Assembly: GCA_958009085.1 (NCBI GenBank)
Contig: OY253679.1
Location: forward strand, 682,001 to 746,000
Reading direction: 5' to 3'
Source: Protoeuglena noctilucae
Taxonomy: Eukaryota
Length of the DNA stretch: 64,000 nucleotides
The notes under the pieces are model-generated. The model was not told where the DNA came from and did no database searches. It was given only the letters and a program-made list of their open reading frames with translations. Of the stretch, positions 1-64,000 are shown piece after piece. The position numbers were made by a program, and so were the translations under genes. Numbering within the stretch: the first letter of the stretch is position 1; each line of letters starts with the position of its first letter.

Positions 1-40
1 TGCGGAACCCTCGGGCATCCGCGCGCCTGCGCACGCACCT

Positions 41-498
41 CCGCAGCGAAGGACGCTAGTTCCTCTTGCAGCGCTCGTTGCTGCGCCTCCGCCGCGGCGC
101 GTGCCTCGGGGGTGGAGTCGTGAAGGCCCTGCACGAAAGGGTACCGGGACGCTCGCTTGCGGCCGCAAGTCCGAGAAAGGTCGCATGCACGGACTCTTCG
201 ACAACACGAAGGATGCCGGGGCATCGTCAAGGCGACGCAGAGGCCGCCCTCGGCCCCGCGGAGGGCGTGCACGCACCAGCTGCCTGAGCCTGCCCAGCGC
301 GGCGTTGGCCGTCGGCTCGAAGCCCTCCCTGAGCATGTAATCATAGAACTTTTTCAGTTTCCCGACGTCCGTCCATCGGTTAATGTCGTCAAGACTGCGG
401 GCGGGCGTCGGAGGGTGTCGGTGGGCTTGCGCTAAACTCGCCCACGCGCGCGCCGCGTCCCGAGACAGGCCCCGCCAATCTCCCCGCGTCCGATTCAT
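41..498 (-). CDS. 5' part of a spliced gene of unknown function running off the left edge
   Basis: Exon ...LDDINRWTDVGKLKKFYDYMLREGFEPTANAALGRLRQL|GTGCGT joins in phase 0 to CAG|GLHDSTPEARAAAEAQQRALQEELASFAAE|GTGCGT. Start codon uncertain. Confidence 0.45.
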
Positions 499-929
499 GG
501 CGAAGATAGTGAGAGTGCCGCCGGGACCCCCCGCCCGCGCCTCGGCCGAGGGCATGCTGGGCCTCCAGTCGCTTCCTTTTTTTAGTTCAAGCACGCTGCC
601 CCATGCGACAACCGGGGCGCAGCCCCCTCGAGCACTCACGTGGCGTTGTCGAACTCTTCCCGATCCTCCTTCGACAGGAGGTCCGGGGGCGCGGCCACGT
701 CCATGGCACACGAACCAGCGTCCCAAACCGCCCGCGCGCGGGCGTAGGGCGGCACACGTGGCGCAGCGTGCACGAGTCAAGGCAAGCGTGTGGAAAGTGG
801 GCTTTTTCCAGCGCTTCATCCAGCTTGGTCGCCGAGGGGGCAGCACTTTGCCCTGCTGGCAAACGCGTCGCGAGATAGGCCTTCAATTCGCCGCGGATGC
901 AGGCATGCAGAGGCAACGCGCTTCGGAAA

Positions 930-2005
930 TCACTCGGCAGCCCCCTCCGCGGCCCCCTCCGCGCCCGCCTCCTCGAAGCCCGCGTTGAAGAGGAAGACAT
1001 TGGCCTCTGGCCGCAGCTCCCGCCCCTGAAAGAGGTCGTCGAGGGCGTCCACGCGGTTGTTGGCCACGGACGCGTGCGCCGACACCTCCAGCTCGAACCC
1101 GAAGTCCGTCAGCACCTTGTGCGCGGCCTCCACGCACAGCGGCATCTGCGGACCACGCACGGCGCTGCATGAGCTCTGCGCGCAGGCCCCGCCGCGGCCG
1201 CCGGCGCACCCACGCCCCCCGCTCACCTGCGTGCCGCTGTGCACGAGGGCCACGGGCGCCCCCTGCAACACGGGGAGGCCCTCCGCCGCGGCCCGGTCCG
1301 AGGCCTTGGGGGCGATGACCTGCCAGACGGAGCTGTACCCCGACGTGCCGCCACGGGACAGGTACACCAGCTGGTGCTTGCTGAGGCGCGCCTTGGCCCC
1401 GGTGGACGCGGGCTCCGACACGAGCAGGGGCGCCGCGGAGGCGTCGCCACCCGTGGCGTCCGGGTTGACGCGCACGCGGACCTTCATGCCGTACCGCAGC
1501 TCCGTGCCGGGGAACACGGCGTCGTAGGCGTTGGGCTTGGGCGGCACGTACTGCTCCAGGACAAAGGTCGTGCGTGCCGAGGGGCCGCGGTACGTCTCGG
1601 GCGTTGTCGCCGTCACGAGGCCGCCGTGGGCGTCCGCCTCGTCCAGGTCGACCGCGAGCCTGAGGGCACACCACGGCACGAGGGGTGAAAGGGTGGACGG
1701 CAGTGGGGTGGGCGCAGGCAGCCAGGCGGCAGGCACCTGTTGCCGTTCTGCAACGCGACGATCTCGACCGGCTTGCCGAGCTCCACCGTGCCGTCCGCGC
1801 CGCCCCCGGGGAGCCGCACCCCCGCCCCCAGCGTCTCCAGCTTGCGCGTGAATTTGCTCAGCCGCAGCGTGCCGTTCATCTCCCCCAGCAGGATGCCTTG
1901 CACCAAGTTGTCCTTCTGCTCGTACTCCTCATTCCAGTTGCCGACGAGCGTCTTTCCAAAGTACCGCGTCCCCCCCGCGATCTGCTGCTTGGTGTAGTAC
2001 TGCAT
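930..2005 (-). CDS. CFAP161: Cilia- and flagella-associated protein 161-like (3 exons)
   Basis: Motifs LVGNWNEE, ARTTFVL, LRYG, LSKHQLVYL, WQV...AEGLPV...LVHSGT and TDFGFELEVSAH match CFAP161/C15orf26 as recalled. GT-AG introns 1736-1660 and 1226-1146 join the frames. Confidence 0.85.
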
Positions 2006-2602
2006 CCTCGGGCCCTGCCGGTCGCCCGCGCTGCGGCACCGTCCGCCTGTGGCAGCGCCCTGTAAGCAAGCGGCGAGCGGCGAGGGTGGCGCGGGCAGGG
2101 TGGCTGAGGGCGGGCGCGGGAGGGGCTCGCATGTCAAGAGCGGCGCGGGCCTCGCCCGGAACGCGCAGCTGCCCGGCGCTCGCGCCGCGCTTATCCTGAA
2201 CGCACCTACGACGTGTCAATGGGACGGCGTCCTCGATGTGGAATGGGGTTACCAGGAGACGCCAGGGAGTTACTTCCAAAGGCTGAGGATGACGGTCACC
2301 GCTTCTCCGACGCAGCAACGACTTAGCCACCGCACATGATGCCATGGCCCAGGCGCGTGGGGCTGCGCATCTGCGAAAGCGCCACACATTTCCAGAACAC
2401 GCTGTTCCAGCACCGACGTCTCACTGTTGTGCCTCAAAGGGAACAGGCCCGGGCCTCTACGACTCACTGGAGCGCTCGCTGTCCTGCCAGCGCCATCTCA
2501 GGTTGTCCGGCCCAGAAGGGGCGAGTTTCACAGTGCGCTTGCCTCCCCCGCCAGGCTTTCGCCGTCGCCGGGGCTTGGAAGCTTGAGCGAAGAGACGTCA
2601 CG

Positions 2603-4367
2603 ATGGACGTCAGCTCGGACAGCATCGCGACGTTCGTGTCCGTCACGGGCGCTGACGCGTCCCGGGCCCGCTTCTTCCTCGAAAGCGCGGGGGGGGATCT
2701 CGATGCCGCCATCGCGCATTTCTTCGAGGCGGGCGGCAACGAGGGAACGATGAGTGACGGTGAGGCGGCGGACGCGGCGTAAGAGCCTCGCGGCGCCCCG
2801 CTGCGGCCCCAACGGTTGCCTCGGGCTGTCGCGTCGGGCGCAGCGTTTCCAAGGCCTGCAGCGCACCCCGTTCGATTCTCGGCCCACCGTTGCGGCGCCG
2901 TACACTCATGCACTTGCGGCACGCGTTCGCGCAGATCCCGTCGAGCCACCGCGGCGCGCGGAGGCGCCACCAGAACGGGTCCTGCCTCGGCAGGTCGTGG
3001 AGAACCGCGCCCGGGACGCCCCGCCCGCCAGGTGCGTTTGGCTTGCGACCCGTATCGTGCATGCGCTCCCGCGGTGCTCGGCGCGTGCGACAGGCCCGCG
3101 AAGGAGGATGCGCCACGTCACGCAGGGGGGCTGTGGGTCCCGCCGGGACCGGCCGCGTGGCGGGATTCTCAGATCTCGCGCGCAAGGACGACGGGAAGAG
3201 CAAATTTAACGAGCTCTACACGGGCGGGGCGGGGCAGAGCGGGATCGCGGTGCAGGGGCGCCCGGAAGACGACGACGAGGACGACGAGGACGAGGAGGAG
3301 GCAAGGGCGTTTGGAAGGGCGCTGCGGGGCTGCTGACAGATCCATGTAACGTGTCGTGAGCGTTCCTTTGGGCACCGTGCTCGCAGGACGAGGTGGGCCG
3401 GCTGTTCTCGCGCGTGCAGAGGCATGGGGCGCGGGCGGGGACTTCCGAGGACCTCCAGGGGTGAGGACGTCGCGCGATGTGCCGCTTGCATCGCCTCGGT
3501 ATCGCAGGCAGCGAGCAGGTCCCGTCTGCCCGCGCACCGCAGCGACGGGCGTGCTCCGGTCTTCACGGGCCGTGCGCACACCCTGGCGGGGTCCTCCCGG
3601 GACACCCAGGCTCCCCGGTCGGCGGTTAAGCGGTACGTGGTGGTTTTCTACGCGAACGGCGTCTTCACCGTGGACGACGGGCCCGCGAGGAGCGTGGAGG
3701 ACCCCGCCAACATGGGCTTCATTGTGGCCATCTCGCGGGGCGAGCGGCCCCGGGAGCTCAAGGTGCGGGCCTAACGCCACGGGGGCGCCACGCCGCGCGC
3801 CGTGTCTGAGAGAGGTCCGCGCTGCGAGGGACGGGCATTCGTTCCCGTGGTTGCAGCCCGACCACCCCGACCAAGAGGTCGAGGTCAGCCTGGTGAGGAG
3901 AGCCGAGCCGTACGTGCCTCCGAAGGAGCCCGTGGCGTTCCAGGGGAAGGGGAACAAGCTGGGCGGGGACGCGGAGGCCGCGCCGGTGGCGCAGGAGGCA
4001 GTGCAGGGTGCGCGTTGCCCCGGCTGTGCAGGGGCAGGGCTGTCGGCTGTCGTGTTCAGTGAGCTTGCTCTCAGCAACACTCCCAGCCCGGCCCGCAGGC
4101 ACCCCGGGGGATTGGCCGGGCGCCGACGACAGCAAGCCCAAGACGCGCGTGAACGTGCGCCTGGCGGATGGGAGCCGCCTGGTGGCCGAGTTCAACCTGG
4201 ACCAGACGGTGGCGGACATCCGGCGCTTCGTCGTTGCGGTCCGCCCGCAGCTTGCGGGGACGTCGTACCGCCTGCTGGTGCAGGACGTGCCTCCGCGCGC
4301 GCTTGCGGACGATCGCAAAACGATCGCCGAGGAGAAGCTGGAAAACGCGTGCGTCATGCAGCGCTGA
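2603..4367 (+). CDS. p47/NSFL1C/Shp1-type CDC48 adaptor (UBA-like, SEP, SHP box, UBX; plant PUX3-5-like), multi-exon
   Basis: IATFVSVTGADASRARFFLESAGGDLDAAIAHFF (UBA-like), ELYTGGAGQSGIAVQG, FTGRAHTL, FYANGVFTVDDGP...ISRGERPREL (SEP), FQGKGNKLG (SHP), TRVNVRLADGSRLVAEFN (UBX). Confidence 0.93.
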
Positions 4368-4554
4368 CGCCGCCGGCCCGGTTCTCCCGCCTGTTGAACC
4401 GGGCCAGGGGGCTTGTTGGGGGCCACGAGACCCTACCCGTCGGGTTCTCAGCTGCCAAAAAACAAAGCCTTGGTCTTGAGGGTGCTCTACTCGTTCTGTT
4501 GCTCTGAATCCTCACTGACGAGACCGGAGGCAGTTTGGAGACACCAAAGTCAGG

Positions 4555-7500
4555 ATGGGGCACGACACGGGCGCAGTGGACGTCTCCCAGCTGAAAGTCA
4601 GCCACGGGCTGGACTCAGCGGGTGCGTGCCATGCCCTCCGAATCAAAGCGGGGACTGCTTTGCCCTGCGCGAGGAAGGGCGCCTTGATGTTCCGGGCTGC
4701 GCGGGCCGTCGCGAAAAAAAACACGTGGGGGCGCCGCCCGCGCCCGCGCGCCCGCAATTCGGGCCTCCCACGAGACGTTTCGGCCATGGTTTTCAGCAGT
4801 CCGCGCTGCGGGGCCCCTGCGCCTCGCCTGGCCTGCGGCATTCACGTGGGCCCCCGGGCATTAGCGCCGCCCAGGGCCGCGCACCTGGCCTTGCCCGCCG
4901 CCCGCCCGCCTGGATCTTTATTCAGGACTCTGCGGAGCCCACCGTCGCCCCGCGTCGGCGTTCGCAGAGGCCGCGCGCCGCCTGGAGCAGTATGGGAGGA
5001 ATGAGCTAGAGGAGAAGCACAAGAGCAAGTTCAGGCGAGTCGCGAGGGGTTCTGCGCTGTTAATGCAGCGTCCCTGGATGCACGCGGCGCGCGTGACGTA
5101 ACCCTTGGGCGTGGCCGGGCCGCGGGACGGGCGCGTTGCATTTAGCTACATGCAAGCGCTCGACGCATTTTTTTCTTGCAGGATTTACCTGGAGCAGCTC
5201 TATGGCCCCATGCCCATCATGATTTGGATCGCCGTCGTGATCGAGTTCGGCATCCAGAACTGGGTGGACGCCGCGCTGCTCCTCGCCATCCAGTTCTCCA
5301 ACGCGACGATCGGGTGGCACGAGACGACCAAAGCAGGAGACGCGGGTGCGGCGTCGGCGCCGGACGCGTGTGCTTTGTGCGTCTCAATGGGTCCGCGCGG
5401 CCCCACGGTACCATGGCCCCGCGCCCCTGCCCGCAGTGGCCGCCCTCAAGGCGTCGCTGAAGCCCAAGGCGACGGTGAAGCGCGACGGCCAGTGGCAGAC
5501 GATGGACGCGGCCCTCCTGGTCCCCGGGGACCTGGTGCTGCTGGGCTCGGGCTCCAACGTGCCGGCCGACTGCTTCGTGAACGACGGCCAGATCGGCGTG
5601 GACCAGTCGGCCATCAATGGGGAGTCGCTCCCGGCGACCAAGGTGGCCGGCGGCAAGTGCCTGATGGGCACCACGGTGGTGCGGGGGGAGGTGGAGGCCA
5701 CGGTGGAGTTCACGGGCAAGGACACGGAGTTCGGCAAGACGGCCGCGCTCATCCAGCTGGTCGGCGGCATCGGGCACCTGCAGAAGCTCATCATGACCAT
5801 CATGATCGTGCTGCTGTGCGTGTCGTTCGTGCTGTGCTTCGCGTCGTTCGGCTACCTCATGGGCAAGAAGGTCGACGCCAAGCAGGCCGTCGACTTCACC
5901 GTGATCGTCCTCGTTGCCTCCATCCCCATCGCCATCGAGATCGTCGTCACCACAACCCTGGCCCTCGGCTCCCGCCAGCTCGCCACCCACGGCGCCATCG
6001 TCACGCGGCTGGGCGCCATCGAGGAGATGGCCGGCATGAACATCCTGTGCTCGGACAAGACGGGTGAGGGACCGCACGGCGCGGATCCTGCCTGGGTCGC
6101 TGCGCACCCGCCGGCCCAGCGACCGTGGCGCCTCCCCTCCCGCCCCCAGGCACGCTCACGATGAACAAGATGGAGGTGCAGGAGTACTGCCCCACCTTCA
6201 TGGCCGGCATGGACCGCGACACCGTCATCCTCCTCTCGGCCCTGGCCGCCAAGGTGACCAGTTGGAGAGGCATGGGGCGCCAGGCGGAGGACGGTGTGCC
6301 GCGCGGCCAGAGCAGCAAGGGCGCTCTCTCGACGTGCAAGCCTGCCATCTCAGCTCTGCCCTTCGTAGGCGCTGCTTCATCCCCACTGTAGTGACTCACC
6401 CCAGCGCGCGCCTGCGCTTACCCGACACCCCGCCACCTCCCCGCAGTGGCGCGAGCCCCCCCGTGACGCCCTGGACACCATGGTGCTCGGCATCGCTGAC
6501 CTCAACGCCTGCGACCAGTACAAGCAGACCGACTACCTCCCCTTCGACCCCACCACCAAGCGCACGGAGGCCACCCTCGTCGGCCCCGACGGCCAGGAGT
6601 TCAAGGTGACCAAGGGCGCCCCCCACGTCATCCTCAAGATGGTCCACAACAAGGCGAAGATCGAGAAGGCCTTGGAGGCCATCGTGGAGGACCTGGCGCG
6701 CCGCGGCATCCGCTGCCTGGCCGGTGAGGGGCGGGGCGCCGGGGCGGGCGACGTGGGTGCGGGGCGCGTGGATGTGACGTGGGGTTGACCGGGCACTGCC
6801 TCGCGACCTCGGCCGCAGTGGCACGCACCATCCAGGACGGCTCGTGGGAGATGGCCGGGCTGCTGACGTTCCTCGACCCCCCGCGGCCGGACACCAAGGT
6901 GTGGGGGGCCTGCCAGCCCACGCTGCGCTGTGATATGGCCGTTGCGGCAGACTAAGTGCCACTCCCCGCCCCCTGCACCACCCTGCGCTCTGCACCCTGC
7001 CATGCGCGCCCACGCCCGCCTGCCCCTGTGTCCCTCCAGGAGACGATCACCCGGGCCCTGGAGCTGGGCGTGGACGTGAAGATGATCACGGGCGACCACA
7101 TGCTCATCGCCAAGGAGATGTGCCGCATGCTGGGCATGCGCGACAACGTCGAGGGCCCCCACGACCTCCCCAACATGACGGAGGACAACAAGATCCCCAA
7201 GGACCTGGCCGAGAAGTACGGCAAGAAGATCTACGAGACGGACGGGTTCGCCCAGGTGTTCCCCCAGCACAAGTCCCTCATCGTCGAGACGCTCCGCCAG
7301 TCAGGTGAGCACGTGAGACCACGAAAGGGGACGTCATCCCTCCCGTGGTGGTCTGGACTGGGCGTCGTCTGGTGAGTCGTCGACTGGTTGTCTGGCTGCG
7401 ACGTGCCAGACCCTCAATGCCGCCTTCGCGCTCCCCCCAGGCTTCGCGGTGGGCATGACGGGCGACGGTGTAAACGACGCCCCCGCCCTCAAGTGGGCGG

Positions 7501-9605
7501 ACGTGGGCATTGCCGTGGCCGGCGCCACGGACGCCGCCCGCGCCGCCGCCGACATCGTGCTGACCGAGCCGGGCCTATCGACCATCATCCACGCCATCCT
7601 CATCGCCCGCACCATCTTCGGGCGCATGAAGAGCTTCCTCACGTACCGGTGAGACGCCGGGGGAGGCCCTGCCCCTCACGCAGCCCCTGGGTCGCCGCCG
7701 CTCGCATCACCAGCAACCACCGACCCCAACCCCTCCAACTGCCCCCAGTATCGCCGCCACGTTCCAGCTGCTGCTCTTCTTCGTCATCGCCGTGTTCGCC
7801 TTCGACCCCAAGAAGTACTACACGTGCGCCAAGTTCGGTTACACGGGCGACGCATGCACCCAGCACCTCGACACCATCCCCAACTTCTTCTCCCTCCCCG
7901 TCATCATGATCATGCTCATCACGCTCCTCAACGACGGCACGCTCATCTCCATCGGCTACGACAACGTCATCCCGGCCAAAAGGCCCGAGAAGTGGCACCT
8001 GCGTGCCCTGGTGAGGCCATGGGCGGGCGGTGCAGCAGTGGCGCTGTCGAAAGCACCTTCGGGCCCGCACATGCACACCCGATCGCAACCCCTCCCGATG
8101 CGCCCTCTTCACTTGCCCACCCATGAGCGCGACCTCCCTCTCCTCTCCCAACCCCCCACAGTTCGCCGTCTCCATCACCCTCGCCTTCGTGACCCTCTTC
8201 TCGTCCCTCATCCTCCTCTACCTGGGCCTCGACTCCCCCTCCGAGGGCAGCGTCTTCCGCGCCCTGGGCATCGGCGCCCTCCCCTACGGCAAGGTCACCA
8301 CCATGATGTACCTCAACATCTCCATCTCGGACTTCCTCACCCTCTTCAGCGCACGCACCCACGAGGACTTCTTCTGGACGTCCCGGCCCCACCCGGTCCT
8401 CCTGGGCGGCGGCTGCATCGCCCTCTCCATCTCCACCAGTGAGACGATGGCGTGGGGGCAGCGGCAATGACCTCGTAGCACAAGCTGACACCGCATCCCC
8501 GCCCCGTTTGACCCTGACCCAGCACACCACCCCACCCCCCGCCTGACCCAGCACCCACACCACCCGCACCGCCCCTCCCACCCCTGCAGTCCTGGGCACG
8601 GCGTGGCCCAAGGGCAAGACGGACGGCGTGTACACCGAGGGCCTGGGCCTGGGCGGCCAGCAGCAGCAGCTCTTCGTGGGCGTGTGGCTCTACTGCCTCT
8701 TCTGGTGGGGCGTGCAGGACGTGGCCAAGGTCCTCTGCTACAAGCTCATGCGCAAGTACAACATCTTCAACGTCAACTCCTCCGACGCCATCAACATCCG
8801 CGGGGCCGAAAGCCCGGAGGACAAGAAGCACCCCCTGGCCAGGCAAGCATAAGGGGTCCTGCGGATGGCGTGAAACCATGCCACGGCCACGGCCACGGCA
8901 GGCGTGCCGCCCCGGCTGACCCGGCTGCCGCTGCCTCATCTATCCGCAGGGCGTCGATGGGCTACACCGAGCACAAGCACCTGGAGCGCAAGGCCAACGA
9001 CGCGATGGAGCGGTTCGAGCGCATGTCCAACGCGGCGCCCTCCATCGCCCGCGTGTCCCAGCGCCTCCAGTTCGCCCGCTCCATGATCCACTCGGGCAAG
9101 AGCGGCGCGGGGCCCTCCGACCGCCAGTCCGTGGAGCAGGCGAGCCAGGGCAGGGGGTGGGGCGGGGATGAGGGTATCGGATCGCTCTTGGCAGGAGGGG
9201 CACCCTCACCCGCACTGCCGTCATGCCGCCACGCCACGCCACGCGTGACCGTGTCCCTTGGTTGCTCCCCTGCAGCTGGCCCGCGACGTGCACGCGGCTG
9301 CCCAGGAGGCCGCCGATGCGGAGGACCTGAAGGACGCCAAGAGCCGCGCGGAGGCTCAGGAGATCCTGGCGGGCATGCAGAAGGCCATCGACGCGGCGGA
9401 GGAGGCCAACCGCGCGGCGGAGGTGAGGCGCGGGGTGGGGACGTGGCACGAGTGCAGTAGGTGGCGAAGGCGGTGGGTGGCGGGGCGGTGCGTGTGGCGG
9501 GGGTCGACTGACGGGGCTGCCTGCGCTCTCTGCCCGCAGAAGTACGGTGGTGCCGGGGAGGCGGCTGCCAAGTACAAGGAGTCGAACGGCGATCACAATG
9601 TTTGA
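4555..9605 (+). CDS. PMA: Plasma-membrane H+-ATPase, P-type IIIA (~15 exons)
   Basis: [36 protein letters not shown] phosphorylation motif, [42 protein letters not shown]. Confidence 0.96.
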
Positions 9606-10419
9606 GGAGCATTTGCATGTCTGACAGCGGGTGCCGCCCCGCTGCGGTAGCAATCCAGTGCCATGTGCGAAATTTCCCTTTCATAGCAGCCTTGCCACGG
9701 CGATTGAAGCGATACCGTTGGGCCGGCCGACGCGGCGTCCTGGTGCTGGTGCTTCCCTGGCTCGCGGGGCTTGCTACTCCCTGCTGGAGCCACAGACAAG
9801 CTGCCGAAGTGACCGCCGTTTGTGACACGCAAGGCGGGGTCTTCCCCGCATGCAGGCATCGGTCGCGGGGCTCGGGCCCGGCGCAGCGCACATTTTGCGA
9901 GTGATCAGATGCAAGCCTGAGCCATCGGTCGTGAGCACGCGTGCGGAGTGAGCCGCAACCCAGCTTGGTCACACAGTGCAGTGCAGCTGAGGCCTTCCGG
10001 CGTCCGCACCGCATTGCTCCGGGGCCGAAGGAGCCTGGTGCAGGATGAGTGAGTAAACATCGCAGTTGCTTGGCAGGGCGGGGCCGGCATGGAGGCCTCC
10101 GACGCCGCGCCTGCGCTGGTTGCACGGGGAGTGTCGTGACGGTGCGCGGCGGGCGTGTCCGCAGACGAGGCCGCAATGCCGGGCGTTGCGAAGGCCAAGC
10201 GAGCGTCGAAGACCAAGCGGAGGCGTCCGCGCGTGGGTGAGGCGCTGCAGCGAGGCCAGACGTGACACCTTGGTGTCACTTCAGCAGGGTCACGTCGGCA
10301 ACCCGCGTGGCCCGATCGCGCGCGCAGGGTGGAACGACCTGCCCGGATAGCTGCATCGCGAGATTCTGCGGCTGGTGCCGCTGTGCGACGCCACGGCGGC
10401 GCGTGCGGTGTCGCAGGAG

Positions 10420-11760
10420 ATGCGCGAGGAGGTGGACGAGGTGTGGAGCGAGTGGGGCATCTGTGCCACGGAGGAGGAGGCCGATAGGGAGGGCTTCCTC
10501 GAGTATTTCGTATTTTGTATGGACGACCACGAGCTCAAGTTCGGTCCGTTCTTCGTGGCCACCTTTGGCGGGTCCCACGCGCACCACCTGGCGAGCTTGG
10601 GGCTGTGGTGGCTGGCGGTGCTGGTGACGGAGGAGCCGGATATGAGCTCCATGTCATGGGAGGTGCTTGATGAGAACGAAGTGGACCAATCGCCGCTGAT
10701 GGTAGCGGTGCGGGCGATGCGGCCGGTGGGGCGGGGGGCGAATGGCGAGATGGAGTGGGCGCACGCGCTGGGGGACGAGGAGGTGGCGCGGATGGTGCGG
10801 GCGGCGGTGGGGATGGGGGCGGACGTCAACTGGTGGCTGCAGGGAGCACGGCCGCTGATGACGTACTGTGCAGCGCGGGGCTGCTTGGAGGCGGTCAAGG
10901 CGTGCCTGGCAGCAGGGGCGGAGGTCGATTCGGCATGTGACGACATTGTTTTGGATTGGTGGACGGCGTTGGTGCATGCCGCATTTGAGGGTCACGAGGC
11001 GGTGGTGGAGGCGCTGCTGGAGGCGGGGGCATCGGCCCAGGTCGGGGAAGATGGCTTGGATCAGACACTGGCTACGGTGTGTGACGGTAAACCGACGCCG
11101 AGCATTGTGAGGCGGCTGGTTGAGGCGGGGGCATCCGTGGACGCCCCTGGCGAGTACGAGAGCACGGCGCTCATCTTTGCGGCATACAAAGGGAACGTGC
11201 CCGTCGTGGAGTTGCTGTTGGAGCTGGGGGCCGGGGTGACAGCGGTTAACAGCTTTGGACACACCGCGATGGTTCCACCTGCGACCGGGGATGTGGTACG
11301 GCTGCTGGCGGCGCACGGGTTGAGTGTCCAGGGTGATGGGGTCAGGGACTCCCCGCTCCAGGCAGCCTGCCGTGGCGGCCGCACCGACGCCGCCCGCGCG
11401 TTGGTAGAGCTGGGCGCGGACGTCAGCTACAAGAACAAAGATGGCTGTACTCCGCTGCATAGTGCGGTGCAATTCTTCAAAGAGCAAGAGGCCGTTGAGG
11501 CGACGCGGCTTCTGCTGGCGGCGGGGGCGGACCCGCAGGCTGTGGATGGAGAGGGGCGGACGGCCCTGCACGTGGTCCGGCACGTGCGGTGCGTAGACCT
11601 GCTGGTGGACGCCGGGGCAGACCTGGAGGCCCGGGACAGGCGGGGCCGGACACCGCACCGCGCCGCCATCACCGACTCACCTTGCAGAGTCGAGGTGGCG
11701 GAGCGGCTGGCCGATTGCAGAGTGGAGCAGGCTCTGCGCATGGGTGGGCAGCCGGGTTGA
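10420..11760 (+). CDS. Intronless ankyrin-repeat protein with a family-specific N-terminal domain
   Basis: Repeats such as TALVHAAFEGHEAVVEALLEAGA, TALIFAAYKGNVPVVELLLELGA and GCTPLHSAV. The N-terminus (GSHAHHLASLGLWWLAVLV) recurs at 55980-56040. Confidence 0.88.
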   Translation: MREEVDEVWSEWGICATEEEADREGFLEYFVFCMDDHELKFGPFFVATFGGSHAHHLASLGLWWLAVLVTEEPDMSSMSWEVLDENEVDQSPLMVAVRAMRPVGRGANGEMEWAHALGDEEVARMVRAAVGMGADVNWWLQGARPLMTYCAARGCLEAVKACLAAGAEVDSACDDIVLDWWTALVHAAFEGHEAVVEALLEAGASAQVGEDGLDQTLATVCDGKPTPSIVRRLVEAGASVDAPGEYESTALIFAAYKGNVPVVELLLELGAGVTAVNSFGHTAMVPPATGDVVRLLAAHGLSVQGDGVRDSPLQAACRGGRTDAARALVELGADVSYKNKDGCTPLHSAVQFFKEQEAVEATRLLLAAGADPQAVDGEGRTALHVVRHVRCVDLLVDAGADLEARDRRGRTPHRAAITDSPCRVEVAERLADCRVEQALRMGGQPG

Positions 11761-12423
11761 CCGCGCATGCCGGGTGAAGGCGCCGGGCAGAGGACGTCGC
11801 AGAGTTGAGGCATGAGTGCTCGCAAGCGTTGGTCTGACGGCGGCTCACCGCGTCGCTGCGCGCAGGCGGCCAAGGGACCGACGCTGGCGCAGTGTGTGCG
11901 GCAAGGGGTGACAGGCGTAGTGCCCCAGGGAGGCTGGCACGGGTGCGGGTGCGGGTGCAGGGCTGCAAGCCGCTGCAGGGCCCCTCCATGTGCTGCTGCG
12001 ACCAGCGAGAGGAAGTCGGAACCGAGCTCACGGGCGGTGAGAGCAGTACAAATGAGAGCCATTTTGTTGACGCGGGACTGCCCGAACGCGCCGATATGAC
12101 GGTGTGATGACAGCCGATTTGAGGAAATATTTGCAAAAGCTGTCCGCGAGAATGTCCTGGAGCCTGAGCTTAGCGGTATTCGGGAGAGTGAGGCACACAC
12201 AGTTTCACGGAGGTTGTTAGGGACCCCTCCTCACGCGCAGACGCCCTCCGCTCCCCTGGCTGAGCTGTTCATGAACGACGGGCATCAGGGACAGCTCCGT
12301 GCGTTCTTCGCCAAGAAGCGTAAGCAGTCCCTGCGCCAGACGCTGGTGGACCATGCACGCGATGACGGAGTAAGCCAGCGTCTGCGTAAGGTCGCTCGAA
12401 CGACGGACGTGGTCTTTCTCTGC

Positions 12424-12741
12424 CTCGCTCCATGTCCAGCCGGGGATCGCCTCCAGCCGTGTTTTCTGGGCGTCGACCAAGCTGTCCTCCACTCTGCGCT
12501 TCTTCGAGACCCAATCCCCAACGCCGCGTCCTTCCATCTTGGCCCTTGCAACGGGCATCTTCCGTCGTGTGCCGCCTGGAACTCCAGGCAGCACACGAAG
12601 GAAAGATGCCCGGGGCAGGGGCGAAGATGAACGGACGCGGCGTTGGGGCATGGGTGCGGAGATGCGAGCAGCCGGGACAGCCGGGCGGCCTCGATGAGGA
12701 GAGCGAAGCTGGAGGCGATCCCCGGGTGGACATGGCGCGAG
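12424..12741. repeat. Fold-back inverted repeat of helicase-associated (HA, PF03457-like) domain fragments; pseudogenic
   Basis: 12424-12457 is the reverse complement of 12708-12741; apex CCTGGA-AC-TCCAGG at ~12581. Both arms read outward as ...GRGVG(D/A)WV...LEAIPGWTW. Confidence 0.85.
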
Positions 12742-13930
12742 CGAGAAGGCGACGGGTCGGAGGTGATGGGCGAGGCGAGGGGAGAATCCGAGGCGACGAT
12801 GGGCGACAGGTGTGGGCGTGGGCGTGGGGGTGGCGACGGGTCGGAGGTATGGGGCGATCCAACGACGGGCGTGTAGGCGACGAGATGGGCGAGGCGACGG
12901 CGGGCGAGTTGGCGGGAGAATCGAAACGGCGGGCGTGGGGGTGTGGGGGGCGGCAGGCGGGGCAGGCGTGAGCGCCGGCTGCAAGAGACGAGGCATGTAA
13001 CGGTAGTCGTAAATCGCCTGTCAATCGTGCATGGTTCAGATGTTGCTATAAGCCATTCATCCTCAGCGATGAGAATTGAATACATGGTCATGACATGCGC
13101 GCGCTGTGCCCCCCCTCGCTCCTCAACACGAGGTGGGGGCTTCGAACATGCATTGCGCACCCGCATCTCAAACGCAAGGTGGGGCTCCCGAGGACACGTC
13201 GCGGGGTGATCCTGACGGGCTGCAGACGCTCGGGAAGTGCGACGAGCGGGGGACGAGCAAGATGACTGCGATCGGCGGAGAGCTTGAGGCTTCCTGACGG
13301 CAGTGAGGAGGGGAGAGGAGGAGCCGCATAGACCAAATACCAGCTGCAGAGAAGAAGAGCCACACCCAGCCCAGCCCCTCAGCCCGGCTCCCCGGGGACA
13401 TCGACGTCGCTTGGGGGGTGCGGCTGCGGAGGTGGAGGGATCCGACAGGGAGGGAAGGAAGAGAAGACGTCCGTAGTGACGGTGAAGGCCTGACGCTGGC
13501 AGGGCTGGTCCGTCGAGTATTTTGCGACCACGAAGGCCCTGTGATGGGCCTGGGGGGGGATGGATGCCAGGGGGTGGTATGTGGGGCTAAGCGAGCGGCC
13601 ATGCATGCGTGGAAAAGTAGTGGGACCAACCCTGGGCCCTAAACCCAGAGATGCGGTGGATGAAGTCGTGAGGGAAGACGGAGAGGACCGTAGGCCCACG
13701 GATGTCATTCCAGGCGTTGGCGGGGAGCCCAGGGCGGCCAGGACTGTTGATGTTAAGGTGGGCTGAGAGGGCAGAAACGAAGTCAAGACGGATCTCCCTG
13801 GCCATATAGGAGCCCAGGGCAGGGACCATGACTTCCCAGCTCAACTTTCGACCCAGTCAAGCGGCGCAGCTGGTGTCTCTTTTATTTCAAACGCCGCCGG
13901 GGCGTCATATGGGTGGGCACATAGTCGTGG

Positions 13931-15851
13931 TCATGCAGGCACGCGTGTGGGGGAGAAGACGTTGGTGTGCCGCGTGGAGTAGAAGTGGAGCGCGTTTTGT
14001 CCCGCGCGCAAGCAGAAGAAGAGGACCAGCCCCCACCACACGACGGGCAGGGGAGCCATGGCGGCCGCCGCCGCCTTGAAGTACAGCGTCGTGCCCACCA
14101 GAGCGAAAAAGTTGAGCCTGGCGACGTGGGACATGTCCGAGGATCCCACGCAGAGACCGTCGTAGACCATCATGGCCCCGCAGACGGGCAGGGCGACGAC
14201 GGAGGGCAGCAGCAGCGACTGCATCGCTGATTGCACGGCGGCGTCGCTCGTGAACAGCGACGGGAACATGTAGACTCCTGCGGCGCGACGAGAGATGGAG
14301 TCGTGGGGTCTCGCACGGGACAACGGCACGTCACGCCAATACCAGCACCAGCACGAGGCGCGCTCCCTCACCCGCAAGAACGCCTGCCAGCAGCCCTCCG
14401 GCCAGGAATCCCACGCGCAGGAGGAGGCGTGCCAGGCGCGACACCTGGGCCGGCAGGTGCATGTCCCGGGCCACCAGCGTCTGGGCGGCGATGCTCACGG
14501 GCTCCACCGCGCACGAGACGAGCCAGATCACGGGTAGAGAGACCTGGTGCGCCGCCGTCGCCACCACGCCCAGCCCAGCGGCCGTGGAGGTCATGATGGA
14601 GTACGCCGCCATGATGAATGCATTCCGGGTGATGATGGCGCCGGCCATGCTCAGGAAGGGCGCCAGGTCTTCTTGGGTGGGAATGCCCGCCCATGTGAGC
14701 CGCAGCCTCCCCGGCTCCCCAGAGCGCGTGGATGGCACCGCCAGATACGTTGCCGCTCCAATCCACTGACTCGCTGCCGTGGCAAGTGCCGCTCCCCCGA
14801 TGCCCCACTGTGGCACGAGGAGCCAGTCGCCGAATGTGTTGATGGCGCCCACGCCCAGCGCGACCTTCAGCGGAGTCAGCGTGTCTTGCTCTCCAAGAGA
14901 GGCGGCCTGGCAGACAGAGGTCAGAACCATGGCAGGTGTTGCCAGGGCTCTGATGCGCGTGTAGAGCGCGCCGTAGGGCACGAGGTCGCCCCGGGCGCCG
15001 AAGAGGTCGAGGAGAGGCTCGGCGCCCACGAGGAGGGCCGCCATGAGGGCCGTGCCCAGGACCGCGGCCACCAACATGCCGTGCGCTACTGCACGCCGGG
15101 CACTGCGGGTGGGAGAGTAGGGGAGGGAGGTGCAGGTGGGGGAGGTGCAGGCATCTCTGGGAGCGCGACCCGCAGCAAGCAGCCCTCACCGCTCCCTGCG
15201 CAGGGCTTGCACGTCTTGGGGCATGGCGGGATTGACGCTTTGAGAGGCCACTAGATAGGTGGTACAGACGCCGATGAAGGACGTCAGTACGTAGATGGTA
15301 GTAAAGACCGAGGCCGAGGGACTCAAAGCCGCGAGTTGCACCGAAGATACCTGCGAGTATCGAGGCCGAGCCGCTGTGAAGGCCCCTCGCTCTACAAGAT
15401 GCTAACAGGATGCTGCCAGCAACCCCAAACATGGCTTGCCTCAGGTACACGACCGAGCTCGTACTGTGCCACACGCTGCGAACCCATGGGGCCCATGGGG
15501 CCTCTGCCGCATGCATCCACTAGTCACAGCCTGCGCGCACCTCACCCGACCAACAAAGGCAGTATCCAGCACGCTCATCATGGGGTCCGTTAGACACATG
15601 CCCAGCGCCGGGGTGGCCAGTAAGACCACCTCGCGCCAGTACGCACGCGTTTGCAGCTGCTCCGAGGCTCCCGCCGCATCCGGCGAAGTCAGCAGTACCT
15701 TCGTAATGTCCTCCTCTGCCGTGTCCACCGTCACCGTGCCCGCCGCGGTGCCGCTCGACTGAACGCGGTGCCCAGTCGGCGCGGGCACACTGGCCTGACG
15801 TCCATCGCGGGAATTCGCCCCTCGCGCCGCGTCCCGCCGCCCGAGACCCAT
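13931..15851 (-). CDS. MATE efflux transporter (DTX44-47/EDS5-like, probably plastid); start uncertain
   Basis: LATPALGMCLTDPMMSVLDTAFVGR|VSSVQLAALSP, YTRIRALATPA, GEQDTLTPL, GDWLLVPQWGIGGAALAT, TAAHQV, AAQTLVA. Confidence 0.92.
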
Positions 15852-16412
15852 TCTTCGTTCACCATTGCACCCCAAGCGATCCCTCCGGAGCCTCCAGGCA
15901 TCGCTCCCTCCACAAACACCCAGAGGAAGCTCCCAGTGGCCCCGGAGGACGTGCGGGCGCAACATCCTCCTAACCCTTGTGATCTAAGGACACATAAGAG
16001 TCGCTCGGCGCGTGTGTGGGGATCACTCGCACGCTGCTCCAATCGATCGAGGAAAGTGTGCACGACAAGCGAGCGGGCTGCAGTCCAGTCGCGGACGCCT
16101 AGTGATGCGCAGTCGGAATGGTGGCCGGCGATCCGCGCCTCGGGGTCGACGCACATGTCCGCGGCTTGTCAGACCGAGAGTCGGACCGCCAGCGAAGTCG
16201 TTCGAAGCGAGCTCCTTTGCACACCATTGTTTCTTTGAAGTAAGCGAAGCCCAGATTTCGAGCATCCGCTAGGTTTCGTGGGGATCGCGCCGAGTTGTGG
16301 GCGCGGAAGACCAACCGCCCCCAAGCGCCCGCAGAGCGCCCCTGAGGGTTCGTTCGAAATTCAATTGCATTCATCCGTTCGTGTCGGATTCTGATATCCG
16401 TAGCAAAGCACC

Positions 16413-19127
16413 ATGGCGCCTGCCGAGGACCCGGTTGTGATCAAGGGCCTCGCGGAGCGGGCGCTGCGCAAGCACCAGTACGCCACCGCCGAGGAGCTGT
16501 GCGACAAGGCCCTGAAGGCACTGGGAGGTTCTTCGGATGTGAAGGAATCCGAGAGAAAGCTGCGGGTGCGCTTCGCGGCCGCGCGTGGGCCGCGCGGGCG
16601 ACATGCTCTCAGCCCGGCAATGGCATGCGTCCCTCGCCGCCGCGCGCAGGCCGAAACGCTGTTGGTCCGCTCCCTGGCGCGCGTGAAGCTCGACAGGCTG
16701 GATGAGGCCGAGGTGGACGCCTTATCCGCGATCGCCGACGCGCCCCAGCTCCTCCTGGGCTATGTCCGCCTCGGGGTCATCCACACCCAGGCGAGCGATC
16801 CCCCGCAGCGTCGCGTCCCTCTCCCGCCATCTACCAGTATCGCTGCAGCTCTGCGGCGCTCGCTGGCCACGTGCACTCCTCTCCATCCTCCGCTGCAGAG
16901 GGGCGCATGGAATAGCGCGGCGCGCGTGCTGCGGCAGGGCGAGAAGGAGTTCGCAAAGAGCACTGCAGTGAATAACCCCACGACGGTGATCCAGAAGACG
17001 CTGGACCACGTCGCCGTCGACGGCGCCCTCCACGGGTGCGGGAGGGGGCTGCACTGCTGCGAGCTGGTGCATAGTCGGATGTAGTTGCACCCCTCATCCC
17101 ACGCCATGCTCATGCTCATGCTCCATCTCACCCTCCCCTGTGTGCCCCCACAGTTCTGACGACGGCTTCGACGGCCAAATCCTCGAGGTCCGCCCCGCCG
17201 GGGACGAGCCGTGGCTGGGACTGCCGGCCCCCGAAGAACCCTCCAAGGCGAGCGGCTGCCTGACGCATCCACACTGCTAGCCGTGCATGGATGCACTTAT
17301 CATGCATGACCACACTGTCCATGCATACTGACGCCATCAATTCCTGCTAGTGGAGACCGTATCAACAACCACAAACGCACCGACCCTGCCTATACGCCAC
17401 AGGATGCCCCTCCCGAACACCTGGCCCCCTCGCCCGCCTCCCTCCCGGGCCCCTCCGGCCCCACCTCCGCCCTCTCCGCCTCGGAACACGCCGCGGTGTC
17501 CGTGGCGTGGCGCTGGCTCAGTTTCCGCGACCTGCATGAGGCAGTGGAAGCCGCGAAGGACGGCGACCGGATCGTGCTGTTGCCGGGGACGCACAACACG
17601 GGTGCCAGGGGAGTGCCCGTGGTCATCGCCAAGCGAGTCCTCATCATGGGTGAGGCAGGGAGGGAGGGGGTGCGTGAGGTAGGGAGGGAGGGCACGTGTG
17701 AGGGAGGGAGGCAGGCCTTGGCCCTTGCACTGACTGACATGCTCTCCTGCTGTCTCACCTGCCCCAGGTGCGGGGGTGACGCGGAGGCAGTGATTGACCA
17801 CCGCGGCAACCGCCCCCTCTTCCGCATTGACAGGTCCTGCGTCATCCGCGACGTGGTCATCGACATGACGGGGTACAAGGTGAGCATCTGCATGCATGCA
17901 GCGTGGTCATCGACGGTGAGCAAGCGTATACACAACGGGGTGAGCGATTGCATGCGACCTGGTGCCTCACACCATAGGACTGCGTCTTCATAATCACCGT
18001 GTCCCTCACCTCCCTCCCCCTCACTGCCACCCTCACCCTCACCCTCACCGCCACCCTCACCTCCCTCCCAGGACTGCGTCGTCATCAACGGCCCCAGCGA
18101 CGTCCGCACGGCCTTCCTCAGCTGCCAGGTCAAGACGGCAAGCGACGTGGCGTTCTTCGTCACTGGCGCCGCGTCCCTCACTCTCGGCATGTGCGAAGTC
18201 ACGGCGGGGAAGGACGGCGTGAGGGCGGGGGGGGAGGCTGAGGTGGGTGGGTGGGGGGTCGGGCTGGGGTGGGCGGATGGGGTCGGACTGAGGTAGGTGG
18301 ATGAGGGCATTGCATGCTGAGGGACGAGTGAGATAGCTGGGGGGCTGTCTCTTTCGCTCTCATGTTAGACATGGCAGGGCTTCCAGCAGCCATGCTGCAC
18401 TGCATCTGACAAGCCACCTGCGCTTTGCTCTGAGCTGTTCCCTTGCTCTCCCCTATCCCTCAACGCCCAACTCCCCTCACCACCCCGTCCCACCCCGTCT
18501 CTCCCCAGGTCCACTTAATGCGCTGCCGCCTGCTGGACTGCAAGCACGTGGGGGTCAACGCAGGCATGCAGGCCCGCGTCCGCATGGAGGGGTGCCTCGT
18601 CAAAGGGTGCGGGCACGACGGAGTCATAGCGCAGGGGCAGGCGAAGGTGGAGTGCGAGCAGTGCGTGGTGACGGAGTGCAAGGGGACGGGGGTGGACGTG
18701 TCTGGGGAGGCAGAGGCTCTGCTGAGGGGCTGCCGGGTGATGGGCAACGTGGGGGGGGGTGTGGGCGTGGGACCAGGGGAGGTGGCGGGGGGAGGGGTGC
18801 CGGTTGGAGGTGAGAGGCTATGTGGGTGGTGGGCGGTGGCTGGAGGTGACGGAGCGGGTGGCAGGTGGTGGGTGTGGGTGGTAGAGAGGATGCTCGGCGT
18901 GAGGTACCAGGCAGTTGCAAGAGGTGTTCGTGCCATACCTGTCGTCACCTGTCCATCGCTCGCAGGGTGGCCATAGTCACGCGGTGTTGGTGGATGGTGG
19001 GGCGTCGGTGGTGCTGGAGGGGTGCGCCATCGAGGGGCTGGTGCAGAGCACGGAGAGGGGGTGGGAGGGGATCAAGCGAGGCGGGAACACAAGTGAGGGG
19101 GATGTGGGGGTGCGGGTGGGGGTGTGA
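16413..19127 (+). CDS. TPR-repeat protein with a C-terminal right-handed parallel beta-helix domain
   Basis: N-terminal TPR-like helices (YATAEELCDKAL; EAEVDALSAIADAPQLLLGYVRLG), then LHEAVEAAKDGDRIVLLPGTH and beta-helix repeats (MEGCLVKGCGHDGV; EQCVVTECKGTGVDV). About 8 introns. Confidence 0.75.
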
Positions 19128-19190
19128 GATTGGGTGGGGTTGTGTGGATGAGCCAACGGTGGCACACGAGTGAGGGTGTGTGTGCGTATG

Positions 19191-19219
19191 TGTAAGTGTG
19201 ATGAGGCTTCGCTGTTACA
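19191..19219. terminator. Putative TGTAA poly(A) signals of the convergent genes (+19191-19195; -19219-19215)
   Basis: TGTAA is the known chlorophyte poly(A) signal and both copies lie downstream of the respective stops. Another is at -41072-41068 after the channel gene. Confidence 0.3.
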
Positions 19220-19610
19220 TGACACGACCCCGTGTTGCATATGCCTTTGCTTGCAGTCAAGGAGCTCGACCAGCCCACGGAGCTGCCAGGGGAGGTGGAG
19301 CCGTTTGTGTGGAGGCCGGACCCTTTCGGCAGGGACTGAGACTCATTAAAGTGACGCAAGACTTGGGCATTCATACCAAGGAACGCACAACAAAGGCTTT
19401 GGAATCAAGCTTCAGATGATTGCCACGGCACCCCCGCTGCACGGCCCTGCCGGCGCATTTCTGATTTTACACCTTTTTTGGATTCCTCCAACACGTTTCG
19501 TCCCACTAATACTATCACAGCGACACCTTGCACACACACACCAACACAACTGCAAGCAACCCCGGCAAACGTCCAACACCGCCCTCTGACCCCGCCACCT
19601 CCCCACTGTG

Positions 19611-22600
19611 TCACCCCACCGACGCCCGCAGCGGCTGCGGCAGTCGGCTCCTGGGCCGCGGCCCCTCCTCACCCCACCCGCCCCCCACCGCCCCAGCCCC
19701 ATCTCTCGCCCCATGCAGTGCCGCACCCCCGCCCGCCGCCACCGCCGGCCCTGCTTGCGTGACCGCAACAGTCCCTGACACACTGGCTGTGTCAGATGCG
19801 CCAGTGAGGATCGATTGCAGCACTCCCGTGGGGTAGAAGTGGTCCTTCCGGACGTAGCAGCCCGGGGTGCCTGACTTGTGGCCCGCAGCCTTGCATTCCT
19901 GGGGACAGGGCGGGGGATGAGGGTGTGGGTGAGTGGTGGGGGTGTAAGTGGGTGAGGGTGAGGGTGAGGGTGGAAGTGGGTGAGGGTGAGTGGGGTCTTA
20001 TTCACATCCACTCGCCTGCCACTCCACCCCATACAAAAAAGGTCCTCCCCCCTGCACCAGCGCGGGGTGGAAGCGGCACTCCCCGGGGCACGTCGCGTCG
20101 TTGCCACCGCACCGCACGCACGACAGCGAACCATCAGGGCGGCCGGGGGCGAAGGGGTCGCGCGGGAAGAGACCCGGGGGCTGCGATTGCGATGAGAACG
20201 CCCCTGCACCCCCCACCGCCCCTCCTGCAACCCCCGCAGACACCCCAGGCGTTGCCCCAGGTGCCACCCCACCCCCGCCTTTGCCCCCCGGCTTCCCCAG
20301 CACCGCGTCGACCCGCCCCGCCGCCCTCTCGCGGTCCGTCGGAGGCGGGCGAGGGGGCAGGCCACCCCCCCGGGGCGGCTGGGCGGGGCGGGGGGCGTGC
20401 CGTGACACGACCTGCAGGGCCGCTTGCTTCTGCGGGGAAGCGGAGAGTTGCATGAGGTTGTTATGAGAATATGAAAAGGTGGGCCGATGGCTGTGCTGTG
20501 TGCCGCCGTCGCCTTTCCCTGCACCCTCTCATTCCCGGCCCCCACCCCTCCTCACCTCTGCCGCCGTCGCCAGCCCCCGCAGCGCCCCCCGCACCGCTCG
20601 GTCCCCCGCCACCTCTTCGTCCTCCTCCAACGAGGCACCGCTCAGAATGGCATGGACCTTCCACGCACTCGCATCACCCTCGCGCTCCCCACCCCCATCC
20701 CGCCCCTCTCTGCCGGACTCATCCCCACGACCCCCCCCACCCACGCCCCCACTCGGTCCCTCGTTGCCATGCAAACCCACGCCCGAATTCACGCCCCCAC
20801 TGGCACCCGCACCCGCACCCACAGCCGCACTTGCACCCGCACCCTCCTGCTCATCGGCCCACCGCACCGCCGCCCCCACCGCCCTCGCCTCCTCCGCCAC
20901 TGCCCTCTGGATCACACTCGGCTCCCCCTCCCTATGCACCGGGTCCCTCTTCACATGCGACAGTGTGTGCGCATTCATGTACCCCACACGTTTCGCTCGC
21001 CCCACCTCCTCCCCACCACCCACCCCCTGCCCTCGCCCAGACTCCCCCCCACCATCCACCGCTGCTCCCCGGCTCTCCTCCAGAGCCCTCTGCGCCGCCG
21101 CCACCAGCCTCACCGCGTCCGCCATCGTGTGATACGGCGTCACCATGTCGTCATCCAACCCACCCGCCCCGCCTGCCCCAGTGCCCACCCCCTGTGCACC
21201 CTGTGACCCCACCCCCTGTGCACCCACACCCGCGCCCTGTGCCCCCACCGCACCCCCCCCACCGCGCTGCATGCGCCTCAGGTCTTCCAGGAGCGCCCCC
21301 ATGCCCTCGTCCCTCGCGTGGATGGCCCTGCCCGCGTCTGCCACCAGCCCCGCCACATTCTGCTCGTGGCGGGCCTGGGCCTCCACCAGGGCAGCACGGA
21401 CCTTGGGGGGAGGAGAGGGGTTGGTGAGTGTGGTGAGGTGAAGGGGGGAGTGCATGAGAGGGTGGTGGTGGTGGTGGTGGTGGTGGTGGTGGTGGTGGGA
21501 TGGGGCGAGAGGGGTGGAGGGGTGGTGACGGTGGAGATGGATGGGTGCGCGGCAGGTCTGGGAGGGAGAAGGCACTCACCGTGTCACCTGCACGTCCTTG
21601 ACTGCCACCCACACCCCTCCAGCACACCCCTCCACTGCCACCCCTACCACCCTCTCCCCTCACCGGCGCGTCCTTGACCACTCCATTGCCACCCCTAAAC
21701 ACCCACCCCTCCACCACCACCCTCTCCCCTCACCTGCGCGTCCTTGACTGCCACCCTCGCTTCCTCGTCACCACTCCTGCATCACCACCCATCGATCCAT
21801 CACCCCCCCATCACCCTCTCCCTCACCTGCGCGTCCTTGACTTCCACCCTCACCCATCCATCACCACCCCTGCGTCACCACTCCATCACCCACCCCTGCA
21901 CCACCACCCTCTCCCCTCACCTGCGCGTCCTTCACTGCCGTCTCTCACGTGCTTTCCAACCACAGCACCCGCTCACCTGCGCGTCCTTCACCGCCGCCTC
22001 CACCCTCAGCGCCTCCCTGGCCCAGTCCCCGTCTCGGAAGGCACCCAGCTCCCTCCTCAGGTCCGCCATCTCCGCCCTGGCGCTCTCCATGTCACGGTGG
22101 TACCTGCGAGAGCGAGAGAGGCAGTAGCAGCATTGGTTTTGACTCTGTAGCATTGAGTCTCGCTTGCTTCAGGTGTTGTGCATGGTAACCGGCTGGAGAC
22201 CTCAGCAACCAGCAACCACACCTCTCCCTCATCTCCCTCACCACCCCCACCCCCACCCCTCACCTCTCTTTCATCTCCACCAGCTCCCCCTGCATCTGCG
22301 CCCGCTGCCGGTACAGCCGGTAGTCCGCGTCTGCCTCCGCCCCCTCCCTCATGGCAGCCAGGGCCTCGCGCAGTCGGGCGTTTTCAGAGGCCAGGGCATC
22401 GGCACGGGCCTCGGCAGCGAGGTCCTGGGGTGGACAGGAGGGGGGGGGTGGGGAGGGTGGGGATGAGGTGGCAGTGAGGGTGGTGGTGTGGGTGGCAGCG
22501 AGAATGGTAACGAGGGGTGTCAAGAGGGTGGTGAAACAGGTGAGGGATATAAGAAGTGATGATAAAATTCCTGGCTCATCTCCACCCTCCCAGCAACACC

Positions 22601-24408
22601 CTCCTCACCACCTGACGCCTCCTCACATCCCCCACCCACCCACGCTCCCGCCCCTCCTCACCTCCGGCAGTGCCCCCGCCCTCTTCAGTTCCTCCCTGTG
22701 CTTCTCCGTCATCTCCTTGATGCGTGCCTGCAGCATGTCCCTCTCCCTCTCATACCGCGCGCGCATGGCCAGCAAGGCACGGCGGTACTGGTCACGCACG
22801 GCAGACTGACGGGCAAGGGAAAAGGGGAGTAGTGTCGAAACGACCAACACACGGTCCCACGTCCCACCTTCCCACCATTCCCAATCAACAAACCGCACAC
22901 CTGCCTACCCCAGCTCAACCCTTAATCCCTCTCACCTCCCCCTCGCCCCCTCCCACCCCCGCCCCTGCCCCTGCCCCCGTCTCCACCGCCCCCCCCGCCC
23001 CCCTCTCCCGCACCCCATCCCCCGCCCCACAGGCGTCCCTCAGCAGCTGCATGGGATCTGCCATGGATGCCCCCGTGCCCTTATCTCCAAGCATCCTCTC
23101 GAGGTTCGACTCCAGCGCACGCAGCTCTGTGTCGCTTGCCGAGCCTTGGGCCGCGCTGGCCCCAGCTGTGGTGTCGGGCGCTGCGGTGTCGCGGGCGGCC
23201 TCGGAGGCCTGCGGGGGGTGGGTGGGTTGGGGAGTGGCACGGTGGTGCGTGGAAGGCATGTGAGGGGAATGAAGAGCGCGTGAGGTGCCAAGGAGGCTCG
23301 TGGGGTCATCACAGTGCCCCTTGCTCCCCCCCGAGCCCCTCGCCTGTCTCTGAGCCATGGATGCCTGGAGTTGGTACCTCAGCGTCGCGGCTGCACTCTC
23401 CAGCTGCCGGCACGCGCGGTCGCGGCCCTCGAGGTCCCTGCGCGCCGCGGCCAGGTCCGCCCGCAGCGAAGACACCTGGGGGATGACGAGAGAGAGGGGG
23501 ACGGGTGAGTGAGGGCGACGGCGGGGTGGGGAGATGGGAAGAGTGACAGGCAAAACTGGGTGAGCCCCATTCCAGGGTGCGACATCAATGCCCTGTATCC
23601 GGCGCGCACCTGCTCCCGCTCCGCTTGCAGCTGTTGCAAGAGGTCGTGCACCGCAGAGGTCCCAGGGGTGGTGTCATGCAAGGCCGGCCCCCCGATGGGG
23701 GAGGGGCGGGGGTCGGAGTCGGCCCAGCCCTCCAGGGCGGCGAGGTCCAGACGCGCAGGCTGCTGAGACACGATGGCCTGCGGGGGTCGCGCGGCGCGGG
23801 GCGTGACGGGGCGGGGTAGCGATAAGAGCCTGCCTGGGAGGGTTGCCTGGAAATCAGACCCGGGGAGCATCGCTCGCCTGGACGCGCGAGGTCACGCTGG
23901 CCCAGCCCTGCGGGGACGGCCACGACTGCGTCCCGCGCAACGTCCGCTGCAGCTCGTCGGCGAGCGCTGAGGCTCGGGTCCTCCAGTCCGTGATTTGGCG
24001 GAGCTGGCCGTCCAGCAGGCCGTACGCGGCCTGCGCGCGCTGCCGGAGGAGGCCAAGCACACGCGCCTCCGCTGCCGCCTTCTCGTCCGCGACGTGCGCC
24101 TGCGAATGGCGGCCGGCGGAGCCTCGGCGCGCGAAGCGGACCCGGGTGCAGCCGCTAGCTAACAAGGGGGCTGGCGGAGCGCGCCAAGCACCTTACGGCT
24201 CTCCACCTCGGCAAGAAGGCTCTCCGTGCCCTCAATCGCGCGCAAGACCCTGCGGGAGGCGGCAGATGGCGGTCCCAGCGGGACGAAAGCCGCTGTTTCT
24301 GCGCAGAATACAAAAAACGCGGCACCTGAGGAGGCACTCGTTGATGTCAAGCTCCGTGATCTTTGGGCTTTTGGAAGGGAGCGAGAAGGCAGACGAAATC
24401 GACAACAT
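19611..24408 (-). CDS. Coiled-coil protein of unknown function with a C-terminal Cys/His-rich domain (multi-exon)
   Basis: Heptad-rich exons (SLRADLAAARRDLE; LASENARLREAL; ARAEMADLRREL) joined by in-phase introns. C-terminal CVRCG...CPGECRFHP...ECKAAGH...GCYVRKDH. Confidence 0.65.
21584..21994 (-). repeat. Intronic tandem repeat: five extra copies of the exon end plus 5' splice site
   Basis: TCACC(T/G)GC(G/A)CGTCCTT(G/C)AC at ~21584, 21659, 21729, 21823 and 21917, plus the true junction at 21977. Confidence 0.9.
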
Positions 24409-24642
24409 CGCGTTCAGAGGCACAGCACTCGTGGGGTCTCCACATCAAACGCACATGCCTTCACCCCAGCCGCCCTGCTCGCCCTGCTCTGAGCGGCAGA
24501 CAACACGCTCGTGTCGGGTTGCCAAAGGACACGCAATGGGCCACGCGTCTCTGCGCCGCTTTAAAAGTGTCACGACGCTGCGAGACCCGCGCCAGGCAAC
24601 GTCGGGAAATCTTTCGCTTCGGCATCGCTCGGCATCCCTAGG

Positions 24643-25908
24643 ATGACGGAGGTAATTCTCCGGCGGTTTTCCTGTCTGAGCCTCTCGATGCGATCGTTGC
24701 GGGCGCCGCCAGGGAGCAGCGCTGTGCTGCGAAAAGCCTGCTCTGGTCGTATGCGGGGAGATGTCGCGCACGCGCGCCCGCCGGACCAGCAGGTAGCCAG
24801 TCGGGACGTGCAGGCGGGGCTTGTCAACGCTCGTTGTCTCTCCAGCGTCGGGTCGTGTGCGCTGGTCAAGCCCGGACGCGTCATCCGTTCCGCGGCCCCA
24901 TCATCGAACGCTGCGTTGGTATTGGACCGCCTGGGCGTAAGCGAGGTTATCGACTTTCGCGCGCAAGAGGAGGTGGACCAGGACCCGCCGGACGTGTGGA
25001 CCTCCACGGTCGAGGTGCTCTACACCAGGAACGAGAGCGGCGACCTGGCCAGCACCTCGGGGGCAATTGCAACGGACGGCAAAGTCCTCCGCCACAGGCA
25101 GGACTGCTCAGCCGCGCATGGTGGATGCATGCGGCATGACGGCAGCTGACTCGCGCACGCACGCACCTCTCCGCATGCAGGATATCAATTCTCGACCGCG
25201 ACCGCTTCTACGTGGCCCTCCTCAAGCGCCTCGTGGTCTCGGCGCCCTTAACTCTCCTCGCCTCTCTCCTCCTGAGGGTGTTCGACGCGCAGCGCTCCAC
25301 CGACCTGCTGCTGCAGGAGGTCAACAAAGGCGGCCTGCCCCAGCTCTACGAGGTCATCCTGGAGAGCTCCAAGCCCGAGCTGTGCGCCGCTCTCCGCATC
25401 ATCACGCTCTGCGCCGAGCGCGAGGGGTGTGCCTGGATCTACTGCCGCGCCGGCAAGGACAGGACGGGCCTGGTGGCGATGCTGGTGTTGGCGGCAGTCG
25501 GCGCGTCTGACGCAGACATCGTGGAAGACTACGCCCTCTCGGACGCCCACCGCGTGACCGCCCTGGGCAACCTGGAGGACACTCAAGACCTGAAGAAGCT
25601 CGACCGCGAGGTCTTCTCCCGCGCGCCACGCGAGGCCATGGAGCACGTGCTGAGGTGGGGGCGCTGGACGTGACGGCACGTGCCTTTGTGACGGCACGTG
25701 CTTTATGACGGCACGTGTGTCGCAGTGCGTGTTGCAGCGCAGTGGGCGCTCCTCGCGACCCCAGGCTCCGCGCCGCTGCAGGTATGTCCGAAAAACGTAC
25801 GGAGGGTTCAACAAGTACTTAACGTCCATCGGCTTCACCGAGGAGTGGCAGGGGCGCCTCAGGGCGAGCCTGGGCGTGAACGGGGCAGAGGTAGCAGAGA
25901 GGGACTAG
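24643..25908 (+). CDS. Tyrosine/phosphoinositide phosphatase (Y_phosphatase3 / IphP-like)
   Basis: RDV...GRVIRSA, LGVSEVIDFR, catalytic loop IYCRAGKDRTG, DIVEDYALS, YGGFNKYL. Confidence 0.9.
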
Positions 25909-25960
25909 GCGGGCGCAGTGCCGGCTCAAGAGATCGGAGTACTCATGCACCATTTGCGAC

Positions 25961-26953
25961 TCAGAGCTTGGAGTACTCGTACATCATGCGCCGCAGCCGC
26001 TTGACGTCCTTGAGTGATGCGTCGGCCATGCCCTCGATGTAGAGCTGGGCCACGCAGAAGCCCAGCGGCGCCACGCTGACCCAGGAGCACTGCCACCGGA
26101 AGAGGCCGTCCGAGAAGGCGTCCGCCAGGGCCCAGAAGGCCGCCATGCCCACGCTCGCCCACAGCGCCAGGGACCGGGTTTGGGGGGAGATGAGCACCCC
26201 GCACCCCGCTGCGGAGGCGACGGAAGCATACGCGTCACGCCGCGCCCTGCCACCGCAGCGCCCGCCCGCCTGCGTGTCCCCAGCCTCCTGCGCTCGCCTG
26301 CCAGCCCCGGGTCGTCGTCCGCGTCGTAGGCCGAGTCCACAAGGCCCCGGTCCCTCTTGCTCCCCATGACGATGCCCACCGCCATCGCGAGCAGCGGCAC
26401 GGCGGAGAAGGCGAACCCGAAGGCCACCACGGGGGCGGGCAGGATGCGCGAGAACTGAGCCGTGCACTTGAGGTCCCACGGGTGGCGTGCCTGAGGCAGG
26501 GCCGCGGGAGACGGTGATCGCAGGCGGCTGTCGGCGCGTCGTGAAGCAAGCGGGACGGATACAGGGGCCGCTCTCGCCTGGCTCAGCGCGTGGTGGCAGA
26601 AAAGGGAGGCGAGGGTGAGGGACAGGGCGGCGAAGGAGTATCGCCATTGCCGTAGGAGACTGAACTGCTGTTGCTGGAAGGTGGCGACCACTTCCTCTTG
26701 CTCTGCGAGCGGGGCGAAATTCCCGGTACGGTCTCGAGGGGCAGCCCGCAAACCGGAGCGCCCGGCGCTCGCAGGAGCCATCCGGTCGTACACGATATCG
26801 ACAGCTCTGATGAACCCATGGGACCTCCGCGTCCCCCTCGCCGCGGCGCCAGCGCGCACCATGCTTGTCGAGGGGCCCCGGCTCGGAAAGCAGGCTATCC
26901 AAGGACGTCTCTGCGGGCTCCCGCTCTCCCGCGTCCCCCCTGCGCCTCAGCAT
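25961..26953 (-). CDS. Conserved uncharacterised multi-pass membrane protein
   Basis: PLDKH|EQEEVV...WRYSF, HPWDL, FRW, LYIE...VKRLRRMMYEYSKL resembles a conserved plant/protist membrane family. Three introns join in phase. Confidence 0.7.
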   Translation of the reverse strand: MLRRRGDAGEREPAETSLDSLLSEPGPLDKHGARWRRGEGDAEVPWVHQSCRYRVRPDGSCERRALRFAGCPSRPYREFRPARRARGSGRHLPATAVQSPTAMAILLRRPVPHPRLPFLPPRAEPGESGPCIRPACFTTRRQPPAITVSRGPASGTPPVGPQVHGSVLAHPARPRGGLRVRLLRRAAARDGGGHRHGEQEGPGPCGLGLRRGRRPGAGRRAQEAGDTQAGGRCGGRARRDAYASVASAAGCGVLISPQTRSLALWASVGMAAFWALADAFSDGLFRWQCSWVSVAPLGFCVAQLYIEGMADASLKDVKRLRRMMYEYSKL

Positions 26954-27172
26954 CTCCACGAGCGCGTCGCGCCCCGCCCACAGCGACTATCCCCGCTGCC
27001 CCGTCAAACTGCACTCGTGGCCCGTCTGGCAAGGCCCCGCGGATCCTCAGCGTTCCCTAGCGGCCGTCTCGACGTCCCGGGTGGATCTATGCGCGTGAAG
27101 TGCCCGGACTGCGCGAGCTCTGCGTGCCTTCGCTGCTCGCGGGTCGTCCAGTCAGGTGCCCTACGCCCGTCT

Positions 27173-27325
27173 CATCGGGAAAACCCGGCGATTTGACGTC
27201 ACTCGGATCAGAAGGATCGCGGGAATCACTGGATTCATCACAGTGATCCCCGGGAATCGCCGGGATCATCCCCGTGATCCCGGCGATCCCCGCCACTGCC
27301 GCAGTGATCCCAGCGATCCCGGGCC
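27173..27325. repeat. Left TIR plus subterminal TGATCCC/GGGATCA repeats
   Basis: Dense cluster of GATC(C)/GGATC/GAATC motifs in both orientations. Confidence 0.85.
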
Positions 27326-27864
27326 GCGGCCCTGACGCGCGTGCGCGCCCCCGCGTTTGCTCAGGGGGCTTGAGAGGAGGCGGAGAGACCGCACATTTGC
27401 TAGTTGGTGCTAATGACTGCCTCGGAGGCCCCTCTCGCGTCCTAAAGCTTGCTCCAGCATGCAGACGGGGGCCGTCGACGCATCCGGGGTCCGCTTCCCC
27501 TGCGCCGCCGCTGTTCAACGTGAGATGTCCATATCTATGCGATGAGCGGGAGCTCGCGGGCTCGCCGGGCCCCCGGGGGCGCCGGGGAGGTCCCCGTGCT
27601 CGACCAGGCCTACCGCCGCCGCGGCCGCGATCGGGCACGCAGCGCTTGGCCTATGGATTGAGGTGACCTAAATCTCGCTAGCTGCGGCGCCTTTGCCGGC
27701 TACGCCGCACGGAGGTGGCTGCTGCATGGGAGGTGAGCCGTCCCCGCCGTCATGGCGCTGCGGATGGGGGCGCGGGGCTGGCTTCGGAGAATTATCTCGA
27801 TACAGATGACATCGCCGGCGTCGGGGACCTGGCACCGCGAGCATCGGGGAGCTCCTGGGGTCAC

Positions 27865-30800
27865 CTACTCCTCGCCGCCGCTGGCGTGGTGCTCCCAGAC
27901 CTGCTGCACGTGGCCGCAGTGAAGAAGCTTCCCAGCAACTTTCACGGCGTGAAGCTGCCGCCGAAGGTTGCGGAGGGGCACGCACTTCAGAGCCTCGCCC
28001 TCCGCAGGCTCCAGGAGCGACAGCTGGGGAGGCTGCAGCGCTCCCAGGTTGGTGTAGAACGACAAGCACTGGTTGGACAGGTACCTCAGGTCGCATGGGG
28101 CCCTGTGCACCGGGGCCACCAGGGCGCAGAGGAAGGTCCCGGCACCGGAGCTGGTCTTCGCCTCAACCCCGCACATGACCCTGCCCGTCTGCAGCGTGCC
28201 CCTGTCCGGGAGGTACTCGACGAAGGACAGGGTCTCGTCGGTGGCGACGATCCTGGCCCGGTCCCCGCTGGCCGTCCCGATCTCGACCGTGGAGGTCAGC
28301 GCGACCTCGCCCAAGACGTGGCAGGGAAGCCCCGCGCCCTTGAGGGCGTTCAGGAGGTCCGCCTTAGAAACGAAGTCTTCCGCGCGTCCCTCGCTGCACA
28401 GGTCGTTCTTCTTCAGGACGGTCTTCACGCCCTTCACTTGGTCCTCGGGCTGGGACGGGACCGGCTGCTCCGCCCTCGCCCGGCTCTTGATGACGGAGGC
28501 CGCCCTCTGAGAGATGACGCTGGTGCTCGCCTGCGACAGGGCTCGGGGGTCAGTCCAGCGCGGCTCAGCATGGCACGCGGGTCGAGCGCCGTGCGACCGC
28601 ATCGAGACGTGTGAGTCGCAAGAAACGCGTCCTGCGTGGGCTTCCCCGCGTCGCCTACGCTGGGCGGCGCTTCTTGCCTGTACCTGCACGTCGCCCTTGC
28701 CGTTCGTGCGCGCGTTGGCAATGGGCTTGTGCATGCGCTCGGCGTCGTTCATGCTGCCCAACATGATGGAGCCGTTCCTCGCCACCACTGCAGGGAAATG
28801 CGAAAGCGCGTGGCACTTCTGGCTGTTCTCGATCTTGCTGAAGAGGGGCTTCTCCGTGCGGACGATTTCGTGGCCACGCAGCAGCGTCTTGAGCACGACC
28901 TGCGGCGACACGGCAGCGACAAGGCTTCCAGAGTGAGTAAGGGGCAGCGAACGATGGGGCTGGTGTTGGAGAAGGCCTCACGTGGAGGACCTTATTCAGC
29001 TGCGCGTCCGCCGCCTGCGCCCCTGCGATGGTGGCGCTCTCCAGGGACCATTCGGCATAGAGCTGAAGGCATGCCAGGGCTACGGCCACGAGCCCAACCC
29101 TCTCGTCGTGCACGTCTTTGCTGCCCGTAGGCTCTGCAAGGGATGTGGTGGTGGGGAAACACTCCCGGGGTTCCCCGGCCCGCATCGCGATACCCGCAGC
29201 TCCTCCCGATGCCCTCGCAGCGCTGACTGTCGGCCTCGCCTCGAGAGAAGAGCTCGACGAGGGCGAAAGGCAGAGCTTGGATCAAGAACCTCGCCTCGTA
29301 CGCCTTTATCTTCCCAAACGGGTCCACGAGGCTCAGCACGATCTGGAAGGTCTCGCCCCACGGACGGGCGTGGATCCATGCCGGGGCCTGCGCTCCACCC
29401 ACACGACGATGGACATGCCAGGTGAATACCGAGCAGCTGCGGCGCCACTGCAGGCAACGCACGCCATTGCCTGACCTGCAGCTCACCTTGGCATCCGCAA
29501 TGATCGATGCGAACGCAGCCAAGAGGGCGTTTGCCTTTGTCGCAGACTCTCCCGCTGCCGCGTTGTTGTAGAGGACGGTCAGTATGCAGAAGGGAACAGT
29601 CTTGCCCAACATTCCCAGTTCCACGGTGTGCATGGGGTCAGGTGCTTGGCCCTGATACAAGTCCGACCCGAACTCGTCCCAGTACGACAGGGCAGGAACC
29701 ACAGGATGAATTTTGCTCTCCCTGGCTTGTTCGTTGGCCCTGGCCGTCCCCACGTCCCTCCTCAAGCGCAGGATGTGCTGCACCTGGAGGCGATGCAGCG
29801 CGACGGTGCGAGGCGTGCGGCAGTCATCCTGGAGGCACAGCGGGCACGACCTGACGGCCAGCGTGGACGAGTTGGCCATCATGTCGTTCAGCTGCGCCGC
29901 CAAGACGGGAAAGACGATGACTCTCCCGACGTCGGGGAGGGTCATCCACACCCCACCGGACCTCGCCACGCCAATCAGCTGCCGGTCCACGGCAGCCAGC
30001 CGCCGCTGGATGGCCTCTCTGTTGTTCAGGTCTGCCTGTGACCCCGGAGTGATCCCGGACACCTGCGGGGGCCTCGAGCGACAACTCATACACGCGGCGT
30101 GGTGGTGGACGTGTGGGCTGCAACGCCGGCAATCCTCCTCTCGCCTTCATGGACTCGACGGTGGCCACGGTTCGCGGCGTCCCTGTCCTCACGGCCTTGC
30201 AAGGCGACAGGAGGTGCATGTGGATGGGCGTCGTCGATGCGCCCTTGGTCATCTCCACCCCGTCGATGCTGTACGCGACGGGCACGAGGAGCAGCCGGGC
30301 GTGCAGCTCGGGGCGGACTTTGCCAGCGACAGCCTCGGCTATGTCGCTATACCCCTTCGCCCGGGAGAAGGTGAGCTTCTCGTGGATGCTGGGATGCGTC
30401 TCATGTGGTCTCGCCCGCGCCTGGCGTGACCGTTCCCGTGCCTCGCTGAAGTCTCGCATCAACTTAACGAGCGTCTTGGGCTTGATCTGCTCCGCGTGCA
30501 CCAGCATGTCCCTCAGCACCGTTATCGTTTGGTAGATGATGGTTGTGCTGCCCTCCTCTTGCAAAACCTGCAGGCCGTGCGTGCACTGGTTGGCGTCAGC
30601 CCCCTCGGCCGCGTCCGAGGCCCTCGACACAAGCGGCACCGCGGCGTGACGCACCTCGTACTGGCCATGGATGCTGTTGAGTGAGGTGTGGAACGTGCGG
30701 TGGGAGCGCCCGAGGTCGAGAAGGTCGTCGCGGATGTCGGGGCGCAGCTTCACGAAGCAATCGAAATGCGCTGCCGTCAGCGATGCCATGAACTGCGCCC

Positions 30801-31368
30801 CTGCTTCAAGTTGGCTCAGGTACTCATCGTCACTGTCCCTGCTCCTGGCCCGCCATGCCTCCAGGTCCTCCGGCAGCTTCAGCGGTTCGTACTCCCCGGG
30901 CGCAGGAAGGTAGGAGACTCCAGGAGCGTCCTCTTGGGGCGCATCATGCGCTCCGGCGCTCTCGGGCGGTTCACCCCTCTCCGAGTCAATGTCCACGTCC
31001 ATGTCCACGTCCGTGTCGGCGTAGTGGAGCCACGCGAGTCCTACATCTTCGCTCTCGCCATCACTGCCCGCAGCAACGTCCGCCGTCCCGTCTTCCTCCC
31101 GCAGTTCTTGGTCTGGTCCCGCGCTGGCGCTGTCGCGTGCCAGCCCGTCCGAGCCTCGCAGAGACGGAGAGACATAGTGTTCGTGTGGGGCGGCGGGGCG
31201 GGGTGCTTCCTGGCGGCTCTCCTCGCCATATCTCCAGCCCCACAGCGCGGGGCATCTTTGCTGATGCCGGGCGAGCTTGGCCGGGGTATCGAATTGCGTT
31301 CCACACGCGTCGCATTCGAGCATGGTGAGCTGCAGCGCAGGTTGCGATGCAGGGTTCAAGGCGGGCAT
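27865..31368 (-). CDS. C2H2 zinc finger + Plavaka-like transposase (spliced, ~6 introns)
   Basis: CDACGTQFDTPAKLARHQQRC; VPVAYSIDG; PIHMHL; LPDVGRVIVFPVLAAQLND...CPLC; PDPMHTVELG; KCHALSHF...NG...ERMHK...TN. The order and motifs fit the Plavaka transposase as recalled. Confidence 0.78.
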
Positions 31369-32574
31369 GGTGAGGGCGTGGAAGCGGAGGTGAGGAAAGT
31401 CCAGCGCGCGCTCTGTGGGTCAGGCAGGCTCAGGGGTCGTCAGTCCTCCAGGCAAGCGGGGGTGGATTACAGGGCTGCAGCGACAGCACCGCGCACAGGC
31501 GAGGCTCGGCGCTGCTGGTGCGAACAGCGCTGGATCATCGTCCCTCTCTAGGGTGAGAGTGCAGCCTGCTGCTGAGCCATCTGCGAGGTGTGCTGACGTG
31601 GCTGGGGAGGGGAGGGGCCAGCTCCCGTGAGGTGAGATGCAGCATACGCATGACTAGATCAGGTCGGACATTGTCGCTGTCCCCGAGGTGCGCGGTTGGT
31701 CTGCTGCGCTACCGGTGGGGTCTGCGACACGGTCAGGTGTGCAAGGGGGGGTTGGTTGGCTGGGAGGGACGAAGGGCTGGTCCGCCAGCGTGGTATCTCT
31801 GTACTTGCTTACTGTACCTGGCACCGTGCCTGCACTCTCTCACCCCGAGACTGACTCTAACTTCGCCTAACAAGCACGCAGGCGCACGTGCCACCTCGTC
31901 CCAAGTTCCGGCGCTGGTCGGGTGCTGGCCGGGCCCGCCATGGCTCGTCCGCCGACCCATGCCCCTTGTCTGTCGTCTGGCGTCCGCGGCGCCCCGCAGC
32001 GGTGGTCATCGACTCCTGGGGCGGCCGTCGGCACGGCGGAGTCGCGCACGCCACCATCTCCCGAGTGCCTGGCCCGAGTGCCGGAGCGCCGCTCCCCGAT
32101 GGAGCGGCAGCGTCCGGAACAAGCGGTCGGTGCCTCTGGCGGTGGTCGCTGCGCGCTCCCGTCGCGCCTGCGGCCGCCCGAGTCCGGCTGCATGTGCGTG
32201 CATGAGTGCGTTGCCTAGAGCGTCACGGATGGTCATGTAACCTCGGCGTAGGGATTGAAATACCAATAGCTACGCTAGGGAGCGATTACGGGCCGAACGG
32301 AGCCCCCCGGGCCGCGCGGGCCCCGGAGCGCGGGTGCCCAAAAGATGCGTCCGATCGCGATCAAGATAGGTCTGATCGCGGCCGAGAAGGAAGATAGGCG
32401 GCGGGATAGCCTCGGCTAACGCTTCCGGCGCCGCTGCGCTCCCGAGTGGGCCCCGCTCCCCGCGATCCCCGACCACGACGAAATGCCGCGAAACTGCTCC
32501 CAGCGGCCTCTCGCATCCCGGGTGCGCCGTGGCCGTAACCGCGCCGCGTAAAACGGCCTCCCCAGGGAGATCGG

Positions 32575-32745
32575 GCGCGCGGCTGGAATCACTGGGCTCA
32601 ATGAGGGTTTACATTACAATCTGTGTCGTCAGTGGGATCACTGGGATGATCCCTCTGATACCCCGGGATCAGCGGGATGATCCCCACGATTCCTGGGTAT
32701 CACGGGGATGATCCTACTGACGCCAGACTCGCGGTTTTCCCGATG
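32575..32745. repeat. Right subterminal repeats plus TIR
   Basis: GGGATCACTGGGATGATCCC..., GGGATGATCCC..., ending in GGTTTTCCCGATG. Confidence 0.85.
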
Positions 32746-32924
32746 TTTGGGCCGTGGCGCGAGCTACCCCCCGCCCCTGAGCTGTCGTCATCGCGGGAGG
32801 GGCGCCATTCCGGTCCTCAGGCGCCAAATCGCCGGTGGCGGGTCGGCGCGGCGGACTTTTCTGCGGGCGAAAAGGACGGGAAGCCCCCGGCGCTCGCTTC
32901 CCGCCGCGACCGGACGGGGTGGAC

Positions 32925-35245
32925 ATGGCGGAGAGGACGAAGCGCGAGGCCCCAACGGTCTCGAGCATCGTCAAGAGCCTGGTCGCGGGCGGCATCGCGG
33001 GGGGAGTGTGAGTGGCCAGCCCGCCCCTTTGAGTCCTGGATTCGCTGCTGGGGCCTGGGGCGGAGGGCCAGCGGGCCTCTTTTGCTCGAGACCCGGGGCG
33101 GCCTGTCCCGGCCCCCGAGCATCGCGTTTGCGGGCGAGACCGGGGCGATTTCGGCTCTGAGTGTCGGGATGGAGCTTTTGTAGCGCCGCACCCCGCGCGG
33201 CGACGGCGGCCAGCTTTTGGATTGCTGCCCCGGGCGGGAACCCGTTCGCTGGGGCCGTCCGGCCCCGGCTCGCGTCGGCCAGTGCGATAAGTTGCTCGTA
33301 GGGCCTCGGTGTCCAGCGGGGGCGTCCCGATCGGGCCCGGACCGCCGCCGCGAAACGGGCTGAGGGGCAGTTGCGCCCCTCCCGGCGCGGGGACCGCTTT
33401 GGTGAACAAAATGGCACTCGTTTCCGTGCCAGGTCGCTTTCCCGGCCCTCGCCTGCGCGCGCACGCCGCGCTGGGCTCGCGGGAGGGGACGGGTGGCGCG
33501 GCGCGCCCGTCACCCTGTCCCCCGCCGCCCGCAGCTGCCCGTCGCCCTCGCTGCCTGCGCCGTCGCACTGGTTCGCTCTCAAAGAGCCCCTCTTTGTCGC
33601 CCTCGCAGGTCGAGGAGCGCGGTGGCTCCCCTGGAGCGCTTGAAGATTCTCATGCAGGTCCAGGGGAACGACAAGGTGTACAGGTGAGGCTCCGGGCGGA
33701 CCCGATCGTTTGCTTGACGCGAGCTCTCCGCGGGCGTGTTGCTGGGATTCCGCTCGCGCCCTGCGGGGACGCGATGCTGCCCCGCCACCGCCGCCGCACA
33801 CGGGGCCTTTACCAATTTCCCGCCGCCCTCGCGGGCCATGGCGCGAGATCAAATGGCCGGCTCCCGAAAGCTGACGTGCGCCCACTTCCATGGCCCGCCG
33901 CGCGTCCCCTCGCCGGCGGGCCCCATTTCGGCCGCCACATTTTGTACTCCCGGGCCGCCGGCCGCCTGAGCCCGCCGCCGCGCGCCCCGAAGCCCCGATA
34001 TCCCGGCGCGCAGGGGCATCGTCCAGGGCGTCGTGCAGATGTACCGCTTGGAGGGCATCCGGGGGATGTTCAAGGGCAATGGGACCAACTGCGCGCGCAT
34101 CATCCCCAACTCCGCTGTCAAGTTCTTCTGCTACGAGCAGTTCGCGCGGCTCATCACCGCATGGTGCGTGCGCGGGAGCGGGGTGCCGGATCCGGGGCCG
34201 CTCCGACGCCGCGGGCCTTTTTTTGCACACAAACGTCGTGTCGCTTTGCAAAAACGCGTTGCTTTCCGCGCCCCGCCCGCCCGCGACGCCCGCGCCGCTC
34301 CGTCCGCAGGCGGGAGAAGCACTACGGCGACCCGACGATGACGCCGGGCCTGCGGCTGGTGGCCGGCGCGTGCGCGGGCATCATCGCCATGACGTCGACC
34401 TATCCGCTGGACATGGTCCGCGGCCGGCTGACGGTGCAGGAGTCCGCGGCGAAGCAGCAGTATCGGGGGATGTGGCACGCGACGGCGACGATCGTGCGGG
34501 AGGAGGGCTTCTTCGCGCTGTACAAGGGGTGGCTGCCGTCCGTGATTGGCGTGGTGCCTTATGTGGGCCTCAACTTCGCCGTCTATGAGACGCTGAAAGA
34601 CATGATCATTCGATCGGAGGCGACCGCGGCGGAGACGGAGCGGGACCTGAGTTGGATGACGCGGCTGGCGTGCGGGGCGGTGGCGGGCACCACGGGGCAG
34701 ACGGTGGCGTACCCCTTTGACGTGGCGAGGAGGAGGCTGCAGGTCTCGGGGTGGCACGGGGCGGACCACCTGGTCAAGGTGAGAATGCATAGGGGGGTAG
34801 GAAGTGGGGTGCATGCTAGGTCGAACCTACATGTGACGCTGATGTGCGAGTGTAATGCGCTGATGCGCTTGCTGGTGGTCAATAGCGCAGGTCCCCGCCA
34901 TTGCGTCACGATTGTCACCCGTCATCTCCCTCACCACCACACATGACCCTCACCCTCATTACCCTCTCTCACCCCCCCAACTCACCACCTCACTTCTCCC
35001 TCACTACCCCTCACCACCTTACCACCCCACCACCCCACCTCACCCCCCAGGGCGAGTTCGACGCGCGCCACTACCGCGGCATGATGGACTGTTTCGTCAA
35101 GACGGTGCGGCACGAGGGGGTGTCGGCGCTGTTCAAGGGGCTCTGGCCCAACTACGTCAAAGTGGTGCCGTCCATCGCCATCGCCTTCGTCACGTACGAG
35201 CAGGTCAAGGAGGTCCTCGGGGTCGAGTTCCGGATATCCGAATGA
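32925..35245 (+). CDS. ADNT1: Mitochondrial carrier, ADNT1-like adenine nucleotide transporter
   Basis: SLVAGGIAGGV|SRSAVAPLERLKILMQVQ, FKGNGTNCARIIPNSAVKFFCYE, TYPLDMVRGRLTVQ, AYPFDVARRRLQ, KVVPSIAIAFVTYE. Confidence 0.92.
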
Positions 35246-36336
35246 GAGAGGCTCGGGTAGATATACGAGACGGGGTGGGGGTGGGTGGGTATATAAGGGA
35301 AGGTCCGGGCGACTGGGGGGTTGTCGGTGCGACGGGGGGGGCGACAGTTCCTGTGGGGTCGGTGTGGGGGTGGGTGGGGGTCATTTCCTGGGTCAGGTTG
35401 GAATCCCACACATCGTCGAACCCTGTGACCCCGTCACTGGGACGTGCGGGTGCGGGTGCGGATGTGGGTGTGGTTGTGCCGGGGACCGGGCGTGCCGTGC
35501 TCGTCTCAGCGACCGCGGCTGAGGTGGAGAGCCGTCGCCCGCACGGCCACTCCCGCTCTTCTGCCCTTCCCGTGTGCCCGTGCGCCTGTGTGCGACGCGG
35601 TGCATCGGGTCGCATCGGGCCACGCATGCCACGTGCGCTGCTGGATGAGGCAGGGTGCTGCGCGGAGCGTCGTTGCTCCGGGGAGCGTGGCAGGGGTGGG
35701 TCGTCTTGGATAGGGCAAGGCAGAGCGGTGGGGCAGGTGGATGGGTTGGATGGGTTGAGTTGGAGCGGTGGGGCAGGGCCCGCCCTTTGCGGACACGACA
35801 CACTCAGGCCTCTGTGCCTGAGTCGGTCACTCCGCAAGGACAGCGCGCGGGTGCCTGCCCCCTTTCCCTGCCTCTCATGCCTTCCCCTATCGCTGCCCCT
35901 ACCACCGCCGCCCTCACTGCTGCCCTTAGGACAGCGCTTGTGCCAAGCCAAGGTGGTGTGTGGTGCCACCCAAGCCTCTCTGGGCCAGGCCGCCCTTTGT
36001 GCTGGCACGATGCCGCCCTCTACGCCCCCTCACGCCACCGTTTTGTTGCCTAGGCCCCGTGTCGGCCACCAGCCCTAGCGCAGCTGCCTCCGTCTTACCG
36101 TCTTACTTGCGACATGACCTTGTCTTGCTCACGAGTGATCGGTGCGAGGAGACGAGAGGGCTTCTCCACGCTTTCAAAAACTGTGACACGAAGGAACTAG
36201 ATGGTCTACTTGTGACACTAGGGCACGCCTTTGCAATTATTGCGAGCGGCGGTAAGTTGCGTAATAAGGGTGCCACGCTCATTGCCACCCTCCCTTCTGC
36301 CACCCCCACTGCCACCCTCATCAACCAACCGCTACA

Positions 36337-38604
36337 TCACCCCCGCGCATGTGCCAGCCACGCCAACCGCGCCGCCAGTTTTGGGCAGCCCCGCCGCTGC
36401 GCCTCATGTGCCGCACCCGACGCCTCCCCCGCACCACCCGCATCCCCAGCCCCCGCTTCCACCAGTTGCAGCCCCAGAGCTTCGTGCCCCCACATCACCG
36501 CCACAGTAAGCGGAGTCACCCTCACCCCCACCCTTGCCTGCACCTCACGACTCCCCTCCCACCCCAGCATGCCCGGCACAGCCGCGGCGTCCGCCCGAGC
36601 TCCAGCCCTCATCAGCGCCCCCGCAGCACACGTGTTGCCGTGACGCGCCGCCCAGTGCATCGGCAGCGACCCATCAAACGCAGGCTCCTCCACCCCCGCC
36701 CCGGCCCCCGCAAGCATCGCCACCGCCTGCGCGGCTGCCTGCCCGTGCATGGCTGCCGCAGTTAAGTGCAGCGGCGTGGCCCCTCCCCAGGGCCCAGCCA
36801 CGCGTGATGCGACATCCGCCCCCGCCGCCACCAGCTCACGCAACAGCGCGATCAGAGCACCATTACGCCTATCATCCTCTGCCACATGGCTTCCTCTGCC
36901 CATTTGCCCTCCCCATGACAGCGCCAGGGCCAGGTGAATAGGGGGCAGGCCGTCAGCAGTGGCCACCCTCACGTCCGCCCCCGCACGCAGCAGCTCCCGC
37001 ACAGTCGCCACGCACCCAGCGGCTATGGCGGCGTGCAGCGGGGTGCTCAGGGCGCGGGGACCGACGGGGCAGGAGCCGGGGAGCCACAGGGAAGCCAGGG
37101 CGGGGGGCAATGGCTGTGGCGCGTGGGCCGAGGCTGCATTAGAAGGCACAACTTCAGCAACCGAGTGGCCATTAGCAGAGTCCAAACCAGCAATGTCAGT
37201 GTCCACCCCAGCCGAGTGGCCATTAGCGGCAGTGTCCATCCCAGCAGAATCCACCCTAGTAATGGCGTCTCTGGTAGCCACCCCCCCAGGTGCCACTGCG
37301 AGTGCCGTGGTCACCCCATTGACCTCCGCTCCCGCCGCAATCAACGCACGGACGGCGTCGACGTGACCCCCCAGCGCCGCAAAGTGGATTGCCTGAGCAC
37401 CAAACAAGCCCCGCCTATCCACGTCCGCCCCCGCCTGCAGCAGCGCAGTCAAGACCTGAACATCGCCCGCAGCCGCCGCTAGTGCTAAGGGCGTGCGGGA
37501 GGCCAGGCCCGACTGGCACAGGGGCGGGTCGGGGTCGATGCCGGCGCTGAGGAGGTAGCGGATGGCGCTGAGGTGTCCCCCACGGCAGGCGGCATGCAGT
37601 AACGGCAGCGCAGCGATGCGAGCGGCCAAGGTCGGGTCGACACCAGACGATGCGGCGAGGAGTGCTTCTATGGAACAGACGTCGCCACGCCCGGCGGCGC
37701 TCAGCGCAGCGCGGCAGGCCCCCGCGTGCAGGGCTGGCCAGGTCAGCTGTGCCCTTGAGTCCTTAGCAGCGGCAGTGACGGCGCGGAGCACAGCGTCGCA
37801 GGCGGGGTGGGCGGCCGAGAGGGCAAAGGGGGTGTCGCCGTGGGCGTTGGGGGCTAAGAAAGGCCGCAGGTCGCCGGCAGCCTCGAGGGCGGTGAGGAAG
37901 AGGGAGAGGACGCTTGAGCTGCCACAACGTGCGGCGACGTGCAGAGGGGTATCGCCCATGCCGGCGAGCGTGGAGGCCGTGAGGAGCGCGATGACGGGAG
38001 TGGGGTCGTGGGTGGCTGTGAGGCTAGGCGTGGTGTGGCTGTCAGCTGGATGAGCACCCAGGAGGGTGGCAGCGGGGCCAGCGATGTTAGTGACGGCACC
38101 ACTATTTAGGGTGGCAGTGGTGGTAGGCGCCATGCGAGCACCCGGGGTGGCTGTGGGGTCAGGAGTGGCGCAGGCGCTGAGAGCAGCTGAGGCCCTGGCC
38201 GTGTCTCCCCGTGAGGCAGCCAGGTGAGCCTCGGTCCAGCCGCACCGCCACGCGAGCCAGTCCCAGTGTCGCCGGTCCACGGCTGCGCGCCAGGTGCATT
38301 GCGGGGGCACGGATGCTGCAGTGCGGAGGCCTTTGGGGGCGAGGACGGCGTCGACGGCGTCGCGGCACGCGGACGACGCGCAGCGAAGGGAGTAGAGGTC
38401 TGAGAGGTAGAGATGACTCGCGATGAGGTCCACGGTGTCGAGAGGGGCCGTCTCGATGCCCGCGGGGGGCGCTGCGGGAGGGGGCGCTGCGGGAGGGAGG
38501 CGCGGGCTGAGGTGTGTTAGCTTGGATTGCTCCCAGAGGAAGCTCGTTGCGCAGGCGCCGTTTCAGCCCTCACTCGTGCATTCTTCCGAGTGTTGATTGT
38601 GCAT
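36337..38604 (-). CDS. F-box-like + ankyrin-repeat protein
   Basis: PLDTVDLIASHLYLSDLYSLRCASSACR (F-box-like), then many ankyrin repeats (GDTPLHVAA, RTPLALAAAAG, TPLHAAI). A short first exon 38604-38574 joins in phase 1; this part is tentative. Confidence 0.82.
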
Positions 38605-39198
38605 GGTACTGCTCGGAGAGGAGCGCGCGCCTGCGGGGGAGGCCAAAGGAAAATGGGCTTGGTTTTGGCGCGTCCCGTGGATACCAGTAGTTACTTCGCA
38701 CGTCAACGGATCACAATTAATACGCTTAATTTACAGGTGCTAGGCGATCCTCACTTGCGTGGCTGGACGGGCGCGGCGAGGGTCGCGACGGTTAAGCAGG
38801 GCTGCGGGCGGGACAGCCTCGCTAGTTCACAGCGTCCAGAGTCTGCTCTCGAGTGCGTTTTGGCAGTCGATTTATCATACATCTGCAGCAGCACTGAGCT
38901 CGCTCGTGCGGTCACAGCAGAGTTCTGGCTTGTCGACTGCCAGACCCAGCGCTCGCGGACTGACGAGCGTGCGTTGTGTGCGTCACGACGTCCAAAATGT
39001 GATTGAGATGCGAGGCGGACGTTGATACCCGTCATCGCGCGCAGCGGCCGGAGGATTGGTCTGCGTCCGTTCGCCTTCTGCGATCCTGGGCGCCTCTCCG
39101 TCCCTATTCAAAGCCAGCCTCGATTTCCGGACGCACCGTGCAGCGCTCAGAGCACGGGTCGTGGCGACACAGGGTGCCGGGGGGTCCCGGGAGCCCCG

Positions 39199-40790
39199 AT
39201 GGTCGCGGAACTCCCCAGCGCCCGCCTCCGCTGGGCGGTGAACGTCGCCGCGTGGAACCCGAGCGATGAGGAGTTCAGCTTTCTCCAGAGCCTGCTGAAT
39301 GGTGCGCCGGCTCTCTTTGCCACCGGGCGCGTCTGCAGAGCGACACGCCGCAGCTGGGCCCTGGACGTCCGATTTCCGCGCCATCTTCGATATTCCGCGC
39401 TCACATCCTGCATCTGCAAAATGTTTGTTCGTTTGTCGCAGAAGAGGAGCGCGCGGAGGTGTCCCGGATGGCCCGGGCAGACGACCGCAAGCGTTCCATG
39501 GTTAGCCGCCTCCTGCGCCGCGCCATGTGCAGCCGCGCGCTTGGCGTGGCCTGGAGTGAGGTGAAAATTGACAAGACGAAAGGCCGGAAGCCGTTCGCGG
39601 TGGCGCCGGGCGGCCGGAACCCTCCCTGGGCCCCCAACTTCAACTTCAACATCTCTCATGAGGGCGATTGGGTCGTGGGCGTGGCTGAGGGCTTCTGCCT
39701 GTGCGGCGTGGACGTCGCGGCGCCGCCCGAGATGCGACCCAAGGCGGTGAGAGTGTTCACAGCAACAACGGCGACGTATGTGCTTATGGCCGGCGGTGGG
39801 TCTCCCTTGCTCGCTTGGGTGCATACGTGAACCCATACCTACCATATGAGCTTCGACTGCTATCACCATGTTCACAGGAGGGCCCATGGGATACCTTTCG
39901 CGCGAGCATGCGCGACCAGCTGACGGAGGCGGAGTGGGGCTACGTGGAGCGGGGCGACGGGGACCGAGACAAGAGGCTCAGGTTCCAAGTGCTGTGGTGA
40001 GCCCCATGCTACTGCTTATACGGTCACGTGCGTTGGTATCAGTCTTCCGCATCGTCTAGGATCGTCGTCATCCACACAGCCCCATACATCACACCCCTGT
40101 ACTTACAACACCCATTGACACACACTATTGCTACCCCTTACCCACTGTACAGGTCTCTGAAGGAGTCCTTCGTCAAGGCCCGGGGAGACGGCCTGGGCTT
40201 CTGTTTCAAAGACTGCGAGTTCGAATTTGAATGTGGAGTGACATCGGAGGGACCACCAACGTGGCCCCCCCGGTCAGCGAGGGTGCGCGTGAGAACAGAG
40301 GGCGTGATGAGGGAGGCGCCCGACTGGCGTTTTGACGTCTGTCGGATCGGGAAGGATCACGTGATCAGCGTGGCGAGGGGGCCCGTGAGGGACTGCGTGG
40401 ATGCGAGGGGGGTGTTCAAGGTGAGAGGGGCGAGGGGCGTGGGGGGTTCAAAGTGGTGTGTGGGTGTGGGTGGGTGTGTGTGTGTGGGGGGGGGGGGGGG
40501 GGGGGGGGGTGGCTGTCTCTCTGCATTAGTTGGGCTGGCCGTGGGTCACGATGTGTAGACTGTCACCATATGCATGCGCTGACCATGCCACCAGCGCACT
40601 CTGCCGTTCCCCACCCTGCCCCGCCCTCGTGCTCTGCTCTCAGAGCACGTTCTCGCGCCCGGACCTCGCGAGGGAGGAGATCGCCGCGGAGTGCGCGTCG
40701 GCGCCGCCGTTCGCGGTGCTGACGGTGGCCGACTTGCTGCCACACGATGCGGTGGCGGGGTACGAGGCGGCGGGCGGGGACGTGCTGTGA
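39199..40790 (+). CDS. Sfp-type 4'-phosphopantetheinyl transferase (AASDHPPT-like)
   Basis: RWAVNVAAWNP, KTKGRKPF, NFNFNISHEGDWVV, CGVDV, FQVLW|SLKESFVKARGDGLGF. Confidence 0.93.
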
Positions 40791-41227
40791 GGGTGCGCTG
40801 TGTTTTGGTGGGCTGTACTGCGTTGTTCTCGGCTGTGCTGGGTTGTGTTCTGCAGTGATGTGCTGTTTGGTTCGGCTGTGGCGTTTTGGTGCAGCCGCGC
40901 GACATGCGCCGAGTGGTATTTACTGATTGACAGCCAAGATTCGGGGCATTTGCTCGCGCGTAAAGCCTTGCGTGGATGGCATTCCGCTGATTTCCATCAT
41001 CCGATTCCGATTCCGTTGAAAGTGAGACATAAGGAAAAAGTGCGAGACGCTTCCACGCATCTCAACCTTACAAAACGCATGGCGGCGTGGCTGGCTCTCA
41101 AAAGACCATGCCCATCAAAACCCAACTCTTCCGGTACAGGGAACCTTGCAAAACCGAAAGCCAAGGAGCACCATCATCAGTGGCCCTCTCGCAGCCCTTC
41201 ACCCTTCCCACTCCCCATCCACCCCCT

Positions 41228-44200
41228 TCACCTCCCCTGCTCCAAATCCCTCGACAGCCGCGCCCGCATCGCCGCCGGCGTCATCGGCGCCCCCCGCCCC
41301 TCACCCCCACCCCCACGCCCCCCTGCACCCCGCTCTCTCCCGGCCATCGCCTCCGCTTGCAACTCCAGCAAGCCCCGCACCGCCTCCGCCAGCCAGTCCA
41401 CCTTCTCCTCTACCCTGGCCATCCTTGCCGCTGCCTCCACAGCTCCCGCGTTTGAGAACCCACGCAGCCCCGCTACCGCGCCACCAAACGAGCTGAACTC
41501 GCGGGGCCAGTCCTCCTGAATCGCAGCACTCACGCTACCACCGAAACCCACGTCGATGTTCCCGTCCCGCTCCACAGCATGGTCGTCGTGCTGCACGCCG
41601 CTCCCCCCCGCCCCCTCCACCTCCACAGCCACGCCCTCAGCACCTGCTTTCTCCAGCGACGCCCTCGCAGCCTCGGTCGCTGCCCCCGCAGCCTCGGTCG
41701 CTGCCCCCGCATCCAACCCCGCGCCACCCTCCGGCCCAAGCTCGGTCATGCGTCGGGACTCCCCACCGCCCCCCGCATCTGTCCCGGACCCCTCGCCCGC
41801 CTTGGGATTGCCATCCGCACCCGCATTCCCACCCGTACCGCCACCCGCACCCGCACCGCCACCCTTCGCGCCACCCCCCACTGGCGTGCCGACCGGCACG
41901 TCCACCCCAACCTTGCCCTCGGCCCCATGATGCACCAAATGTGGCAACCCCCCGATCAGTGGCTTGTGCAGGCCTCCTAATAGATGGTGGCCCCGCATGG
42001 ACATCTTTCGCAGTCCCTTGATGCCACGCACGGTCGCAGTGATGGGGTTGAGGCTGCTGAGGAGGGCCGAGACGCGGAACGCACGCTCCTCCTCCTCCTC
42101 CTGGGGAGTGGAAGGGGAGAGAAGGGATGAATAATGAATAAAATGATATTATTAATAGTAATACTTGTATAATTACAAGACATTAATTGTAATATCTAGC
42201 ATGCAATACATTGTAAACATATAATAACATATAATATGAATAATATCATCCATAACAATAACAAAACAATTGACCACCAACCACTCTCCCTCCCTCTCCA
42301 CCCCACTACCACCCTCCCACTCGCCTTCATCTGCTTCCTCCTGGCTTCCCTCTCCTTCCCCTTCACGTGACTATTCCACAACATAAGCACCAAATACCCC
42401 ACCACGACAACCAGACTGGGCCACAGGAAGCCCTGCTGGTAGCCCTGCTGGTTGAGGGAGGTCTGCACCCCCGCGGCCGCTGCCACCACGTTGCTGTAGA
42501 CGTACGTGCCCGTGTCGCCGGTCCAGCCGGGGAAGAACGTGCTGTGGGTGGGGGGCAGGGAGAGAGGAACGTGATGTGGGTGGGCTAGGATTGCTAAGAG
42601 GAGGGAGGAATGGATTGAACTGGTCGGTGGCAGGTCGTGCACCCTCACTCTCATGTCACTGCACTGCACCTCACAGACGGCAACGTCACCGCACCCATTT
42701 CCGCACCCCATCCACCCATCACCACACATCCCCCACCCCCCCATCTACTCCATCTACCCCCACCCCCATGTGTCACTCACCCGACCGACTGCTGGTGCGT
42801 GGGCGCATCAACCGCACACACCCCACCCCCCATTTATCCCAATCACAGCCTCACCCGACCGATTGCTGGTAGGTGGGCGCCGCCCTAACCGACCCCTCCA
42901 AATACGCCAGCGTGGCCTCCTGCAGCGTCTCCCTCAGCGCACTGAACCCCGCGTTGGGCAGAGCCGCCGCGAAGTTGCCCGGTCACACCGCGGGGGAGGC
43001 CACTAGGTCAGAGTACGCCCCCGTTTCAAACAGGGCGTAAGCCACGGGGGTGTCCAAGAGGCCGGCGAAGACCTCGCCGGACTTGACTTGCTCCAGGCAT
43101 GTCTGCTGAGAGGTGATGGTGGAGGTGACGCCGGACTGGGGGGGTGGGGTGAGCGGAGGGGAGGGGTGTGGGTGTCCGTGGGGTCAGGGGTGTGGGGTGA
43201 GGGGAGAGTTGCGTGGGGGGGGGGGGGTGAAGTGTACACAGACGCCCCCTCTCCCACTCTCGCAACCATCTTCATCAGTCATATAACACATGAACCTATC
43301 CCCATCATGCTTATTCCCACTCGCCTGCTTGCTGAGCCAGTCCTGGAAGTACCCCGGCCCGGCGCACACAGACCTCCCACTCAGGTCCTTCCCCGTGCTG
43401 GGGATGTTAGACGCCGCTCGGGACTCAAATATAACAGCCGTGAGGACCCCCGTGATGCTGGATGCGATGAGAAGCGACATCATCATCCAGAAAGCGGCCA
43501 CGCAGCGGCCCCAACTGCAATGATAGGGGGGAGGGTATGGGAGGTGAGGGGTGGGGTGGGGTGAGGTGGGGTGTGAGGGGTGAGGTGAGGTGGGGTGGAG
43601 AAGAGGTGGAGAGGGCATGCTAAGTGGGACCAGTGCAGTGCCACCGCAGTAAGACCATCACCTAGTCAAAGATAGCATTTCATCCCACCCCCTCACCCCG
43701 TGATAAGCACTCACTCTCACTCCACCTTCCTCACTCACCCCGTAATCGGCACCCGGTCCCCGTACCCCACGGTCGCCATCGTCACGATCGCCACCCACAT
43801 GCCCTCATCAATGCCGCGCGAGTAACGAGGGTCGAAGTTCTGAGGCTGCGCGCGGTGCTCGGCCAGCCACAGCAGGTTTCCCACGATCACTAATAGCAAG
43901 AAAGCAGCTGCTAGCACGTTGATGACGTCCGGCTGGATGATCTTGGGGGCAGCGGAGGTGAAGAAGGAAGTGCCGGGAACGTGCACGCGGGAGATGATCG
44001 CGATGCCAGAGGCGAAGTAGGAGGTGCAGAAGTCGACGCAGCAGGAGTTGTCGTTGGTGGGGGAGGTGCCGGGGGCTGCGGGGGGGGTGGGGGAGGTGGG
44101 GAGGTGGTGGGGAAGGTGGCGGAGGTGGTGGGGGAGGTGCCGGGGGCTGCGGGGGAGGTGGGGGAGGTGGAGGGATGGGGAGGTGGGGGAGGTGGGTTAA

Positions 44201-44974
44201 CCTGACTGGGAAGCTTGGGTTGGAAGACTCTGTGGCAGACATGCATGCATGCCGGTAGCTGTGACATGAGGACTAACATCATGGCATGCCTACAGGGTGC
44301 ATGCTGAGCAGTGGTCACCTGGCACGGGGCACGAGGCACTGCACGACTCTCGGGCGGACGTCTGGGACACGTTGGCGGCTGCCATGTGGCACTCCTGTTC
44401 CGTGCCAACATACGAGCCGCCGGGTGCGGACTCGCGGACGGCGTAGAGGAGGTCGGGCGTCGAGGAAAAGAACGTCACTGCGGGAAAGCGGTGCAACGCT
44501 GCCGGTCTCGCCACGGCGACGTGCACAGCGGCTTGCTGTACACACCGATTGCCGGGGCGACGGGGATCCCCGTAAGTCCCTTGCTGTTTTCCTCGCCTGT
44601 GTAGGACAGTCCGCCGATCTGCCGGACGACCGCGTCGACGTAATCGACCGCGACGCCCCGCGCATTGGTCACGAACGTGCCCGCGTCCACGGTTCCGCTC
44701 AGCTGCGCCCCCGTGCTGGTCGGCTCGACGAAGCTAGGGGCCAGAGACAGCGTGCAGACCTGCAAGCGGCGCGACGCGGGCTCGGTACCCGGTTCGACTT
44801 GCAGATGCAACCGAGCGGCCTCCTGCAGCTTCCTGGACTCGCCTTCACTGGCTGCTGGACCGCAGCGACCGGAGTCTCGGCCGCAGATGCCGACGCGAGC
44901 AGCTGGAGGGCCACCAACGCCCCGGCTGCGCGCTGGGGCCACGCGCCTCGCGACTTATGAGGGGGTGGCCCCAT
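41228..44974 (-). CDS. GluR0-like ligand-gated ion channel: solute-binding lobes flanking a 2-TM K+ pore, plus a C-terminal TM
   Basis: Signal peptide; S1 (PSFV, GVAVDY, AANVSQTSARE...VDFCTSYFASGIAII); M1 LLWLAEH; pore WVAIVTMATVGYGD; M2 GRCVAAFWMMMS; S2 (DLSGRSVC, VFAGLLDTP); extra TM FLWPSLVVVVGYLVLMLW. 3' end approximate. Confidence 0.85.
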
Positions 44975-45406
44975 CGTCCCAGGACGCGGTTTACGGCGCG
45001 AGCGCCAGACTCTGACGACACTACCACCTTACTCTACGGTCTGAACCGGACAAAGGCCCGCCTTCGCGACCGATGACGCCCTAAACACCTCTCGTTCCGC
45101 CTGGGGCTCAGGCAGAAGCGAGAGTGAGACGCTTGCCACTTTTGCGAAATAAAAATGCGCTCAGGATGTCCACCGCATGCGCCGAGAGCCCCGGGGCTCT
45201 GGCGCGTGAGCCGGTCAGAAACGAATGGTGCAGCTCCTCTCTTAGGGCCGCCTTGCAGCGCAATGCTCAAAACCGATCACCGAGAACGCGCGCAAGTGCA
45301 TTTCGTCTCCATCCAGGCTTCGCACGGCGAGGTCCGATCAGATTCTGCCGTCCCTGCTGCTCCCGCCTTGCGTGGCCCCGCCGGCTCGGTCGAGAAGCGC
45401 GGTGAC

Positions 45407-46688
45407 ATGGTCGTGTGCGCGGCGCCAGCCCGGGCGTTGGTTCGTCCCCCGGCAGCGGGCCCTCGGACGTGGTGGGTGCCCGTGCGCCGGGCATGTTCCG
45501 CACAGGTGGGGCCCGAGCGAGGTCGCGTGGCATGCACACTGCGATGACCATGCTGGCAGCGATGTCGCGACTTCGATGCGAGACGCGAGCGTCGCGAGGA
45601 AGCGCTCTTGTCCCACCCGTCGCAGGCCTCGTCGTCCTCGCGCGACGACATGGCGCCCGATTCGTCCACGGAGGCCATGACGGCTGACGATGCCAGGGAC
45701 ATCCTCGGGCTGCCAGGTGAGGAGGCCTTGTGATTCGCGGGTCGCGATTGCACCTCTGCGCCCTCTGCGCGCTGGCCTCCCGCGCCCGCGAGGCACCGCC
45801 GAGCTTGCGCGCCCGCAGCGCGAGCGACGTTTGAGGAAGTCGTCGCGGCCAAGAACCGCGCCGTGTCCAGCGCGGGCCAGGACACGGGACGTCTGGCCCA
45901 GATTGAGAAGGCCTACGACGCCCTGCTCCTGATGTCCATGCGGGCGCGTCTCGAGGGATCCGTCGATGCCAAGGTCAAGTACGTCGCCCTATCGCCGCAT
46001 CGGCGCGGTCGGCCCCGCTGAGGAATGCCTCCGCAATTTCGATTGATGTCTCGTTAATCGCGTGCCCCTGCTCCCAGGTTTGCGGACGTCCCCAAAGCCA
46101 AGCCGATGCGCAAAGCACAGCCAACGACGCTCCCGGGCGGCGTGGCATTCGCCCCGGTCGACTCGAACGAGGCGCTTCTCCATGCGGCCATCTTCGGCAT
46201 CCTCACGCTCTGGACCCTGGCCCAGGTGAGCCTCACTTATGGCCCATGCTCTCTGTTCACCGAGCAAGCTATGCCGATTAGTGCAGCTCTGCGGATTGCG
46301 AGAACCCAGTTCACCAACAAGCAAGAGCTATGCTGGTTGTCAGTCGTGGGCATGACAGCCCTGCTCACGGTCCGCCCCTCCTCGCCCGCAGGGCTCGCAA
46401 GTGCAGCCGGGCTTCCCAGATGCGGCCCCGGGGCTGCAGGTGGGTCTCGCGGTGGCGTCGGGGGTGTACGTGCAGAGCCAGCGGAAGCGGGGGGACCTGG
46501 GGAAGAGCGCGGCGATGACGCTGTTCGGGCTACTGCTGGGGACTGCCCTGGGATCGGGGCTGCAGGCGGCTCTGCGAGTGGATTTGGTGCCTCTGGGCGC
46601 CCTGGGCTCGCCGTCGTGCCTGGTCGGCGCCACGGGCATCCTGGGCGCCTGGGCGGCCACCTCCTTGCTCAAAGACGTCAAGCGATGA
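45407..46688 (+). CDS. Chaperone-like protein of POR1 (CPP1/CDF1, DUF3353), plastid
   Basis: Transit-like N-terminus, DARDILG...ATFEEVVAAKN...IEKAYDALLLMSMRARLEG...VK|FADV, C-terminal TM helices. Confidence 0.85.
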
Positions 46689-47044
46689 CGGGGATGGTTG
46701 AAGTTGCTCTGTATTATGACGACTCTTTGTGTACAACCACTGTGTACAGCCACCTCACCCCCTCTTTGCTCAAAGACGTCAAGCGATGACGGAGACCGAC
46801 CATTAAAGACGCTGTGTATGACCCGTCATGTATGACACATGACCATGTCCTTGCTCAGGGATGGCAGGCTTGGCTGCCATCCCGCAGTGTGTGCCATTGC
46901 ATCATGTGCTAAATCGCACGCGGTGCGTATGCTGTCGACACCCATAGATGCGATGCTGTCTCATTGCACCTGCTGCATGCGCATGCTGTCGACACCCTTC
47001 AATGCTGGGGGCCGCGCTGGGGGCCGCACAGAGCCGCAGCGTGC

Positions 47045-49275
47045 TCAGAAGCCCGCGGGGAACACCTGAGCGGGGCCGCCCATGCCAAAACCGGGGCCGC
47101 CCGCGCCAGCGCCAAAGCCGGGACCGCCGGGGCCGCCGGGGCCGCCTGCACCGAGGCCAGCGCCCCCCATGCCGAAGCCCGCGCTAAGGCCGCCCATGCC
47201 GTACCCAAGGCCACCGCTGTAGGCCGGGGTGTAGCCGAGCCCCGCGCCCATGCCGGACGACGGGCCGTAGTACCCCTGCCCTGTCATGACGGGGTTGTAG
47301 CCGTAGTAGTTGGTCGACACGGGCGGGGCCTGGTAGTTGCCGTTCTGGTCGCAGGTGTCGATGTAGTCGCCGACGGCGCTGTAGATCTGCTGCAGCTGCG
47401 ACAGGCACAGCTTGTTGCAGCCCAGGCGGCAGTAGATCTTGCCGGCGCGGTCGCTGCGGGGGGGCGAGAGAGCAGAGTCGGAGGTGAGTGGGAGAGCCGT
47501 GCGCATGGGCCAAGCGGGGTTGGGTGAGAGCATGCCGCCCTTGCAGCCATGTGCCAGTGGGAGCAGTAGTGCCACCTTCCGGCCCTCGCCACCACCGTTA
47601 CCCGCTGTGCACTCGCCTGGCGGCTGCTGTCCCATCTACCGCTGCCCCCGCGCCCCTCGCGTGACGTCCCGGCAGCGCTACAACCCTCGCACCCACACAC
47701 AGCCCCACACACAGTCCCACACATAGCCCCACACACCGCCCCACGCGCCCCTCACGTGATCTGCTGGTCCGTCTGCGCCGAGTAGGTGCCCGTGTAGACC
47801 CCGCGGTCCTGGGGGATGCCCCAGACGTAAGTGAGGAGGGCGCAGGTGGGGAAGATGTCGCTGTTGGACAGAGACGTGACGCCCTGGAAGGTGTCGGCGA
47901 CCGGCAGCCCGAAACCGAACTCCGTGCCGATGCCCATGCCGATGCCGGTCGCGCTGATGCCGGTGTTGATGCCGGTGGCAGTGCCGGTCGTGGTGGGGGC
48001 GACGGCGCGGTTGACGCTGGTGGTCGTGGTGGGGGGGACGGCCGCGACGGCCTGGCCGCCAGTAGTCGGGCCCACGACATTGGCCTGGGTGGTGCCGGGC
48101 ACGACGTTGGCCTGGGTGGTCGTGGCGCCGGTAACGGGGCCGGGGACGACGTTGGCCTGGGTAGTGCCGGGCACAACATTGGCCTGCGTGACGCCGGCGC
48201 CCGTGCCCGTGGCGGGGCCGGTCACGTTGGCCAGCGTCGTCTGGGCCAGCTGCCTGCGTGGGAAGCACGATGGGGCACGCGGTCTACAAAATGTGGAGGG
48301 GTGATGTATTTCTGCAAGTGTACACGCAACATGGATGCACATGCACGGGCTCAAGGCGGCTGCAGCTGTGCCGCCTCACCTCTGCGCGTCGGCAATGGCG
48401 TCCTGCAGGCGCCCGGACGTCTCGGAGAGGCGGCGCCTGTTGTTGTCGTTCTTGTTGTAGTTGGTGTTGCTCGTGTTAGTGTTGCTTCCAGTGGTGCACC
48501 GCACGTGGTTGCCGGTCCGGCTCTCAATGGAAGCCACCTGCCCGCTGGTCAGGGCGCCACACAGGTTGCAGTACAGGTACGCGGCATCCGTGCTCGACGA
48601 GCCGCCGTAGCCGCCCTGGGCAGGAGGTGAGCGGCGCGGAGGCGAGTGAGCGAGCGAGCGCGTGCGCTGTGGCGAACGCGCTGTGCCTCGCTGCGCCGCG
48701 CATGCTCCGGGATCGAGAGCGCAGCGCTGTTAACCTTGTTGATGAGGTTGAAGACGGCACACCGCTCAAAGACGGTGTCGCGGGGCAGGTTAGCCGAGGA
48801 GCTGAGGCAGCCCGTGCGCGCATTGTTGGAGACCGCGGTCGTCGAGCCCGTTCCGCCTGCGATCGCGACGCCAGACCTCGTCAGCACAAAGATCTAGTTA
48901 TCAAGAGTGTCTCTAGTCAACAACAAGCACCGCCATGGCCTGGCACGGACGCGGGGCGGGCACGCACCCGTCACGGCCGTGACCCCCGGGGCCGCCACGA
49001 CGCCGGGCGCCACGAGGAGACCCGGGGTGGACACGACTTGAGCGAGCGTCCCTGCGTGGAAAAGCCAGTCGATGGTCGCGATGGACGCGCGAGGGTGCCA
49101 AGCGGGGACCGTGACCGTTGGCAGGTGATGCCGCTCGCTTCGCCCAGCGAGACACTGGATGAACGCGGCGGCCCCCCATCGGACCATCACTAAATCAAAC
49201 AAGACGAGCCGAGGCCTGTCTAGAATCACCTGTGGCCAGGGCGCCGAGAGCGGCGACCGCGAGCGACAGCATCAT
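47045..49275 (-). CDS. Putative secreted/cell-surface protein with Cys motifs, Thr-rich TQANVV repeats and a Gly-rich tail
   Basis: Signal-like MMLSLAVAALGALATG, repeats T(T)QANVV(P/G), Cys-rich segments (IYCRLGCNKLC), tail GGPGGPGFGAGAGGPGFGMGG. Exon model partly uncertain. Confidence 0.6.
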
Positions 49276-49682
49276 CTCTCGTCCCTGGGGCTCGTCGCTG
49301 GCTCCGTCAGGGATTCCGGATCAACGATTTTGGATCGCACGAGAGAGGCAGCGCGGCGGAAATGGCGGCTTGGAATCGCATGCGTGGCCGTCTGACACCC
49401 CGGCCCGACTTGAGGCGCGAGCCCTGCAGCCGACCTGGTCTGTCCATCGCCCCTGTAGGTGGCTGGGGCGTTGCAGCGCCGACTGGGACATGGCCAGCTC
49501 GCTCACAAAGCTCCTCGTCCCGCTGACGACCGGAATCACGCTGGTGGGTCGTGGCCGCAATCCTTCGCCGCCACACACAGTTGTTGGCTCCTAAACGCGC
49601 GCTCCTGCCCCTGCGCGATCGCGGGCGCCTTTGCCGGGCCCCGCGCAAGCCCGGCGAAGGGCAGCGCGTTGCATCGGGGAAA

Positions 49683-50477
49683 ATGTCCCGCACGCAGGTC
49701 GGCTGGGTCGTCGCGAGGAGCGCGCCGGGACTCTTGCGCCCGGTTCTGAAGGCCGTGGTAGTGCACGCCGGCGTTTGCGGCTTCGCGGTGGCCGTGGCGG
49801 CCTGCCCTCCGCTCTCGCAGTCGTCGCAATGGATTATGGGGAAGCGGCGCGATGGCCGCATCCCGCTGCTCTCCCTGGCATTATGGTGGCCGTATCACGT
49901 CGGTCTCCAAATCAAACTGCACGCGCAGCGGCTGCTGCGGCCGGAGAACGTCGCCGACGAGGTGGAGTCGGGGTGGTGGGTCTCGGCGTGGCCCCGCGGC
50001 CCCGCGGACCTCCCCCAGAGCGGGTCGACGGGGGTGGCGGTGCCGGACGTGACGTGTGAGCTTCCGCGCGCGCACTCGGTCGGGCCCTACCTGTGCCTGC
50101 CCACGTGGGACACCAACGCGGTCGCCGTCACCGACATCGAGCGGGGCGTCGACTGGGCTCTGGCGCAGCGAGCCATGGGGCGCGCGGTGGTGGTTCACTG
50201 CGCGCACGGTCACGGCCGGAGCGCGACGGTGATGGCGGCCTGCCTCCTTGCGAGGGGCTTGTGTCTCAACGCGCGTGATGCGGAGAAGTACATGCAGCGG
50301 TCGCGGCCCAGGGTGCGACTCTCGCGGCGGCAGCGGGCCAGCCTGGAGGATTGGGTGGCGTGGCGGCTGAGGGTGAGGCTGGCGGGGTGTGAGGGGTGGG
50401 GGGTGAGGGTGAGGCTGAAAGAAGGGGTTGTGAGTTTGGCGATGGGTAGTGTGGCGGCGGCTAGCAGAGGTGGCTAG
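49683..50477 (+). CDS. Intronless membrane-anchored dual-specificity phosphatase
   Basis: N-terminal hydrophobic segment, GKRRDG, DVTCELPR, LPTWDT, catalytic VHCAHGHGRS. Confidence 0.88.
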   Translation: MSRTQVGWVVARSAPGLLRPVLKAVVVHAGVCGFAVAVAACPPLSQSSQWIMGKRRDGRIPLLSLALWWPYHVGLQIKLHAQRLLRPENVADEVESGWWVSAWPRGPADLPQSGSTGVAVPDVTCELPRAHSVGPYLCLPTWDTNAVAVTDIERGVDWALAQRAMGRAVVVHCAHGHGRSATVMAACLLARGLCLNARDAEKYMQRSRPRVRLSRRQRASLEDWVAWRLRVRLAGCEGWGVRVRLKEGVVSLAMGSVAAASRGG

Positions 50478-50889
50478 TGTCGTCAGCACCGCTGCATCAC
50501 TCAGTCGCAGCCAGCAACACTCGTCAGCATCACAGGCCGACCTCATGGCACCCAATCTCTGACCAGGCCGTACCCACTCCATCCAAGTGACTGATATAGC
50601 TAACCCGTTCCTCTGCTTTCAGAAGCGAGGCACGGTGCTCCAGGAGCGGACGAGCAAGGACCGGGCGTCCGCTGAGGGCTACATGCGAGAGGACGTCCCA
50701 TGAAGATGTCTATTATGCCTTTTTTCAACAGTGGTCGACGTGGCATAGCATCCACAGCATCTATAGCATTTTCACGGAGGCTGAGCATGGGCGGGTCGAG
50801 GTCAGCCGAGGTAGGGTGGCTAAACATCCCTGCTCCCCTCTCGCCCCTTGCCGATAAAACTCAGGAGTTGCCAGTAGAACTGCGGAGCC

Positions 50890-52455
50890 CTACTTGTGGC
50901 TCAGCATGGCCCTCTGTTCCTCCTGCTCCCTCATCAAGTCCTCGCTCATGTACTTGCTCAGCAGCTCGTTCTTCTTCTTCTCCAGCACCCGTGCCTCAAT
51001 GTCCTTGTCTTCTGGCAGCGGCACGTAAGCCACGAACCCGTCCGGCTGGTCCCCGCCCACACGCACCTCCTCCCCCTGCACCGCTTTCCTGCGCCGCGCG
51101 ACACGGGACGGTGATGATTAGTGGTTGAAACGTGAAGTGAAATGCACGTCCCTTGCTATGGATGCACGCCTGACACACCCACACCCACACACCCACACCC
51201 ACACACCCACACGCACCGCGCATCCACTGCCACCCACCTGGCCGCCTCCCTCTGTGCCTCCTTCTCCTGCCACTCCCTCTCGAGCGCCGCCCTCATCCGC
51301 TTCTCCGCTGGGCCTTCCAGCTTCACCAGCACCCCATCATCGTCATCCCGCAGACCAAAGTAGTCGCTGTCCACGCCACGGTTCAACTCCGCGCGGTTCT
51401 TCCGCAACTTCATCGTCTGCGAGTCGAAAGACACAGTTATAACCATTCAGCGTTCGGTGCACTGTGCGGCGAGGCACGCACCGACGCCGGACAGAGGGCC
51501 ATGCCCACCGACGTTGCATCCCAGCTGCTGCACCGCTGCCACCCGACACTCGATCACACTCACCCACTCAATATCTAACAACACCCTCGTCACGCTGTAG
51601 TCACCTTGGGCTTCTCGAACAGCTCCTTCACACCAGGCAAGTTCTTGGCCGCCCCAAAGTAACGGTACCCCTGCCCCCGTCCCGTCGCGGACGTGATCTC
51701 GTTGCCGTCCGCATCCGTAATCTTCGTGCCCACCTTGCTGCAGTCGCAGCGGACGCATCAGCGATTGCAGCTGATGCAATGCAGGATGACAGCATGGGGC
51801 GCGCTTAGGTGGTCAGCCCGGCCGCAACAGGGCTTTCATTCCCCTCGCGTGCGCGCTCACCTGTAATCCGGGCCCCCGAGTTCCACGATCCGCCGCTCCC
51901 AGTGCCCCTTCTCCCGGAGCAGCTTGTTAATCTCGTCGTTCAGGTCCCGTAGCTTGTGCTCCCCCAACGCCGCGTTCTGGATCTCCATCACCTTCCGACT
52001 GATTTCCCGCAGGATCTGTTGCCTCCATTTGTCCGCCTCGTACACGTCGCTGACCTCTGCGGCGCGGCGAGCGTCGGAACGGGGCGCGTGAAGCGGGGCG
52101 GCACGCAACAACCTCCAGACACGCGGCCCCGCGTGGCCACTGCCCGGCTTGGCAGTGCAGGTCGATAAGTAACATCGCATCCAAGCCGTGATGCTCATCT
52201 GCAGCCGCGGCGCGGCGCGAAAGGCGGCAGGAAAGGCGCGACCAGCACCTGATGCCAAGTAGGGCCGCTTCTGGATGTTCCCCTCGATCCCCAGCTTCTC
52301 CTTCATGCCCTGCAGATACCTGCGTGGGTAAGACAAACGCACACGCGCTCACATCCCGTCACGCAGCGCGGGCGTCACAGGCCGTGCCAGCGGCGGGCGT
52401 GCGCGCTGGCCGACCTGTTGAGCATGGTCTGAGCCTTCTCCTGGTTCCGCGCCAT
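50890..52455 (-). CDS. ISY1: Pre-mRNA splicing factor ISY1
   Basis: MARNQEKAQTMLNR, KRPYLAS, ADKWRQQILREI, LRDLNDEINKLLREKGHWERRIVELGGPDY, YRYFGAAKNLPGVKELFE, FVAYVPLP. Confidence 0.97.
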
Positions 52456-52777
52456 GGTCCTCCACTCTCACAAACCCGCCCCGACAGGGGCTACGAAAGG
52501 GCGTGTGCCCTACGCCTCCCGGTGCGGCGTTCACTGCCGAAAAGAAAGCAGGCTCGATAAATGGGACCAGCGAAGGGTTGCGTCTCGCGCGCTTGTTTGG
52601 CATGCAACTCTCAAACTACTCTGGAGCTGCACACACCGGACGGGGCGCAGATGCCGACCAGCGAGAGCCGCGTCAGTTGCGCCAGACCGACGGGCGGGTC
52701 AGGGTGCAGAATTGGCTCGGGATTGGACCGCGGTGCGCGAGATACGCACACGGCAGGCATTCCCGCGGCGTCCCGGC

Positions 52778-53923
52778 ATGCCTCTCCCGCTGCGCTCCGC
52801 CACACCACCCGCCGGGCCCTCCACGTCCGGGCGCGATGCGTGCACCGCGCGATCCCCCCCCGCACTCGTCGCTGGGCCCCGCCCGCGAGTTCTAGCTCTT
52901 CCTGCTCGCAATGCTCCTGCGCTCCGATCCGCAATCGCCCCGAGCCCGGCTCGACGCGGCTGCGTGGTCCATTCAGGGCCCGCCGCGCAAGTGATATCCA
53001 CGGCGCTACTCGCGGGGCCATCCGGCTGGCTGCTTGCTCTCGCAGCTTCGGTGTTTGCGGGGGCCGTCGCGTTCGCGGTCGTCCTGGCCGTGCCCGTCGT
53101 GGCGGTGAGTGCGTCCCACAGAAATCGCTTGCGACGTTTGCTATCCGAATTCGGCCTCCTCGACCATGCAGCCCGCGTCCAAGCGCTCCCCTGGCTGCCG
53201 CAGGAGGTGGTCTTGGCCCTGCGGGAGGTACGGGCCCTGGTGCGCGACCTGCGCAAGGAGCTCCCCGAGACAGCGGCGGTGAGTTTGTCCCTCGCGCGCC
53301 GATCGCTGCGTTTTTCTTCCATCCGCCGCCGGTTCTGACTAAGTCTGTTGCGCCTGCAGGTGCTGCGCCTGACGTCGCTCGAGGCCGCGGACTGCATCGA
53401 GGAGTACGCGGGGCTGGGCATGGACCTGACCGCGGGCCTCCGCAGCAGCGCGCGGCTGGTGTCGTCCGCGGAGCAGGGCATCCGCACGGCCCCGGCGCAG
53501 GTGGCGGGCGCCGTGCGCAAGTCGGTGGTGCCCGGCCTGCGGCAGGTCCTCGAGACACGGCTCAAGGCCTCGGCTGAGCTCCGCAACACGCGGGACTTAC
53601 TGCGGTGAGCATGTGTTGCCGTGTTGGAAGCCCGTGCGGCTAGCTGCTTCCGGGGCGTACTGTGGCTGCCACAGCGGGGCTCGTGCCTGGCCGTGTCTGA
53701 CGGGGCACGCTGGCGCGTCTCGTGCAGGAAGGCCAAGGCGACGGCCGAGGTCACGCGGGCCACGCTGGCGGGGGCGGAGACGGCGCGGCGAGTGGCGCCG
53801 TATGTCCAGGGGATGCAGGGGACGGTGTCTCAGGTTCGAGAGGCGCTGGGGAGGAACGTGGGAGGCCGGCGCAACGGGGCGGGGGTGGACATGGGCGTGG
53901 AGGCGGATGCTGCGGGTGCCTGA
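52778..53923 (+). CDS. Plastid-type membrane protein (DUF948-like cyanobacterial/plant family)
   Basis: Transit-like N-terminus, one TM, KELPETAA|VLRLTSLEAADCIEE...GLRSSARLV. Confidence 0.6.
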
Positions 53924-54460
53924 CGCTGTGATGGGGAAGGTTGCTGCCGCGTTAGAGTGACGTCCTGGCGCCGCTAGGCTTCTAGGGTGTGCTGAGAAGC
54001 AGCGAGCGAGCACGCTGCGTCAAGAACCTGCAACGGCGCCAATAGCATCGCTGCGGCTAGCCCCTGCTGGCATCCCTCTGTTCGTTTTATCCCTGTGTTT
54101 GTTCTTCTTGTGCTGTTTCTGCATTGAAAGCTTCGCCTCAGCGGCAGTCGTCGTGGCCAGCCTGGCCAGGGCCGCTTCGCCCCGCGCCTTGTCGCGTCTC
54201 TCGTGTTGGTCGTGCTCAGCTGCCTCCGCGGCCTCCTCCTCGTGCTCGACGGCCTCCGCGGCCTTCTGATAGGGAAACTCTCTCCAGGCCGCCTGTAGGC
54301 AGGGCTGCCCGGTAAGCCCTACTGGCTCGTGTCCATCAATTACCCCCCATCGCGTCCTGCGGCACGCGGCCCCCGTCACCTGCGGCGCTGAAAAATCCCC
54401 GCCACGGTTGCGGGTGTTCAGCACGACCTTCAACTCCGCCCAGTCGAGCTCGACCGTCTA

Positions 54461-54654
54461 GGATCCGCAGGAAGTACGTGTCGGCCTTGGCGCCGAGCCG
54501 ATCACCCGCGAGGCGCCGCAGGTCTCCGAGGGCTGCGTCGTCCAGGAGACGGACGACGGCGCGTGGGAGGCGCGGGGGGCAACCCCAGGAGACCTGCGGC
54601 GCCACACGGGTGATCGGCTCGGCGCCAAGGCCGCCATATACTTCCTGCGCATCC
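54461..54654. repeat. Fold-back inverted repeat of a coding fragment
   Basis: GCAGGAAGTA...CGGCCTTGGCGCCGAGCCGATCACCCG...GCCGCAGGTCTCC pairs with GGAGACCTGCGGC...CGGGTGATCGGCTCGGCGCCAAGGCCG...TACTTCCTGC. Confidence 0.88.
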
Positions 54655-54858
54655 CAGAGCTGCTGACCGGCACATTGCAACGAGAACTCGGGGCATCCGA
54701 TCTCCAGGCGGGGGGGACTACCGCTGTCACGTGCAGGGAGGGCGCGCAAGCGCCCGCCACCGACGCGCACCCACCGGGGGAGGAGATCCAGGGAAGCCAC
54801 CGCCCTGGACCCCCCGCCCCCCACCGCCACAGCGCTGACGACGCCACCGCCGGCGACA

Positions 54859-55537
54859 TTCCACGAATTCGAAAAAACGGCAAGAACCGCGCGCGGGTAT
54901 GTGCTTGGTGATCGCCACCCCGCACTTCCCCGCCGCGCCCTCCACCCTCGCCAGCGCGGCCCGGGACGCCGCCCCCTGGCGCGTCTGCGCCTCCTGGGCT
55001 CCGCGTATGATTGCGGACACGTCATCTGACGCTATGGAGACGTCAAACCCCCCCGCGAGGCAGAGCAACCGGTGCTCGACGAAGCGCCCGGTCAGCTGCA
55101 CCTCGTCAGGCGAACCGCCCTCCGCCTCCGTCACGACACGCTCCTCCCCTGGCGGGACGCTCCCCGTTAGAACTCTTGGCAGCCGTCGATCCCCAATGCG
55201 CCGATATTCGGCACTAGGGACCCCAAGAACTCTAACGGGGAGCCTCTCCCGCCTGGGGAGGAGCATGTCGTGGCGAAGGCGGAGGAACGTTGCCCCGACG
55301 AGGTGGAGCTCACCGGGTGCTTCGTGGTCACCGGTCACATCGCGGAGGGGTCCGACGTCTCCATGACGTCGGACGACGTGTCCGCCACTATACGCGAAGC
55401 CCAGGAGGCGCAGACGCGCCAGGGGTGTCGTCCCGGGCCGCGATGGCGAGGGTGGAGGCCGCAGTGGGGCCGTGCAAGGTGGCGATCACCAAGCACATGG
55501 TGAACGCGGCTCTCGCCGTCTTGTCGGGTTCGTGGAA
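54859..55537. repeat. Long fold-back inverted repeat (~330-bp arms)
   Basis: Continuous imperfect complementarity from TTCCACGAA (54859) to TTCGTGGAA (55537); apex GCCGA-TAT-TCGGC at 55200-55212. Confidence 0.9.
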
Positions 55538-55840
55538 CCCTGACTGGGAGCCTCTCCCGCCAGAGGAGGAGCGTTTCTACGTGACGGCGGGAACGGACGA
55601 ACGAACACGCGCTCGTGTGACGCTTGTGGTCGAAGCGACGGGTCCGGGGCCTGCCAGGATGACGAATGACCTCAGGCACGAGGCGACGAGATGGCCCGGA
55701 CGCAACCAGCCTGCGTGCCAGCCTGCCGTGTGCCAGTCATTGTGCCGCGAGGGGAGGGGCCTCCACGCAACCCATCGCCGCCGGCGCACAGCAGGCAGTG
55801 CACGGTAACTCCGTGCCCATGCTACGGCCGTCTATTGTCG

Positions 55841-56220
55841 ATGCCGATGTCGCGGCGGGTGTCGCCGGAGATGCGCGACGAGGTGGACGAGACTTGGGGC
55901 ATCCTGGCCACGGCGTCTGGGCAGCCGCAACGACGCGACGGAGCTCGCCTCCGGTCCGCTGGTTGTGTATGCGTGTGAGGGGTCCCATGCGCACCACCTG
56001 GCGAGCCTGGGGCTGTGGTGGCTGGCGGTGCTGGTGGCGCGTGGGCCGGGCATCCACGCCATGTCGTGGGCCAAGGTGCACTGCACAAACCAGTCGCCGT
56101 TGATGCTGGCGGTGCGGGCGAACAGGTCATTAGGGCGTGCAAAGAACGGCAAGGTGACGTGGGGGTACACGCGAGGGGATGAGGAGGTGGCGCGGATGGT
56201 GCGGGTGGCGGTGGGGCCCC
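55841..56220 (+). pseudogene. Truncated, frameshifted paralog of the N-terminus of the 10420-11760 ankyrin gene
   Basis: EMRDEVDE, GSHAHHLASLGLWWLAVLV, QSPLMLAVRA and GDEEVARMVR are shared. It has an internal deletion/frameshift and no ankyrin repeats follow. Confidence 0.8.
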
Positions 56221-56457
56221 AGGCTGGGGGCGGTGGGTTAGGGTTGCGTTTCTCGTCTCTCTTGCTTTCTCTTGGGAAAATGAGCGCTTGCTTTTTCGGC
56301 GCGCTACTTGCATGCTACCAATGCATATTCGCGTGCTGTCCGGGTCGACCGTCAGGTCTGCCCGAGTTCGTGAGATCAAGTCAGCTTGCGTCACGTGTTG
56401 AACCATGCTTGGTGAGCTCTGCTACACCACTGGCCCAATCACACCCACCCAATCGTG

Positions 56458-57357
56458 TCACCCGGCAGCTATCGCTGCTGGCGCGTAGTACAGGTACTTC
56501 CCCGACTCGTCCGTGCGTGGCGCGAACCCCTGCATATCCACTCGACCCGCGTATAGACCCGGCCAGTGCACGACCATCGTGTGCACCTCCCCACGCTCCC
56601 CGCACAGGTCAGCGCCGGGCACAGATGCCAGGACTCCCACCGCGGCGTCGTCGAACGGGCGACCCACCAGCGCCTCGCTCGCCTGCAAAGCAGCAATGCG
56701 CAGGGCATTGTAACGGATGACACGACACCGTAGCCCAGTAGCACACGCCGCTCGCTCCGCTGGATACCAGACCCCGCTCTCACCTCTTTGCCCAGCGCGG
56801 CGATGCTGGCGCACGTGACGATGCTCTCGGCGCGCGCCTCGCGCAGCTGGGACAGCAGCGCTCCCCTCGGCACGCCCCACAACGGGCGCACCAGCTCCAC
56901 GCCCGTGCCCTCGCAGGCCCGCTCCATGAACCGATCGCAGACGTCGAGAATGTCGCCCGTCACGAGCGCCTCGACGCCGTCTTGTTGCCGGAATCGAAGG
57001 ATGGCGTCGCGATAAGACCCCAGGAAGCCCCCAGGGCCGTCTGCGACCTCCACGCACCTGCGGACGCGTGGTCGATGGCCTGTCTGCCCCGCCCGGCGGC
57101 TGCGTGCACCCAACTGGTACCCGCATCGCCTATGCAAGCGGGCCTGGCCTGTGAGGGAGGCCCAGCGATGCCGCTTGGGCGCGCATCACGGACAGCAGGT
57201 GCGCGAGGAAGCGTTGGCCTCCGCCGGCGGGCACGAACGTGACTAACCCTGCGATGTCCCACTCCTCTTGTGCCTTTGCCAGGGCCAAATGGCAGTCCTT
57301 GCCTCCGGTGAAGGAAACGAAGGCCTTGCCGCGCTTGGGGCAAGTCCCCTGCGCCAT
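56458..57357 (-). CDS. Diphthine-ammonia ligase-like PP-loop ATPase (DPH6/MJ0570 family)
   Basis: VSFTGGKDC, ALVTGDI, LVRPLW, DLCGERGEVHTMV; two introns. Confidence 0.88.
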
Positions 57358-57630
57358 CTCGCTCGCCTTGCTCGCGATGGCCACGGCCGATGGACAGTGA
57401 TGGGGCATACGCGTGCTTTGCGTGCGCAATGCCTCTCCGCAGGCACGCATCGGCACCACACGGGGGCGAGACTGGCGGGCGCAGGAACCCCGTCATCCGT
57501 TTTGAAAGCTGGAGCCAGCGATGGACCCGGCAATTTACGCACGTGGACCACCTACGTCTGCGCGTTGAGGAGGAGCACGAATTGTAAAGCGAGCACGATG
57601 GGGATGGAGTAGGGAGCATCGCCGGCCAAC

Positions 57631-60600
57631 ATGTTGCGGAGGGGAAGGGGCCTGGCCAGCGCCGCCCTGGCGCAGTGTAGATTAGCTGCAGGCGATGGCG
57701 CCTCGCGGGCGGCGGCGGGGATCCGCTCGCCCTTTGGCGCCGGGCTTGTGCCCGCCGAGCTTCCGAGGACCCCTCCGCGGTGGCCGTCGCGCTGGGAGGG
57801 ACGTGCTCCCCTCTCGCAGCGGGCTTCCTTTTCGTCCAAGTCGTTAGTGAGCGTGAATCCGGAGAAAGCGTCCTCCTCGTCCGCGGGTTCCGGTGCGAAC
57901 GCTGTGGCTAAAGCATCAAGCCCCTCTCGCCGCGCGGGCGGGCCTCCCTTGCGCGCTTCGACCCGATATACATGTACTTTGCTTCTGTCAGTGCCCAACT
58001 GCGGGCGTACCACGATCCCCCGACGCCCGCCCTCGGCGCAGATGGCCCGGACCGCAGCGCGCCGCCGCGCCCGGACAGCAAGCCGCGCTTCCAGCCCAAC
58101 TGGCAGCAGGCGTACCGCGCGCTCATCGCGGCCTCGATCACCTTCTTCTTCGCCAGCATTTTCTTAAAGAAGGAGGTCGACGTGAACCACCAAGAAGACA
58201 CGGTGAGGCGTTGGCATCGGCAAAGCGCCCATACCGAATACGGAACGCTTGCTTGGTTCCCGCCAGCATGCTCATTTCACTCGCAATCCATGCCATCTAC
58301 ACCCACAGCACAGCACAGCACAGCACAGCACAGTTACACTGCCCCACTCCCTCCTCCCTCTGCCCCACTCCCTCTGCCCCACTACCCACAGCCCCACTCC
58401 CCCACTTCCCACTGGTCCCATTCGCAGACGCTGGTCAACTGGTCCGGCACCCACAGCGTGCGCGTGCGCAGCGTGGATGAGCCAGAGACCCACGAGGACC
58501 TGGAGAGGCGGGTGCAGCGGGCGCATGAGAGGGGGTGCAAGATACGGCCGTCGGGGTCGCACCTGTCGCCCAACGGGCTGTCGTTCCAGGTAATCTAAGG
58601 GGTGCTTAGTGGTGCGCCAACTAGATGCCACACGTAGATGCGGTGGATGAGTGCAGTGCGTAAATGGGGTGGTGCATGGGTGGCATAAGCCCTCTCTCTA
58701 CACACATACCCCCTCTCTCTCTGCACCTCACCCCTTTCTATCATCACCCACTCTCTCAGGAAAAAGGCATGGTCTCCCTGGGCCTCATGGACCGCGTGCT
58801 CCACGTCGACCCGGAGCGCCGCCAAGTGACGGTGCAGGCGGGGGCGAGGGTGCAGGAGCTCGCGGACGCCCTGCGGCCCCACGGGCTGACGCTTCAGAAC
58901 TTCGCGTCGATCCGGGAGCAGCAGGTCGGGGGGTTCACCCAGGTGTCGGCGCACGGCACGGGGGCGGGTATACCCCCCGTGGACTGCCAGGTGGTGTCGA
59001 TGCGGCTGGTGACGCCCGCGGAGGGCACCGTGACGCTGAAACCGAGCGACGGGGACCGGTTCTACCTCGCCCGCGTGGGGCTGGGGGCGCTGGGGGTGGT
59101 GAGCGAGGTGACGCTGCAGTGTGTGCCTGCGCACCGTCTGCTGGAGAGGACCTTCGTGGCGACGCGGGCGGACGTGCGCAAGAACCACAAGCAGTGGCTG
59201 CGGGAGAACAGGCACCTGAGGTACATGTGGATTCCCTACACCGACGCAGGCGAGGGGAAGGGGAGGGGCGGTGGTGGTGGGGGTTGTGAAATGATTATGA
59301 TCATATGAGAGGGTTCTTGGGGTCCGACACACCCCACCCACCCCCACTCACTCCCACCACCACCCCACGCACCCCCACTCACCCCACCCACTCACCCACT
59401 CACAACCCCAGTGGTGGTGGTGACATGCAACTCACCCCACTCACCCCCACCCAACTGACCCCACACCCACACCCTTCCCAGTGGTGGTGGTGACGTGCAA
59501 CTCACCCCACTCTCCCAATCACCCCCACTCACTCACACCCCCCTTCCCACCCCCGCAGTGGTGGTGGTGACGTGCAATGAGAGCAGAGACGGCCGCGTGC
59601 CGTCCGAGTCCGGCTGGTTCTCGAAGCCCCCCAAAGTGTACAGCGAGGAAGAGAGGCTGCAACCCCTGAAGGACCTATACGCTCACATGTCCGGTGCCAC
59701 ACCCGTCGACATGGCCGGTTTGTCTGCCACGCAGCTGCGGGACCACTTACTGGGCCTGTCGCCTTTGACCAAGGGATACGTGGCGCAGGTCAACCAGGCT
59801 GAGGCCGAGTACTGGCGGCGCAGCGCGGGGCACAGGGTCGGGTGGAGTGACGAGATACTTGGGTTCGACTGCGGCGGCCAGCAGTGGGTGCACGAGGTGG
59901 CGTTGCCGGCCGGGACGCTGTCGCGGCCGAGCATGCGGGATATTGAGTACGTGGAGGCGCTGCTGGAGCTCATTGAGAAGCACCAGATACCCGCGCCGGC
60001 GCCCATCGAGCAGAGGTGAGGGGGATGGAGGGGGGGTTGGAAAGTCAGGGCGAGAGGGGGCTGGGGTGTAGAGGGTGGTTGGAGGGTGAGAGGGCTGGGG
60101 CGAGAGAGGGTCAGGAGGGCGAGACTCCCCGCTCCGTCATGTCCCCACCACTGCTAACACCCTCAACCCCATCACCTCCCCCTCAATATGTCATCACTCA
60201 TCTCTGCATCAACACCTTCATCCCCATCCCCATCTCCCCAGGTGGACGGCCCGCTCTACATCGGTGATGTCCCCCGCCTTCAGCGACAACGCCGATGACA
60301 TCTTCAGCTGGGTGGGCATCATCATGTACCTGCCCAACGAGGACCCCGTGCAGCGCGGGGCGATCACCAACAAATTCCAGGAGTACGTGCACCTGTGCGA
60401 GAGGCACCTGATGCCCAAGTACCGGGCCTACCCCCACTGGGCCAAGCTTGAGCCACCGGAGGACGACCAGGAGAGGTCGAGGGTGCAGAGGTGAGGGATG
60501 GATGTTATCCATTTATGGGTGGTGCAGAGGTGAGGATGATGGTTGAGTTGTAGATGACCAGGAGAGGTCGAGGGTGCAGAGGTGAGGAGTGGTGGGTGAT

Positions 60601-61036
60601 GAGTGATTATTATCAGCTGATGAGTTAGTGAGTGATGGATGGGTGGTGGATGGGTGAGTGCTAAAGGATGGACAACCAGGAGAGGTCGAGGGTGCAGAGG
60701 TGAGGATTGAATGGGTGATGCGGGTGGTGGGATGGGTGGTGCAGAGGTGAGGGGGCGGGTGAGTGGAGAGGTCTGTGCAGAGACGCATGCATGCACTCAT
60801 GTGTTTCGGTGTGCTAGTGTGGCTCATTTCAACAACTCATATCATCTCAACTCATACTGACAATGGCCCTCCCTGTATGCAGGTACCTCCGCCAGCGTTA
60901 CCCCGTGGACCGTTTCAATGACCTCCGCAAGAGGTGGGACCCCAAGGGCATCCTCAGCAACGACTGGGTGGACGCGGTGTTCGGGGCGGTGGGGAGGCCG
61001 GCGGGGGAGGGGGACGAGGGGGGGAGGGACAAGTAG
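57631..61036 (+). CDS. GLDH: L-galactono-1,4-lactone dehydrogenase, mitochondrial
   Basis: TLVNWSGTH, GSHLSPNGL, LQNFASIREQQVGG, AHGTG, RVGWSDEILGFDCGGQQWV, IPAPAPIEQRW, WVGIIMYLP, HWAKLE. Confidence 0.97.
59403..59579 (+). repeat. Triplicated 3' splice site plus exon start in a GLDH intron
   Basis: CAG-TGGTGGTGGTGAC(A/G)TGCAA at ~59409, 59479 and 59556 (the true acceptor). Confidence 0.9.
60462..60752 (+). repeat. Repeated exon end plus 5' splice site in the last GLDH intron
   Basis: ACCAGGAGAGGTCGAGGGTGCAGAG|GTGAGG at the true donor (60490), again at ~60557 and ~60675; shorter GGTGCAGAGGTGAGG at ~60521 and ~60738. Confidence 0.9.
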
Positions 61037-61406
61037 GGGGGGATTGTGGGGTGGGGTCGGGTGGATGGGTGGTGGGGTGGTGGTAGAGTGGCGGTGGGGT
61101 GGACGAAGAGAGTGGTGCACTGGTGGGGTGGGATGGGGAGAGTGGTGGCACAGCGTTGTGTGGAGAAGACTGTGGTCGGGTGGTGTTGCATGTGCACGGT
61201 TGAAGGGAGTCGTGAACCCCAATGTGGCGGCAAGTCAGTGAGTGCCGTGGCACAGAACTCTCTTTCGGGACGTCTTTCAACTAGCCAGTCTCTTACTCAC
61301 TTCACACAACCCCGTAAACACACCACCGCTACCAGCATGGCTCGGCTCCCCATCACTTTCACTTGACCCCGCAGCACACCAAGTCTTTAACCCCTCTCAC
61401 ACCCCT

Positions 61407-63406
61407 TCACTTGACCCCGTAGCACACCATGTCCAGCAGCCTCTCAATCGCGGCGTCGTTCCTCAGTATCTGGCTCTTCACCGCCACCAGCTCCTCCCTC
61501 CGCGTGGCGATGTCGTCCTCCAGCCTCGCCAGCTCCGCCTGGGCCGCGCGGTCCTCAGTATCATGGGACTGCAGGGCCTGCAGCTTGGAACGGTACTTGC
61601 GCGCCTCCTCGGACCTGGGGGGGGTGGTGGTGAAGGGGGAGTGGTGAGGGGAGGGTTGTGGTTGGACACAGTGAGTCGTGGTTGTGATTGGACACAACGA
61701 GTTACACGTGAAGTGGCGAAGGGCGAGACCACCCTCTCACCCTCACCCGTACCACCCCCACCCCAACCACCCCACCCCCCTCACCAGAACGACGCCTCCT
61801 TGACCATTCCGTCAATGTCCTCCTGAAGGAAGTCCATCGCGCGCCCCAGAGGCTGCGCGGCCTTGTTCAAGCGCTGTACCCCCTCCTGCATGGCCGTCAA
61901 GTCCCCCGCGCCCACCCCGCCCGGCCGACGACTCCCCAGACGCACCCCGCCGCCGTCCCCGTCCTCATCCTCCTCCCCGCGATCCACGTCCGCCTCCCCC
62001 GCACCCGCCAGGTCCCGCGCCAGCTTCCCGCCCGCCCCGCTCCCCGTGCGGCTCACCCCGGGGGCCAGAAACGCCCCGGGCCCCGCCAGAAACCCTCCCG
62101 CGGGGCTCGAGGCCTCCTCCACGTCGATGTCGTCATCGTCGGCTGCCGGGGTCTCGGCGAAGATGGTCGGCTTCTGGGGGAGGGGTGGGGGGTGGGTGGG
62201 TGCGGTGGTGCGTAGGTGGGGTGGTGAGCGCGTGGGGTGCAACCGTAGCCTTGCGGGCAGCAGTCGCCATGTCGGCTGCAACTAGTAGACAGCCCATGTC
62301 ACTCTCATTGTTCGCTAGTCACCTTGGGTGCCTCGGCGGCCATGGGCGGGGCCAGCTTGGGTGGAGCGGCCTTGGCCGCTCGGGGCGGCGCCTTGCGGGC
62401 GCTCTGGGGGCGCTGCGTCGGAGCCGGGAGCGACGGCTCGGCCGGCTCGGGGCTCGCAGCGGCGGGGCCGGCGGGCATGGCCTGCCGCGATGGGCCTCGG
62501 CTGGGAGGTGGGGGCGCGTCGGTCGACGGAGAGGGTGACGGTCCCCGTGGCTGCGGCTCGCGCTCGGGCTCCTTCCGCTGCGGCGCGGCGGGGGCCGGGG
62601 CCGGCGCAGGGGCCGGCGCGGGCGCGGGCGCGGGTGCGGGTGCAGGTGCGGGGGCTGGAGGGTCGGAATCGTCCTCAGCAGCGGCGGGGGGCGGTGTCAG
62701 GCCGCGGTCGGACTTCGCCGCTTGCGGCTGCGCGGCGGGCGCGGCGGGCGCGGCGGACCCGCCCAGGACCTGCTGCACGGCCTCCGCGGCGTCGCCCTGC
62801 AGGGCGCAGCGGCCGAGCATTTGCAGGAAGACGTTGGTCTTTTCGGGCTCCAGGCCGGCCACGATTTTCAGCGGATCGGCGGGCACGGGCTCCTTGGCCG
62901 CGACGGACACGACCTGCGATGGAGCATACCGGTCGTGTGTTGGATCGGAACGGCCGGAGGCGCGCGCGGGGCGCGGTTGAAAGGCGCATGTCCGCGACTC
63001 ACCTGTATGATCTTGCGGAGGAAGGAGACCTTCCCGTCCTTGTCCTGGATGCTGTCGCGGTCCAACTCGGCGTCCGTGTAAAGGCCGGGAGCAAAGCCTG
63101 TCTTGCGTTGCACCTCCGTGACGACATCGTGCAGGAACTTGAACGGGGGCTTCTGCGCGTCACAGCCAGGGGCGCTCGCGGTCCCGAAACGCACGCGAAC
63201 AGCGACCGTTACATAATGAAAACGACACACCCACACGCAGGGCGGGCCTCTCCGCGAGAGGGCTGCGGGAGGGACTCTCGTGCCCACACTGACCAACCGG
63301 CCCCCCGGCTCCGCACCTGCAGCAGCTTCTCCTTCAGCTGTGGCTTCTTGATGATGGGATTGTCACCCTGCAGGATCTGCTGCGTCGGGACCCAGAAATC
63401 CGCCAT
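61407..63406 (-). CDS. IFT54: Intraflagellar transport protein 54 (TRAF3IP1/MIP-T3)
   Basis: [83 protein letters not shown]. Confidence 0.96.
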
Positions 63407-64000
63407 CTCGCTGCCCGCGAACTCGGCAGGGCCGTGCCCAAATGAATCTGGTCCCGCGCCAAGGAGGGTCGGCGAACTCTGTGGACCTTGACCGCCGAGT
63501 TAGTTGCTAGGTGACACAGAGGCGAGAGGCGGGGCTAGATGCAGCACCTCTTGTGCATGCAAGCAAGGACTCTTCCCTCTCTCGGCTTCAGGCAGGTATA
63601 TGGAGGCCGGCACCATGCAGACGAATGCCAGGTAGCAGATTGGGCAGGGAGATGGCAGAAGCCGACGACGACTGGAGCTTCTGCACGCGATCTGACATTT
63701 TGGCACCCGACATATCGCGCAGCCAGCACTTTAACGCGGATCCCTGGCGCTGGCCAACTCAGCAATAGTCGCACCGCGCCCGTGGGGATCCCCGCGGTGG
63801 CATTAGCTTCAAACCAGCCGAGATCAGGGTATGGCTCCTGCAGATACCGCAAGGCACGTGTCCCTCGTTCTGCTCGCGCATGTAGCATTGGATGTTCCGC
63901 GGAACACTGTGGGGCGGGCTTCTGGGCGTGATCACATCGGCTATCCAGGGAGTCGTGAAGGACGCGGCGGAGCGCGCAGGCGAGATGCGCGAGAGATGGG

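Follow-up and report, generated by a model that had tools for sequence, protein, structure and literature searches.

Positions 27173 to 32745 of the window (the 64-kb stretch of DNA analyzed here) are probably one copy of a young, multi-copy class II (cut-and-paste) transposon whose transposase core is distantly related to Plavaka. The segment has the general hallmarks of class II elements: terminal inverted repeats (TIRs), an open-frame transposase gene of its own, copies with different flanks, and deletion derivatives. The family is a young, multi-copy one in a GC-rich marine alga.

The element is 5573 bp long and carries a perfect 13-bp inverted repeat, CATCGGGAAAACC, at both ends. The left TIR (27173-27185, plus strand) forms the element's 5' end on the plus strand and lies on the gene's 3' side; the right TIR (32733-32745, minus strand) is its reverse complement, with a perfect match. 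At up to 2 mismatches, the 13-mer has only 2 matches in the whole 64-kb window. In a shuffling control for the 13-mer pair, 32 of 100 shuffles reached or exceeded this count of 2 with 2 mismatches allowed, and the TIR pair by itself is therefore within chance. The two ends can, in addition, be aligned over ~110 nt (by a 114-nt blastn alignment with 72.8% identity and by a global alignment). On the right side, three contigs (two from run X1 and one from run X3) diverge from the window immediately past 32745, and the remaining right-border contigs diverge past 32747 or 32749, their flanks sharing TT or TTTG with the window locus by chance. On the left side, the flank of a contig from run X9 is unrelated up to 27172, and its match to the window starts at 27173. 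Since other copies diverge exactly at 27173 and 32745, the element ends are fixed at these positions, and the alternative ends at 27166 and 32751 offered by the first-pass annotation are rejected. That annotation had otherwise described a TIR-bounded DNA transposon with definable termini, and the perfect TIRs, the alignable ends and the flank breakpoints in other copies confirm both points.

Both ends bear 31-bp repeat arrays rich in GGGATCA/TGATCCC, in keeping with the GATC-rich subterminal arrays noted at first pass. The left subterminal region (27186-27330) contains 2.0 copies of a 31-bp-period repeat (27220-27281), presumed to be transposase-binding sites, and the right subterminal region (32575-32732) contains 2.7 copies of a 31-bp-period repeat (32633-32714). 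Counts of the motif GGRATY/RATYCC are 8 in 27173-27330, 6 in 32575-32745 and 3 in the 5244-bp interior, against a background of 1.2 per kb across the window, and the element's two ends are the densest 160-bp intervals in the entire 64 kb. Internal non-coding sequence lies on both sides of the gene. The 1.2-kb region 5' of it (31369-32574) presumably holds the promoter and 5' UTR, and an ORF scan there found none with a coding signature; the region 3' of the stop codon (27331-27864) was searched and contains neither TGTAA nor AATAAA. Elsewhere in the element, no second ORF with a coding signature and no Myb-like second gene were found.

The element has one minus-strand gene of 6-7 exons and ~961-965 aa. 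Six predicted introns with GT/GC-AG borders would yield a frame that stays open for 961 or 965 aa, up to the one stop at its end, and all six exons measured carry a coding signature (GC3 of 0.74-0.90 versus GC2 of 0.39-0.49). Exon 1 (30655-31368; 238 aa, GC3 0.74), with its start codon at 31368, encodes a zinc finger and then an acidic low-complexity stretch. It is followed by predicted intron 1 (30568-30654; 87 nt, GT-AG), by exon 2 (30145-30567; 141 aa), where SIDGVE (30270-30253) offers a candidate for the first catalytic Asp, and by predicted intron 2 (30063-30144; 82 nt, GC-AG), which shifts the frame. The catalytic core would lie in exon 3 (29487-30062; 192 aa). Predicted intron 3 (29388-29486; 99 nt, GT-AG) is in frame and has a non-coding-like GC profile. 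Exon 4 (29228-29387; GC3 0.82) would end at 29240 with a GC donor or at 29228 with a GT donor, and the frame-keeping candidates for the exon 4/5 junction are accordingly 29239-29134 (GC-AG, 106 nt) and 29227-29134 (GT-AG, 94 nt). Exon 5 (28991-29133), with the acceptor TTGCAG at 29134, is separated by a predicted 91-nt GT-AG intron (28900-28990) from exon 6 (28684-28899; 72 aa, GC3 0.90), which a predicted 153-nt GT-AG intron (28531-28683) separates from exon 7 (27865-28530; 221 aa plus the stop codon at 27865-27867, GC3 0.90), encoding the C-terminal domain. The single minus-strand gene with introns proposed at first pass therefore stands, and the five introns listed there are bordered by GT-AG or GC-AG and connect the reading frames in the way claimed. 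For one of them, 30654-30568, the GT-AG borders hold but the intron status is in question: the stretch is in frame and without a stop, with an in-frame GC profile of 0.79/0.55/0.90 (GC3 0.90), so that it may be coding sequence.

Plavaka belongs to the EnSpm/CACTA-Mirage-Chapaev-Transib (CMCT) clade. We scanned six exons (E<=10) and six ORF pieces (E<=1) against Pfam, with 24,736 models behind the E-values. Plavaka (PF18759) was the only family matched by exon 3 at E<=10, with an E-value of 0.0072 and 16 bits versus a gathering score of 26.3. This match is colinear over 120 residues (exon 3 residues 33-152 against profile positions 198-317 of 325) and is confined to the final third of the model. 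PF18759 had already been named before exon 3 was scanned. Exon 2, the expected site of the first catalytic D, had no Pfam match at E<=10, the longer ORF pieces had no transposase match at E<=1, and the C-terminal domain in exon 7, with an AF2 pLDDT of 42.7, matched no Pfam family. KDZ (Kyakuja-Dileera-Zisupton, PF18758) matched none of the six exons (E<=10) or six ORF pieces (E<=1). The HMMER check with PF18759 suggested at first pass, run on exons and ORF pieces, was thus answered halfway, by a sub-threshold match in exon 3 only. In a protein-language-model search (Atlas), 24 of 30 feature matches fell in the Plavaka set, the best with a score of 0.96 and 182 of 256 features in common; the recognition value of 2117 is below the 2300 mark, and the Atlas score therefore counts as weak evidence. 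A phmmer search with exon 3 against 1.84 billion representative proteins returned one match, the element's own 99%-identical cluster, and word-seeded protein searches to E<=10 found nothing beyond that cluster.

We placed the catalytic motifs by eye, from the motifs only and without a family alignment. In exon 3, on the minus strand, a candidate second Asp lies in QLNDMM (29894-29877), the C(2)C motif CPLC (29846-29835) follows 12 residues past it, the sole paired histidines form H-x5-H (29798-29775), and a candidate Glu lies in DPMHTVELG (29639-29613). The candidate catalytic residues would then be arranged as D ... D-x12-C(2)C ... DxMHxxE. The finger in exon 1 reads C-x2-C-x12-H-x3-C (~31249-31317) and matches zf-C2H2 at an E-value of 0.038 and 14.9 bits, below the cutoff; of the C2H2 domain claimed at first pass, only this weak finger was recovered. 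The Plavaka core, as published, has a C(2)C past the second Asp and an H(3-4)H (PMC12730594); the latter is absent here as such, H-x5-H being the nearest candidate. The first-pass label Plavaka-like is backed by the sole Pfam match of exon 3 and undercut by its sub-threshold score and the matchless exon 2, and it is the best available label, weakly supported at the level of family.

According to the same paper (PMC12730594), CMCT elements have termini of the form 5'-CA..TG-3' and make target site duplications (TSDs) 2-5 bp long, and Plavaka TSDs are 2-3 bp, with termini of 5'-CATCA..TGATG-3' in PlavakaB and TGT..ACA in PlavakaA. The termini here, CATCG..CGATG, follow the CA..TG rule and are identical at 4 of 5 bases to those of PlavakaB, from Agaricomycotina fungi, the fifth base being G rather than A. 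The element also resembles PlavakaB as described there in its TIRs, its DDE transposase and its C(2)C after the candidate second Asp, in having PF18759 as the only, though sub-threshold, Pfam match of its catalytic exon, and in flanks of CT/TT or TCT/TTT, which are compatible with a 2-3 bp TSD. It differs from PlavakaB in lacking H(3-4)H and the TET/JBP cargo, in its marine algal host, and in its six predicted introns and GC-rich host-type codon usage. Such differences bear on a reading that we consider unlikely, in which the element represents a separate, as yet unnamed CMCT-clade cut-and-paste lineage outside Plavaka (A or B). The weak match to the last third of the domain, the lack of relatives among 1.84 billion representatives that include many fungal Plavaka proteins, the H-x5-H motif, the fifth terminal base, and the compact single-gene structure compared with giant multi-gene red-algal Plavaka would all fit such a lineage. 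However, Plavaka is the only family indicated by any test, the terminal CATC start is as in PlavakaB, and kingdom-level divergence alone could explain the weak scores.

The first-pass statement that Plavaka is known mostly from fungi is outdated, since such elements have been published from red algae, chlorophytes and streptophyte algae. The red alga Bostrychia carries giant Plavaka elements of 17-19 kb with three accessory genes, mostly degenerate (bioRxiv 10.1101/2025.02.11.637652); putative Plavaka elements occur in Spirogyra and other Archaeplastida (PMC13519894), and Auxenochlorella has potentially active "EnSpm-Plavaka" families with polymorphic insertions (10.1101/2025.02.07.637104). 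Likened by description only, all of these share with our element a Plavaka-type transposase in an alga, and the Auxenochlorella families share its standing as a candidate active family; the Bostrychia elements, again compared by description, contrast with its 5.6-kb length, single gene and near-identical copies. Given these published cases, the element is an unusually intact addition to a known kind. Plant EnSpm/CACTA elements are similar in their short TIRs followed by short subterminal repeat arrays in both orientations, their CMC-type transposase core, and their internally deleted non-autonomous derivatives. In contrast, the element has CATCG rather than CACTA/CACTG termini, no match to Transposase_21 (PF02992) in any exon or ORF piece, one gene where EnSpm/CACTA has two products, and imperfect TCT/TTT flanks where EnSpm/CACTA has a 3-bp TSD. 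By its termini and the absent PF02992 match, the element does not classify as EnSpm/CACTA proper.

Both flanks were read for the window copy only, and they are CT/TT or TCT/TTT, with one mismatch either way; the CT/TT flanks and the lack of a clean TSD recorded at first pass are as written. In other copies the right flank starts with ATA, TTA or TTT, and a single left flank has CAA as its last bases. The genome is ~67% G+C, and the flanks of these other copies are A/T-rich. PIF/Harbinger elements typically target TWA, and insertion of Spy takes place between A- and T-runs and leaves no duplication. Taken with the sub-threshold Plavaka score, these insertion habits and the A/T-rich right flanks in so G+C-rich a genome raise a reading that we regard as very improbable, namely that the Plavaka likeness is fortuitous and that the element comes from a different DDE superfamily targeting short A/T-rich sites, such as a PIF/Harbinger-like or Spy-like one. 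Against it, the Pfam families of PIF/Harbinger, hAT, MULE, KDZ and Tnp2 went unmatched in every exon at E<=10, the transposase is encoded by one long gene that lacks a Myb-like partner, and the candidate motif order is that of a CMC-type core (PMC12730594).

Copies were assessed by comparing contigs from public runs with the window, using contig depth as a rough copy-number proxy that in a metagenome may sum several strains. The host alga is present in several public metagenomes. Element contigs were ~10-27x deeper than flank contigs: depths were 14 and 14.1 for the flanks versus 287.7-374.8 for five element contigs in run X1, and 143.8 and 138.5 versus 1354.9-2797 within the element in run X3. 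The family consensus differs from the window copy at 7/5573 positions (~0.13%), the same 7 in all 4 runs, and these include a non-synonymous change private to the window copy, whose exon 7 codon 119 encodes Met instead of the consensus Val. A 5647-nt contig of organism B (run X9) contains the entire element with a left flank unlike that of the window, so the ends and the gene go together in another copy, as expected at first pass; the copy excess and the different flanks also contradict single-copy ends, which would have spoken against that annotation. Three different internally deleted variants were found. One deletion joint, 28292->31552, skips 3259 nt and is present in X1 and X3, and proteins P0001/P0002 and P0003, from other contigs, span deletions of ~124 nt and ~288 nt.

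One RNA-library contig (X10, 5527 nt) is unspliced and colinear with the DNA over 27173-32695. It stands above the flanks by much the same excess as in the DNA run, and it may therefore be DNA carry-over. No splice joints were seen in the contigs, which cannot reveal rare spliced forms. The RNA check suggested at first pass thus produced a single unspliced contig, and the intact, autonomous status of this copy, although backed by the open frame, ends and copies, is a prediction. A possible, though less favored, reading is that the family, though genuine and young, is now immobile, the window copy being non-autonomous, its gene unexpressed or spliced otherwise, and the copies relics of one recent burst. 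The unspliced contig, the private Met and the imperfect flanking duplication are consistent with such relics. Nevertheless, the near-identity of the copies to the consensus, the frame open through seven exons, the several independent deletion derivatives and the new flank in organism B together fit ongoing or very recent transposition.

For a young transposon distantly related to Plavaka, the ~961-965 aa transposase would carry a C2HC-type zinc finger at its N-terminus, followed by a DDE-type core, in which a C(2)C zinc motif separates the second Asp from the Glu, and by a C-terminal domain. It would bind the GGGATCA/TGATCCC repeats in the ~150 bp adjoining each end, presumably through the zinc finger, pair the CATCG...CGATG termini, and excise the element, which would reinsert into short A/T-rich sites; faulty post-excision gap repair could then leave internally deleted, non-autonomous copies. 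Splicing of the gene is likewise predicted, and the element may be active at present.

Algal Plavaka-type elements have so far been mostly giant, decayed or merely present in repeat tables. This element is compact, with exact ends, an open frame, ~10-27 near-identical copies (based on depth) and several deletion derivatives, which make it a promising candidate as an active reference element. Knowledge of the Plavaka-type element itself is unchanged by the finding. It is doubtful that the element is a deeply divergent, previously unsampled CMCT lineage that is moving at present in a marine alga of wide distribution and chooses A/T-rich trinucleotides in a genome of 67% G+C; if it is, it would be a candidate for use as a natural insertional-mutagenesis tool in the alga. 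The element may help to establish which termini and targets a poorly known transposase group uses beyond fungi, and could serve for transposon tagging or for following insertion polymorphism among strains of a marine alga.

The putative Plavaka-like transposon is 5573 bp long (27173 to 32745), and its left end, CATCGGGAAAACC, recurs as the exact reverse complement at its right end. The two element ends are the only matches to this 13-mer in the 64-kb window, even with two mismatches permitted; at least two matches at two mismatches occurred in 32 of 100 shuffled controls, and the 13-mer pair by itself is within reach of chance. The likeness of the two ends extends over ~110 nt (114-nt alignment, 72.8% identity), and each end carries an array of GGGATCA/TGATCCC-like words with a 31-bp period, at 27220 to 27281 on the left and 32633 to 32714 on the right. 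GGRATY/RATYCC words number 8 and 6 in the two ends versus 3 in the 5244-bp interior, at a window-wide density of 1.2 per kb, and no other 160-bp windows in the 64 kb are as rich in these words as the two ends. The exact inverted repeat, the 31-bp arrays, and the word counts thus bear out the first-pass annotation, which had described terminal inverted repeats with GATC-rich subterminal arrays. No further copies or fragments of the element were found elsewhere in the window, and scanning it for Rfam families and tRNAs gave no matches.

The element or part of it appears in 18 listed records from 8 studies, covering marine metagenomes and three coded organisms, and we compared the contigs of four runs with the window. 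In a metagenome run (X1), five element contigs had depths of 287.7 to 374.8 against flanks at 14 and 14.1; in a run from organism A (X3), the element reached 1354.9 to 2797 against flanks at 143.8 and 138.5. The excess of element over flanks is ~10- to 27-fold, contig depth being a rough proxy for copy number that may sum several strains. The same seven differences from the window (27240, 27371, 28176, 31249, 31469, 32333, and 32619) were seen in all four runs, which puts the window copy at odds with the family consensus at 7 of 5573 positions. Of these changes, one is synonymous in exon 1, and one places Met in the window where the consensus has Val in exon 7 (27865 to 28530, minus strand). 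Contigs at least 99% alike make up 43 of 52 in X1 and 69 of 106 in X3; those 90 to 99% alike (9 of 52 and 37 of 106, respectively) indicate that older variants are also present. These data indicate that the element family is young and multi-copy.

Internally deleted forms accompany the full-length copies. One has a joint from 28292 to 31552 that skips 3259 nt, with a flank-like depth of 14.6 in X1 and a depth of 61.9 in X3. In a second, on a 3084-nt contig, the predicted proteins (P0001 and P0002) read across a gap of ~124 nt, and in a third, on a 4273-nt contig, the predicted protein (P0003) reads across a gap of ~288 nt. Abortive gap repair after excision leaves such deletion derivatives in Ac/Ds- and En/Spm-type families, to whose internally deleted derivatives the forms seen here may be analogous. 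At least 120 metagenome loci carry the terminal repeat followed by N{0,2} and GCGA; among those listed, none had a blastn match to the element (E value of 1e-5), and the best short matches were the 17- to 19-nt pattern itself, which is too short.

Other copies also define where the element ends. On the right, contigs leave the window after 32745 (two in X1 and one in X3, the flank continuing ATAAA), after 32747 (three and two, with TT shared and then A), or after 32749 (one and three, with TTTG shared and then T). On the left, a 5647-nt contig from organism B (X9) contains the whole element and has unrelated DNA ending in GTTACAA directly before 27173. These departures pin the left end to 27173 and the right end to 32745, and we rejected the alternative ends that had been offered earlier, CCC at 27166 and GGG at 32751. 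The right flanks listed all start with three A/T bases (ATA, TTA, or TTT) in a genome of ~67% G+C, which indicates an A/T-rich target preference, although the X1 and X3 flanks may come from the same loci, giving perhaps 6 to 8 independent flanks rather than 12. The window copy, the sole copy with both flanks, lies between TCT and TTT, a putative 2- or 3-bp duplication with one mismatch; insertion at an A/T-rich site may instead have occurred without duplication. The empty-site joint from 27172 to 32746 was not found among the contigs of the four runs, which does not imply fixation, as contigs drop rare forms.

Within these ends lies a single minus-strand gene. Five introns proposed in the first-pass annotation have GT-AG or GC-AG borders and join in frame, and the acceptors of all introns end in GCAG. 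For the junction that it had left open, two solutions keep the frame, both with the acceptor at 29134 on the minus strand: a candidate GC donor at 29239, in the context GAG/GCGAGG like the GC donor of intron 2, and an alternative GT donor at 29227. The donor context G/GCGAG is shared by one certain GC-AG intron (30063 to 30144) and one possible one (29134 to 29239), both on the minus strand. Joined by coordinates, the exons can be read as one uninterrupted frame, 961 or 965 codons long, with a single stop at its end. The codon-position bias typical of real genes in this genome (GC3 of 0.74 to 0.90 versus GC2 of 0.39 to 0.49) is present in each of the six exons measured and in no other open reading frame (ORF) within the element, which makes this a single-gene element. 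Noncoding DNA extends over ~1.4 kb on the upstream side of the gene and 0.7 kb on the downstream side. Because the proposed intron 1 (30654 to 30568) is in frame and stop free with a GC3 of 0.90, it may be coding. Exon 1 does begin with a finger, as the earlier label C2H2 implied, but its form is C-x2-C-x12-H-x3-C and its zf-C2H2 match is below threshold (E value of 0.038).

In an RNA-library run (X10), one 5527-nt contig (27173 to 32695) is colinear with the DNA and retains all introns, at a depth of 46.9 versus 0 to 5 on the flanks. The corresponding DNA run of this sample has a similar excess, so the contig is explained equally well by DNA carry-over and by transcription. The X10 contigs showed no splice joints, and expression is neither supported nor excluded. 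Splicing, and hence the status of the element as intact and autonomous, is what we infer from the sequence.

We next consider the family to which the transposase belongs. A Pfam scan of the long ORF pieces (E value of ≤1) matched the zinc finger alone. With exact exons (E value of ≤10), the single match of exon 3 (29487 to 30062, minus strand; 192 amino acids), the candidate catalytic core, was Plavaka (PF18759), with an E value of 0.0072 and a score of 16 bits, short of the gathering cutoff of 26.3. Residues 33 to 152 are colinear with profile positions 198 to 317 of 325, a stretch that opens at the strand preceding the candidate second Asp (QLNDMM) and continues through CPLC to DPMHTVELG. 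This E value takes all 24,736 models of the library into account, and Plavaka was the family predicted beforehand, so the score understates the weight of the match. Exon 2 (30145 to 30567, minus strand), where the first Asp is expected (candidate SIDGVE), had no Pfam match at an E value of ≤10. The PF18759 test proposed earlier is weakly positive, with a subthreshold match for exon 3. In a protein-language-model look-up, 24 of 30 matches of exon 3 belonged to the Plavaka set, the best scoring 0.96 with 182 of 256 features shared, which we count as a lead, the recognition value of 2117 being under the 2300 mark. According to the available portion of its description, PlavakaB has termini 5'-CATCA..TGATG-3' and duplications of 2 or 3 bp (PMC12730594); the element has termini CATCG..CGATG and the C(2)C, but its only paired histidines are H-x5-H. 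The main rival reading, that the transposase is a separate lineage of the EnSpm/CACTA-Mirage-Chapaev-Transib (CMCT) clade, draws on the protein searches. With exon 3 as query, phmmer matched a single entry among 1.84 billion representative proteins, its own 99%-identical cluster, and three word-seeded searches ("longer" at E values of 1e-3 and 10, "near" at 10) returned that cluster alone, both of which count against a close Plavaka relationship. Weighing these searches with the profile match and the look-up, we regard a divergent Plavaka-lineage (CMCT) protein as the probable identity of the transposase.

No match was found in viral contigs, whether queried with the protein or with a 30-nt string from the left end, or in genome contigs queried with a 30-nt internal string. 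The sole protein match among genome contigs, on a Methylobacterium contig (L121), was rejected as a word-seeded chance match: the 702-amino-acid bacterial ORF (743 to 2851, plus strand) shares with exon 3 the CPLCLQDD word region alone (32 residues, 50% identity). It has a CxxC region, another long ORF upstream, and adjoining bacterial ORFs, presumably resembles a TniQ-type transposition protein, and is unrelated to the element. Single-sequence AlphaFold2 models were too poor for use (mean pLDDT of 34.9 for exon 3 and 42.7 for exon 7).

The element lies between a tyrosine-phosphatase-family ORF (25140 to 25670) and a mitochondrial-carrier gene (32926 to 35242, plus strand; Mito_carr E value of 2.4e-15 on 34886 to 35242), within which an RNA-library contig spans 33185 to 33500. 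The likely start codon of the carrier gene, at 32926, is 181 bp from the right end of the element, and the gene is divergent to the transposase gene, placing the insertion in its promoter or 5' region. The window also encodes a CPP1-like fragment (plastid-type chaperone of POR; 46356 to 46685, plus strand), an IFT54/MIP-T3 fragment (61784 to 62281, minus strand), an Isy1 fragment, and a multi-exon P-type ATPase. This predicted content fits a flagellate, intron-rich, photosynthetic eukaryote and so supports "alga" as the host label. Three tandem arrays of 70- to 93-bp C-rich or G-rich units, with 2 to 3 copies each, lie at 21700 to 21939, 44055 to 44195, and 59361 to 59577, the last between two coding ORF pieces. 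G+C, otherwise averaging ~0.67, falls to 0.57 at 42001 to 43000, and GC skew is strongly negative (-0.40) in the adjoining 41001 to 42000.

Plavaka had been described earlier as known mostly from fungi, which is out of date: the sections available of a Spirogyra paper list red-algal, chlorophyte, and streptophyte candidates (PMC13519894). Available text from two preprints likewise describes giant Plavaka elements occupying one third of the Bostrychia genome (bioRxiv 10.1101/2025.02.11.637652) and potentially active "EnSpm-Plavaka" families in Auxenochlorella (10.1101/2025.02.07.637104). Closer relatives, or the same family, could be in Kojima Figure S2/Data S1, Spirogyra Figure S3, or Auxenochlorella Dataset S3. 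Going by these partial sources, the element is unusually clean, and its kind is already known, including from algae. Its GC donors would be a lineage clue if host genes also often use them.
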